Below, piece after piece: positions 1-64,000 of a DNA stretch of 64,000 nucleotides. The notes beneath the pieces were generated by a model. It ran no database searches. It saw only the letters and a program-made list of their open reading frames with translations, and was not told the DNA's origin. Both the position numbers and the translations under genes were made by a program. This stretch comes from Eledone cirrhosa (lineage: Eukaryota). The DNA lies in assembly GCA_964016885.1 (NCBI GenBank), contig OZ024742.1:26164001-26228000 (forward strand), read 5' to 3'. How positions within the stretch are numbered: the stretch's first letter is position 1; the number at the start of each line of letters is the position of its first letter.

Positions 1-136
1 TAAATCAAACTCATCTCAAAGAGAATCAGGATATAGATTCATCTACAGAATTTATTGAAATCCAGGGAAAAATCAATGATAAAATTCTATCAATGATAAA
101 ATAAAGTTTAAAATACTCATCCTTCAATACTCATCC

Positions 137-181
<45 letters not shown>

Positions 182-185
<4 letters not shown>

Positions 186-504
186 AGAAATAAAGAGAAT
201 CAGTGTTGCGACGAATGGAACTTATTGCACATATTACAATCGTTTCTCTGGCGACCTGCTCGAGGCACGATCGATGTGACGATCGAACCACACTCTGAAA
301 ATAGCAGGACAGCGAAGTATATCGATGTAAAAGGACATAGGAAAATCTTCTTCGTAGAATCAAGACGTATCTGAGGACTTGCGATTTTCAGAGTCATGTT
401 CGATCATCACATCGATCGTCCGTCGAGTTGGTCGCCAGAGAAACGATTGTAATATATCCAATAAATTCCATTCGTTGCAACACTGATTCGCTTTTTTTCT
501 GTGA
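182..504. repeat. Fold-back (inverted repeat) unit next to (TA)n
   Basis: Arm ~182-309 is the imperfect reverse complement of ~378-504, with a ~70 bp spacer. A ~75 bp one-sided tail follows, then (TA)n/(GT)n. Confidence 0.85.
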
Positions 505-581
505 CATCATGCTCTGCTCTGAGAGCATCGAGTGCTCATACGGGCTACTGCATACGGACGCTTTAAGCATCCAACACCAAT

Positions 582-604
582 TATATATATATATATATAT
601 ATAC

Positions 605-678
<74 letters not shown>
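582..678. repeat. (TA)n/(GT)n microsatellite
   Basis: Read directly. Confidence 0.95.
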
Positions 679-688
<10 letters not shown>

Positions 689-899
689 TCGTATATATGT
701 TTTTGTGTGTGTGGGATGTGTACGCATGGGAACATATACAAAAATATATAAATTTGCCCTGTTGCTCGCTTTAACTGCCCTGCTCAAGAACATAACACGC
801 ATTCTAGGGATAGACCCAATGAGACAAACATTCAAATATCATAGCCAAAAGCAAGCCTTCATTTTTATATAGATTTCTGCTTCTTTATGAGTATTAATA

Positions 900-1097
900 G
901 TTACTAATTTCGGTATAATTGTTAAGGGGGAATGGTTAGTTAATTATATCGATCACAGTACTTGATTGGTATTTTATTTTCTCGATCTCGAACGGATGAA
1001 AGCAAATTGATCATAGCGAGGGTGGAACTCTGAACATGCAGTACCGAACCGAAATGCACCAACATATTTTATACGACACACTACCGATTCTGCCAAT
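900..1097 (-). mobile_element. tRNA-derived SINE, degenerate copy of the family at 41107
   Basis: Reverse complement has an A-box-like TGGCAGAATCGG, a B-box-like GAGTTCCACC and the core TTTCATCC..TCGAGAAAATAAAATACC. Confidence 0.65.
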
Positions 1098-1621
1098 ATC
1101 CCACTCGTTGCAGGTTACTAATAATGTCCAGAAGATTTTCCAGAACAGTATTAGTATATGTAGAGGTTCAATCAGTTCTTTATATTCAGAACGTATTTTT
1201 CTAAATACAAAAATATACCACCACGATCGTACAGGAAATACGGCTATTAATAATCAGAATGTTTGATAAACTCTTGTGACTCATACTTTGTCCATTCAGA
1301 TAATACATACAAAAGAGGCGAAGAATAATCTTTGTGAATAAGTAAGTAGACTATTGAAGTCAATGATGATTACCCTTGATGCCTCGTTTCAGTTCAGTTG
1401 TCCGAGAGAAGATGGTCGAAACTACTCATGGGTTTAATCATGATTTTCTCTGATCTTTCACTTGGAAATCCTAGCAACCTTTAACAGTGCTTCCTTCTAT
1501 AATATATAATGCAATTTTTATTCTGAAAATTATTATGATGCATACATTCTAAACACACAGAGATAGCTACAGACAGACACATAATCGCATCTGCACACAC
1601 CCAAAATAATTAAACATACAA

Positions 1622-1652
<31 letters not shown>

Positions 1653-1653
1653 G

Positions 1654-1749
<96 letters not shown>

Positions 1750-1867
1750 TCTCGCTCTCACTTTCTCCGTCTCTGTGATTGTGAAGAGTAAAAGAGACAG
1801 GGAGAGGGTTTTGACAGAGAAAAGCAAATTGACAGGCAGGGATTCTCACACACACACGCACACATAA

Positions 1868-1896
<29 letters not shown>

Positions 1897-1898
<2 letters not shown>

Positions 1899-2037
1899 AC
1901 GAAGGAATTATGGTAAGGAACCAGATGGACCATAACGCACCAGAGTACTCAATACTTAGGGTAGTAGATTGGGTAATAGGAAAAAGAATGACACCGTCGA
2001 AACGGCTTGAACTCTGCCGTCGGGGTCATTCTTTTTC
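1897..2037. repeat. (TA)n-flanked short repeat with terminal hairpin
   Basis: Homologous to 33341-33410 and 33585-33620. GAAAAAGAATGAC...GTCATTCTTTTTC hairpin at 1980-2037. Confidence 0.7.
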
Positions 2038-2117
2038 ATATATATATATATATATATATTTCGTTTCTGAATTTGTTTAGCAAGATTCTTATTAGCAACA
2101 TGACCCTCCCAAAGCAT

Positions 2118-2176
<59 letters not shown>

Positions 2177-2399
2177 AGGCTGATCACACGTATAGATGAC
2201 ATCCTGCTGTATTATATCAGAACGATCTACTTAGGGCGGGAATTGTCTATGCTGAAATTGTATTAGGTTCGGAAATTTATATATATGGTAGTACGCTAAT
2301 GTTTATATAGATAGTAGAAGTGTGTGTCTGTGTTAAATAATTTCGTTCTGAGATAGTTAAGTATAACAATATTGTACAGCAACGTAGATATACTTAGAA

Positions 2400-2620
2400 T
2401 CTAAACACAATATGGTGCTAGAGTTTAGTATGTGACGATAATTGAAAGCATTGCAGTGCTACTTAGAATGGATCCATGGAATCCACAATCTGTATGATGT
2501 TACAGGATAACGGGTGATGGGAATTAGAAATTGTATGATGCTACCTGGTATTGTGAATTGAAGATTTATTAAGGTATGATGGGTTTTTGTATGGATACAT
2601 TAGGTAATTTATTCCGGAAA
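2400..2620 (-). pseudogene. Possible highly decayed Penelope-like RT C-terminal relic
   Basis: Minus-strand translation gives GINYL.. and SNSHHPLSC, resembling PLE FLDV and S.HP motifs. Many disablements. Confidence 0.3.
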
Positions 2621-3617
2621 GGTGATGCCGTTATTGCAGGTAGATAGGTAGATATGGTATGGTATGGTTCCGTAACTTCGGATGGAGTCGTAGGGGCGCC
2701 TTTTGAGACAGACGACGTTTCTTGGGCATTTTAAGCCTGGCATTGCCCATAACACTCTGTCTTAACACAGCAGATCTCATCCGGGTATGCATAAAAAGTG
2801 AGTGAGAGGGAGGTAGAGAGAGAGAGGGAGGTTGAGAGATATAGAGGAAAAATCGAACGGTGTATGACCAGGCAAAAATAAACAGGTAAATTCGAATTAT
2901 TTGAATAAAGTCTGTGCTTTTACTTAACTCGGGAAACATCATAAGTGTCGCTAAAAAAGGAAATGATAGCAGTGGCCCATCAAAAAATAAGTTTTGGAAA
3001 TTTTCAAGGAATAGATGATAACAACAAACGATAGTGAATTAGCGGAATATTAGTGTGGTAGATAAATGCAAAGGTGATAAATCATTTTTATGCTTATATA
3101 TATACGATGAGAATAGTTGTGTATGTTTCATTACATACAAGACAGTCTCCTTGATTTATAGTTTTAGTAAATTATTAAACTGATATTTTCGTATATCTTC
3201 CTTTTTGGTGTTTTTGCAACAAAAGAAGTTCCAAAATTCAACAACCATGTTTCTATAATTTTACTGTCTATCCTTAAGGAAACAATGATAGTGGAGATGA
3301 TATTATATATATTAAGAAGTGTTGAAACAAATCTATATCTATATCTACCTATATATATAGCGCCGAAACATATATGACCTGAAGTTAACAGCTGATGAAG
3401 GTTTTCTCTTGTGTCGTGCATATTACCATCTTAAACTTTGTTCACAGTAACCACACATCCCGCTTCGTTTCTTGTAATTATATATATATATATACATTTA
3501 TATATGTATATACACACATATACATTGCTCTTAGAAGAAAGCTAGGATGTCGTAAGAAGATATAAATTAAAACAAACGCAATCGAAATCCCTGTGTAATA
3601 TACATAAATACATGTCC

Positions 3618-3656
<39 letters not shown>

Positions 3657-4327
3657 TTTCAGCGAGAACGTATTTCGGCGGTGGTCAAAGCAAAACGCAA
3701 CGCAATCTTCGAGATATGCTGGCAAGCGTTCAATGGACGAAGTAGAAACCAGACCAATTAACATGTGTTCTAAAGGCCAGATAAAATGAAAGCAGTGGTT
3801 GTGAAGTCAACAGCCACCGTAGCCGAAAAGCTAATTATATATATATACACACTATATAATTTTAAGGCGAATAGAGCGGAAAATCTTTCTCTGGGAGTTT
3901 CTTAAACTCTGATGAAGGGAATTTTAAGTCCCACAGATTACCAGATATCTAACTGTATCGTTGACTTCACCTTGCAGACCATTTTATAGTGTTTAGCCTT
4001 CTTACATTCCACATTATATATTATATACAGTACTTCATGCAAACAACATTTTATATATACATATGTATATGTGTGGTTGTTTAAATAGAAATGTTTGAAT
4101 TACGAAACATTGGGAATAACTATAAAACTGCCTGATAGATAGCCAAAGACGTTGAAGCAATCGGATAATTTACTACTGGACAGAGTTGCATTTCTAAGCA
4201 ACAGACTTATAAATGTTCCACAGTGTATGTAACTAATTCTCTTTCCTCTAGTTCTAGTCTACTACATACAACTATATGCCTAGAAGCACTCATCTATATA
4301 AACACGTGTTCTATACTGATTATATAC

Positions 4328-4329
<2 letters not shown>

Positions 4330-4358
<29 letters not shown>

Positions 4359-4433
4359 CTTCTTCTTCTTCTTCTTCTTCTTCTTCTTCTTCTTCTCACT
4401 CTATATATATACAGCAGCACACAAGCACACACA

Positions 4434-4481
<48 letters not shown>

Positions 4482-4515
4482 TATCTATATCTATCTATCT
4501 ATCTATCTATCTATC
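4330..4515. repeat. Compound (CTT)n, (CA)n, (TATC)n microsatellite immediately 5' of LINE copy 1
   Basis: Read directly. Confidence 0.95.
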
Positions 4516-4718
4516 TTGATAGAGTAAGACACGCTTCACATCGGCTCCGCTATTCCATCGGGATTTACCCTTACTATTGTAAGTACCGGATAAATTTTTT
4601 AGTGCAACACATTTGGAACACAAACCCCTGTTATTTAGGGAAACATTTTTGCATTTACCCCCTTTTTAGGGGGTAAAATAAATATCTATTTTTGCCGAAA
4701 AATTTCTTTCTTGGCAGC

Positions 4719-6363
4719 ATGGCGGAAAAGATGGCAGACATGTCTGCCATTAGCTCTGCCACGCCCCCCAAGTCTGAAGAACAAAAAATAATTACAACAA
4801 AATTAGACATTGAAACAAACAAACAAAATGAAAAAACAAATGTTAAGGAAAATGAGCAAACAGAAAACAAACAAATAGAAAATAATACAAATAACGACAG
4901 GGCAACTTTCGCCCAGAAAACAAAACAATCCATTACATACACACCAATTGACCTAACGGCCGCCAGAGAAAAACTGGCCGAAGCAAAGAAACACATTGTT
5001 TTGGGGGAGAACGGAATGTTTTCCATTAACCCCCCCCCCCCCAGAATTCAAGAAAGCCCACTCTCGTCGACAACATATAGCTTCTATCCCTCCTACATGG
5101 GTAGAAGAACACAGAGAGTAAAAGTAAAAACAATGCTGCCCACAATGGACTTCTGGTGGGCTATTGCTGGCTTCATTGATATGGGCGAAGACACTATGCT
5201 GTCAATGGGGAAGGCAACTGGAGATGCGTTCCTGGGAATGGGCCTCGACATACTAGTCCAAATGAGGCCCGAAAGAATAGCACAAATCCCGGATCGCATC
5301 TGGCTGGATGACCTTACCCCAATAGACATAATTGTAGAGGGGAGAAGACCAGCATGCTATTTATGCATGGAAAGGGGACACGTTAAGGCTAACTGCCCGA
5401 AACGTATCCCCCAAAAAGGACTATTGCCCACACCCACCACAAACAGTACACCAGCACCACCCACCTCCAAAAATACACTAATACCACACACAGCAAACAA
5501 AATACAGACACCACCAACCACAAACACAACACAAACATCACCACCACCAGCACCAAACACAAGCACGACACAAAAATCACCACCACCAACCACAACACAA
5601 ACATCACCACCACCATCACCAACCACAAGCACGACACAAACATTACCACCACCACCACCACAAAACCCATTCCAAACAAATAATAAAAAAAACAGTAACA
5701 AATCTACCCCTCCCGCAAAAAAAAAACAACCACACAACACGTCCCTCCCACCTAGCGCTGAAGAGTTTCCCCCAACTTCTGAAGAAGAAGGAGGAGAAGC
5801 CTTCAGACAAGTTAAAAGAAAAAAAAGAAAACACACACCCAGCACACCACAAATAACCCACACACAAACACCAACTCCAATCAAAAACACCCCACCCTCA
5901 ACAAACAAAAATAAATCTGCGCCTCCCCTCTCCGAAACATTGACAGCATCACAAAAAAAGACGTTGCAATACACATATATAAATAAAGAAAACAAAAAAC
6001 TGGTTAAATTAATAAACAATAACCCTATGGTGCAGACCGAAGGGCCAAACTTTATCTCAACAGAGAACTTCACCCATTTAAAAATGATAAAGGTCCCTCT
6101 GGACCTTTATCGTTCCTTAAAAGAACAATTTAGACGGGACGTGAGCCCCCCCCTGTTTAAAACCGTTGAATCGCGTCCTCTTGAAAGATTTCCCCATAAC
6201 CGCCCCTCTCCCTGACACAACTCCAAATACCCCAACCCCACCACACACGTGTACCCCCACACCACCACAAAACATCCCTCCACCCAACACACCTGATGCC
6301 ATGGAAATTACGCAACCCGGAGAGGTAAGTGCTTTTCTTTCTTCACTTTCAACACCAAAATAG
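4719..6363 (+). CDS. LINE ORF1 (gag-like, CCHC knuckle), with internal deletion and C-run frameshift
   Basis: CYLCMERGHVKANC = CX2CX4HX4C; Pro/Thr-rich tract; KRKKRKH basic patch. 196-bp deletion relative to copy 4. +1 shift in the C-run at 6146-6153; the MEIT C-terminus continues in the other frame. Confidence 0.8.
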
Positions 6364-6368
6364 ATCAA

Positions 6369-9300
6369 TTGAGAGTTGGCTGTTTGAACGCGCGTGGCCT
6401 GGGCTCAGCTTGGAAGCAAGCAAAGCTTCTAAGTGACCTCAGGTCACAAAGTATAGATGTGATGGTTGTTTGCGAGAGTCGGATCAGCAGCGTGAGACAG
6501 CTGGCGCCCGCCTTCGATGACTTTGAGATGCACGCATCTCTCTGTCAACCCGGAGGCGGGGGGGGGGGAGTTGCCGTACTGCTGGATAAACGTCTGACTC
6601 TCGATGTACAGATTGTTCACTCGGACCCGGGGGGTCGATTACGGGTGCTAGACGTCGGAGGCGGTGAAGGCGGGGCTTTCAGACTGGTCGGTCTTTATGC
6701 TCCCTTCGGGGCGGAAAGAGCCGACTTCTTCCAGCGTCTGGAGACTTTTTTAGGAACGTCGCGTTCCCTGCTTTTAGTGGGGGACTGGAATGGAATCCTA
6801 GATGCGCGTTGGGACTATGCAGGGGCATGTCCCGATAGAGGGGGGTGTAGCAGCATCAAGGGGTTACTCGATCGATTCGACCTGGTCGATAGATTTCGAC
6901 TAGATTGTCCAACTGCGCCAACCTGGACCTGGGCAAACCGCAGTGGACAATCTAGATCGTACCTAGATAGGTTTTTGGTTAGGAGTAAGGATAGGGACGT
7001 ATTTAGTTGTCCAGAACTGATCATGGTTGGCTATTCAGATCACAAATTAGTGACCTGCGCGGTCAACCTTGATAGAACGCATAGACAGGGTCCCGGTTAC
7101 TGGAAGATGAACTTGTCCTTACCGACAAAGAAAGATTACAGAAACCGGATTAGTAGCTTAGTTAAGATGCGGTTGACGGGAGCGATCGTCAACAGTAGGT
7201 GGTGGATATCTCTAAAGAGAGAGATTAGAGTAAGTTCGATAGGTTACAGTAAGGAACTAGCGGCGAATAGAAATAGGAGGGAAAGGGAGTTAACAGATAA
7301 ACTAGAAGAGGCGATTAGGAGCGGAGACGTAGCCAGAGTGTTAGCGACGAGAACGGCATTGAGCCAGTTCTTTGACGCGAAGCACGAAGGCTGCGTTGTC
7401 CGAAGTAAAATACGTGCTTTAGGAAACGAGGGGACAAAAGCTGTTAGCTGGGCCCGCGTGACAGAAGCCAAGAGTGGGATTAAATCCACCATTCGGTCTT
7501 TGCGAGACCAGGATGGACGGGTGATCCTTGAACCTGAGCGAATGTGCGAGACCTTTCAAAGGCACTTTGCTCGACTGTTCGGAGGTGGCGGGGGGCCGGA
7601 CGGGGATGTGGACTTCGGTCCATACCTCGACGGTCTACCGCGTCTTTCGAGCGGCGAAGCGGAGTGCTGCGAAAGGCCAATCACAGCCACTGAAATCGGG
7701 GAAGCGCTCAGCCAATGCAGCAGACGCAAATCCCCGGGTCTCGATGGTCTACCATACGAACTTTATTTAGCTATGCCGGTCTTGTTCTCCGAACTCCTCG
7801 AGGCTGTCTATTGCAACTGGCAACAGAACGGGAGAATTCCCTGTTCTGTGACCAAGGGCGTGGTCACGCTAGTGAGGAAGGACGAGAGCAAGGGGGACGA
7901 CTTAAGTAACTTTAGGCCCATAACTCTGCTGAATGCAGAGTTACAGATTTTGGCCAAGGTGTTGGCGAAGAGGTTGGCGCTTGTGGTGGGTGGTTTGGTG
8001 GGAGACGCGCAGACATGCGCTATCCCGTCCAGGTCCATTCACGACAACCTCCACCTCATGCGATACATCATAGAGAGGGTTGGCTACGAACCCGGCTTTG
8101 GTGGGGCCCTGATCAACTTGGTTCAATCTAAGGCGTTCGATAGGGTCGACCATGGTTACCTGGATGCGGTGCTAGCGGCGGCGGGCTTCGGACCCGTTTT
8201 CAGGGGCTGGATTTCTGCCATGCACAGTGGCAACATCTACTCTAGGATTAAAGTAAACGGCTACCTCTCGGAGCCGTTTCAAATCACCCGATCCATCAGA
8301 CAGGGGTGCCCCCTCTCCTCCCTTCTGTACGTATTGACTCTCGAGCCACTGCTGCGGAAGTTGGAGTTGCTGCGGGGCATACCCCTGGAACCGGGATTGC
8401 ACAAAGCGGTCTCGGCCTATGCCGACGACGTAACAGTAATGGTGGCGGACGCCTCGGAAATCGGGGCGATCGCCACCCTACTGGGGGAATACGAAAGGCT
8501 GACGGGGGCTAAGCTGAACCAGGACAAGTCAGTCGGTTTGCAACTCGGAACGTGGAGGGGCAAACCGATGCCGTTAGACGGTGTCGTCGGGCGGTGGACG
8601 GAGGGCCCGGTGAAGCTGCTCGGGGTCTGGTTCGGACCGGACCTCCAGGTGGAGAAGAATTGGGGCGAGGTGACGAGCAGGGTGTTTGCGCTGACCCAGA
8701 AGTGGGCCAAGTGCAAACTATCACTGAAAGGTCGGGCGGAGGTGACGAACGCTTACATAGCGTCCGTCATCTACTACCGCCTGACCGTCGTGCCTTGCCC
8801 CAAGGAAAAGCTCACCATCATGGAACGCATGCTCTTCCAGTTCCTCTGGAAGAAGCGGCCTCCCATGGTGAGGAGATCCATCTGCTGCCAGCACCCTTCG
8901 AAAGGAGGGCTGGGTATGCCGTGGCTGTTGATGCGTAGGCACGCATTGAGGCTACGGCATCTACAGGTATTCCTCAACGGTCAGCCGGTGCGGGCCCCGT
9001 TTGTCAGGCGAGCCTTCCCACAGCTCGTCTCGCTCACCGAACTGCAATCCTGGGTGAAGCAAAGACCGAGAAAACTGGGCAACTGGCACACCGAGTGTGC
9101 CCAGGCGCTCACGGCTATTTGGCAAGCGGACCCGACTGTCAGTGGAGAATCCACCTCGACATTCTATAGAGGGTTGGTGGCTAGCAGGGGCGACGACACC
9201 CTTGGAGAGTCGCTAGGCATGGAGGAGGACGAACTGGCCAGCCGGTTCGGTAGAACTTTCGGCCCGGGACCCATGGACAACTTCCAGAGGTCCCTAGCCT

Positions 9301-9800
9301 GGCAGTGTTACCGGGGGGCTCTGCCCGTTCGAGAAAAGCTCTACAGACACGGGCGCCCGGGCAGGGATCCCGCGAAAAAGATCTGTCCCAGATGCGTGCG
9401 CGACGAGGAAACCGTTGCGCATGCACTGGTACACTGCCCGGGCGTTGCCGATCTGTGGGGCTACGTCGAACGACTGCTGTCGCGTGTGGCGCCGATTCGA
9501 TTAACCGCCGAGTCTGTGGTGAACATCAAGCCGCCTCCTCCCTTCAGAAATGAAGCAGAGGCGGTCTTTCTGTGCGTAATAGCCATGATGAAAGAGGTTG
9601 TGTGGTGGACGCGCCTGAAAGGTCTGAGGTCGGGTGACTTTCTCTCCGGCCATCACCTGGTTTACTTCTTCCGATACCACTTCGGAAGAAGAATCAGGAT
9701 GGAGAGAGAAGTGCTTGGTCCCAGACAGTTTTATGAAAGGTGGGTGAAAGAAGCGAGAATGGCCCGTGTAAATGGGCCTTCTCTCTACATTGTTCTGTAG
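6369..9800 (+). CDS. LINE ORF2: APE endonuclease + reverse transcriptase + CCHC zinc finger (1143 aa, open)
   Basis: EN motifs NARGL, GDWN, YLDRF, SDH; RT motifs SPGLDGL, FRPITLLN, KAFDRV, IRQGCPLS, YADD; CPRC-x8-H-x4-C. No ATG at the start; motif-A Asp replaced by Val. Confidence 0.92.
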   Translation: MRVGCLNARGLGSAWKQAKLLSDLRSQSIDVMVVCESRISSVRQLAPAFDDFEMHASLCQPGGGGGGVAVLLDKRLTLDVQIVHSDPGGRLRVLDVGGGEGGAFRLVGLYAPFGAERADFFQRLETFLGTSRSLLLVGDWNGILDARWDYAGACPDRGGCSSIKGLLDRFDLVDRFRLDCPTAPTWTWANRSGQSRSYLDRFLVRSKDRDVFSCPELIMVGYSDHKLVTCAVNLDRTHRQGPGYWKMNLSLPTKKDYRNRISSLVKMRLTGAIVNSRWWISLKREIRVSSIGYSKELAANRNRRERELTDKLEEAIRSGDVARVLATRTALSQFFDAKHEGCVVRSKIRALGNEGTKAVSWARVTEAKSGIKSTIRSLRDQDGRVILEPERMCETFQRHFARLFGGGGGPDGDVDFGPYLDGLPRLSSGEAECCERPITATEIGEALSQCSRRKSPGLDGLPYELYLAMPVLFSELLEAVYCNWQQNGRIPCSVTKGVVTLVRKDESKGDDLSNFRPITLLNAELQILAKVLAKRLALVVGGLVGDAQTCAIPSRSIHDNLHLMRYIIERVGYEPGFGGALINLVQSKAFDRVDHGYLDAVLAAAGFGPVFRGWISAMHSGNIYSRIKVNGYLSEPFQITRSIRQGCPLSSLLYVLTLEPLLRKLELLRGIPLEPGLHKAVSAYADDVTVMVADASEIGAIATLLGEYERLTGAKLNQDKSVGLQLGTWRGKPMPLDGVVGRWTEGPVKLLGVWFGPDLQVEKNWGEVTSRVFALTQKWAKCKLSLKGRAEVTNAYIASVIYYRLTVVPCPKEKLTIMERMLFQFLWKKRPPMVRRSICCQHPSKGGLGMPWLLMRRHALRLRHLQVFLNGQPVRAPFVRRAFPQLVSLTELQSWVKQRPRKLGNWHTECAQALTAIWQADPTVSGESTSTFYRGLVASRGDDTLGESLGMEEDELASRFGRTFGPGPMDNFQRSLAWQCYRGALPVREKLYRHGRPGRDPAKKICPRCVRDEETVAHALVHCPGVADLWGYVERLLSRVAPIRLTAESVVNIKPPPPFRNEAEAVFLCVIAMMKEVVWWTRLKGLRSGDFLSGHHLVYFFRYHFGRRIRMEREVLGPRQFYERWVKEARMARVNGPSLYIVL

Positions 9801-10075
9801 GTGAAGAAGTGAAGAGGAAAGGGGGAGCGCCTCCTCTCTGGGCTTCCCCCGCGAAAAGAGTTGCACACTTTTCGGGGGTATGTGCAATCCCCAGCACGCC
9901 CCCTCCCTTTTGAGGACTTTTTATTGTTATATTATTATTGTTATTCCTTTTTTCTTTACTCGATTTATGTAAACTCCCCCACTGTGTAAATGTCCCCTTC
10001 TTTTGTGCCCTCGTGGCAAATAAATAGAAATTCATCTATCTATCTATCTATCTATCTCTTGAGTTAGATAGGGGT

Positions 10076-11523
10076 CTCGGGGTCTGGTTCGGACCAGACC
10101 TCCAGGTGGAGAAGAACAGGGGTGAGGTGACGAACAGGGTGTTTGCACTGACCCAGAAGTGGGCTGAGTGCAAACTGTCCCTGAAAGGTCGGGCGGAGGT
10201 GGCGAACACTTATATAGCGTCCGTCATCTACTACCGCCTGACCTTTGTGCCTTGCCCAAGGGAAACGCTCGCCAAAATGGAGCGCGCACTCTTCCAATTC
10301 CTTTGGAAGAAGCGGGCTCCTATGGTGAGGAGATCCATCTGCTGTCAACACCCTTCGAAAGGAGGGCTGGGGATGCCGTGGCTAATGATACGTAAACACG
10401 CATTAAGGCTACGGCACCTTCAGGTATTCCTCTCCGGTCAACCGGTGTGGGCCCCGTTTGTGAGGCGAGCCTTTCCCAGACTCGTCTCACTCACCGAGCT
10501 GCAATCCTGGGTCAAGCAAAGACCGAGAAAACTGGGCGCCTGGCACACCGAGTGTGCCCAGGCGCTCACGGCTCTCTGGCAGGCGGACCCGGCTGTCAGT
10601 GGAGAATCCACCTCGTCATTCTATAGAGGGCTGGTGGTTAGCAGGTGCGACGACGCCCTCGGAGAAGCCCTAGGCATGGAGGAAGACGAACTGGCCAACC
10701 TGTTCGGTAGGACATTCAGCCCGGGACCCATGGACAACTTCCAGAGGTCCCTGGCCTGGCAATGCTACAGAAGGGCTCTGCCCGTTCGAGAAAGGCTCTA
10801 CAGACACGGGCGCCCGGGTAGGGACCGATCGAAAAAGATCTGTCCCAGATGCGTGTGCGACGAGGAAACCGTTGCACACGCATTGGTACACTGCTCGGGC
10901 ATTGCCGATCTGTGGGGCTATGTCGAACAACTGCTGTCAAGGGTGGGACCGATCCGGTTGACCACCGAGCCTATTGTGACGATCAAGCCGCCTCCCCTCT
11001 TCAAAAACGAAGGAGAGGCGGTGTTTCTGTGCGTAATAGCCATGGTGAAAGAGGTTGTATGGTGGACGCGTCTGAAAGGACTGAGGTCAGACACCTTTCT
11101 CTCTGGCCAACAACTGGTCCGTTTCTTCCGATATCATTTCGGAAGAAGGATCAGGATGGAGAGAGAGGTGCTGCACCCCAGCTGTTTCTATGAAAGATGG
11201 GTGAAAGTGGCGAGAATGGCCCGTGTGAATGGGCCTTCACTCTACATCAGACTATAGGTGAGGAAGATGAAAGACCAAGGGAGCACCACTTCTCTGTGCT
11301 CCTGAGGTGAAGGGTTGCACACTTTTTTATTGGGTGTGTGCGACCCCCCAAGGCGCCTCCTCTCTATTGAGGACTTTGTTATAAATTTTATTTTTTGTTA
11401 TATTTTATTTTATTTTTTCATATATTGTTATTGCCTCCTCCTTATTGAGGACGCCTTGTTTTGTAAACTCCCCCCATTGTACTTGTCCCACTTGTGATGC
11501 CCTGGTGGCAAGTAAAAGAAACA
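10076..11523 (+). mobile_element. Tx1-like LINE copy 2 (subfamily B), 5'-truncated
   Basis: Begins in the RT thumb (LGVWFGPDL), open to TAG at 11257. 3'UTR nearly identical to copy 5. Confidence 0.92.
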
Positions 11524-11757
11524 TATCTCTCTCTCTCTCTATCAGACGTGTGTAACTTCGTGGAGAAGTTTCCGTTAATTTATGTAGAAAAAAAACGTGA
11601 GTTTTTAGTTAAATTTTATATTATTGTGTAACTTGACCTCCCGTCTGATTTCAGGTGGTGGGTCAACTCATTTTTGCCCCTACAGGGGCGAAATATCCGT
11701 TTGAAATTTTTTCTCCATCGAATCTTGGAAAAAATATTGTAAAAGTTTGATTACGTT

Positions 11758-13609
11758 ATGAACGCTGCGTCCAACGATAATGGTGGTGGAGAGGCGATAA
11801 GACTACAAAGCTCGCAGTCAACATCGTCTTCTTCACTAGATACTATAGAGATGGAAAGACGAAATGAAAATGCAAAAACAAATTCATATCCAAACAACAC
11901 AAATGACACCAAACAGTTCAATGACAACAAAAATAACAGCAACACCAATAATGATGATAAAAAAAACAAGGATAACAACAACAAAGAAAAAAATAAAGAC
12001 AACACCAATAACACCAGCATCAAAGACAACAACAACACCAAGGAAAATACGAATAATATCAACATCGGTGACAACAAGAATAACAACAACAATAACAACA
12101 ATAATGACAACACCACCAACACGGATAATTCCACAAAGAAACCAAAAACATCTTTGCACAGAAAGTTAAAAAAAAGGAGGAACTGATATATATCGACATA
12201 ACACATGCAGAACAACTTTTAAAGGACGCTAGGAGATATGTCACTTTCAAAAAAATGGTGCTTTCAGCATCAATTCTCCGGTAGAAATTCGCAAGGAAAC
12301 TGCTCTCAAAACGATAGTTTTTAGGACAGTTTCCAATTCTACCCGAAAACCAGTCCAATTGTCACAGATAGAAATTGTTCTGGTTTTTAAAAATTCAATG
12401 AATGATATTGCATTCATTCAAAGAAGCAAACTTTTTGGGAGTATCCAACCTGTACACATTTTTCCCCTACATACATGAGAAAAAGGAGACAAAAGATCAA
12501 AATCACGAGTGTCACACCAAAGGTGAAAATATGGTGGATACTGTGCGGCTTCATCAATTTTGATTAAGAGAGAATACTGTCAGTAGGAAAGTCCCCCAGA
12601 GATGTATTCAATGGGACTAGCATTGAAGTTCTGGTGCAAATAAGCCCAGAGCGAATAGCTATGATCCCACAACGTGTACTCCTGGACGGACTCACCTACA
12701 TAAACTTTTCGGTTGAGGGTAGGCGGCCTTCATGTTAACATTGCTCTAGCGGGGGTCACCTGAAGGCTTCCTGTCCTAAATTAATGAATAAAAAAAAGGC
12801 TCTTCTGCCAACACCCATCAAAACAACACAACCACCAACACCACCACAACAACAACACCAACACACAAAAATAACCACAAAAAACACAGTCCAAACCAAC
12901 CTCACTCCACCTAAAACCACTGCAAAATCACATACAGACACAACAGCTCCCCAAGACATACCCCTCCCCAATCACACAGACGATACAACAGATGAGGCTA
13001 TCTCGCCATCACCCAGTGAAGACGAGGGAGAACCCCATCGCTTGAAAAGAAAGAAAAGACATCACAAAAGCAAAAAACCAGCAAACACTACCACAAACAT
13101 ACAACCACAAACACAAACAACAAAAACATCACAAACAAAACCCCCACCTCCTGAAAACAAAATACCTACAACAAAACGAAAGCGCACACAAGAATTACAG
13201 ACAAAAACAAACACAACACAAGAAAATTACACTTACATAAACACTGAAAACAAAACACTAATGGAGACCATCACGAACGACCCTTCGGTGAAAACCGAAT
13301 GGAAAACTTTCGCCCACTCTATTAAAAATAGCAAAATACTGAACCTAAAACTGATTAGGGTCCCTATACAAACTTATAGGTCCCTAAAAGAAACAATTGA
13401 GAAGGATGTGGGGAATTCCTGCGTGAAACCACTCAACCGCGTCCTTCTCAAATGTCTCCCCACCCCAGACACCCCCCATCCCACCAGACCCCACCCCACC
13501 AAACATCTCTCTCCCCACCCCGCCGGAAACCACTACCCATCCAGACAGTCCCTCCAACACTCCCATGGAAATCGTGCGGCTTGGTCCCCAGGAGACGAAG
13601 GGTGAGTGA
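11758..13609 (+). pseudogene. Copy 3 ORF1, disrupted
   Basis: Fragments homologous to ORF1 of copies 1/5 (broken knuckle near 12730-12775, YTYIN, KPLNRVLLK, MEIV). Stops and frameshifts. Confidence 0.8.
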
Positions 13610-13642
13610 TCTCTTTTCCTCTTTTAACTTTTCAGCACCAAC

Positions 13643-16600
13643 ATGGCCAATATAAGAGTTGGATGTGTGAACGTACGCGGCCTGGGGATGCAGGTCGCAC
13701 TGTATGGATGTGGTAGCCATTTGCGACATGATCCACAGCGAGCGACAGCTGGCCCCCATCTTCGATGACTTTGAGATCTACGCATCTCTCTGTCAACCGG
13801 GGCGGGGGGTGGGGAAGAAGTTGCCGTTTTGCTGCGGAAACACCTGGGCCTCGTAACAAAGACGGTACATCTGGACCCGGAGGGTCGACTGGTGGTCCTA
13901 GACGTTGACGGTAGTGAAGGTAGAGCCTTCAGGGTGGTGGCCGCATATGCCCCATCCGGGACACCGCGGCCAGACTTCTTCAAACGTCTAGAGACTTTTC
14001 TGGGAACATCCCTCTCCTTGCTTTTAGTGGGGGACTGGAATGGAATCCTAGATGCACGTTGGGACTATGTGGGAGCATGTCCCGATAAAGGGGGGTGTAA
14101 CAGCTTCAAACAGTTAATCGACTGATTTAACCTGGCCGATAGATATCGACTAGATTTTCCGACTGCGCCACTGTGGACGTGGACTTATCGTAGCGGAACA
14201 TCTAGATCGTACCTAGATAGGGTTCTAGTTAGAAATAAGGGTAGGGACATGTTAAGCTGTCCACAAATGTTCATGGTTGCCTATTCAGATCACAAACTAG
14301 TGACCTGCATGGCCAACCTTGATAGAACCGATAGACAAGGACCCGGCTACTGGAAGCTGAACTTGTCGTTACCGACAAGCAAAGCCTACAGTAGATGGAT
14401 TAGCACTTTAGTTAAACAGCACTTGACAGGGGCCATTGTCAACAACAGATGGCGGTACACTCTCAAGAGGGCAGTTAGATTAGACTCGATAGTTTTTAGT
14501 AAAGAATTAGCTTTAGATAGAAATAGAACCGAGAAGGAACTGGTAGATAAAGTAGAAGAGGCAATTAGAACTGGCAACGTAGCCAGCGTGCTAGCAACGA
14601 GAACGGCCTTGGACCAGTTCTTAGACGCAAAGCATGGGGGCTGCGTTGTCAGAAGTAAAAAATACGTGCTCTGGGAAACGAGGGAGCCAAAGCTGTTAGC
14701 TGGGCCCGAGTGACGGAGGCAAAAAGTGGCAACAAGTCCACGATTCGGTCTTTGGAGGACCAAAACGGACGCGTGATACGTGAGCCGAAGCAGATGTGTG
14801 CGGCTTTTCAGCGGCACTTTGCTCAACTGTTCAGGAGGGGCGACGCGCCGGGAGAGGCTATGGATTTTGGTCCATACCTCGACGGCCTACCGCGACTCTC
14901 GGACAGCGAGGCAAAGTTCTGCGAAAAGCAGATTTCAGCCACTGAGATAGGGGACGCGCTGCGCCAATGCGGCAAAAGCAAATCTCCAGGTCTCCACGGT
15001 CTACCCTGCGAATGTTACGTAGCAATGCCGGACTTATTCTCCGGTCTCCTGGAAGCGGTCTACTGCAACTGGCAACAGAACGGCAGAATTCCCAGTTCTG
15101 TAACCGGGGGCGTGGTCACACTAATCAGGAAGGACCAGAATAAGGGGGATGACATAGGAAACGTCTGGCCCATAACTCTGCTAATCACAGAGTTACAGAT
15201 TTTGGCCAAGGTGTTGGCAAACAGGCTGGCGCTTGTCGTCGAGAACCTAGTGAAGAAGCGCAGACATGCGCAATCCCGACCAGGTCCATACACGACAACC
15301 TCCACCTCATGCGATACATCATAGAGAGGGTAGGATGTAAACCCGGCCTCGGTGGGGCCCTGATCAACTTGGATCAGTCTAAGGCTTTCGATAGAGTTGA
15401 CCATCGTTACCTGGATGCGGTGCTCGAGGCGGCAGGCTTCGGACCCGTGTTCAGGGGCTGGATTGCTGCAATGCACAACAGCAATATCTGCTCAAGGGTC
15501 AAGGTGAATGGCTACCACTCGGAGCCGTTCCATATTACGCGATCCATTCGACAGGGATGCCCTCTCTCCTCCCTTCTGCACGTACTGACTCTCGAGCCAC
15601 TACTGCGGAAGCTGGAGCTATTGCACGGCATCCCTCTGGAACCGGGACTGCGGAAAGCGGCGTCGGCCTACGCCGACGACGATACAGTAATGGTGTCTAG
15701 TGCCACGCAAATCGAGGAAGTCGGCACCTTACTGAAGGAATACGAAAGTTTCACAGGAGCGAAGCTGAACCGGGACAAGTCCATCGGTTTGCAACTCAGA
15801 TCGTGGAGAGGCAAACCGATGCCTTCCGATGGCGTCGTCGGACGCTGGACGGAAGGACCGGTAAAGCTGCTCGGGGTCTGGTTTGGTCCGGACCTCCAGG
15901 TGGAGAAGAACTGTAACGAAGTGACGGCCAAGGTGTTTGCACTCACCCAGAAGTGGGCCGAGTGAAAACTATCCTTGAAAGGTCGAGCGGAGGTGGCGAA
16001 CACTTTTATAGAGTCCGCCATCTACTACCGCTTGACCGTCATGCCTTGTCCAGCCAAAACGCTCGCCAAAATGGAGCACGCGCTCTTCCGATTCCTTTGG
16101 AAGAGGCGGGCTCCTTTGGTGAGAAGATCCATCTGCTGCCAACACCCTTCTAACGGAGGGCTGGGGATGCCGTGGTCGACGATGCGCAAACACGCGCTCA
16201 GGCTGCGGCATCTCTACGTATTCCTCACCGGACAACCGGTGTGGGCCCCGTTCGTGAGGCGAGCCTACCAACGACTCGTCATGCTAACCGAGCTGCAGTC
16301 CTGGGTCAATCAAAGACCGAGGAAAATGGGCGACAGGCACATCGAATGTGCTCAGGCGGTCACAGCCCTCTGGCAGGCGGACCCGGTGATCAGTGGAGAC
16401 TACACTTCGTCATTCTATAGAGGGTTGATCCGCAGCAAGTGCGACGACGCGCTCGGTGAAACTCTAGGCGTGGAGGAAGATGAACTGGCCAGTCTGTTCG
16501 GTAGGACCTTCCGCCCGGGACCGATGGACAACTTCCCAAAGTCCCAGGCCTGGCAGTGCTACCGAGGAGCTCTAGTAGTTCGAGACAAGCTCTACAGACA

Positions 16601-17051
16601 TGGGCGCCCGGGCAGGGAACCTGCAAACAAGATCTGTCCGAGGTGCATGCGAGACGAAGAAACCGTCACGCACGCATTCTTTCAGTGCCCGGGCGTCACT
16701 GACCTGTGGGGCTATGTAGAACGACTATTGTCGCGGGTGGGACCAATCCGGTTGACCACCGAGTCCATTGTCATGATCAAACCGCCACCCTCCTTCAAAA
16801 ACGAAGGAGAGGCGGTTTTCCTTTGTGTGATAGCTATGGTGAAAGAGGTTGTATGGTGGACAAGGTTGAAAGGGCTGAGGTCAGACACCTTTCTCTCCGG
16901 CCAACAACTGATTCTTTTTTTCAAATACCACTTTGGAAGAAGAATCAGGATGGAGAGAGAGGTGCTGTACCCCAGCAAGTTTTATGAAAGGTGGGTGAAA
17001 GTGGCGAGAATGGCCCGAGTGAATGGGCCTTCTCTCTATATCAGCCTGTAG
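13643..17051 (+). pseudogene. Copy 3 ORF2, disrupted
   Basis: Starts MANIRVGC. EN/RT/CCHC motifs are spread over several frames (ORF track 13829, 14249, 14710, 15309, 15975). Confidence 0.9.
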
Positions 17052-17519
17052 GTTGAGGAAAAGGAGGAGGAGAGGAAAGGAGTACAAGCTCTTCGTACTC
17101 CTGGAGATGAGGGTTGCACATTTTTTTTTCGGGGGTATGTGTTACCCATATAAACTGTCTCCCTCTATTGGGGAAAATCGACTAACTTTTAAATTCCATC
17201 TGTGATAACATTTTACACGTTTTTATTGTATGTAAACTTCCCCCTTTGTATTTGTCCCCTTCTTTTGTGCCCCTGTGGCTAATAAAGAAATATATCTATC
17301 TATCTATCTATCTATCTTGATAGAGTAAGACACGCTTCACATCGGCTCCGCTATTCCATCGGGATTTACCCTTACTATTGTAATTACCGGATAAATTTTT
17401 CAGTGCAACACATTTGGAACACGAACCGCTGTTATTTAGGGAAACATCTTTGCATTTACCCCCTTTTTAGGGGGTAAAATAAATATCTAATTTTGCCGAA
17501 AAATTTCGTTCTTGGCAGC

Positions 17520-19343
17520 ATGGCGGAAAAGATGGCAGACATGTCTGCCATTAGCTCTGCCACGCCCCCCAAGTCTGAAGAACAAACAATAATTACAACA
17601 AAATTAGACAACGAAACAAACAAAGAAAATGAAAAAACAAATGTTAAGGAAAATGAGCAAACGGAAAACAAACAAACAGAAAATAATACAAATAACAACA
17701 GGGCAACTTTCGCCCAGAAAACAAAACAATCCATTACATACACACCAATTGACCTAACGGCCGCCAGAGAAAAACTGGCCGAAGCAAAGAAACACATTGT
17801 TTTGGGGGAGAATGGAATGTTTTCCATTAACTCCCCCCCCAGAATTCAAGAAAGCGAGAACAGAGAACACAGTTCTCTTCAGAACAATCCTAAACGAAAC
17901 AAGAAAGCCAGCACAACCCAGCCAAATGGAGATAGAGTTGGTCCTAAAAGACTATATGAAGAATATTCTCTTCATACGAAAGGACCGACTCTATGGCAGC
18001 ATTTCGGTCCTAACAAAAGACAAGGAAACGGCGGAGAAGCTTTCCATAAGCCCACTCTCATCGACAACATACAGCTTCTATCCCTCCTACATGGGTAGAA
18101 GAACACAGAGAGTAAAAATACAAACAATGCTGCCCACAATGGACTTCTGGTGGGCTATTGCTGGCTTCATAGACATGGGCGAGGACACAGTGCTGTCAAT
18201 GGGGAAGGCATCCGGAGATGCGTTCCTGGGAATGGGCCTCGACCTACTAGTCCAAATGAGGCCCGAAAGAATAGCACAAATCCCGGATCGCATCTGGCTG
18301 GATGAGCTCACCCCAATAGATATAATTGTAGAGGGGAGAAGACCAGCATGCTATTTATGCATGGAAAGGGGACACATTAAGGCTAACTGCCCGAAACGTG
18401 TCCCTCAAAAAGGACTATTGCCCACACCCACCACAAACAGTACACCAACACCACCCACCTCCAAAAATACACTAATATCACACACAGCAAACAAAATACA
18501 AACACCACCAAGCACATCACCACCACCTGCAGCAAACACAAGCTCGACACAAAAATCACCACCACCATCACCAACACAAACACCATCACCACCATTACCA
18601 ACCACAAGCACGACACAAACAGCACCACCACCACCACAAAACGCATTCCAAACAAATAATAAAAAAAACAGCAACAAATCTACCCCTCCCGCAAAAAAAA
18701 AACCAGACACGACGTCCCTCCCACCTAGCGCTGAAGAGTTTCCCCCAACTTCTGAAGAAGAAGGAGGAGAAGCCTTCAGACAAGTTAAAAGAAAAAAAAG
18801 AAAGCACACACCCAGCACACCACAAATAACCCACACACAAACACCAACTCCAATAAAAAACACCCCACCCTCAACAAACAAAAATAAATCTGCGCCTCCC
18901 CTCTCCGAAACATTGACAGCATCACAAAAAAAGACGTTGCAATACACATATATAAATAAAGAAAACAAAAAACTGGTTAAATTAATAAACAATAACCCTA
19001 TGGTGCAGACCGAAGGGCCAAACTTTATCTCAACAGAGAACTTCACCCATTTAAAAATGATAAAGGTCCCTCTGGACCTTTATCGTTCCTTAAAAGAACA
19101 ATTTAGACAGGACGTGAGCCCCCCCCCCCCCCCCTGTTTAAAACCGTTAAATCGCGTCCTCTTGAAAGATTTCCCATAACCTCCCCTCTCCCTGACACAA
19201 TTCCAAACACCCCAACCCAACCACACTCGGGCACCCCCACACCACCACAAAACATCCCTCCACCCAACACACCTGACGCCATGGAAATTACACAACCCGG
19301 AGAGGTAAGTGCTTTTCTTTCTTCACTTTCAACACCAAAATAG
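17520..19343 (+). pseudogene. Copy 4 ORF1, frameshifted
   Basis: MAEKMAD start, CYLCMERGHIKANC knuckle. Frameshifts in C-runs at ~17833-17840 and ~19173. Confidence 0.82.
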
Positions 19344-19348
19344 ATCAA

Positions 19349-22300
19349 TTGAGAGTTGGCTGTTTGAACGCGCGTGGCCTGGGCTCAGCTTGGAAGCAAG
19401 CAAAGCTACTAAGTGACCTCAGGTCACGAAGTATAGATGTGATGGTTGTTTACGAGAGTCGGATCAGCAGCGTGCGACAGCTGGCTCCCGCCTTCGATGA
19501 CTTTGAGATGCACGCATCTCTCTGTCAACCCGGAGGCGGGGGGGGGGGAGTTGCAGTACTGCTGGATAAACGTCTGGCTCTCGACGTACAGATTGTTCAC
19601 TCGGACCCGGGGGGTCGAATACTGGTGCTGGACGTCGGAGGCGGTGAAGGCGGGGCTTTCAGACTGGTCGGTCTTTATGCCCCCTTCGGGGCTGAAAGAG
19701 CCGACTTCTTCCAGCGTCTGGAGACTTTTCTAGGAACGTCGCGTTCCCTGCTTTTAGTGGGGGACTGGAATGGAATCCTAGATGCGCGTTGGGACTATGC
19801 AGGGGCATGTCCCGATAGAGGGGGGGGTGTAGCAGCATCAAGGGGTTACTCGATCGATTCGACCTGGTCGATAGATTTCGACTAGATTGTCCAACTGCGC
19901 CAACCTGGACCTGGGCAAACCGCAGTGGACAATCTAGATCGTACCTAGATAGGTTTTTGGTTAGGAGTAAGGATAGGGACGTATTTAGTTGTCCAGAATT
20001 GATCATGGTTGGCTATTCAGATCACAAATTAGTGACCTGCGTGGTCAACCTTGATAGAACGCATAGACAGGGTCCCGGTTACTGGAAGATGAACTTGTCC
20101 TTGCCGGCAAAGAAAGATTACAGGAACCGGATTAGTAGCTTAGTTAAGATGCGGTTGACGGGAGCGATTGTCAACAGTAGGTGGTGGGTATCTCTAAAGA
20201 GAGAGATTAGAGCAAGTTCGATAGGTTACAGTAAGGAAGCAGCGGCGAATAGAAATAGGAAGGAAAGGGAGTTAACAGATAAACTAGAAGAGGCGATTAG
20301 GAGCGGAGACGTAGCCAGAGTGTTAGCGGCGAGAACGGCGTTGAGCCAGTTCTTTGACGCGAAGCACGAAGGCTGCGTTGTCCGAAGTAAAATACGTGCT
20401 TTAGGAAACGAGGGGACCAAAGCTGTTAGCTGGGCCCGCGTGACAGAAGCCAAGAGTGGGATTAAATCCACCATTCGGTCTTTGCGAGACCAGGATGGAC
20501 GCGTGATCCTTGAACCTGAGCGGATGTGGGAGGCCTTTCAAAGGCACTTTGCTCGACTGTTCGGAGGGGGCGGGGGGCCGGACGGGGATGTGGACTTCAG
20601 TCCATAACTCGACGGTCTACCACGTCTTTCGAGCGGCGAAGCGGAGTGCTGCGAAAGGCCAATCACAGCCACTGAAATCGGGGAAGCGCTCAGCCAATGC
20701 AGCAGACGCAAATCTCCGGGTCTCGATGGTCTACCATACGAACTTTATTTAGCTATGCCGGTCTTGTTCTCCGAACTCCTCGAGGCTGTCTATTGCAACT
20801 GGCACACAGAACGGGAGAATTCCCTGTTCTGTGACCAAGGGCGTAGTCACGCTAGTGAGGAAGGACGAGAGCAAGAGGGACGACTTAAGTAACTTTAGGC
20901 CCATAACTCTGCTGAATGCAGAGTTACAGATTTTGGCCAAGGTGTTGGCGAAGAGGTTGGCACTTGTGGTGGGTGGTTTGGTGGGAGACGCGCAGACATG
21001 CGCTATCCCGTCCAGGTCCATTCACAACAACCTCCACCTCATGCGATACATCATAGAGAGAGTTGGCAACGAACACGACTTTGGTGGGGCCCTGATCAAC
21101 TTGGATCAATCTAAGGCGTTTGATAGGGTCGACCATGGTTACCTGGATGCGGTGCTAGCGGCGGCGGGCTTCGGACCCGTTTTCAGGGGCTGGATTTCTG
21201 CCATGCACAGTGGCAACATCTACTCTAGGATTAAAGTAAACGACTACCTCTCGGAGCCGTTTCAAATCACCCGGTCCATCAGACAGGGGTGCCCCCTCTC
21301 CTCCCTTCTGTACGTATTGACTCTCGAGCCACTGCTGCGGAAGTTGGAGTTGCTGCGGGGCATACCCCTGGAACCGGGATTGCACAAAGCGGTCTCGGCC
21401 TATGCCGACGACGTAACAGTAATGGTGGCGGACGCCTCGGAAATCGGGGCGATCGCCACCCTACTGGAGGAATACGAAAGGCTGACGGGGGCTAGGCTGA
21501 ACCGGGACAAGTCAGTCGGTTTGCAACTCGGAACGTGGAGGGGCAAACCGATGCCGTTAGACGGTGTCGTCGGGCGGTGGACGGAGGGCCCGGTGAAGCT
21601 GCTCGGGGTCTGGTTCGGACCGGACCTCCAGGTGGAGAAGAATTGGGGCGAGGTGACGAGCAGGGTGTTTGCGCTGACCCAGAAGTGGGCCAAGTGCAAA
21701 CTATCACTGAAAGGTCGAGCGGAGGTGACGAACGCTTACATAGCGTCCGTCATCTGCTACCGCCTGACCGTCGTGCCTTGCCCCAAGGAAAAGCTCACCA
21801 TCATGGAACGCATGCTCTTCCAGTTCCTCTGGAAGAAGCGGCCTCCCATGGTGAGGAGATCCATCTGCTGCCAGCACCCTTCGAAAGGAGGGCTGGGTAT
21901 GCCGTGGCTGTTGATGCGTAGGCACGCATTGAGGCTACGGCATCTACAGGTATTCCTCACCGGTCAGCCGGTGTGGGCCCCGTTTGTGAGGCGAGCCTTC
22001 CCACAGCTCGTCTCGCTCACCGAGCTGCAATCCTGGGTGAAGCAAAGACCGAGAAAACTGGGCAACTGGCACACCGAGTGTGCCCAGGCGCTCACGGCTA
22101 TCTGGCAAGCGCACCCGACTGTCAGTGGAGAATCCACCTCGACATTCTATAGAGGGCTGGTGGCTAGCAGGGGTGACGACACCCTTGGAGAGACGCTAGG
22201 CATGGAGGAGGACGAACTGGCCAGCCTGTTCGGTAGAACTTTCGGCCCGGGACCCATGGACAACTTCCAGAGGTCCCTAGCCTGGCAGTGTTACCGGGGG

Positions 22301-22783
22301 GCTCTGCCCGTTCGAGAAAAGCTCTACAGACACGGGCGCCCGGGCAGGGATCCAGCGAAAAAGATCTGTCCCAGATGCGTGCGCGACGAGGAAACCGTTG
22401 CGCATGCACTGGTACACTGCCCGGGCGTTGCCGATCTGTGGGGCTACGTCGAACGACTGCTGTCGCGTGTGGCGCCGATTCGATTAACCGCTGAGTCTGT
22501 GGTGAACATCAAGCCGCCGCCTCCCTTCAGAAACGAAGCAGAGGCGGTCTTTCTGTGCGTAATAGCCATGATGAAAGAGGTTGTGTGGTGGACGCGCCTG
22601 AAAGGTCTGAGGTCGGGTGACTTTCTCTCCGGCCATCACCTGGTTTACTTCTTCCGATACCACTTCGGAAGAAGGATCAGGATGGAGAGAGAAGTGCTTG
22701 GCCCCAGACAGTTTTATGAAAGGTGGGTGAAAGAAGCGAGAATGGCTCGTGTAAATGGGCCTTGTCTCTACATTGTTCTGTAG
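19349..22783 (+). pseudogene. Copy 4 ORF2, disrupted
   Basis: Frameshift in the G-run at ~19820, TAA at 20605-20607 and frameshift at ~20805. LDQSKAFD and YADD intact. Confidence 0.9.
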
Positions 22784-23086
22784 GTGAAGAAGTGAAGAGG
22801 AAAGGGGGAGCGCCTCCTCTCTGGGCTTCCCCCGCGAAAAGGGTTGCACACTTTTCGGTGGTATGTGCAATCCCGAATACGCCCCCTCCCTTTTGAGGAC
22901 TTTTTATTATTATATTATTATTGTTATTCCTTTTTCTTTACTCGATTTATGTAAACTCCCCCACTGTGTATTTGTCCCCTTCTATTGTGCCCTCGTGGCA
23001 AATAAATAGAGATTTATCTATATATATATACACATTCGTATACATATAAATATTTATATACCTATATTTATTCGTATATATCTCTC

Positions 23087-23172
<86 letters not shown>

Positions 23173-23406
23173 TTAGAAACACACAGATACATGCGGACAC
23201 ACACATATATACATGAATGCATCCGCACCCAACTGCGAGTTAAGGGTGCCAACTTCACCGATGTTGCTCAATGAATGACTGGGACAGACCAATTCAGTTT
23301 GAACCAGACTGAACCAGTATCAGAGTTAAAAATACATTATGAAGAGAGAAGAAACATTTAGATATAATTGGTAATAAAATGTATCATACCTAAACTGCTC
23401 CTAAAT

Positions 23407-23494
23407 TCCTCGACTACGTAGTTTCGTGGCATAAACAAAAACAATATATCAAAGATATAGAGTCCTTGCGAGGTCTGCCAACTTATCAAGAGGA
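23407..23494 (-). ncRNA. Type I hammerhead ribozyme, U3-A8 variant
   Basis: Minus strand reads TCCTC TTGATAA GTTGGCA..TGCCAC GAAA CTACGTAG TC^ GAGGA; stems I, II and III all pair. Confidence 0.75.
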
Positions 23495-23997
23495 TACCTC
23501 ATTTTACTAGTTTCAAGAACGCGTCTACACGACGTGAGAAAGAATCCCAAAAGGCGGAGGGGGAGATAGTCACGCGATATAACGGTCGAGAAACAGAGCT
23601 AAGCCTCTTATAACCACGAAGAAAATACCACGGAGGCGGAGGGGGTATTCATATTGAGGCCGTAGAAGAGGTAGTGAAGAAGGCGAGAAGTACGAGTAAT
23701 GGAAGCTTTCCAGTTGTCCCCACACTTCAAAGATTGCTCGACCAGAGGGAGTTATTAATATATTTAGAAACACACAGATACATGCGGACACACACATATA
23801 TACATGAATGCATCCGCACCCAACTGCGAGTTAAGGGTGCCAACTTCACCGATGTTGCTCAATGAATGACTGGGACAGACCAATTCAGTTTGAACCAGAC
23901 TGAACCAGTATCAGAGTTAAAAATACATTATGAAGAGAGAAGAAACATTTAGATATAATTGGTAATAAAATGTATCATACCTAAACTGCTCCTAAAT

Positions 23998-24085
23998 TCC
24001 TCGACTACGTAGTTTCGTGGCATAAACAAAAACAATATATCAAAGATATAGAGTCCTTGCGAGGTCTGCCAACTTATCAAGAGGA
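23998..24085 (-). ncRNA. Type I hammerhead ribozyme, second identical copy
   Basis: Same sequence as 23407-23494. Confidence 0.75.
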
Positions 24086-25019
24086 TACCTCATTTTACTA
24101 GTTTCAAGAACGCGTCTACACGACGTGAGAAAGAATCCCAAAAGGCGGAGGGGGAGATAGTCACGCGATATAACGGTCGAGATATATATACATATACGAA
24201 TGTATATATATGTATGTGTGTGTGTGTGTATGTGTGTGTGTGTCTTTGTGTGTATGTGTGTATGTATGTCTTTGTGTGCTTGTGCGTGCATATACGTACA
24301 ACCTATACACATATTATACACATCTATACACATGTGTACATCTATACACATCTATACACATATCCGAGGCGGATGAGGGTATCTCTTCGTTGTAGAATCT
24401 GTGAAACTACATATTACTATAATATTATGTAGATCAGTATAGAATTTGTTTGCGTATCGATGTATGTATTTGTGAAGGAATTCGTCTATGTAAGAGGCTA
24501 TATCCGAGATAATGAGGGGGAAAGAGAGATTGAACGTGTTAGAACATTCATAAGTTTGTAACTTACGACATTTTGAAAGATAAGCCACAATATAGTCGAA
24601 TTGAAATGTCTGTCTTATCAGTGCTCTATAACGAACATACACACCATGATGCAGTACTAATTAATTCTAGTTAGATATATAAAAACAATCTATTTTTATA
24701 TGCTACTTCTTCAATACAATTTTTATCTGTATTATCCAATATTTCCGAATCAGCTCTAATTCCACAATAGGCTAAAGAACCATTGTCTCATTGCTACAAC
24801 AAAAATAACAATAATGTATTTATGTATTTCTGTTTTGTTGGTTGTTTCATAAATAATAGTTTCTTGTCTTGTTCCCGAATCATCCTATCATTCTTTTTAT
24901 CATCGTTGTTCCTTCTGTTAGTATAGAATTAGTATTGTTTACAAACATTTCTACTGACATAGACACACATACAAACATATATACATATGTGTATATGTAT
25001 ACATATCTCTCTATATAGT

Positions 25020-25950
<931 letters not shown>

Positions 25951-26363
25951 CATTGTTTAAGCATTGATTCCTTTATTAATTATTAAATAGTTTGATGTAG
26001 GTTTGCGAGTAAATATTATTGTGCACTTATGCCGATATATTCTTATACTGTTTTCTTAATACTTTTATCAGTGTATATTGAAATGTCTTTAGCATACAAT
26101 TCCCTCTACTATCGGGGTTTTATTATTAAAGCTTCGTGTTTCAATGTTAGACATTTTATCTTCATTTCCTTCTGTCAGATATAGAGACAGCCCACTGATA
26201 TCCTGCATTGTTAACATACAAAACATAGACAGACGATGTTTCGTATGTTGATTGCAGAATAGAAATGCCGTAAACGCTCGACTGTTTGCATCTCCATTTT
26301 TATACATATTTTCTATCTAAATATCCTTCTTTCTCGGTGTCTTTAAATATATATTTATATATA

Positions 26364-27203
26364 TTACTTAAATATAAGTATGTACACGTACATACATATA
26401 TGTATACAGACGTACAGTAGTACGTATATATATATATACATACATGCACACATATATATATGTACGTATGGATTCACTGAACATTTATTATAATGCTCGG
26501 TGTGTTTGTAAACAAATATCCCGTATTAAGCCGTAGTGTCCAGCAACCATCGTTGCTCGTTTGTTCAACACTGACAAAGGAATGCTGTACTAGTTTCAAG
26601 CTTATTAGCTATCGCCAGCAACGTATATCTTCCTGCCAGATTGTTGAACGTATTTACTTACCTTATGCATATTAACGGCTGAGTAGCCCAATTTGCTTAT
26701 CGAGTGGGTTAATCGGCCGGGTGCACCGAAAACGATAAACGGAAAAAATGAAACGAAATTTCATTTCCCACTCTTAGTACCGTTTATCGTTTTCGGTGCA
26801 CCCGGCCGATTAACCCACTCGATATGCAAATTGGGCTACTCAGCCGTTAATATGCATAAGGTAAGTATATACGTTCAACAATCTGGCGGGAAGGTATACG
26901 TTGCTGACGATAGCTAATAAGCTTGAAACTAGTAAAGTGTTCCTTTGTCAGTGTTGAACAAACGAGCAACGATGGTTGCTGGACACTACGGCTTAATACG
27001 GGATGTATGTTTACAAACACACCGAGCATTATAATAAATGTTCAGTGAATCCATACGTACATATATATATGTGTGCATGTATGTATATATATATATACAT
27101 ACTACTGTACGTCTGTATGCATATATGTATGTACGTGTACATACTTATATTTAAGTAACAGCTGTACTACGAGTGGGAAATGAAATTTCGTTTAATTTTT
27201 TCC

Positions 27204-27209
<6 letters not shown>
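26364..27209. mobile_element. Hammerhead-bearing fold-back element with A-B-A'-B' structure
   Basis: Arms 26364-26742 and 26780-27158. The loop 26743-26779 is repeated in inverted form at 27164-27209. Another family fragment lies at ~32948-33075. Confidence 0.8.
26898..26940 (+). ncRNA. Minimal type I hammerhead motif
   Basis: ACGTTG CTGACGA TAGCT-AATA-AGCTT GAAA CTAG TA^ AAGTGT. The mirror copy at 26582-26624 (-) has a better stem I but core CTGGCGA. Confidence 0.65.
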
Positions 27210-27243
<34 letters not shown>

Positions 27244-27351
27244 AATTAGTATATCTACCAACATATATATACAGATGCATACCTTTGCTAGCAAATATAT
27301 CTGTTTTGTCTTAGTAACTTTGTGTTTCAATGCAAGGGATGCAGAACAATA

Positions 27352-27957
27352 ATATGAAAGACGTAAAATAAGAACATTATAAAAATTAACTTACTTACTA
27401 AAATTTCACTCCAACTAATTAGTTTCTGAAAGGGAATAAACATGGTTTCCGAATGGAACAGTATGGAGAAATCCTTTCGTCATTCGGGAAGTCTATTCTC
27501 AGCTAAGTTCCCAGGCAATTCGTGGACACAGGGAACTTATACAAAAATAATTCAGTGGATGGAAATAATTATTTTGTTGAGCAAAAATTTGCCAAAACTG
27601 CTACTATAGTAATGGTTCAGCTGCTGTCTTCTTAACACACCACTCCTCACTGATTAAACTGGATGTCACGTGATTTATTCTTTTGAATTTGCCACCGACC
27701 AGTAGGCAGTGATTTTTTCAATGTCTTGGAACTTAGTCCACGCTTTGCTTTTTTCCATCCACTGAATTATTTTTGTATAAGTTCCCTGTGTCTACGCATT
27801 GCCTGGGAACTTAGCTGAGAATAGACTTCCCTGATGACGAAAGGATTTCTCCATGTTGTCCATTCGGAAACCATGTTTATTCCCTTTCAGAACTAATTAG
27901 TTGGAGTTTAAATTTGAGTAAGTAGGTTAAGTTTTTATAATTTTCTTCTTTTACGTC

Positions 27958-27965
<8 letters not shown>
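27352..27965. repeat. Fold-back unit, ~213-bp arms and ~186-bp spacer
   Basis: 27352-27565 is the inverse of 27752-27965. Contains hammerhead-like CTGATGA CGAA..TTCG GAAAC at ~27831-27881. Confidence 0.85.
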
Positions 27966-28028
<63 letters not shown>

Positions 28029-28060
28029 AGGATATTTTCGAAACACCGAGTTGGTTTGAA

Positions 28061-28286
28061 ATTATTCGAAATGTAAGCTATCGCCGTATTTTGTCTAAAG
28101 AAATTAAAGAAATTATTTAGCCTGATAGTGGGATTAAGAACCCTCGGAGGAATTGAAAAAGATGAGTATTGACGTCAATACTCGTCTTTTTCAATTTCTC
28201 CGAGGGTTCTTAACCCTATTATCAGGGTAAATAATTTCTTTAATTTCCTTAGTCAAAATACGGCGATAGCTTACATTTCTGATAAT
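28061..28286. repeat. Loopless palindromic element centred on GACGTC
   Basis: ~113-bp arms; second family member at 60312-60561. Confidence 0.9.
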
Positions 28287-28303
28287 ATATATATATATAT
28301 ATA

Positions 28304-28920
28304 TATATTGTTATACTTGGGGAGGGTCATATTTGCGTAATATTGCCAGAATTAATAACAGAACACACTCACTGTTTGGTTGGTTTTCGCTTCTCGCTGT
28401 CTTTTATATCTGCGATCTAACTTACTCGGTCCTCAATGTTGCCATTGACTGACCGACGGTCAAAAATAATACAAATACAATATAGACACAAACACATATA
28501 TATAGTTTACATAATTTACATAAATCTTTCGTTGCACATCTGCAACATCGTCAGTGGTGTTATATTTTTTCCTCCTGTTGTGTCTACGCCATTTTTTATT
28601 CAATCTGTCTATATCTAATAAAAAATGGCGTAGACATACAACACAACAGGAGGAAAAAATTTAACACCACCGACGATGTTGCAGATGTGAAACGAAAGAT
28701 TTATGTAAATTATGTAAACTATATATATGTGTTTGTGCCTATATTGTATCTGTATTACTTTTGACCGTCGGTCAGTCAATGGCAACATTGAGGACCGAGT
28801 AAGTTAGATCGCAGATATAAAAGACAGCGAGAAGCGAAAACCAACCAAACAGTGAGTGTGTTCTGTTATTAATTCTGGCAATATTACGCAAATATAACCC
28901 TACCCGAGTATAACAATATA
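28304..28920. repeat. Fold-back unit, ~297-bp arms and 16-nt loop
   Basis: 28304-28600 is the inverse of 28617-28920. Hammerhead-like CTGACGA TGTTGCA-GATG-TGCAAC GAAA on the minus strand at ~28519-28559. Confidence 0.88.
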
Positions 28921-28970
28921 TGTTTCGACACACGATTTCATATAAAAAACCTCGCTAAACTAATATATAT

Positions 28971-29091
<121 letters not shown>

Positions 29092-29099
29092 TGTAAATA

Positions 29100-29150
<51 letters not shown>

Positions 29151-29155
29151 TATAT

Positions 29156-29545
29156 GTTTCTTTTATTTGCCACTAGGGCATCAAAAGTGGGACAAGTACA
29201 AAGGGGGGAGTTTACACAAAAAGGCGTCCTCAATAAGGAGGAGGCAATAACAAAATATAAAAATAAATTAAGATATAACAAAAAATAAAATTTATAACAA
29301 AATCCTCAATAGAGAGGAGGCGCCTTGGGGGGTCGCACACACCCCCGAAAAAAGTGTGCAACCCTTCTCCTCAGGAGCACAGAGAAGGGGTGCTCCCTTG
29401 GTCTTTCATCTTCCTCACCTATAGTCTGATGTAGAGTGAAGGCCCATTCACACAGGCCATTCTCGCCACTTTCACCCATCTTTCATAGAAACGGCTGGGG
29501 TGCAGCACCTCTCTCTCCATCCTGATCCTTCTTCCGAAATGATAT
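29156..29545 (-). mobile_element. Tx1-like LINE 3' fragment (subfamily B)
   Basis: Reverse complement of the ORF2 end (YHFGRRIRMERE..YIRL*) and the 3'UTR of copy 5. Embedded in (TA)n. Confidence 0.93.
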
Positions 29546-29549
29546 ATAT

Positions 29550-29637
<88 letters not shown>

Positions 29638-29851
29638 TGTGAGAAAAACCACAGACCCTCCATCTCAGCTCACCTTTTGAAAGGCAGAAGAACGGCGAAA
29701 CCGGTAATGGAACCAAATAAATATATATATTTAAAAAAAAAAATAAGACTCCAGCTGCATTTTCGATTTCATCACTTTTTCTTTATACTCTCACTCGTGT
29801 AGGACACCTCGGTTATTTTTCATTTTGTAATAAAAACCTCACTTTCTAATA

Positions 29852-29956
<105 letters not shown>

Positions 29957-30144
29957 CAAAAAGAAGAGTGACATGGTTGGCTATACAATAAGGACTTTAT
30001 TCACATTGCTGACAATTGTTTCTTTGATCTAGTAGGTCTAGAGTTCGCTACTGGCTTGATGTTGCCTCAATCGATCTCCAATACTTTGTTTATAACCAGT
30101 CGTTTCATCAGCACACTCTGATTAAACGACTGGTTACAAACAAA

Positions 30145-30560
30145 CTATTGTCGTGATCGAAAGTTTAACATTTTTAAAACATGTATAAAGTTTCTTCCTA
30201 TTATGCTCAATGTTATTGGTGCAAGAGTTTATCACAAACATGCATCGTCACGATAAAGTCCGCCTTTAAAGTGCGGAAAGGTAACATACAGTTCATTTAG
30301 GAGGAACAGTCCAAAAAGTACAGTTACCTGGGCCGAATCACTCGAACCCATTGTAACGTCGAAGTTGTTGGGTGTGTTTTTACGCGTCCAGAGTGTATCC
30401 TCAAATTTGATGATAGTCCTACGGGCTGCTAGTATAACATCAATCTGCGGTCGTGTAAGGCTAGACACTCGCATGGCTATAATTAAGGCTTTATTAAGGA
30501 GGATAGGTGAAATCGACGTGTAATAGGCATCAATATCAAACTGGCTAAACCTACTAGACT
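30145..30560 (-). pseudogene. Penelope-like (PLE) reverse transcriptase fragment
   Basis: FSQFDIDAYYTSIS...FDVTMGSSDSAQV...GLYRDDACL, matching PLE RT motifs FD(I/V)..Y.SI, MGS and Y.DD. Confidence 0.8.
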
Positions 30561-32200
30561 CAAATCGTATCCATTAGCTGCTATATTTCCTTATTTTTTT
30601 GTTTAGGTTTATATTGATTACCATCATCATTATTATTATTAGTTTTTTACAGCTTTTCGATTTTAGTTTCCATAGTCTTTTGGCTACCATACCCTATCTA
30701 TCTTCTTAAGCATTATTATAGTTTCACTACTAACACCTTATGAGTTTATATCTTATTAAATACTTTGTTTGGAGTCTCATTCAACTAATGAAGCCCCTCC
30801 TCTACACACTTAATATCCGCCCCTTCTATTATACTATATATAAATTTCACCTTTATGCTCCTTTTTATGATATTATATAATATATTGATTATACTTTTAT
30901 GCTCTTTCCTATCCTCCATAACCTCTCTTCTTTCTGTTCCCATTGGTCTACCATAGTTCTATTTAGAGTCCTTTTATTTGATAACGTTATTCGACTGAAC
31001 GGAGCATATTTTACTCTATTCTTGATAATGTTATTGAGATATCTTAAAATTATACGATTTTGATGACTTAAACACTAGCCAATTTTGAAGTGACTAAATA
31101 TGTATTTTAAATACTTTTAATATTAATTAATTTAAAAAGGTTTTCTAGTCAACTCTCCGGTTTACATTTCTATCTTATTTATTTTACTTAACCGCTTGTG
31201 ACACCTAAGTAAATATACTTGATTTTGTTTTTCGATCTTCGGTTTATTTAATTTATTTTTTTACTACCAAACGCTGTCTGTCTGATCATGTAATTTCATT
31301 AATATATGTCTGTGTATGTCAACCACGTAAATATATATATTAAGCATTTCCTTAGACTCTGTTTGCTATTTGATATTAACGTTGTTATATCATATCATTT
31401 TTATGTAATCGTATTATAGATTTTAATATATGTCTGTTATTTGAGGTACTGTTCTGTTATATTTTGTAATATTTTGTGATATTTTAGTAATATTTATGCC
31501 AATGTAAAATGCCTTGACCTCCGTGTATTTGTTACAATGGTATAGATATTTTTACAATACAATTTTTTCAACACAATTTAGTTCTATATGATTTTTTTCT
31601 TACCCTGTGTAAAACTTTATACTATTTGTTAACCTTGAATTATATGTATGATGCAATTTTGTATATTTGTGATGCCAATATATTATAATATTGTTATTAT
31701 AATGTTATTATAATGTCTCTATATTGTTTATGCACACTGACAGGGAATTATATATTATATTTTATTTTTATTTTATCTTTATTCTTATTTTTATCTTTAT
31801 TATATTATACTGTAAACAATATATATATATATATATATATTTAAATACTTAATAAGTGTTAGTTTGTGTTTGTACTAATGTGTACATGTATAGATATATA
31901 TATACATATATTAAGCTTTTTATTATCACCATGTATTATATTATATTATATCATATATTGTACTGTAATTCTCGCATTATATTACCATTTGTGTTTCAAG
32001 TTTTTGCATTATACAATATTTGCAATGTGGGTTCAACATGTTAATCACTTCCTTGCTATTTGGTCTATATCCATGTTTGTAACTGCTCACTCTTAATCTT
32101 AGCCAACTTTTCCTTGATATCTTTCCTAAGCTTTAATAGATGTATAGTCCATATTCTTCTTAGTTTTTGGCTTGTATTGGCCGATAGTGCTTCTTGTAGC

Positions 32201-32252
32201 TTTACTTGCCCTGATGAGTCCTTAATAGGACGAAACATTGTTGGCTAATAAA
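32201..32252 (+). ncRNA. Minimal type I hammerhead ribozyme with intact core
   Basis: TTTACTTGCC CTGATGA GTCCT-TAAT-AGGAC GAAA CATTG TT^ GGCTAATAAA. Confidence 0.75.
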
Positions 32253-32394
32253 GACTTTTGTTGTATTGAAGGCTTCTTTGGTTTATTTTTTATAATTCTT
32301 CGGCTCTGTTTAATTACATTCGGCTATATCTTATACTGTCATTTCTATAATATGAAGAGGGTGTTTAACTCCAACACACTCTAGTATTTTAATT

Positions 32395-32488
<94 letters not shown>

Positions 32489-32875
32489 TATATATATATG
32501 TATACATACATACATACATACATACATACATACATACATACATACATACATAAATGGTGGCTGCCAACTCGTTTTCGAGTATGGCCACTACTTTATATCC
32601 ATGTAGAACTGCTACCGATGCGCTGAACGAGTGTGACATTTTAGTCCAGCCAGCAACTTGAAAACTCTGGTACAAACACTACACATGTGACCATTATTGA
32701 CACATAGTGCTGGGCCCATGGTACCATGTGACGACAAGGGCAGAGAGATCTCCAGATATAGAGCAATGTCTGTGCCGTGAAGCTTTTATAGCGAGCAAAG
32801 GCACTGCACAAAGCCAGTCCCTCTCTCTTAACCAAGATGATATTTACCAAAAAGAAGAACAAGTCAACATCATTG

Positions 32876-32948
<73 letters not shown>

Positions 32949-33075
32949 CAAACAAACCGAACAAGCCGAAAATGTTCGGTGAACCCATACGTACATATAT
33001 ATATATGTGTGTTTGTATGTATATATATACATACTACTGTACGTCTGTACACATATATGTATGTACGTATACATA

Positions 33076-33108
<33 letters not shown>

Positions 33109-33186
33109 GTGGTTAGTTTCAGAAGATCCCTTTTAAGGTTTAAAGCAGCGACTCTTTGCTTCAACTTTAATCTGTTATTTTAATAA

Positions 33187-33950
<764 letters not shown>

Positions 33951-35594
33951 GTGCTTACGCTCTGATTTCAAATCCCGCTGAGGTTACCTTTTTTTTCTTA
34001 TATAGCATTTTTCTGTTTGACAGTCAGTATCTTTGTCGGTAATCTTTTTATTCAGGTATGTAGGCTGGTAATTTCTTTTGGTAGGAGAATGTCTTCGCAA
34101 TTTAGTTGATATATCTATCATCATGTTTAAAGAAAATATGGAAATAATTATTGAAATTAATTTAAATGAATGTAAAGGTGAAATGTCTTTATCTCTATAC
34201 AAAAGAAAATAACTATTCCTGCCTTTAATAATTGTTGCATATGAACATTTAACATGCTTTTGCACATTACGGATTTTAGATCATTTTATCAAGATCTATT
34301 GAAAATATTAAGTAGAGGAGAGAAAATGTCGTATGAACTACATTGTCTTCCAACATAAAAAACACTAAATTCTTACATTAAACGGGGAGAAATCTAGTAA
34401 AACGTTAACATTTGTGGATATAAACTGGAAACAAAAAAGAATTAGATAATGAATATTACATGAAACTATAATGCAATAATATGATTGAAACTACAGCAAA
34501 GCCAAGCCATAAAAGTAGAATGATATCAATGAGAAACAAAACAAAATACCACCGTTACTAAAGCTACATTAACGTATAAAATGCTTAATCAAGTGCGAAA
34601 CCAATGTAATGTTAAAAGACTACAGAGAACAAAAAGTTTAACTCTCTTCCACAATATATTTTGATTAATCCAGCAAAGAGTGAAATCGAATAAATTAGTA
34701 GGCATATCTTAAATAAAACAAATATTAGTGTCTGGTAATCTAGTAACTTCCTGCAACAGAATAATGTTAAAATCTTAGTTAGGTGGCACAACAGTATTAA
34801 CAAGAACTGTAATAATTGGTTTACTCAATTGGATATCATCTTTCTTTCCTTCTTCTACACTCTTAAACACCTTCTTATACAGACAGTTCTTCAACATTTT
34901 TTCAAAGTAATTTTGCAGTAGAAACAGTACCGCATTTAGATATGGAATGGACCTCCGTCGGTTTCGGTGATGAGTATTCCAGTTTTTCAATCAAGAGCAA
35001 CAGCCTGATCATGAAATTAATTTTCAAGTGATTAGTATTCCATAGGCACGTGGAGCCTGATACAAATCTCCGAGAAAGTTGGCGTAACGCTGAATGTGAA
35101 ACATCAGATGCAACAAATAAATTCCCCTTAAAGCTGTACATAAGACGTGATATAATAAGCGACTGAGTACTTGTCTCACTTGTCTCTCGAGAGAAAGATA
35201 AAGAGTGCCAGAATGGAAGTGAGAAAGAGATATAAAGGAGGAATAGACCCAAGTACTTGACTGGTATTTATTTTCTCATCGACCTTGAATGAATATAAGG
35301 ATGTATTTGAATTCAGAGAGCCGAAACGAATGCTGCAAATCATACTAACAGACGTTCTAACGACTCTGCCAAGGTGGCAATTATCTGATTTATCTCTCTT
35401 ACGAACACGTGACCTTTGTATGAGTAAGTCGATGGGTTATCCACAGTTAATTTACATCTGTATATATCAAAGACCTTGGCAATGGTTGCGCAGATTTAAT
35501 ATATTCTCACTCCTATTCAGACAGTTTCATGTAATAAGCAGAATCTCAGGAAGAGATATAAAATAAACTAAGTATTCACTATTCACCTTCAAAG

Positions 35595-35653
<59 letters not shown>

Positions 35654-35783
35654 AAAGAAATGAATCGAAATAAAAACATCTTGATTTCATATATGTTTGT
35701 GTGTGTTCAGATTATATCTTAAGAAGATCATATGCTAATGAAAGGAGTGTATTCAATATACAGACGTATACACATGCACACAG

Positions 35784-35814
<31 letters not shown>

Positions 35815-35889
35815 TGCACACATACATGTGTACACATCTATATCATATCTATCTATCTATATATAGTTATCTCTATATAACTACATATT

Positions 35890-35923
<34 letters not shown>

Positions 35924-36940
35924 GGACACAGGAATTAAATATAGTATTTATTTGTGTAAGGAACTTATAAATGATTTATTCAAGGTCACCGAGGGAGAAA
36001 GTCTTTTTATATTTAAATAGTACGTTTCTAAAAAAGTAACCATCATAAACTTTCTATACATTTATGTAAGCCAAGTGAAATTTCTTTGATATGATAACAT
36101 CCCTCAAAGTTTTGCTTGTTGATTCCGTGTGATTTATCTAGGTATAAATTATTAATTTATGTCTAAGATTAAATAGAGACATTATTCATTTTTATGACAT
36201 TACGGTTATTCAAATTTTTACATCAATATTTTTTTTTTGTATTTATATTGGCATGAGTTAAGTAGTTTTATAAATGGTATCAGTAAATGTCTTTCTATTC
36301 ATTCTCCGTCTTCTTTCAAATGTGAATATCAAAACAAACTAGGTTAGTCTATATTTCACACATCCAAGATTTTCATCGATGTCCAATATACAGCATGTGA
36401 TGTTGCGATATTTCCCACACAGTATTCTTCACAGGATATTAGTGTAAACGTTCCTATATTTAGTTTACTCCACATCTTAAGAATAAAGCAGACAGTTTTC
36501 ATTTATTATATAAGATGTGGGAAGGAACTACTTAAATACCACATCTACTAAGCCTACTATATATAAAACAAATGGTTTTTCGTCCTTTAATTAACATTAC
36601 CCTGTCTCATCCGTCAGATTCCGCCTTAAATATTATTTTCTAGAATGGCAAAGCCACAAAATAATCTTCCAGAACATCATAAATTCTTGAGTCTGGTTCT
36701 CTCTTGGCCGGCGTCAGGTACTCTGGAGTTCATTTACAAATATCGATCATATTGAATCGTTTTTTATCTGATTTAATGGTACCAAACCTCTCATATTTCG
36801 GGCACCAACGAACGACAAGGAGGTAGATATATGTATTAGAAAGTGAGGTTTTTATTTACAAAATAAAAAAAAAACATGTCTTACACGAGTGAAAGTATGA
36901 GGAAAAAATATGAAATCGAAAATGCAACTGGAATCTTTTT

Positions 36941-37320
36941 ATAAGAGGTCCAGATCGTCTCTTACAAGGCTTGGTATGTGTTTGAGAATTGGTTTTAGTA
37001 GTATGTCTATAAAGTTGCTTAGTCTGTGTGTTTCACATTGTTGGCCCGCTACAATTGGTCTTCATTTAAGGTCAGTGGATTATTGTGTGTTCACGCATGT
37101 TTACGTGGATTTTTTACAGGCATCGTAATTATTTTACACTTGTGGATCTTCGGAAGTCCGTAAAGGTTGCTGGTTTCGTATTAAGATGTTCAGAAATGGG
37201 CAAAATGTGTTAAATAATCGCGTTCTTTTTAGTTAAGTCTTCCTGGCATCGACAATTGAATGTGTTTAATCTGGTCATTGTTTTTGATTGCTGGTAGTTT
37301 TTTACTATTTCATAGTAGTT
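36941..37320 (-). pseudogene. Penelope-like RT N-terminal fragment
   Basis: ETSNLYGLPKIHK...DLK*RPIVAGQQCETHRLSNFIDILLKPILKHIPSLVRDDL, matching PLE YGLPKIHK and RPIV motifs. Confidence 0.85.
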
Positions 37321-37359
37321 AGTCTCTTATATATATATAATAATATAAAGGATCGACCG

Positions 37360-37568
37360 GCTCTCGTCAAAACGGACCGAGGAAACAATGTTTTCCTCGT
37401 TCATTCCATTTGCTAATACAATCTATCGGTCGCAACTCCAGATAGAAGGAGCAACGTGAAATAAAGTGCCTTGCTCAAGGACATAATGCATCGCCCGGTC
37501 CAGGAATCGAACTCACAACCTCAAGATCGTGAATCCAATTCTCTAACCACTCAGCCACACGCCTTCAC
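37360..37568 (-). mobile_element. tRNA-derived SINE, second family
   Basis: Reverse complement has TGGCTGAGTGG (A box), GTTCGATTCC (B box) and TCCTTGAGCAAGGCAC. Related copy at 44540-44810. Confidence 0.75.
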
Positions 37569-39633
37569 TGTATATATATATAGTGGTCATTTCGTATGGT
37601 CAACCTCGATGTAAAATTATGGAGAGTAATCGACGTAATGCAACTCACCCATCTTCGTTTGTGTTGTTGGTGGTGCGTGTACGGAGTTAATTATTATAAA
37701 GAATGCTCCAGGAAATGTCGAGCGCTTTCAGATGTAATAATGAACAGAGGCCCTGGCTCCAGTGTTCAGCTATCGCCTGAATGGGACTAACTACACACCA
37801 TTCGAATTTTGGCTGCATTAAGCTATGTCTACAGCCCACCCGGACCATGCATCGCTGCTCCCCTGTCGGGAATACTCAGACTCCGTCAGACATCATAGAT
37901 TCTTTAAAAAATCAACATATTCTACTATACCCTGTATTGTATTGATTGAATTCTCTATCATATATTTCAGGGCTTTTGAGATTCACATCGAAAATTTAGA
38001 CTCTAACATACACTAGGTATCATCTGATACCACTCCAACTCTTCCATCTTCTACATCTATATGTATAACATTGTTTTCTCCAACCGTGATATCTATTGTC
38101 CATTAACTGCACCTTGATCTGTATTTTATATCTTCTGTATTGATTTCTTCGATATGTTGTTTTATACTTCCATTTTACTCCCTCAATTACCACCCTAGGT
38201 ATGACTGCATTTTATTTATGCATTTTACTTATGTTTTTATGTATTTGCTTTAATCTCCTTATATACTTATCCTTGTACTCATTAGCACACGACCCTAGAA
38301 TATTACTCTCTGTACCCTTTATGTCTGTTTATCTGTATTCACTCCCCCTACCCACTCAAGAATCACACTACATATAACCCGGACTAACTGGGAACTAAAT
38401 ATAGTCAGTTTACACATTTCATCAGATTTTGCCACTTTTCAACTTCACATCCTGGGTATGAATAATTAATAATCATTTGGTACACACGATGATCCGAGGT
38501 ATGTGGCGGCTTTCCCGAGTGCACGCCATGCGCTCGGGTCCATCAGCCTTCCTAGAGTGCTTGGAAAAATTAAATTTCCCCTTCTTTCGGTAAGCGAAAA
38601 TACTCGGAACGGCTGTTTCGCCCTGGGGCCCAGTCAGTCAGACTTGTAATCCGGCGTGCAACCACATATTGACCGCTAAACAGTACCTTTAAATTCTAGA
38701 CTTAATCATAACTTTTAACTTTATCATGCCTCCTTCTAATAGCACTCAACTAAATCCCCCACTAGTGTGAATAACTAGTTATCATTTGGTATATACGATG
38801 GCGGACTACCCGCTAGCACACCCGACGATTAAGACAGTTAACGTTCCTGGTGTGCTCGGAAAAATATATTTCCCTTTCTTTCGCTAGAAAATAACTCGGA
38901 ACGGTTGACACGCAGTTGGGCTCCGGGCTGGTCGGGGGTCAAAAACGTCGCTGGTTAATGATCGCTAAGCATGGGCTTAATCTTTACTCTATATTCTACC
39001 CTTTAACTGTATCGTGACTATATATAATACATTTAAACTTTTTCATAAAAGCTTCCTTCTGTAAATTCTTTAACTAAATCTCCCAACTTTAAACCTAAAT
39101 CTTACTTTTCTAATTTCATCTTAAATGGCATCTTTTAACTCTAAACAAATTTAACGTTTCTAATTGGTAATCGTAATTTCTGACCATACACTATACTGTG
39201 CAGACGCCCTATATATAGCTTTGTTAAAGATATATGTTTTATGAAAAAATATTTTTCGCGGCACTTTCTAGCATTCCTGACCAACTTGAATGTAACCTGA
39301 TCTCACCGATCGCCTCTGTCTTTGACGGGGTGGTAGTAGTACACTATAAGCCTACGCACCTTCACCAGAAGGACATAATAAGACTTAATAATCATCACTT
39401 GAGGGCGGCTGACCGGGCTAGAAGCTGCTAAATGTTCGGCCGCCTACATGTCTTTGTTTTTCAGCCCCATGGATTTTGTCTATTATATTCCTTTGTTATA
39501 TTTCGAATAACTGATGATGTCACCGGATTCATACTGAACCCAGTCACTGGAATGAGCATAGTATAATAAAGCTTTTAAGGAATTACACCAGTCCAGCCTC
39601 CTGTTATTTTATAATTATAATATATATATATAT

Positions 39634-39706
<73 letters not shown>

Positions 39707-39708
<2 letters not shown>

Positions 39709-40533
39709 GGCGTCCCCCTTTATTTACGTGTCCCAACGACTTTTTTTAGCCGTTGTTCGCACCAACCCGAGACATATGGCCCTTAAAGCGATGAAATGCC
39801 CAGGACGGTTGGAGGGTCACTGATGAAGGACTCACTTTTTCATATGTATCCCATTTGCAACGCCGCAGCTCCATTATTATCATATTTACATATATATTTT
39901 TTCCATGCTGCCATTCGTGTTTCGTTTGTATCTTTACCCTTTCTAGCAGTCTCTCTCTCTGTTAGCCTCCTCCTCAACTTTCACTCACTCATTCTCTGTC
40001 ACTACCTCTCCACCTCCTCTTTCCTCCTCCTCCTTCAAGTTTGACCTGTGTGTAATTCTTTTCTCGCGCGGTCTTGACCAAGCTGGTATGGAATTTTTTT
40101 TCTCTCTCTCTTTCGTCTGCGACTTCACAAAACTTACGTTTACTGAATTCGTAGAACAGACCCCTTTATCTTCTTCTTCTTCTTCTTCTTCTTCTTCTTC
40201 TTCTTCTTCTTCTTCTTCTTCTTCTTCCTCTTCTCTCCTTTTTCTCTCTCTCTTCCCCCCCCCCGTCAAACTTGGGCGAAATTATATTCATAGAGATCTG
40301 GGACTTGTCTATTTCTACTCACTTTCCGTTGCTAAAACTTTTTTGTTGTAACTCTGGCGTCCCCCTTTATTTACGTGTCCCAAAGACTTTTTTTAGCCGT
40401 TGTTCGCACCAACCCGAGGCATATGGCCCTTAAAGCGATGAAATGCCCAGGACGGTTGGAGGGTCACTGATGAAGGACTCACTTTTTCATATGTATCCCA
40501 TTTGCAACGCCGCAGCTCCATTATTATCATATT

Positions 40534-40540
<7 letters not shown>
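39707..40540. repeat. (TA)n-flanked unit with ~187-bp terminal direct repeats
   Basis: 39707-39896 is repeated at 40354-40540 (period 647); internal (CTT)n. Confidence 0.85.
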
Positions 40541-40599
<59 letters not shown>

Positions 40600-41106
40600 A
40601 ACAAATATATATAAGTATGGTCCTATTGCTCATCCAATCTGGTGCAATGCGCTAGCTCAGTTCTCGCGATACTAAGAGTTTTGGGTTCAATTCCTCTCGT
40701 TCTAATGCCAATATGCCTCTGTACATTGCTCTTATAGTTCCTGTTATTAGGCTATATCTTGAAAACAAAACGTCGAAACCTACTACTTCAATTCAAGTTA
40801 TAACCCGCCCCCCTCCCCCCACACACCCACCCACACACACCCACACACACACAAACACACACACAGACACACACATATATATATATATATTTATTAACAT
40901 AACAGATTCAAGTTTAAGCAATGAATCGCTGATTTCACCCTTAACGGGAACTTCTGAAACTAAAAAAAAACAATCTATGAACGCAGAAGTAAATATGTCG
41001 AAAAACGTTGCAACTGAAGGAAAACAGGAAGACGATACTTTGGCTCGTCAAGACGTTCCCTGGCAATAAACGGAAAAAAAGCGAAGATAATACGTCATTA
41101 TTTGGA

Positions 41107-41292
41107 TTGGTGGATTGACAGTATCGGTAGAGGACCGGACGCCATGCTTTGATGCATAGAGTTACGGCCCTTTCAATTCTGAGTTCAAATTCCGCCGAAG
41201 TTATCTTTGCCTTTCACCCTTACGGGGTCGATAAAATAAAGTACTAGTAATGCACTGGGTATTTGCTGGCCTTGTGCCAAAAAGTATAAACA
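41107..41292 (+). mobile_element. tRNA-derived SINE with 10-bp target-site duplication
   Basis: B box GTTCAAATTCC; core GCCTTTCACCCTTACGGGGTCGATAAAATAAAGTAC (resembles the Meta/MESC SINE domain, from memory). TSD ATTATTTGGA at 41097-41106 and 41293-41302, inside a ~146-bp tandem dimer. Confidence 0.85.
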
Positions 41293-41588
41293 ATTATTTG
41301 GAGCGGTGAGAACAATTACACGCTAAGACAAAACCACGTTTATGGTAAAATTGAAGTCGTAGACAAATATTCTGTTGAGGTGGTTCGTGGAGACGTTCCC
41401 TGGCAATGAACGGGAAAAAAGCGAAGATAATACGTCATTATGTGGACCGTGGAGAACAATTACACGCAAAGAGGTAACCACGTTTATGGTATAAATGAAG
41501 TCGTAGACAAATATTCTATTCGAGCCGTCTTTGGATTTTGTATTCAAATGTATTATTATATATATATATTATATCTATATTTATTTAT

Positions 41589-41637
<49 letters not shown>

Positions 41638-41768
41638 TATTATATATATATATATATATATTTATTAAAATAATAGTTAATCTACGGTTCTTATATATTT
41701 GATATATATTTATCCTTATCGAGCCCTTTTTGGATTTTATTCTTCAAATTTATTATTATTACTATATG

Positions 41769-41815
<47 letters not shown>

Positions 41816-41884
41816 CTAGACACACACACACATATATGTATATATTCTACACACACATACGCACACACACACACACACACACAC

Positions 41885-41924
<40 letters not shown>

Positions 41925-41949
41925 CGGGTAAAATTCCCGAGATCCATGG

Positions 41950-42180
41950 ACGATTTCTCACCACCTGTCTCTGTCCCTCATCATTGCTGCCATGTATTGT
42001 ATCTCCAAGAGACCAGTGTCTTTCCCTAGGGCATCAACATATGTTAACCTTGGTCTCCATCTTTCATTGTGTCCATGCAGGGACACCTGCAGGAGCATTG
42101 ACTGTAGTTTAAACTCTGGATGTCGGTGAGCCTGTCCAGCTAACATCAGTCTCCTCTGTGCTACTTTTGATGGAGAAAAA
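41950..42180 (-). mobile_element. RTE-like LINE 3' end relic
   Basis: RPRLTYVDALGKDTG...MRDRDRW C-terminal motif. Confidence 0.6.
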
Positions 42181-42394
42181 TTATAGCAAGTTGAAGAACG
42201 TACGTAGATAGCAACATTTCGATTAATTCCGAGATTTCGTAATTCTAAATCAAGCTATATCATGAGTGCAAAACAGAATGGCAAATATGAAACACTCAAT
42301 CATCAATAGGATGTTTTATCTCACCAGACACGCATAAATGACTCGTCCCCATATCCCCAAAACAGATATTGAACGCACATGGTGAGGAAACGTA

Positions 42395-42570
42395 ATAATT
42401 GTTTCTACTTTTGGCACAAGGCCAGCAATTATTCCAGTGTATTACTAGTACTTTATCTATTTCGACCGCGTAATGTTGAAAGGCAAAGTTAACCTTGGCG
42501 GGCTTTGAACTCAGACCAGAAAGGACCGTAACTCTTTGCTGAAAAGCATGTTGTCCGTCCCTCTACCGAT
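42395..42570 (-). mobile_element. SINE (41107 family)
   Basis: Reverse-complement similarity to 41107-41292. Confidence 0.75.
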
Positions 42571-42976
42571 GAAGATACAGATAGGTCAACGGGGTTGCTA
42601 GAAATAGCAGTGGGTTTGGTCTACAAAGAATAAGCTCTACAAACATTTACTGTTAGCAGTGATGTCAACATGAATGGACCTGCTCTTTTTATCTATAGAC
42701 ATTATTTCCAATTCAGTAATACACTGGGTAATTGCTGGCCTTGTGCCTGAAGTAGAAACAATTATTTCCAATTCCAACACGCCCGTCCCTTCAATTTATC
42801 TTATATCTCAATTTGTTTTCTAATGAAGGATTAGCGTGCGAAACCTTAAGACCCTCTTCCTGCTATTTCATGCGTAAACCTAATATATCCCATCCATATA
42901 CTGTACCGATTGTGTTCTTACTTCAGTTTACATTTTACATACGCACACACATTTATATATATATATATATACACAC

Positions 42977-43095
<119 letters not shown>

Positions 43096-43124
43096 CATAT
43101 ATATACATATACAAACATACATAC

Positions 43125-43181
<57 letters not shown>

Positions 43182-43496
43182 GTATATACGAAATATATCA
43201 TTACTGTAATATGTTGAAAGTCTCTAATATAATATTCCTCAGTCTATAAAGATTTAAATAGCATTGCAGATAAAGCTTTATAGATATATACATAACTTTT
43301 ATTGAAAATATATACCTATCTGATTAGCTAACGGATAAATATCAGATCAAATTGATGAAAAAGCGTAAATCTCTAAAATATTAACGATAATGGAAGAAAA
43401 TTACTATTGGAAAATTTTCGCTTTTTATCATAATTGTCATTTCTGTTTGTTTTTACACCATTTTTTCTATCATTTTTCAATCTCATTCTATTTTGC

Positions 43497-43500
<4 letters not shown>

Positions 43501-43559
<59 letters not shown>
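43501..43559. repeat. (ATT)n microsatellite
   Basis: Read directly. Confidence 0.95.
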
Positions 43560-44539
43560 CGCTGTTGTTATTAGTAATATTATGTTACTATTAGCATTGT
43601 TGAATTTGTTGTTTTTATTTCATGGCAAATAGATTTTAATTTGAAGTGAATGCTAGAAATTGTGATTAATAATTATGAGTTGGATGCATTAGAAAATGGG
43701 GAAAAATATTTAAGAATACATTAGTATGTACCAAACATTTACTGACAAGGATCGCATTTAATTTCACGAGAAATGATAATAATGAGGATAAGGGTGCCCT
43801 TAATATTTATGTTGTGAGTGACTGGGGAAAGTAGATAGCGAAAGTGTGTCAAACCGTATGAAAATGTCCATTCTGTTGATATCTAGCCAATATTTCCAGC
43901 TTTTTTAACATCTACCCTCCCGAAACTTGTGAACAAAACGATAACATATGTTCCCTATTACCCAGCCTACCTCTCTCCGACGATGGAAAAGTCTTCGAAA
44001 CGTTGGTTATTTTCGCGCCAACACGTAATCAACTCACTAACTCTTGTATGAATTCTGCTGTTTAGAGACACAGCTCAAGGAACAGTTTCCACGGCTTCAG
44101 GAATATACTCTAACATATGAAACAGTGTTTGTTGTTAATCTGTTAATTCTAGTTTAATCACCTTATATAGATTCTGAATTTGCAACAGATTTAGGCTGTG
44201 TTAGGATGGCTACCATGGCCTTTTGATATCTCAGCTGTTGTCTATATATCCTTGATAAAAAATACTATATTAATCCGTTCCTATTTTGTAATTGTTGGTC
44301 CACTCAATATAGAGAAACTGTATGTAGTGACTCAATCCATATAGAAGCTCTCATTAGACCTGATATTAGGATTTGAATTCCTTATGATGTGTCAATCTAT
44401 GAGACATAGATAGATTAATTCATACTGACATTGAAATGTCCTAGTATATTGAAGCTACTATATGAAATATTTGTGATATCAGAGGTTTATGATATCTAAT
44501 AGTACCTATTACATCAGTGGTTTGTATTATTTATTGTGA

Positions 44540-44810
44540 CGGCACGTGACATAGAGGAAAATGAGATTGACTTACGATCATAATGTCATGGGTTCGATTC
44601 CTGGACTGAGTTGTGTGCTGTATTTTTGGACAAAACCTTTCATTTCACGATGTTCTGTATATTCAGCTAAAAAAAAGTAACAGCGAAATCTGTGGGTTTA
44701 ACACTGCAAGGAATTGTCCTCAGGGAACGAATCTTAAACTCTCAGTCGCTTCACGCTAGGGAACCCGATGTAAGCACTGGTCCGATGAAACTACAGGATT
44801 GAGATAGACT
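44540..44810 (+). mobile_element. SINE, second family, decayed
   Basis: GGGTTCGATTCCTGGAC B box; similar to the 37360-37568 element. Confidence 0.6.
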
Positions 44811-45027
44811 TTAGTAATTAATATCTATTGTTAACATAGCAACTGATTTATTATATTCAATAGTTGTGATGTTTGATAGGTTTTTATGTCACTGGCTCTG
44901 ACAACAAGCGTTTGTAGCATTAAATAATTGCCATACTAAGAGGGATATGATATCAATAGATGTATAATGAATACAGGAGAGAGTAACAACTTATTGCGTT
45001 CCTATCTGCTAAAAATACAATATCACA

Positions 45028-45140
45028 ATAATTGTTTCTACGTTTTGGCACTAGGCCAGCAATTACCCAGTGCATTACTCGTACTTTATTTTATCGACCC
45101 CGTAAGCATGAAAGACAAAGTTAACCTCGGCGGGATATGA
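45028..45140 (-). mobile_element. SINE 3' part (41107 family)
   Basis: Core TTTTATCGACCCCGTAAG on the plus strand. Confidence 0.75.
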
Positions 45141-45723
45141 AGTCTCCATGTACATTTGTATCAGTACAAGGTAAACAAGGTAAGTGTTTACTAATAATTT
45201 AAAAAAATATATACATATGGCCGACTCAACACACGCGTGTGTTTTTTTCTCCCCAAAGTTTTTTCTCATTTTCCCCGTTTCTTTCTCTCATCACTCATTA
45301 CATTCTATTTATCTTCTATCTTTAATTCTATCTTCCGATGAAAGAGTAGAGTCCGAAATGTTAAGACTCTCTTCCTGCGATTTAAAACGTTAAGCTATTA
45401 TATTTCTTCCATGTAGTATGCCGTTTGTTTTGTTATTTTTGTTATTTCTGTTTACCCTTTACACATATCGTGTCTTAACATTCCGATAATGTGAATGTAG
45501 AATTAAAGGACGCTAAAAGCAAGCTGTGTTGATAAGAGAGTGGAGTGAATCACATGGAAAGTTGTGTATCAAATTCAGAAACTAAAATTGATATACTATA
45601 TTGCTAAAGACTATATTTCTATAGAGACCATCCACACACACATACATATGTGAGTATGTATGTATGTGTATATATATATATATATATATATACGTATCTC
45701 TCTCTATATATATATACAAACAG

Positions 45724-45858
<135 letters not shown>

Positions 45859-46269
45859 TGTTATAGATTTTTATAAATCTATGTATGTGGGTGTAATTGA
45901 TAATGTATTTGTATGTTTATAATCAGGTTGTGAATTAAAACCTCTAGCCGAGTTGATCTTCGTTACCTGAATCTATTTACTGGTGTGTGTATTTTCACTG
46001 ATAAAACAAATCTTATCACTGAAATTAATCTTGTCTACTTAGTCATCCTTTAATGGATAATGAAACATCACATTTCTAAATTATTTCATACACCGATATC
46101 TACATCTGGTCATATAGCTAGTCTAGAACCAGCCGAAAAATATTGCCACAGTTAATGCCTTTTTTGACGTTCAAATCCCTTTGGATACGATTTAAATAGT
46201 TAACCTATTAGATACCATATGTTAAATACCAGTCGTCCTGCTGGGCTCAATTTATACAACTATTTTTTT

Positions 46270-46600
46270 TCTTCTTCTTAACTCCGTGTGTTTCGTGGGG
46301 ATGAAGTCCTCAAACACCATTTCCAGCGGATCCTTTCAAGAAGCAACCGTCTCCAATTGAGACCATGTTACTCGAGGTCTACCACTCGTTCTCTTGCCGG
46401 CTGGTTTTCTCTGTAAAACCTGTCCAGTGATTCATTGCTGAGACATTCTAACCACATGCCCATAATAACGGAGCTGTGATCTCTCATTTCGGAGAAGTAG
46501 CGGGTCTACCTACTCTATTAATTAACGTTATTCCAAAGACCCTTCGAAGGAACGCTATATCTGCCGATTGTATTCGCGACCGTATTCATTCGATAATCGT
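46270..46600 (-). mobile_element. RTE-like LINE 3' relic
   Basis: ERSQLRYYGHVVRM...GKRTSGRP on the minus strand. Confidence 0.65.
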
Positions 46601-46979
46601 TATTGTGGTATTTCACAGTAAATATGATAACCACTGGATCTCCTATTGTCTGTAGGATCTCACCAACGACCGCAAACGGAGCGTATAATCACGAATGTAT
46701 GTGAACTGCTTAACTAGGCTATCTATTGTAATAGAGTTATTATTGTTTCGAGATCTGTCTGCTCACGGCACCTTCTCACTGTTCGTAAGTACTTTATTTA
46801 TAGACCATGTAAGAATGAAAGGTAAAGTTAACCTCGGCGGGATATGAACTTTGGACAAAAAACTCAGAAGAAATACACTTAGCCTATTTATTCGACACTG
46901 TACCGATATTGACATTCCAACGCCCTCAAATAGAAATTAGATTATGAAAAAAGTGGGAAGGAAAAAGTGAAAGGGCACA

Positions 46980-47335
46980 TTCTAAATTTCTATATGGGTG
47001 ACATATATCTGCTATGGCACCTGGAGAGCATGGTGAAAGGGAGGGGTCAAATTCTAACGTGGGGCTGGGCGATATATTTCAGCTCTACCACGAGGAATAA
47101 ATGATGAAATGGAGGGGGGAATTTCTACATCTCTAGCTGGGCGATGTTCTTCAGCTCTCCCACACAGACTAAATGGTGAAAGAGAGAAAGAGAGGACGGA
47201 AATTAAACATCTTTGTCTGGGCAATATATTTCAACTCCTCTACAAGGAATAAATGGGGAAATGGATCGGGGAAAACTCTACAGTTTTGGCTGAGCGATAT
47301 ATTTCAGCTTCTCCGAATGGACTAAATGGTGAAAG
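46980..47335. repeat. Degenerate minisatellite, ~5-6 units of ~60-80 bp
   Basis: Recurrent CTGGGCGATATATTTCAGCT...AAATGGTGAAA. Confidence 0.75.
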
Positions 47336-47727
47336 TATTGCCGTGGAGAACAACCAATGACAGCCATTCGAGCCCACGGATTTCCTTCTTGAGACAGGAC
47401 GTACTACTCCCGATTTTGCGGAGGTAAATGACAGCCGTGTGACAGATGATACCAGATGTCACGACGACATTTGACAAAGTGCCTGTGTTTGTAGCCGACA
47501 ACAACATTTAGTTAGGTAAAATTGTTGTAGAGAGCAGTAAGTAGCTAAGTAAATAGAGTGAATTGTATTGTACCGAGGTGAGCGTCATTACCGCAATTGT
47601 GTCTCACCAATTTCTCACAGATTTCAAAACAACGGATATTTCCACAGGCTGTTCAGTAGTGTAACTATTTAGCTATCAGCGGCCGAATGTCTGATTGAGA
47701 TGTTGTAAACAAATAGAACGTTCAGAG

Positions 47728-47750
47728 TGATGATGATGATGATAATGATA

Positions 47751-47803
<53 letters not shown>
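47728..47803. repeat. (GAT)n microsatellite
   Basis: Read directly. Confidence 0.95.
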
Positions 47804-47805
<2 letters not shown>

Positions 47806-48720
47806 CGGCGACCATGATAATGATGATGGTCTTGAAGGTGACGGTGACGGTGATATCGATGTTGATGGGGGGGGGGGCATTAGGATATGTGAATAAAGGG
47901 GACAAGAAGAAGAAATAGGATACGAATTCTGATGAAGATGATGACGGTTATGGTGATAATGAAAACGATGGCGCTTTTCATCGCGTTTTATGGCGACGAA
48001 GATGATAATGTTCATGATGGTGATTCAGATAATGATTAGTAAAATTGTAATTATTGCTCGTGTAAATGATGATAGGTGAACGTGTCAAAAGAATACTGTT
48101 TATGGTAGCAAGGGTGTCATAGTCAGACGGTGTAGTTAAAATATTAATAATTTGGGGTACATCCAAAGTGACCCAGCATCCTTCCAATCGTTCCACCACC
48201 TTTCCGATGACAAGCTAATAAATTGAAGCTGTCACTTGTAAATGTCCAGTGAATTGAAAACTCAATGATATCAAATGTAGCTAGAAATTATGGTTAATTT
48301 GTTAAGTAAATTGCAACAGACACTAAAATCACAATAAATCTATTAACATCTCATAGAAAATCTTCAAGCAATTATAATGATTAAAATTTCTTGGCCAGCA
48401 ATATTCAGCTGAGTAGTGAAGTGGGAAATAAGATCGTGATATGTGAGGTCTTTTGTGACTTGTGTTCGATTCTACTTTAACAATTTTTCTCCTTGTGTTT
48501 GTTGTTAATACTATTGTTTCATCTTAGGTTATTATTCATTACGTAGACCTATGTTAAAAGTGTTTTCCTGTTGCGGACACACTATATTGTATTTTTTTTC
48601 TTTACAATGTGAAGTGTATCGAGAAATACATCATCTAAAAAATATTTTTGTGCTAGAATGACGTTTATTTGAGGGCAGTACAACTACTCTTTTTAGCATC
48701 ACAAAGAGCTCAGTGAAATT

Positions 48721-48996
48721 GTGAAGAGGAAACTAATTGGAAGAAGCTTGATTATAGCAATTAATGCAAGATCTCTTTCAGTGATAAGGAATGGAGCTAG
48801 TCTTATAGACTGGATCAAATTGGAGCTCCAAATAATGGATAGGAAAACCAGACATTTGTTGACCATGCGTAGTGTCCATCACCCAAGAGCAGACGAGAAC
48901 CGGCTGTACATGAAGTATAGAGATGGAGGTCCAGGATGTATTTGTGACGGAGACTGTGTGAGCATGGAAAAGAAAAGCCTCAATGATATAGTATGA
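48721..48996 (+). pseudogene. R4/Dong-like non-LTR retrotransposon RT fragment
   Basis: IIAINARSLSVIRNGA..DWIKLELQIMDRKTR..HPRADENRLY..RDGG resembles the post-RT region of R4/Dong elements. Confidence 0.65.
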
Positions 48997-49479
48997 AACA
49001 ATAAAAGCCAGTGTGAATATTTGGTAGGGTGTGCTTCGTCCGAGCCGGTAACCACACTGTTCGTTAGATAGCTTGGACTCGACAATGTTATTGATGCAAC
49101 AAGGAGGTTAAAGGTGCCATCCGATACAAATGTGTTGTACAAAGCTTGGCCTGGAAATAAGTCTTACCTTTTTGCAATCGTGCTGCAAATGTTGTAGCTG
49201 AGACATTAAAGGTAGCCAAAGTTAATAGAAGGGAGAACTTAAGGGTTAAGCTGGAATACGACTTTAGACCAATTTATGAATTATTTTGGTAAACTATCCA
49301 CCAATTTCGTAATATGAAGTCCCTTCTACACCTGATAACAGGAACTCGTCTCAGGTTCCTCTCCCTGAAGAGAGGGGTGTCCTCGTGAATTGACGAGAAT
49401 ACTTTACTGGTTTCCTAAATCCGGTCAAAACAATATCTTCTGATGTACTTCATCTACATCAGAAGATATTGTTTTGACC

Positions 49480-49742
49480 GGATGCCAAAACATATCTTCT
49501 GGAGGTTCCAGTCACCATAGCAATTAAATCATTCAAATAAGGCAAGGCATCAGTTGAGGATGACATTTGGACCACGATATTAAACGCCTTGAATAGAGGA
49601 GTTATGCTGTGGCTGCCTCGTGTGTGCCGGGTGGCCTGGATCTATGGAAAGATATCAAATTAATGCAATCAATCCTAATTTTCAGGAAGCGAGACGAGAG
49701 AGGAACTATTCTAATGATAGAGGGATCTCCTTGTTAACCCAC
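49480..49742 (+). pseudogene. RTE-like RT N-terminal relic
   Basis: IAIKSFK*GKASVEDDI..MLWLPRVCRVAW..RGISLL. Confidence 0.6.
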
Positions 49743-49964
49743 GCCGATATTTTCTTTGCTGAGTAATTGTCAAAGAATTAGCCGGAAATGAAGGCCAATA
49801 TATTAATTAAAAATAGAAAGGTCTATATAAGGCAAAGTTGAACAAATCTAGCTAGAACAAAACATTATTTGGGGCTTAAAACATCAAATGTATTTAAATG
49901 AATATTCAAATGAATATTCATATAATCGTGAAACTCATATCATTTCATTATTGTCGCTTAAGCT

Positions 49965-51130
49965 GAAATGCCGCCGAAGTTAACTTTCCTTTTCATCCTT
50001 AGGGAGTCGATAAAACAAAGTACCAGTAACACACTGTGGTCGATTTAATGGACTTTCCCTACACCCTAAATTATTGGCCTTGTATCTAAATCAGAAACCA
50101 TTATTTTTAATGTGGCTAGAAGAAGGGATTTGATTGGCAGAATCGGTAGAGCGTACGGTGGAATGTTTGTTTTCCCGCTTAACGTTCTCTATTCAAATCA
50201 GATTCGGTTTAACTTGACCTTCCATTGTTGGTATGTCAGTAAAATACAGTACTAGTTAAATACTCGGGTAAATATAATCTAAAGTCCCCTTCACTTCAAT
50301 TGCTGGCTTTTTACTGATGTTATAAAGAATCATTGTTGCTAGAGCGTGGCACGATCGGTAGAGCGTCGGACAAAATATCTTGCGGTATTTAGTTATGGTT
50401 TTCTACGAGCTGAGATGACATCTCACCTTTTATATTTCTGGGATCGATAACATAAAGTGCCAGTGACCAAGAGGTGTAAAGTAATCGATATTCTCCTTCC
50501 TCAATTTTTCACCATGTATCTACATTAGGAATAATCATTATTAATGTAGATTCGCAGTATCGGTAGAGGGTCTGACACCATGGTTTGCAGCAAAGAGTTA
50601 CGGTCCTTGCCATTCTGAGTTCAAATGCCACCGAGGTTAATTTTGCTTTTCATCCTTACGGGGTCGATAAAATAAAGTACCAGTAATGCACTGGGCAATT
50701 GCTGGCCATGTTCCAAAAGTAGAAAGAATTATTAATGTAGATTCAGTGGATAGAAGACTGGCAGTATCTGTAGAGCGTCACTTTATGGCATTGGGTACCG
50801 GCACTCGACTTGCTGAGTTCAAATCCCGCTGAGGTTAGCTTTGCCTTTCATAGATATGATACAGTACCGCATTGGTGTATATTTAATCGACTTTCTCCTT
50901 CCCCAAAATTATTGACCTCCTGATAATGTTGGTTTCTTATATAGGCACAAGGCCAGTAATTTTGGGGGAGGGTAAAGTTGCTTAAATCGACCCAGTGCGT
51001 GACTGGTACTTTATTTTATCGACGCCATAAGGATGAAAAGCAAAGTTAACCTCGGCGGGATTTGAACTCAGATCATAAAGAGCTGCAAAGCATGGCGTCA
51101 TACCCTCTAACGATACTGCCAATCCACCAC
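49965..51130. mobile_element. Cluster of ~6 SINEs: five head-to-tail on plus, one on minus at 50923-51130
   Basis: Repeated TGGCAGxATCGGTAGAG heads and CTTTCATCCTTACGGGGTCGATAAAAT cores. Confidence 0.8.
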
Positions 51131-53068
51131 CCTTGACCTCCTGCTAATTATTGTTAATTGAGATTATGCAAGATATAGACGTAGAGTGAGTAGCATCAAC
51201 TACCAGATATTTTAGTTCATGTTAATTATTAGATTGTCTAACAAGATCTAACAAGATCTAAATTTTATCCTAAGACATTTCCTTTTTATCACAGGGAGAT
51301 GACGTCTTATATAACATTTTCAATAGATAGAAAGTGTCTTTGTTTCTTAATACTATTTTGAAATGGATTTCCTGAAGTATGTAGCACAATTATTGTCATT
51401 TTTACAAATGTACGTTTGCTATATGCTTACAACTCTTAATATTTCTACGTTGGGCATTTAATATAATTTCTGTTTACGAGAAAAGAATGACGTAACGGAA
51501 GATGTTGTGTCAGTGACGTTTTAGAAATGAAATTAAGATTGATAATCTAATAAATATAAACTCTAAAATAAACAGGCAAATACTGTGTTCATATATAATA
51601 TAACATATTGTTAATTTACAATAAATTATGTAGTTTAAAATCTCAGATTGCGGCTATTGGGCCGGAGTAGCCTACACGCAAAAATGATCACCGCGTGTTG
51701 CAATGACTCTTTAAGTATATTCCACTCGTCATATTAGGCGCTGAGCTGGCCAGCCGCAGGTGTGAGCCTCCCGAGCTTGAATGGCTTTTCCAGCGCGTCT
51801 CCCTTGTCGTACTCCGGGGAAACACCTTCTCCATTCTGTCCGCCGGGGCTGTGGGGATGCTACAGATATGATTGACTGACTTGTTATTTTATCAGTCAGA
51901 TACTCACTCATCAACAACTGTGGTAGCAGCACTGAGGTTTGTTTTTAAAGAAGTGAATACAAAAAAGACAAGCAACAAATTTAATTTACTAAAATTAGTT
52001 TAAACATAAAAACATTTGAAGAATATTAAAACTCTTCATTTACGCGTCATACTCCAGTCAATACTTTCTAGACTCAGTTAACCTTTGACCATGAGATGTC
52101 ATATGTCTGGATCTCTGCACATCGGGGTGGTAGATCGGCCAAACGTCGGTTGGATAATTTAAGGTGACAATATTTCATCGGGTATTTTGTGCTGACCATT
52201 GGCCATTTATTAACATATAGCTGTATAGGCAAGACAACGCCACCGAAATTAGAATTATAGCTAATATATCACTGAAGATAATTTGTATATATATCCCAAT
52301 CAATGTCAGGCCAGACATCTGCCTGCTTCTAGTACCTTGTACAACCTAATTCATGCGTAAGTGGTTGGCGACTAAGCCGGCTCCTTCCATCTCTGGTTTG
52401 GTGAGGACGATAGGTGAACCTCAGCAGCACAAATAAACAAGAACTGTCAAAAGGTCGGATGATATCCTCAGAGTCAACGTCCATCCACGCCAACTATGGA
52501 TTAAATAGCCACACGAATCAGCAATTGGCCAAGCGTGCTGAGTACGGCTACACTCCTGACATGACCAACATCAAACAGAAAGCGGCTGAGGTCAACCAGG
52601 GAGTCGTTCCTCCAATAAGTGTGAGAAGGCTCTAGATTGGATTGGATAGGTCTCAAATTTGGTTCTCCGATATGTAGGTTCTTCGTTTTTTTTTTAATTC
52701 ACGTTAAGAAAAAAACTATAAATAGCACATTCTTATCGTTTCTCTACTTTGTGTTCAGAAAAAAAACTGTATGGACCTTGAAAAGAACGTGTGCCTAATA
52801 TAATTGATTGATTGGTATACTATTCCGATTAATCTCGGAGCGATTGAGGGATCTGATATGAAATTCTGGAGAAGTGAATAAACTGGAATATAATGTATTT
52901 ACTGAACCGGTTGTTGATTTATACTCTGAAGTTGTTTTTTTTGTTCATCATCGTCATCGTCGTCGTTTATCATACATTTTCTCTGCTTGTTTTATCTCTG
53001 AACTCGGTTCTTTCAACTATTGTTTACTTGTTTTCTGCAAACTCCAAGAAGGTGAATCAACACGCTCC

Positions 53069-53141
<73 letters not shown>

Positions 53142-53397
53142 CTCTATATATATCTATCTATCTATATATCTATCTATCTCTGGGATGGAGACACGCGTTT
53201 AACTTGCTGAGTAAGTTCTGTTTAAATTTCTATAGAAATTCTTGTCTGATAACTTTAATTTTTGTACCATTTTGTAGAGGGATTGCCAGGTCAAACTTTG
53301 ATCTGGTCAGTCTCTCAAAATATTCTACGCCTTTAGGCAAAATAGTTAAACAAAAAAATAAAAGTTTTTTCTTGTTGAAAAGTCAATATTTTTTTAA

Positions 53398-55191
53398 ATG
53401 GCCGAAGCTTCTTCACCAAAATTCGAAGGAGGAAAGGGGAAGATGAACTTACAGCTTCCCCCTGCCACTGTCACAGTAGCAGAGGTCAAGAAGAAAGGTC
53501 AGCTAGAGGAAGAATTCTCTCCACCTGTTAACCGACAACTTGACGTTGCCATGGCAACAACCCAAAGAACCAGCAGCAACAGCAACAACAACAACAATGC
53601 GACGGACGAAAACAACACCAATAACAATAACAATAACAACAACAACAAGACCAATAACGGTGACAACAACAACAATGATAACAACAACACCACCAACGAC
53701 AACAACAACACAAACAAACAAAATTTCTCCTTCGCCGAGACGACAAGGAAAACCCTCGACTATCTGCCAGTAGATATAACAAAAGCGAAGGAGCTACTGG
53801 CGGATGCGAAAAAATATATAGTGTACGGGGAAAATGGTTCATTCACAATCCATTCCCCCCCGGAACTAAAAAGCCAGAGACTCCTAAACACGGTCATGTT
53901 TAGGACAATCTCGAACAAAAGTAAAAAACCAGCTCAACCATCACAGAGCGAGATAGAGCTGGTTTTAAAAGACGTCATGAAGGACATCACCTTCATTCAG
54001 AAGGATAGACTCTACGGGAGTCTATCCATTCTCATGAAGGACAGGGACACAGCAGTGAAACTGTCCATCAAACCAATCACATCCACCGCATACACCTTCT
54101 ACCCTACGTACATGGGTAGAAGAACACAAAAAATAAAAATCCACACCATCCTGCCGATTATGGACATATGGTGGGTTTTGACAGGTTTTCTGGACCTGGA
54201 GGATGACATGCTGGTGTCCATGGGAAAGGCATCGGGTGACGCGTTCAGTGGAACGAGCCTCGAACTTGTAGTTCAAATGAGGCCCGAAAGGATCGCCCAG
54301 ATCCCTGAACGCGTCATACTGGATGATCTAACCTTCATCAACATTACCGTTGAGAGTAGACGGCCCTCGTGTTACCTCTGCGGAACCAGAGGTCACCTGA
54401 GGGCTGTCTGTCCCCAACTTAATAAGAAAACCCCAATCCTGCCTACACCACCAACAACTGCACAACCAACACAATCACCACAACTACCACTACAAAAACA
54501 ATCACCACAGCTCAAACCAAAACAAAACAATGTCCAACCCATCCCCTCCACTCAAAAAACAAAAACAATTTCCAAAACACCCGTACCGCAAACACAACCC
54601 GAAAATATACCCCTCCTCTCCAACGCGGAAGATGACCCTAGTTCGTCGTCAGACGAGGAGGAGCACTTCCACACAATCAAAAGAAAAAAAAGAAAACACA
54701 CCTCAGACACACAAATGAAAAAAAACCCTCCCCAAAACATAACACTGACACCAACACAAAAGAGCTCACAACAACAGCAAACAAAAAACACCACACAAAA
54801 ACAAAAACATGCATACACATACATAAATACAAGAAACAAAAAACTGTTAAACATTGTGTACAACAACAATCTAATAAAAACACAAGGGCCTAACTTCACC
54901 CAGGCAGGGGATTTCCCCCACCTCAAAATGATTAAGGCCCCACAGGACACCTATAAAACTTTAAAAAACAATTCTAAAGAGGACGTGGGTCCCCCCTGCG
55001 TCGGGCCCATTAACCGCGTCCTCCTAAAAAACTATCCCACCCCCTCCCCAAACACCCACACAACTCCAAGCTCCCCAACCACACAACACACTGATGCCCC
55101 CACACTTCCACAAACCACCACCCCACCCAACAACCCATCCCCCACCCTAATGGAAATTGTCCAGCCCGATACCCGGGACGCAGAGAGGTAA
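53398..55191 (+). CDS. LINE ORF1, intact, 597 aa
   Basis: ATG to TAA open; poly-Asn tract, CYLCGTRGHLRAVC knuckle, KRKKRKH. Confidence 0.9.
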   Translation: MAEASSPKFEGGKGKMNLQLPPATVTVAEVKKKGQLEEEFSPPVNRQLDVAMATTQRTSSNSNNNNNATDENNTNNNNNNNNNKTNNGDNNNNDNNNTTNDNNNTNKQNFSFAETTRKTLDYLPVDITKAKELLADAKKYIVYGENGSFTIHSPPELKSQRLLNTVMFRTISNKSKKPAQPSQSEIELVLKDVMKDITFIQKDRLYGSLSILMKDRDTAVKLSIKPITSTAYTFYPTYMGRRTQKIKIHTILPIMDIWWVLTGFLDLEDDMLVSMGKASGDAFSGTSLELVVQMRPERIAQIPERVILDDLTFINITVESRRPSCYLCGTRGHLRAVCPQLNKKTPILPTPPTTAQPTQSPQLPLQKQSPQLKPKQNNVQPIPSTQKTKTISKTPVPQTQPENIPLLSNAEDDPSSSSDEEEHFHTIKRKKRKHTSDTQMKKNPPQNITLTPTQKSSQQQQTKNTTQKQKHAYTYINTRNKKLLNIVYNNNLIKTQGPNFTQAGDFPHLKMIKAPQDTYKTLKNNSKEDVGPPCVGPINRVLLKNYPTPSPNTHTTPSSPTTQHTDAPTLPQTTTPPNNPSPTLMEIVQPDTRDAER

Positions 55192-55215
55192 GTGCCTTTT
55201 CTCTTCACCACCAAC

Positions 55216-58200
55216 ATGGCTATGCTAAGAGTAGGCTGTTTAAATGCGCGTGGCCTGGGCTCAACTTGGAAGCAAGCAATGCTTCTAAATGACCTCAGGT
55301 CACAACGTATAGATGTGATGGTTATTTGCGAGGCGCGGATCAGCAACGTGCGACAGCTGGCCCCCACCTTTGATGACTTTGAGATGCACGCATCTCTCTG
55401 TCAGCCCGGAGGTGGGGGTGGAGTTGTCGTTCTGCTACAAAAACATCTGGGTTTCGCAACACAGATGGTACATTTGGACCCGGAGGGTCGACTAGTGGTT
55501 CTGGACCTTGGCAGTGGTAAAGGCGGAGCGTTTAGGTTGGTAGCCGCCTACGGCCCTTTCGGGTCAATGCGGCCGGACTTCTTCCATCGTCTGGAGACTT
55601 TTCTAGGGACGTCCCGCTCCTTGCTATTAGTGGGGGACTGGAATGGTATCCTAGATGCACGCTGGGACTACGTAGGGGCCTGCCCCGATAGAGAGGGGTG
55701 TAATAGCCTCAAAGGGTTAATCGGTCGATTTGACCTGGCCGATAGATATCGACTAGATTTTCCGACTGCGCCAACCTGGACTTGGGCAAATCGTAGCGGA
55801 TCATCTAGGTCGTACCTAGATAGGTTCTTAGTTAGAATTAAGGATAAGGACATTTTAAGTTGTCCAAAAATGCGCATGGTTGGCTATTCAGACCACAAAT
55901 TAGTGACCTGCATGGTCAACCTTGACAGAACTCATAGACAGGGCCCCGGTTACTGGAAGCTCAACTTGTCCTTGCCGGCAAGTAGAGCCTACAGGAATCG
56001 GATTAGTACGTTAGTTAAGGAACGGTTGACTGGAGCGATCGTCAACAGCAGGTGGTGGGTATCTCTAAAGAGAGAGATTAGAGTAGTCTCGATAGAATTT
56101 AGTAAGGTTCTAGCTGCGGATAGGAATAGGAAGGAAAGGGAGCTAATAGATAGAGTAGAAGAGGCAATTAGATGCGGCGACGTGGCCAGAGTGCTAGCGT
56201 CGAGAACGGCTTTGAGCCAGTTTTTCGACGCGAAGCACGAAGGCTGCGTTGTCCGAAGTAAAATACGTGCTCTAGGGAACGAGGGGACCAAAGCTGTTAG
56301 CTGGGCCCGCGTGACAGAGGCCAACAGTGGAACTAAATCCACCATCCGGTCTTTGCGAGACCTGGATGGACGGGCGATTCTTGAGCTTAAGCAGATGTGT
56401 GAGGCCTTTCAAAGGCACTTTGCCCGACTGTTCGGGAGGGGCGGGGAGCCGGTTGGGAACGTGGACTTCGGTCCATACCTCGACGGCCTGCCGCGCCTCT
56501 CGGACAGGGAGGCGAAGTCCTGCGAGGAGCCGATTTCGGCCGCTGAGATAGAGGACGTGCTGAGCCAATGCGGCAAACGCAAATCCCCGGGTCTCGATGG
56601 TCTTCCTTACGAATTATATCTAGCTATGCCGGACTTGTTCCCCGATCTCCTCGAGGCGGTCTACTGCAACTAGCAACAGAACGGGAGAATTCCCTGTACT
56701 GTGACCAAGGGCGTAGTCACGCTAGTAAGGAAGGACGAGAACAAGGGGGACGAAATAAGTAACTTCAGGCCCATAACACTGCTAAATACAGAGTTACAGA
56801 TTTTGGCCAAGGTGCTAGCAAAGAGGTTGGCGCTTGTCGTGGGCAACATGGTGGGAGATGCGCAGACATGCGCTATCCCGTCCAGGTCCATCCATGACAA
56901 CCTTCACCTCATGCGATACATCATAGAGAGGGTTGGGAACGAACCCGGCTTTGGTGGGGCTCTGATCAACTTGGTCCAATCTAAGGCGTTCGATAGGGTC
57001 GACCATGGTTACCTGGATGCGGTGCTAGCGGCGGCAGGCTTCGGACCCGTTTTCAGGGGCTGGATCACTGCTATGCACAGCAGCCGCATCTGCTCTAGGG
57101 TCAAGGTGAACGGCTACCTCTCGGAGCCGTTCAAAATCGCGCGGTCCATCCGACAAGGGTGCCCTCTCTCCTCCCTTCTGTATGTGTTGACTCTCGAGCC
57201 ACTACTGCGGAAGTTGGAGTTGTTACAGGGCATCCCATTGGAACCGGGATTGCGGAAAGCGGTGTCGGCCTACGCCGATGACGTGACAGTAATGGTGTCG
57301 ACGGCCTCCGAAATCGAGGCGGTCGGCACCTTACTGGAGGAGTACGAAAAGTTCACAGGGGCTAAGCTGAACCGGGACAAGTCGATCGGTTTGCAACTCG
57401 GCACGTGCAGGGGCAGACCAATGCCCTCCGATGGCGTCGTCGGACGCTGGACGGAGGGCCCGGTGAAGTTGCTCGGGGTCTGGTTCGGACCGGACCTCCA
57501 GGTGGAGAAAAACTGGGCGGAGGTTACGAACAGGGTGTTTGCACTGACCCAGAAGTGGGCCAGTTGCAAACTATCCCTGAAAGGTCGGGCGGAGGTGGCG
57601 AACACCTACATAGCGTCCGTCATCTACTACCGCCTGACCGTAGTGCCCTGCCCAAGGGAAACCCTCACCAAGATGGAGCGCGCGTTCTTCCAATTCCTTT
57701 GGAAGAGGCGGGCTCCTAAGGTGAGGAGATCCATCTGCTGTCAACACCCTTCGAAAGGAGGGCTGGGGATGCCGTGGCTAATGATGCGTAAACACGCATT
57801 AAGGCTACGGCACCTCTACGTATTCCTCACCGGACAACCGGTGTGGGCCTCGTTTGTGAGACGAACCTTTCCCAGACTCGTCTCACTCACCGAGCTGCAA
57901 TCCTGGGTCAAGCAAAGACCGAGAAAACTGGGCGCCTGGCACACTGAGTGTGCCCAGGCGCTCACCGCCCTCTGGCAGGCGGATCCGGTTATCAGTGGAG
58001 ACTCCACCGCAACATTCTATAGAGGGCTGGTACGCAGCAGGTGCGACGACGCCCTTGGAGAAGCCCTAGACATGGAGGAGGACGAACTGGCCAGCCTGTT
58101 CGGTAGGACATTCAGCCCGGGACCTATGGACAACTTCCAGAAGTCCCTGGCCTGGCAGTGCTACCGAGGGGCTTTACCCGTTCGAGAAAGGCTCTACAGA

Positions 58201-58653
58201 CACGGGCGCCCGGGTAGGGACCCCGCCAAAAAGATCTGTCCCAGATGCGTGTGCGACGAGGAAACCGTTGCACACGCATTGGTACACTGCTCGGGCGTAG
58301 CCGATCTGTGGGGCTATGTCGAACAACTGCTGTCAAGGGTGGGACCGATCCGGTTGACCACCGAGTCTATTGTAATGATCAAGCCGCCTCCCCCCTTCAA
58401 AGATGAAGCAGAGGCGGTGTTTCTGTGCGTAATAGCCATGGCGAAAGAGGTTGTATGGTGGACGCGTCTGAAAGGACTGAGGTCAGGCACCTTTCTCTCT
58501 GGCCAACAACTGGTCCGTTTCTTCCGATATCATTTCGGAAGAAGGATCAGGATGGAGAGAGAGGTGCTGCACCCCAGCCGTTTCTATGAAAGATGGGTGA
58601 AAGTGGCGAGAATGGCCCGTGTGAATGGGCCTTCACTCTACATCAGACTATAG
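55216..58653 (+). pseudogene. Copy 5 ORF2 (EN-RT-CCHC) with one nonsense codon
   Basis: Single frame; TGG>TAG at 56671-56673; motif A reads LVQSKAFD. Confidence 0.92.
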
Positions 58654-59291
58654 GTGAGGAAGATGAAAGACCAAGGGAGCACCCCTTCTCTGTGCTCCTG
58701 AGGAGAAGGGTTGCACACTTTTTTCGGGGGTGTGTGCGACCCCCCAAGGCGCCTCCTCTCTATTGAGGACTTTGTTAAAAATTTTCTTTTTTGTTATATC
58801 TTATTTTATTTTTATATTTTGTTATTGCCTCCTCCTTATTGAGGACGCCTTTTTGTGTAAACTCCCCCCTTTGTACTTGTCCCACTTTTGATGCCCTAGT
58901 GGCAAATAAAAGAAACATATCTATATATCTAACTATATATCTGTATGCCTATATCTATCTATATCTCCAACTCTCTCTCTCTCATCCACTCTCTCTCTCG
59001 TTATCTATCAATATCTCCCGCAGATAGATTGGCAGCATTTAACATGTAGGTGTGCGGTGGATTAAGAGCAGAGGGAGGGGTTAGAAAATCTGAAAAATCA
59101 CTAAACGGGGGAGGGGGAGGTTATTTCAAACACGAGTGTAATTATTAATTCCTAATTTTTTTTCAAATTCTTTTCCTTTCTTTTTTCTTCGTATCCTCAT
59201 TGCCACGTATATTGTACAGTTTTTATGACATTTTCTATTTAGTAAAATAATCTATTTCCGAACAGCCAAAAATTAAAAAATAAAACTTTAA

Positions 59292-59512
59292 CCCTTTAGC
59301 ATTTAAACCGGCCATATCCGGCCAGAATTCTCTCACCTCTTTCTGTTCAAACTAGCCTTAACTGGCCACTCATACCGACTTTAAGGTATAGTTTTCAAAA
59401 TAAATAATATCAAAATCTCATAGTTTCCATATTATGTGGGATAATTGTGTGAGGTAAAGCATTTACCACAAGAATACAATAGTAAATATAGAGTAATACA
59501 AATGCTAAAGGG
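59292..59512. mobile_element. piggyBac-type MITE (221 bp)
   Basis: 13-bp TIRs CCCTTTAGCATTT / AAATGCTAAAGGG with TTAA on both sides. Confidence 0.88.
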
Positions 59513-59802
59513 TTAATGTATGTTTCTTTTTAAGCAATAAATAAATATTCAATTTTACGTTCGATAAAATTACTTGATATTATCATTATCTTTGGCATCG
59601 TCTGGATATAGTTATTTCTCCTTTGTACTGACCATCTCTACACAGTTTCGCCTCCCTAATTTGTAATACCGTAATGGAAGGATTCAAAGCTAAGTTAACC
59701 TAAAGAAAGCTGTAGTTTAGAGGCGTCGGCTGAAAATTGGAATGTTTTGTCACTTTTAGCACCTTTCCCCAGTTTGTTCGCCTCTTTCTGTATTGTATAT
59801 AG

Positions 59803-59840
<38 letters not shown>

Positions 59841-59968
59841 AAATAAAATAATTATGATTCCAGTTCCTCAGTGAAATAACAACCCAACCAGGAACTGGGG
59901 ATATCAGAGTATTGACAAAGTTAAACACCTCAACAACATGTGTACTCGTCTCTACCACACTAATTCGG

Positions 59969-60023
59969 ACTGCCTGAAGAGGTCACAGCCAAAGATTGCT
60001 GTCACCGTAATATATATAGCAGT
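59969..60023 (+). ncRNA. Type I hammerhead motif with one core mutation
   Basis: ACTGC CTGAAGA GGTCACAGC-8nt-GCTGTCACC GTAA(GAAA) TATATA TA^ GCAGT. Confidence 0.65.
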
Positions 60024-60192
60024 AATAAACGAAGCCAAATTTTAAACATTTGACATTTATTTTATTTTATTTTACATTACTCCGGAGTAATCAAACCAAC
60101 CTGCGCACTTCGTCGAGTGCTCCAATCTGCATACTCAGGTGTTAGTATACAACCAACATATACTCAACATTTATATATATATATATCAAGTA

Positions 60193-60287
60193 ATAATTGT
60201 TTCTACTTTTGGCACAAGGCCAGAAATTATCCAGTGCATTACTGGTTCTTTATTTTATCGACCCCGTAGGGATGAAAGGCAAAGTTA
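60193..60287 (-). mobile_element. SINE 3' part (41107 family)
   Basis: TTTTATCGACCCCGTAGGGATGAAAGGC core. Confidence 0.75.
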
Positions 60288-60311
60288 TTCGAATCAGCGA
60301 GCGAGTTTGAA

Positions 60312-60561
60312 ATTATTATAAATGTAAGCTAATAAATGTAAGCTATCGCCGTATTATGACTAAAGAAATTAAAGAAATTATTTAGGCTGATAGTGGGGTT
60401 AAGAACCCTCGGAGAAATGGAAAAGGGTGAGTATTGACGTACATGTACGTCAATACTCAGCTTTTTCCATTTCTCCGAGGGTTCTTAACCCCACTATCAG
60501 GCTAAATACTTTCTTTAATTTCTTTAGTCAAAACACGGCGATAGCTTACATTTATAATAAT
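60312..60561. repeat. Loopless palindromic element, second copy
   Basis: Homologous to 28061-28286; centre GACGTACATGTACGTC. Confidence 0.9.
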
Positions 60562-60658
60562 AATAATTATATATATATATATATTAGAAAGGGAGTTTTT
60601 TTATACAGAATGAGTATAAGAAAAAAAGCCAGTTGCATTTTCGATTTCATCTTTTTAC

Positions 60659-60692
<34 letters not shown>

Positions 60693-60993
60693 CCTTATTG
60701 AACCCCCTTCAGATTTTAGTCTACACATTTATTATCATTACTATATATATATATGTGTGTGTGTGTGTGTATGTTTTAGGTAATTCCGAAGAAAAACCAA
60801 AGGAAAAAAGAGTGTTCTATGTATAGAACAGAGCGAATTAATTAGAAAGTGAACAACACAGTATATAACTACTACAGAGATAACATCTCAGTCTGAAGAA
60901 CGATCTAAACGTATATTAATATTATCTACGGTCCTGAAACCTTTTGTAATGGAGTAGTTATATATTGTTGTTCACTTTGTAATTAAATATATA

Positions 60994-61059
<66 letters not shown>

Positions 61060-61268
61060 TAATTCAGCGAGAATCGTATTTCGGCTGGTAGAAAAATCGA
61101 AACGAAACGCAAAATCGTAGAAATGCTGGCAAGCGCTCAATAGTTAAGAAAACTAGAGCTAAACAATAAGTTAAAACGCCATACAAAACTGAAAAAAGTG
61201 GTTAGGAAGGCATTAACCACCTAAACCAAAAACAAATCAAGCTAAACAGGTCAAACAAAATAAATGAT

Positions 61269-61354
<86 letters not shown>

Positions 61355-61633
61355 AGAGAGAGAGAGAGAGAAATAAAATAAAAAGGACGATTAGTTAATC
61401 CTTCATTACGTTTATTGGTTGGTTACGCGCGTTTGCCCACTGATCAGTTCAAGGTTCGATTTGTATCGATCTCTACCACCTCTGTATCTGCGGCTCGTCA
61501 GACCCCTTATAATGGTAATGGAAAAAGTTCACTATACTACACTCTGTCTAGCTGTACACCTCGACACTGAAGTGAACCTAAACATCGAGTGCTCACCTGG
61601 GTGAACCTACTATAACTCCAAGTTACACTCCCT

Positions 61634-61695
<62 letters not shown>

Positions 61696-62792
61696 TTATA
61701 AATGAATATGTATATATATGTATATATATATATATATATATATACATATATGTATCTATATATATATGTGCGTCCCTGTGTGTACGTGCGTGTGTGTTTG
61801 TATGGGTGTGTATGCATTCTTATATGTATATATAAGTATGTATTTATACGTACACAGAAACAGACGTTCATTTATGTAGATATATATAAATTTCCCTAAA
61901 CGAATCTCTTTTTCTTTCTATAAATTGTTGCTATGTATGAAAGTGATATTTAAATAACACCCTTTACCTAGATGTAGAATAGAGTCTGCTTAATTTGGTT
62001 CTAGCTTTCATTTTCTATTACAGAAGATTAGACCTAATTACCAATTGCTGGTTTTAATTTTGTTGTTGTGGATATTGTTTTCGTTGTCGTTGTTATTGTT
62101 GTTGATGTTATCATGTTGCTATCAGAGTGTAAAAATATTTTTAGTGCTTTCTGGTATCAGCTTCGGCATTTTTTCTTTGGAATTGTTGCTTTTTGTTTTT
62201 CTATTGTCCTGTTAGAATCTTGTTTTTCTACGCTCCTTGCCTATTACATTGATATACAGATAACTGTGTCTCATTGTTTTCGATGTGGACTAAAACATGA
62301 AATTACTCTATCAACAACAATACGAACAACAATAGAGACGAAACAAATGGAGGTCGAATGACTTTTAAATCCATATTTTTATCAGACGATTCCAAGCGTT
62401 ACTCAGCTTGGACAATGTTTAATTAGTCTGCTGTTAATGAAAAGAAAAGAAAATAAACTATAAGGAAAATCACAAAATTACAAAAGCGAAAAATATATGA
62501 AAATTATATCTAACATAATATAGCCACACATATAAATATATATGATCCCAGAGTGATCCAGACGTTTCATTTTGCTAATGCCGAAATAAATTGTTAATCT
62601 TTGTTGTGATAACGCTTTTGATGTTTTATCTTAACTGATTTCTATTCTAGGAAGTACTCTGTACACTGTTTTCTGGCAAAATAACACATCTATAAATTTT
62701 ATACGAAGCTTGCCTTGCTAAAGACAAAATCAATGAATAGTTTATCAAATAATATACGCGGTGGTTATATGAAAGTTTCTAAGAAGCTAAAC

Positions 62793-63046
62793 TTGCGGGA
62801 GTTGACATCTACCTAGGCAGAAGGATAATTAGGTTATTTAGTGTATATATTCCCCAAATATTGTATATTTCATGAGCTTAAGGATATAAAGGTTTGACGA
62901 AAATCGGACTTGTTTATAGATACACTGAAACGATTGAAAGTAAGATTGCACCAAAAAAGAAAAAGGAAAGACCGGGAGGTAATATTCCAGAATATTACTT
63001 ACTATAGAGTATACAACTAACATCTGTTTCTGACATTGCATATATA

Positions 63047-63126
<80 letters not shown>

Positions 63127-63193
63127 TATATATATATACTGTATATATATATATATACTGTATATATATATATACTGTATATATATATATATA

Positions 63194-63285
<92 letters not shown>

Positions 63286-63539
63286 TATATATGCAATGTC
63301 AGAAACAGATGTTAGTTGTATAGTCAATAGTAAGTAATATTCTGGAATATTAGCTCCCGGTCTTTCCTTTTTCTTTTTTGGTGCAATCTTACTTTCAATC
63401 GTTTCAGTGTATCTATAAACAAGTCCGATTTTCGTCAAACCTTTATATCCTTAAGCTCATGAAATATACAATATTTGGGGAATATATACACTAAATAACC
63501 TAATTATCCTTCTGCCTAGGTAGATGTCAACTCCCGCAA
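62793..63539. repeat. Near-perfect inverted duplication around a (TA)n core
   Basis: 62793-63050 is the inverse of 63281-63539, with only a few mismatches. Confidence 0.92.
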
Positions 63540-63605
63540 AGAGTTTCGGTAGGAATTCTAAAGGAAATGAGAGTGCTCTATGTAAGCTACAGAGCTATTT
63601 AGTTA

Positions 63606-63763
63606 TGTAATAAACCCCATAAGACAGTCGTTACATTTATCAAAGTTTTCACGAAGACAGATGAGCTCGACACAGACGTCTGATTTCAGACGTCTGTGTC
63701 GAGCTCGTCTGTCTTCGCAAAACCTTTGGTAAATGGAATAATTGTCTTATGCTGTTTATTACA
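63606..63763. repeat. Hairpin, ~78-bp arms and 2-nt loop
   Basis: GAGCTCGACACAGACGTCTGA-TT-TCAGACGTCTGTGTCGAGCTC core; the outer arms are diverged. Confidence 0.88.
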
Positions 63764-63938
63764 CAACCACACACACACATTCACACACACACATACACAC
63801 ACACACACACATCTATATATATATATAACGTTCAGACCCTCTTCCTGCTATATCAAGCGTTAACCTAATATACCCCTTCCATATACTTATCTATTGTGTT
63901 GTTATTTCTGTTTACCTTTTACATACATATATATATAG

Positions 63939-64000
<62 letters not shown>

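Follow-up and report, generated by a model that had tools for sequence, protein, structure and literature searches.

LINEs of the Tx1 clade, such as Kibi, Koshi and the crocodilian (TTCC)n and (TTTC)n elements, have two open reading frames (ORFs), encode an APE endonuclease and a reverse transcriptase (RT) and insert into microsatellites (PMC4494074). The family that we analysed in Eledone cirrhosa shares these traits, with TATC as its target repeat and TTA in two of its lineages, E and F. It also carries a motif resembling a 5' splice site (donor) at the end of ORF1 and a predicted RNA duplex, here called the zipper, between the two ends of ORF2, whereas the Tx1-clade account, in its accessible sections, speaks of neither a splice signal nor an ORF2-flanking duplex (PMC4494074). 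We likewise found no description of such a donor or zipper in Tx1-group LINEs in the open-access literature, outside which lie the Repbase reports and most subscription papers.

The Arabidopsis element EVD, a Ty1/Copia retrotransposon that produces the shGAG RNA, offers the nearest parallel to a splice site at this position. According to the available part of that work, U1 both splices the EVD transcript and represses its premature termination (PMC5580714). Just like in EVD, the 5' splice site-like motif of our family follows the structural gene, and the outcome in EVD is that structural protein exceeds catalytic protein (PMC5580714). However, EVD is an LTR element with a short intron whose splicing is coupled to early termination, and this was demonstrated on RNA (PMC5580714). 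The intron proposed here would comprise the whole of ORF2, would leave the 3'UTR in the spliced RNA and is deduced from DNA sequence.

Human L1 is another LINE whose RNA has splice sites, functional in L1 and putative in our family, and its spliced RNAs can leave DNA copies, termed SpIREs, which amount to about 2% of full-length L1s (PMC5860796). As far as the accessible text of that study goes, splicing in SpIREs either stays inside the 5'UTR or reaches into ORF1, ORF2 is retained in cis, and the resulting copies are dead ends (PMC5860796), whereas we found no spliced copy in the present family. HAL1, an ORF1-only derivative of a LINE (PMC5753468), represents the product expected from an RNA spliced in the proposed way, and our searches found none here. 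Furthermore, the mechanism that keeps ORF2p low in human L1 is described, in the portion of the literature available, as incompletely understood and AUG-independent (PMC11485995).

A two-ORF LINE family in TATC and TTA repeats

The window, a stretch of 64,000 nucleotides (contig OZ024742.1 of the 3.0-Gb assembly GCA_964016885.1, positions 26,164,001 to 26,228,000 of the forward strand), contains six copies of a two-ORF LINE set in TATC repeats, four of them full-length and two truncated. Copy A1 (4517-10035, plus strand, boundaries approximate) has TATC repeats on both sides and contains ORF1 at 4719-6215 with a CCHC knuckle, an open frame for ORF2 at 6297-9800 encoding the APE endonuclease, RT and zf-RVT domains, and an AATAAA close to the 3' end (10019-10024). 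The other full-length copies, also on the plus strand, are C (11540-17305), which has several frameshifts and its ORF2 stop at 17051, A2 (17318-23020, stop at 22783) and B (53180-58930), with an intact ORF1 at 53398-55191 and the ORF2 stop at 58653. Two 5'-truncated B copies lie at 10076-11525 on the plus strand and, as a short 3' end, at 29133-29545 on the minus strand. Between 4500 and 23050, five copies stand head-to-tail in tandem, each within the repeat left by its neighbour. The window also has two near-identical local duplications, possibly assembly artefacts, at 23165-23591 and 23756-24182 (427 nt, 100%) and at 39706-39897 and 40353-40544 (192 nt, 99%).

The family is large and young. 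We counted 534 exact subfamily A junctions in the genome, 2,279 junctions of the A, B and C types, and 7,875 ORF2 3' ends on one strand. For comparison across the family we used 80 full-length copies from 11 lineages (A, A', B, B2, C, C', C2, D, E, F and G), a non-random sample from hand-picked loci chosen for diversity.

ORF2 matched the Pfam families PF03372, PF00078 and, under its cut-off, PF13966, ordered as an APE endonuclease at the N-terminus, an RT and a zinc-binding region at the C-terminus, and its closest solved structure is human L1 ORF2p (PDB match, E 1e-112). Intact ORF1s encode 597-697 amino acids with a CCHC knuckle (A 611, B 597 and C 638 amino acids in the MEI frame), and their atlas look-alikes were zf-CCHC (0.92) and, as a lead, a ZCCHC3-type RNA-binding protein (0.89). 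An ORF2 with APE, RT and zinc region next to a separate ORF1 of nucleic-acid-binding type places the family in the L1/Tx1 group, and its copies are bounded at both ends by TATC or TTA repeats, the microsatellite target preference that marks Tx1. We provisionally keep the Tx1 label of the preliminary description. The label fits the microsatellite targeting reported in the accessible account of that clade (PMC4494074).

Several observations point to exchange and switching within the family. Lineages E and F lie in (TTA)n, whereas A, B and C lie in (TATC)n, so the target repeat switched within one family (sampled loci L124, L135, L137, L138, L204 and L210). 5'UTRs were exchanged between lineages, as in an A copy with a D-type 5'UTR and a C' copy with a B-type one (L092/L093, L090, L088, L128/L191), and the exchanged 5'UTRs each carry a short hairpin upstream of the AUG. 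Lineage G, with about 15 copies (L148-L160, L183-L192), is chimeric, combining a C-type ORF1 end with a B-type junction and ORF2.

The window copies A1, A2 and C carry frameshifts upstream in ORF1; those of A1 and A2 are slips within a C-run, which in A1 leads to an early stop. Intact genomic copies established that the MEI frame, adopted in the preliminary description, is the true frame of ORF1, and in intact A copies this frame continues through the donor (10 of 14 scoreable copies in an unbiased set of 16 listed). An ORF1 stop 110 nt upstream of the donor in subfamily A had been considered and was dropped, as the sample behind it had been selected for identity to A1. In all 30 subfamily A copies compared (L001-L030) the ORF2 AUG is replaced by ATA (6360-6362 in the window), letters that also form the ORF1 stop TAG; subfamily A is a LINE that was active recently and whose ORF2 lacks an AUG. 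ORF1 and ORF2 share a frame in only some lineages. In B and A' they are parted by one in-frame stop, and one D copy, with the donor variant GTTGGT, has no stop between them and would permit in-frame read-through (L090:2460-2540).

A conserved donor-like motif at the end of ORF1

The preliminary description had proposed that every full-length copy has a consensus 5' splice site at the end of ORF1, and this claim extended well beyond the window. The motif reads GAG/GTAAGT (the slash marks the putative splice boundary) in A1 (6322-6330, boundary at 6325), A2 (19305) and B (55188), where it overlaps the TAA stop, and AGG/GTGAGT in C (13602). All 80 copies, from all 11 lineages, carried an AG/GTRRGT-like motif where ORF1 ends, with GTRRGT exact in 77 and a single variant in each of the other three, although the scoring script took the best GT in a 65-nt window and is therefore biased toward finding a donor. 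Positions -1, +1, +2, +5 and +6 are identical in all 11 lineages. The assignment of the donor to phase 0 in A, 1 in C and 2 in B relative to the MEI frame was arithmetically correct; over the whole sample the phase is 2 in A', B, B2, C', C2, D and E, 1 in C, F and G, and 0 in A. An equally strong motif was found at none of 35 ORF1-end junctions of distant LINEs from metagenome contigs and in 15 of 615 background windows.

The motif, like the zipper described below, could owe its persistence to shared ancestry and stop-codon context alone, with no function at the RNA level, since the lineages are related and 86 of the 355 fourfold sites do not vary among the 11. However, the donor stays in place in phases 0 and 1, where the ORF1 stop codon has shifted off it, and the distant LINEs have neither donor nor zipper. 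Moreover, the zipper co-varies by lineage, and the covariation tests described below largely rule out an explanation by ancestry alone, which we regard as very improbable. Because GTRRGT is conserved across phases and is rare in the background and in distant LINEs, the donor is very likely under constraint at the nucleotide level, as an RNA sequence, irrespective of codon phase. Its conservation in 80 of 80 copies and its lack in the 35 distant LINEs further suggest that it is probably a selected U1 site.

A second donor-like motif lies in the 5'UTR (GTAAGT at 4579-4584 in A1; at 11597 in C and 53211 in B, all on the plus strand). In the diverged 5'UTRs, a count by eye placed it in 30 of 34 legible cases, 30-95 nt from the 5' end, and each of those copies retains it. 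It occurred in four of five F copies, and six E copies had weaker AG/GT variants or lacked it. Just upstream of the ORF1 AUG in subfamily A (4717) there is a plausible acceptor that could serve as its partner.

AATAAA signals are distributed unevenly, with 1.3-5.0 per copy on the ORF1 side vs 0-0.9 in ORF2. U1 bound at the ORF1 end would block use of the AATAAA signals in the A-rich ORF1 and so preserve the full-length RNA, its likely role here being this protection and not the excision of ORF2. Suppression of an upstream polyadenylation signal is known from HIV-1. For U1 acting independently of splicing in a retroelement, the accessible account of EVD provides a precedent (PMC5580714).

The end of ORF2 as a putative acceptor

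With a donor at the end of ORF1, the whole of ORF2 could be an alternatively spliced intron, extending in A1 from 6325 to 9800: unzipped RNA would yield an ORF1-only mRNA with its native 3'UTR, and zipped RNA would stay full length, serving ORF2 translation and reverse transcription. The precise position of a strong donor at the ORF1 end in all 80 copies favours such an intron, and the Ty1/Copia RNA, in its accessible account, offers a precedent (PMC5580714). The preliminary description had rested its acceptor on a TAG/G at the end of every ORF2. TAG/G is indeed found at 9800, 11257, 17051, 22783 and 58653, the second of these belonging to the 5'-truncated copy that has no donor, and the short minus-strand B end has TAG/GT like the other copies. 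The rule thus holds for the three subfamilies of the window but not for the family, as lineage E ends in TAA. Among the 80 copies, ORF2 ends in TAG in 68 and in TAA in 10, nine of the latter being lineage E, with two unscoreable; by lineage, TAG/GT occurs in 10 of 11. By a home-made score applied to about 260 AGs, that of the ORF2 stop comes first in A and A', and in all 10 TAG lineages its rank lies between 1 and 24, within the top 10%. None of 18 distant LINEs from metagenome contigs ended ORF2 in TAG/G. The sequence 3' of the ORF2 stop is itself donor-like (AG/GTRRG) in B, C2 and F, with the look of a recursive-splice motif (9798-9806, 58651-58659; L204-L214).

A prompt in-frame stop after joining donor to acceptor, said to occur each time, likewise held for the three subfamilies of the window and in 6 of 10 lineages across the family, against 3.7 expected (P=0.083, not significant); by copy, a stop followed within four codons in 51 of the 68 with a TAG end. 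In phase 2, the ancestral state, a match arises almost by itself, because G-T with two purines after it makes a stop in three of four cases. Of the four lineages that have left phase 2, three (A, C and F) have the matching stop, as splicing of ORF2 would predict, and G does not, its chimeric make-up having moved the donor to phase 1 with the match gone. In lineage F, a divergent phase-1 lineage whose ORF2 N-terminus has about 54% identity, the prompt stop is present in 10 of 11 copies, and the spliced protein would end in GR, much like the GK of the unspliced one. B2, C', D and G lack the match. All four would regain a prompt stop by using the AG 7 nt upstream of the ORF2 stop, but C would then fail, so that C requires the distal AG and C' the proximal one. 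Overall, extending the comparison to more subfamilies retained the donor in all 11 lineages, whereas five of them (E, B2, C', D and G) turned out to have no acceptor or no phase match; B2 and E make up 11 and 10 of the 69 distinct ORF2 3' ends listed.

Precise intron-less genomic copies were sought for the A, B and C types and none was found, which leaves the suggestion of HAL1-like, ORF1-only retrocopies without support. Subfamily A gave no spliced-type junction vs 534 unspliced ones in the genome, and the four A ends not preceded by TAG were point mutants. B-type searches returned nine and four matches, none spliced, both being empty on the reverse strand and covering maybe half the genome, and the C-type search returned 22, none spliced, of which 15 were examined in context. 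None of 111 3' ends in the sampled loci was spliced, and no spliced retrocopy stands against the 7,875 3' ends counted on one strand. With some 230 nt expected between the junction and the 3' end, truncated copies would also reveal splicing. Cis-preference, as set out in the accessible part of the L1 study (PMC5860796), weakens the force of this test without voiding it. A protein search for ORF1 with the spliced C-terminus returned one distant protein only. Among contigs from four runs of unrecorded type over 4525-17320, one X4 contig crosses the donor unspliced (6199-6545) and another spans the acceptor (9432-10023); no donor-acceptor joint was among the 15 listed of 404 contig joints, but contigs lose rare forms, and we attach no weight to this result. 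The preliminary description had named loss of the acceptor or phase match in other subfamilies and a lack of precisely spliced copies as observations that would count against its intron, and both were encountered in part, the former in some lineages and the latter in the genome searches. Together with the missing AG at the ORF2 stop of lineage E and the burial of the acceptor in the predicted zipper, this makes us regard an alternatively spliced ORF2 as possible but somewhat doubtful.

The donor might instead be joined to another partner, such as a downstream host acceptor, a lineage-specific acceptor in the 3'UTR or an AG in the spacer that would fuse ORF1 to ORF2. In lineage E a high-scoring AG is found some 166 nt inside the 3'UTR, and C-type spacers end in a pyrimidine tract and CAG right before the ORF2 AUG. 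However, exon-1-anchored searches for B and C, able to show most other joins, gave no spliced join, and the downstream AGs in A and B are weak. The spacer AG is absent from A', B and E, and its intron would measure about 34-39 nt; we rejected such a mini-intron as too short and unconserved. A different splice partner is therefore improbable in our estimate.

A predicted zipper between the ends of ORF2

The sequence following the donor is complementary to the region around the ORF2 stop. The 5' arm of the zipper runs from donor position +7 to about the fifth ORF2 codon, the 3' arm extends from the last nine ORF2 codons 30 nt into the 3'UTR, and 3.4 kb separate them. In A1 the predicted arms lie at 6331-6381, containing the pyrimidine spacer and the first ORF2 codons with the ATA near 6360, and at 9775-9828, containing the putative acceptor TAG/GT (9798-9802), with a pairing energy of -48.6 kcal/mol. 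The corresponding predicted arms, all on the plus strand, are 13611-13662 and 17028-17082 in C (-50.2), 19311-19361 and 22758-22811 in A2 (-44.8), and 55196-55237 and 58628-58669 in B (-33.9). In the core, the near-invariant TGT-A-GGT at the ORF2 stop pairs with ACC-A-ACA upstream of the ORF2 AUG, and the pyrimidine tract contributes a CTCT that is matched by AGAG, so that the putative acceptor and the ORF2 start codon are buried in the predicted duplex. Lineage E keeps both donor and zipper, its TAA end sitting in a loop.

Representatives of all 11 lineages had predicted energies of -27.9 to -52.6 kcal/mol. Among the 157-168 ORF2 windows compared, the zipper partner came out best in 8 of 11 lineages, and z was -3.1 to -6.0 in 10 of 11, lineage G being weak (z -1.6). 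Furthermore, arms from the same lineage paired 5.9 kcal/mol better than crossed arms (0 of 20,000 permutations, P<1e-4); the signal was present in the non-coding arm (P=0.0008) and in the coding arm (0 of 20,000 permutations), and none of 20 control windows reached P<0.01. Both marks of a long-range duplex, stability above background and covariation, were thus found. The core helix is almost invariant, with one two-sided change, so the covariation signal comes from the variable arms, in lineages that are related. Folding the whole 3.8-kb A1 RNA to its minimum energy gave no pair spanning more than 3 kb, in B the long-range pairs of the whole-RNA fold differ in register from the zipper, and in wider folding windows the donor itself is predicted to be partly paired. 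A best-ranked ORF2 start-stop duplex was found in none of 10 distant LINEs from metagenome contigs. As these distant LINEs have neither, donor and zipper are confined to this lineage of LINEs. We infer that the duplex may form in vivo.

The pyrimidine tract, TAG/G and purine-rich, enhancer-like sequence, which the preliminary description took for splice signals, are present, yet they are largely accounted for by the zipper: its pairing explains TAG/GT, the pyrimidine tract, the purine-rich sequence and the tract after the donor without any need for splicing. We therefore favour, with a probability of roughly 45%, the reading in which zipper and U1 site together limit ORF2 output and shield the unspliced RNA. 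The RNA would zip ORF2 into a 3.4-kb loop that conceals its start and stop codons, and the ORF2 protein would be rationed accordingly. The zipper could be opened by a ribosome, either one that terminates on ORF1 at the foot of the stem or one that completes ORF2 on the other strand. ORF2 initiation would be gated in this way, and in lineage A it would have to be AUG-independent. The buried AG would at the same time keep splicing of ORF2 rare. A point against this reading is that a U1 site exactly at the ORF1 end is equally needed by an ORF1-only mRNA.

In plant RNA viruses, long-range RNA pairings control the expression of the polymerase: a sequence just beyond the first stop codon pairs with a site kilobases away near the 3'UTR and promotes readthrough or frameshifting. 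The zipper resembles these in pairing a site past the first stop with a distant site near the 3'UTR. Reinitiation is a likelier target here than readthrough or frameshifting, since only some lineages have the two ORFs in a common frame.

A related possibility, which we hold tentatively and below even odds, is that ORF2 as a whole behaves as a retained intron of the spliceosomal type, with the co-evolving zipper that joins its start and stop codons as its gate. If so, together with a second, candidate intron in the 5'UTR, the family would make a gene-like, three-exon ORF1-only mRNA besides its unspliced genomic RNA. This would amount to a retrovirus-like strategy of two RNAs, of which we found no description for LINEs in the literature searched.

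How bicistronic LINEs make much ORF1p with very little ORF2p remains an open problem, and the zipper family bears on it. The family offers a compact, co-evolving cis element, consisting of a U1-type site and a duplex that opposes the start and stop of ORF2. With eleven natural variants, one of them AUG-less and one acceptor-less, the question of how ORF2 is rationed becomes directly testable.
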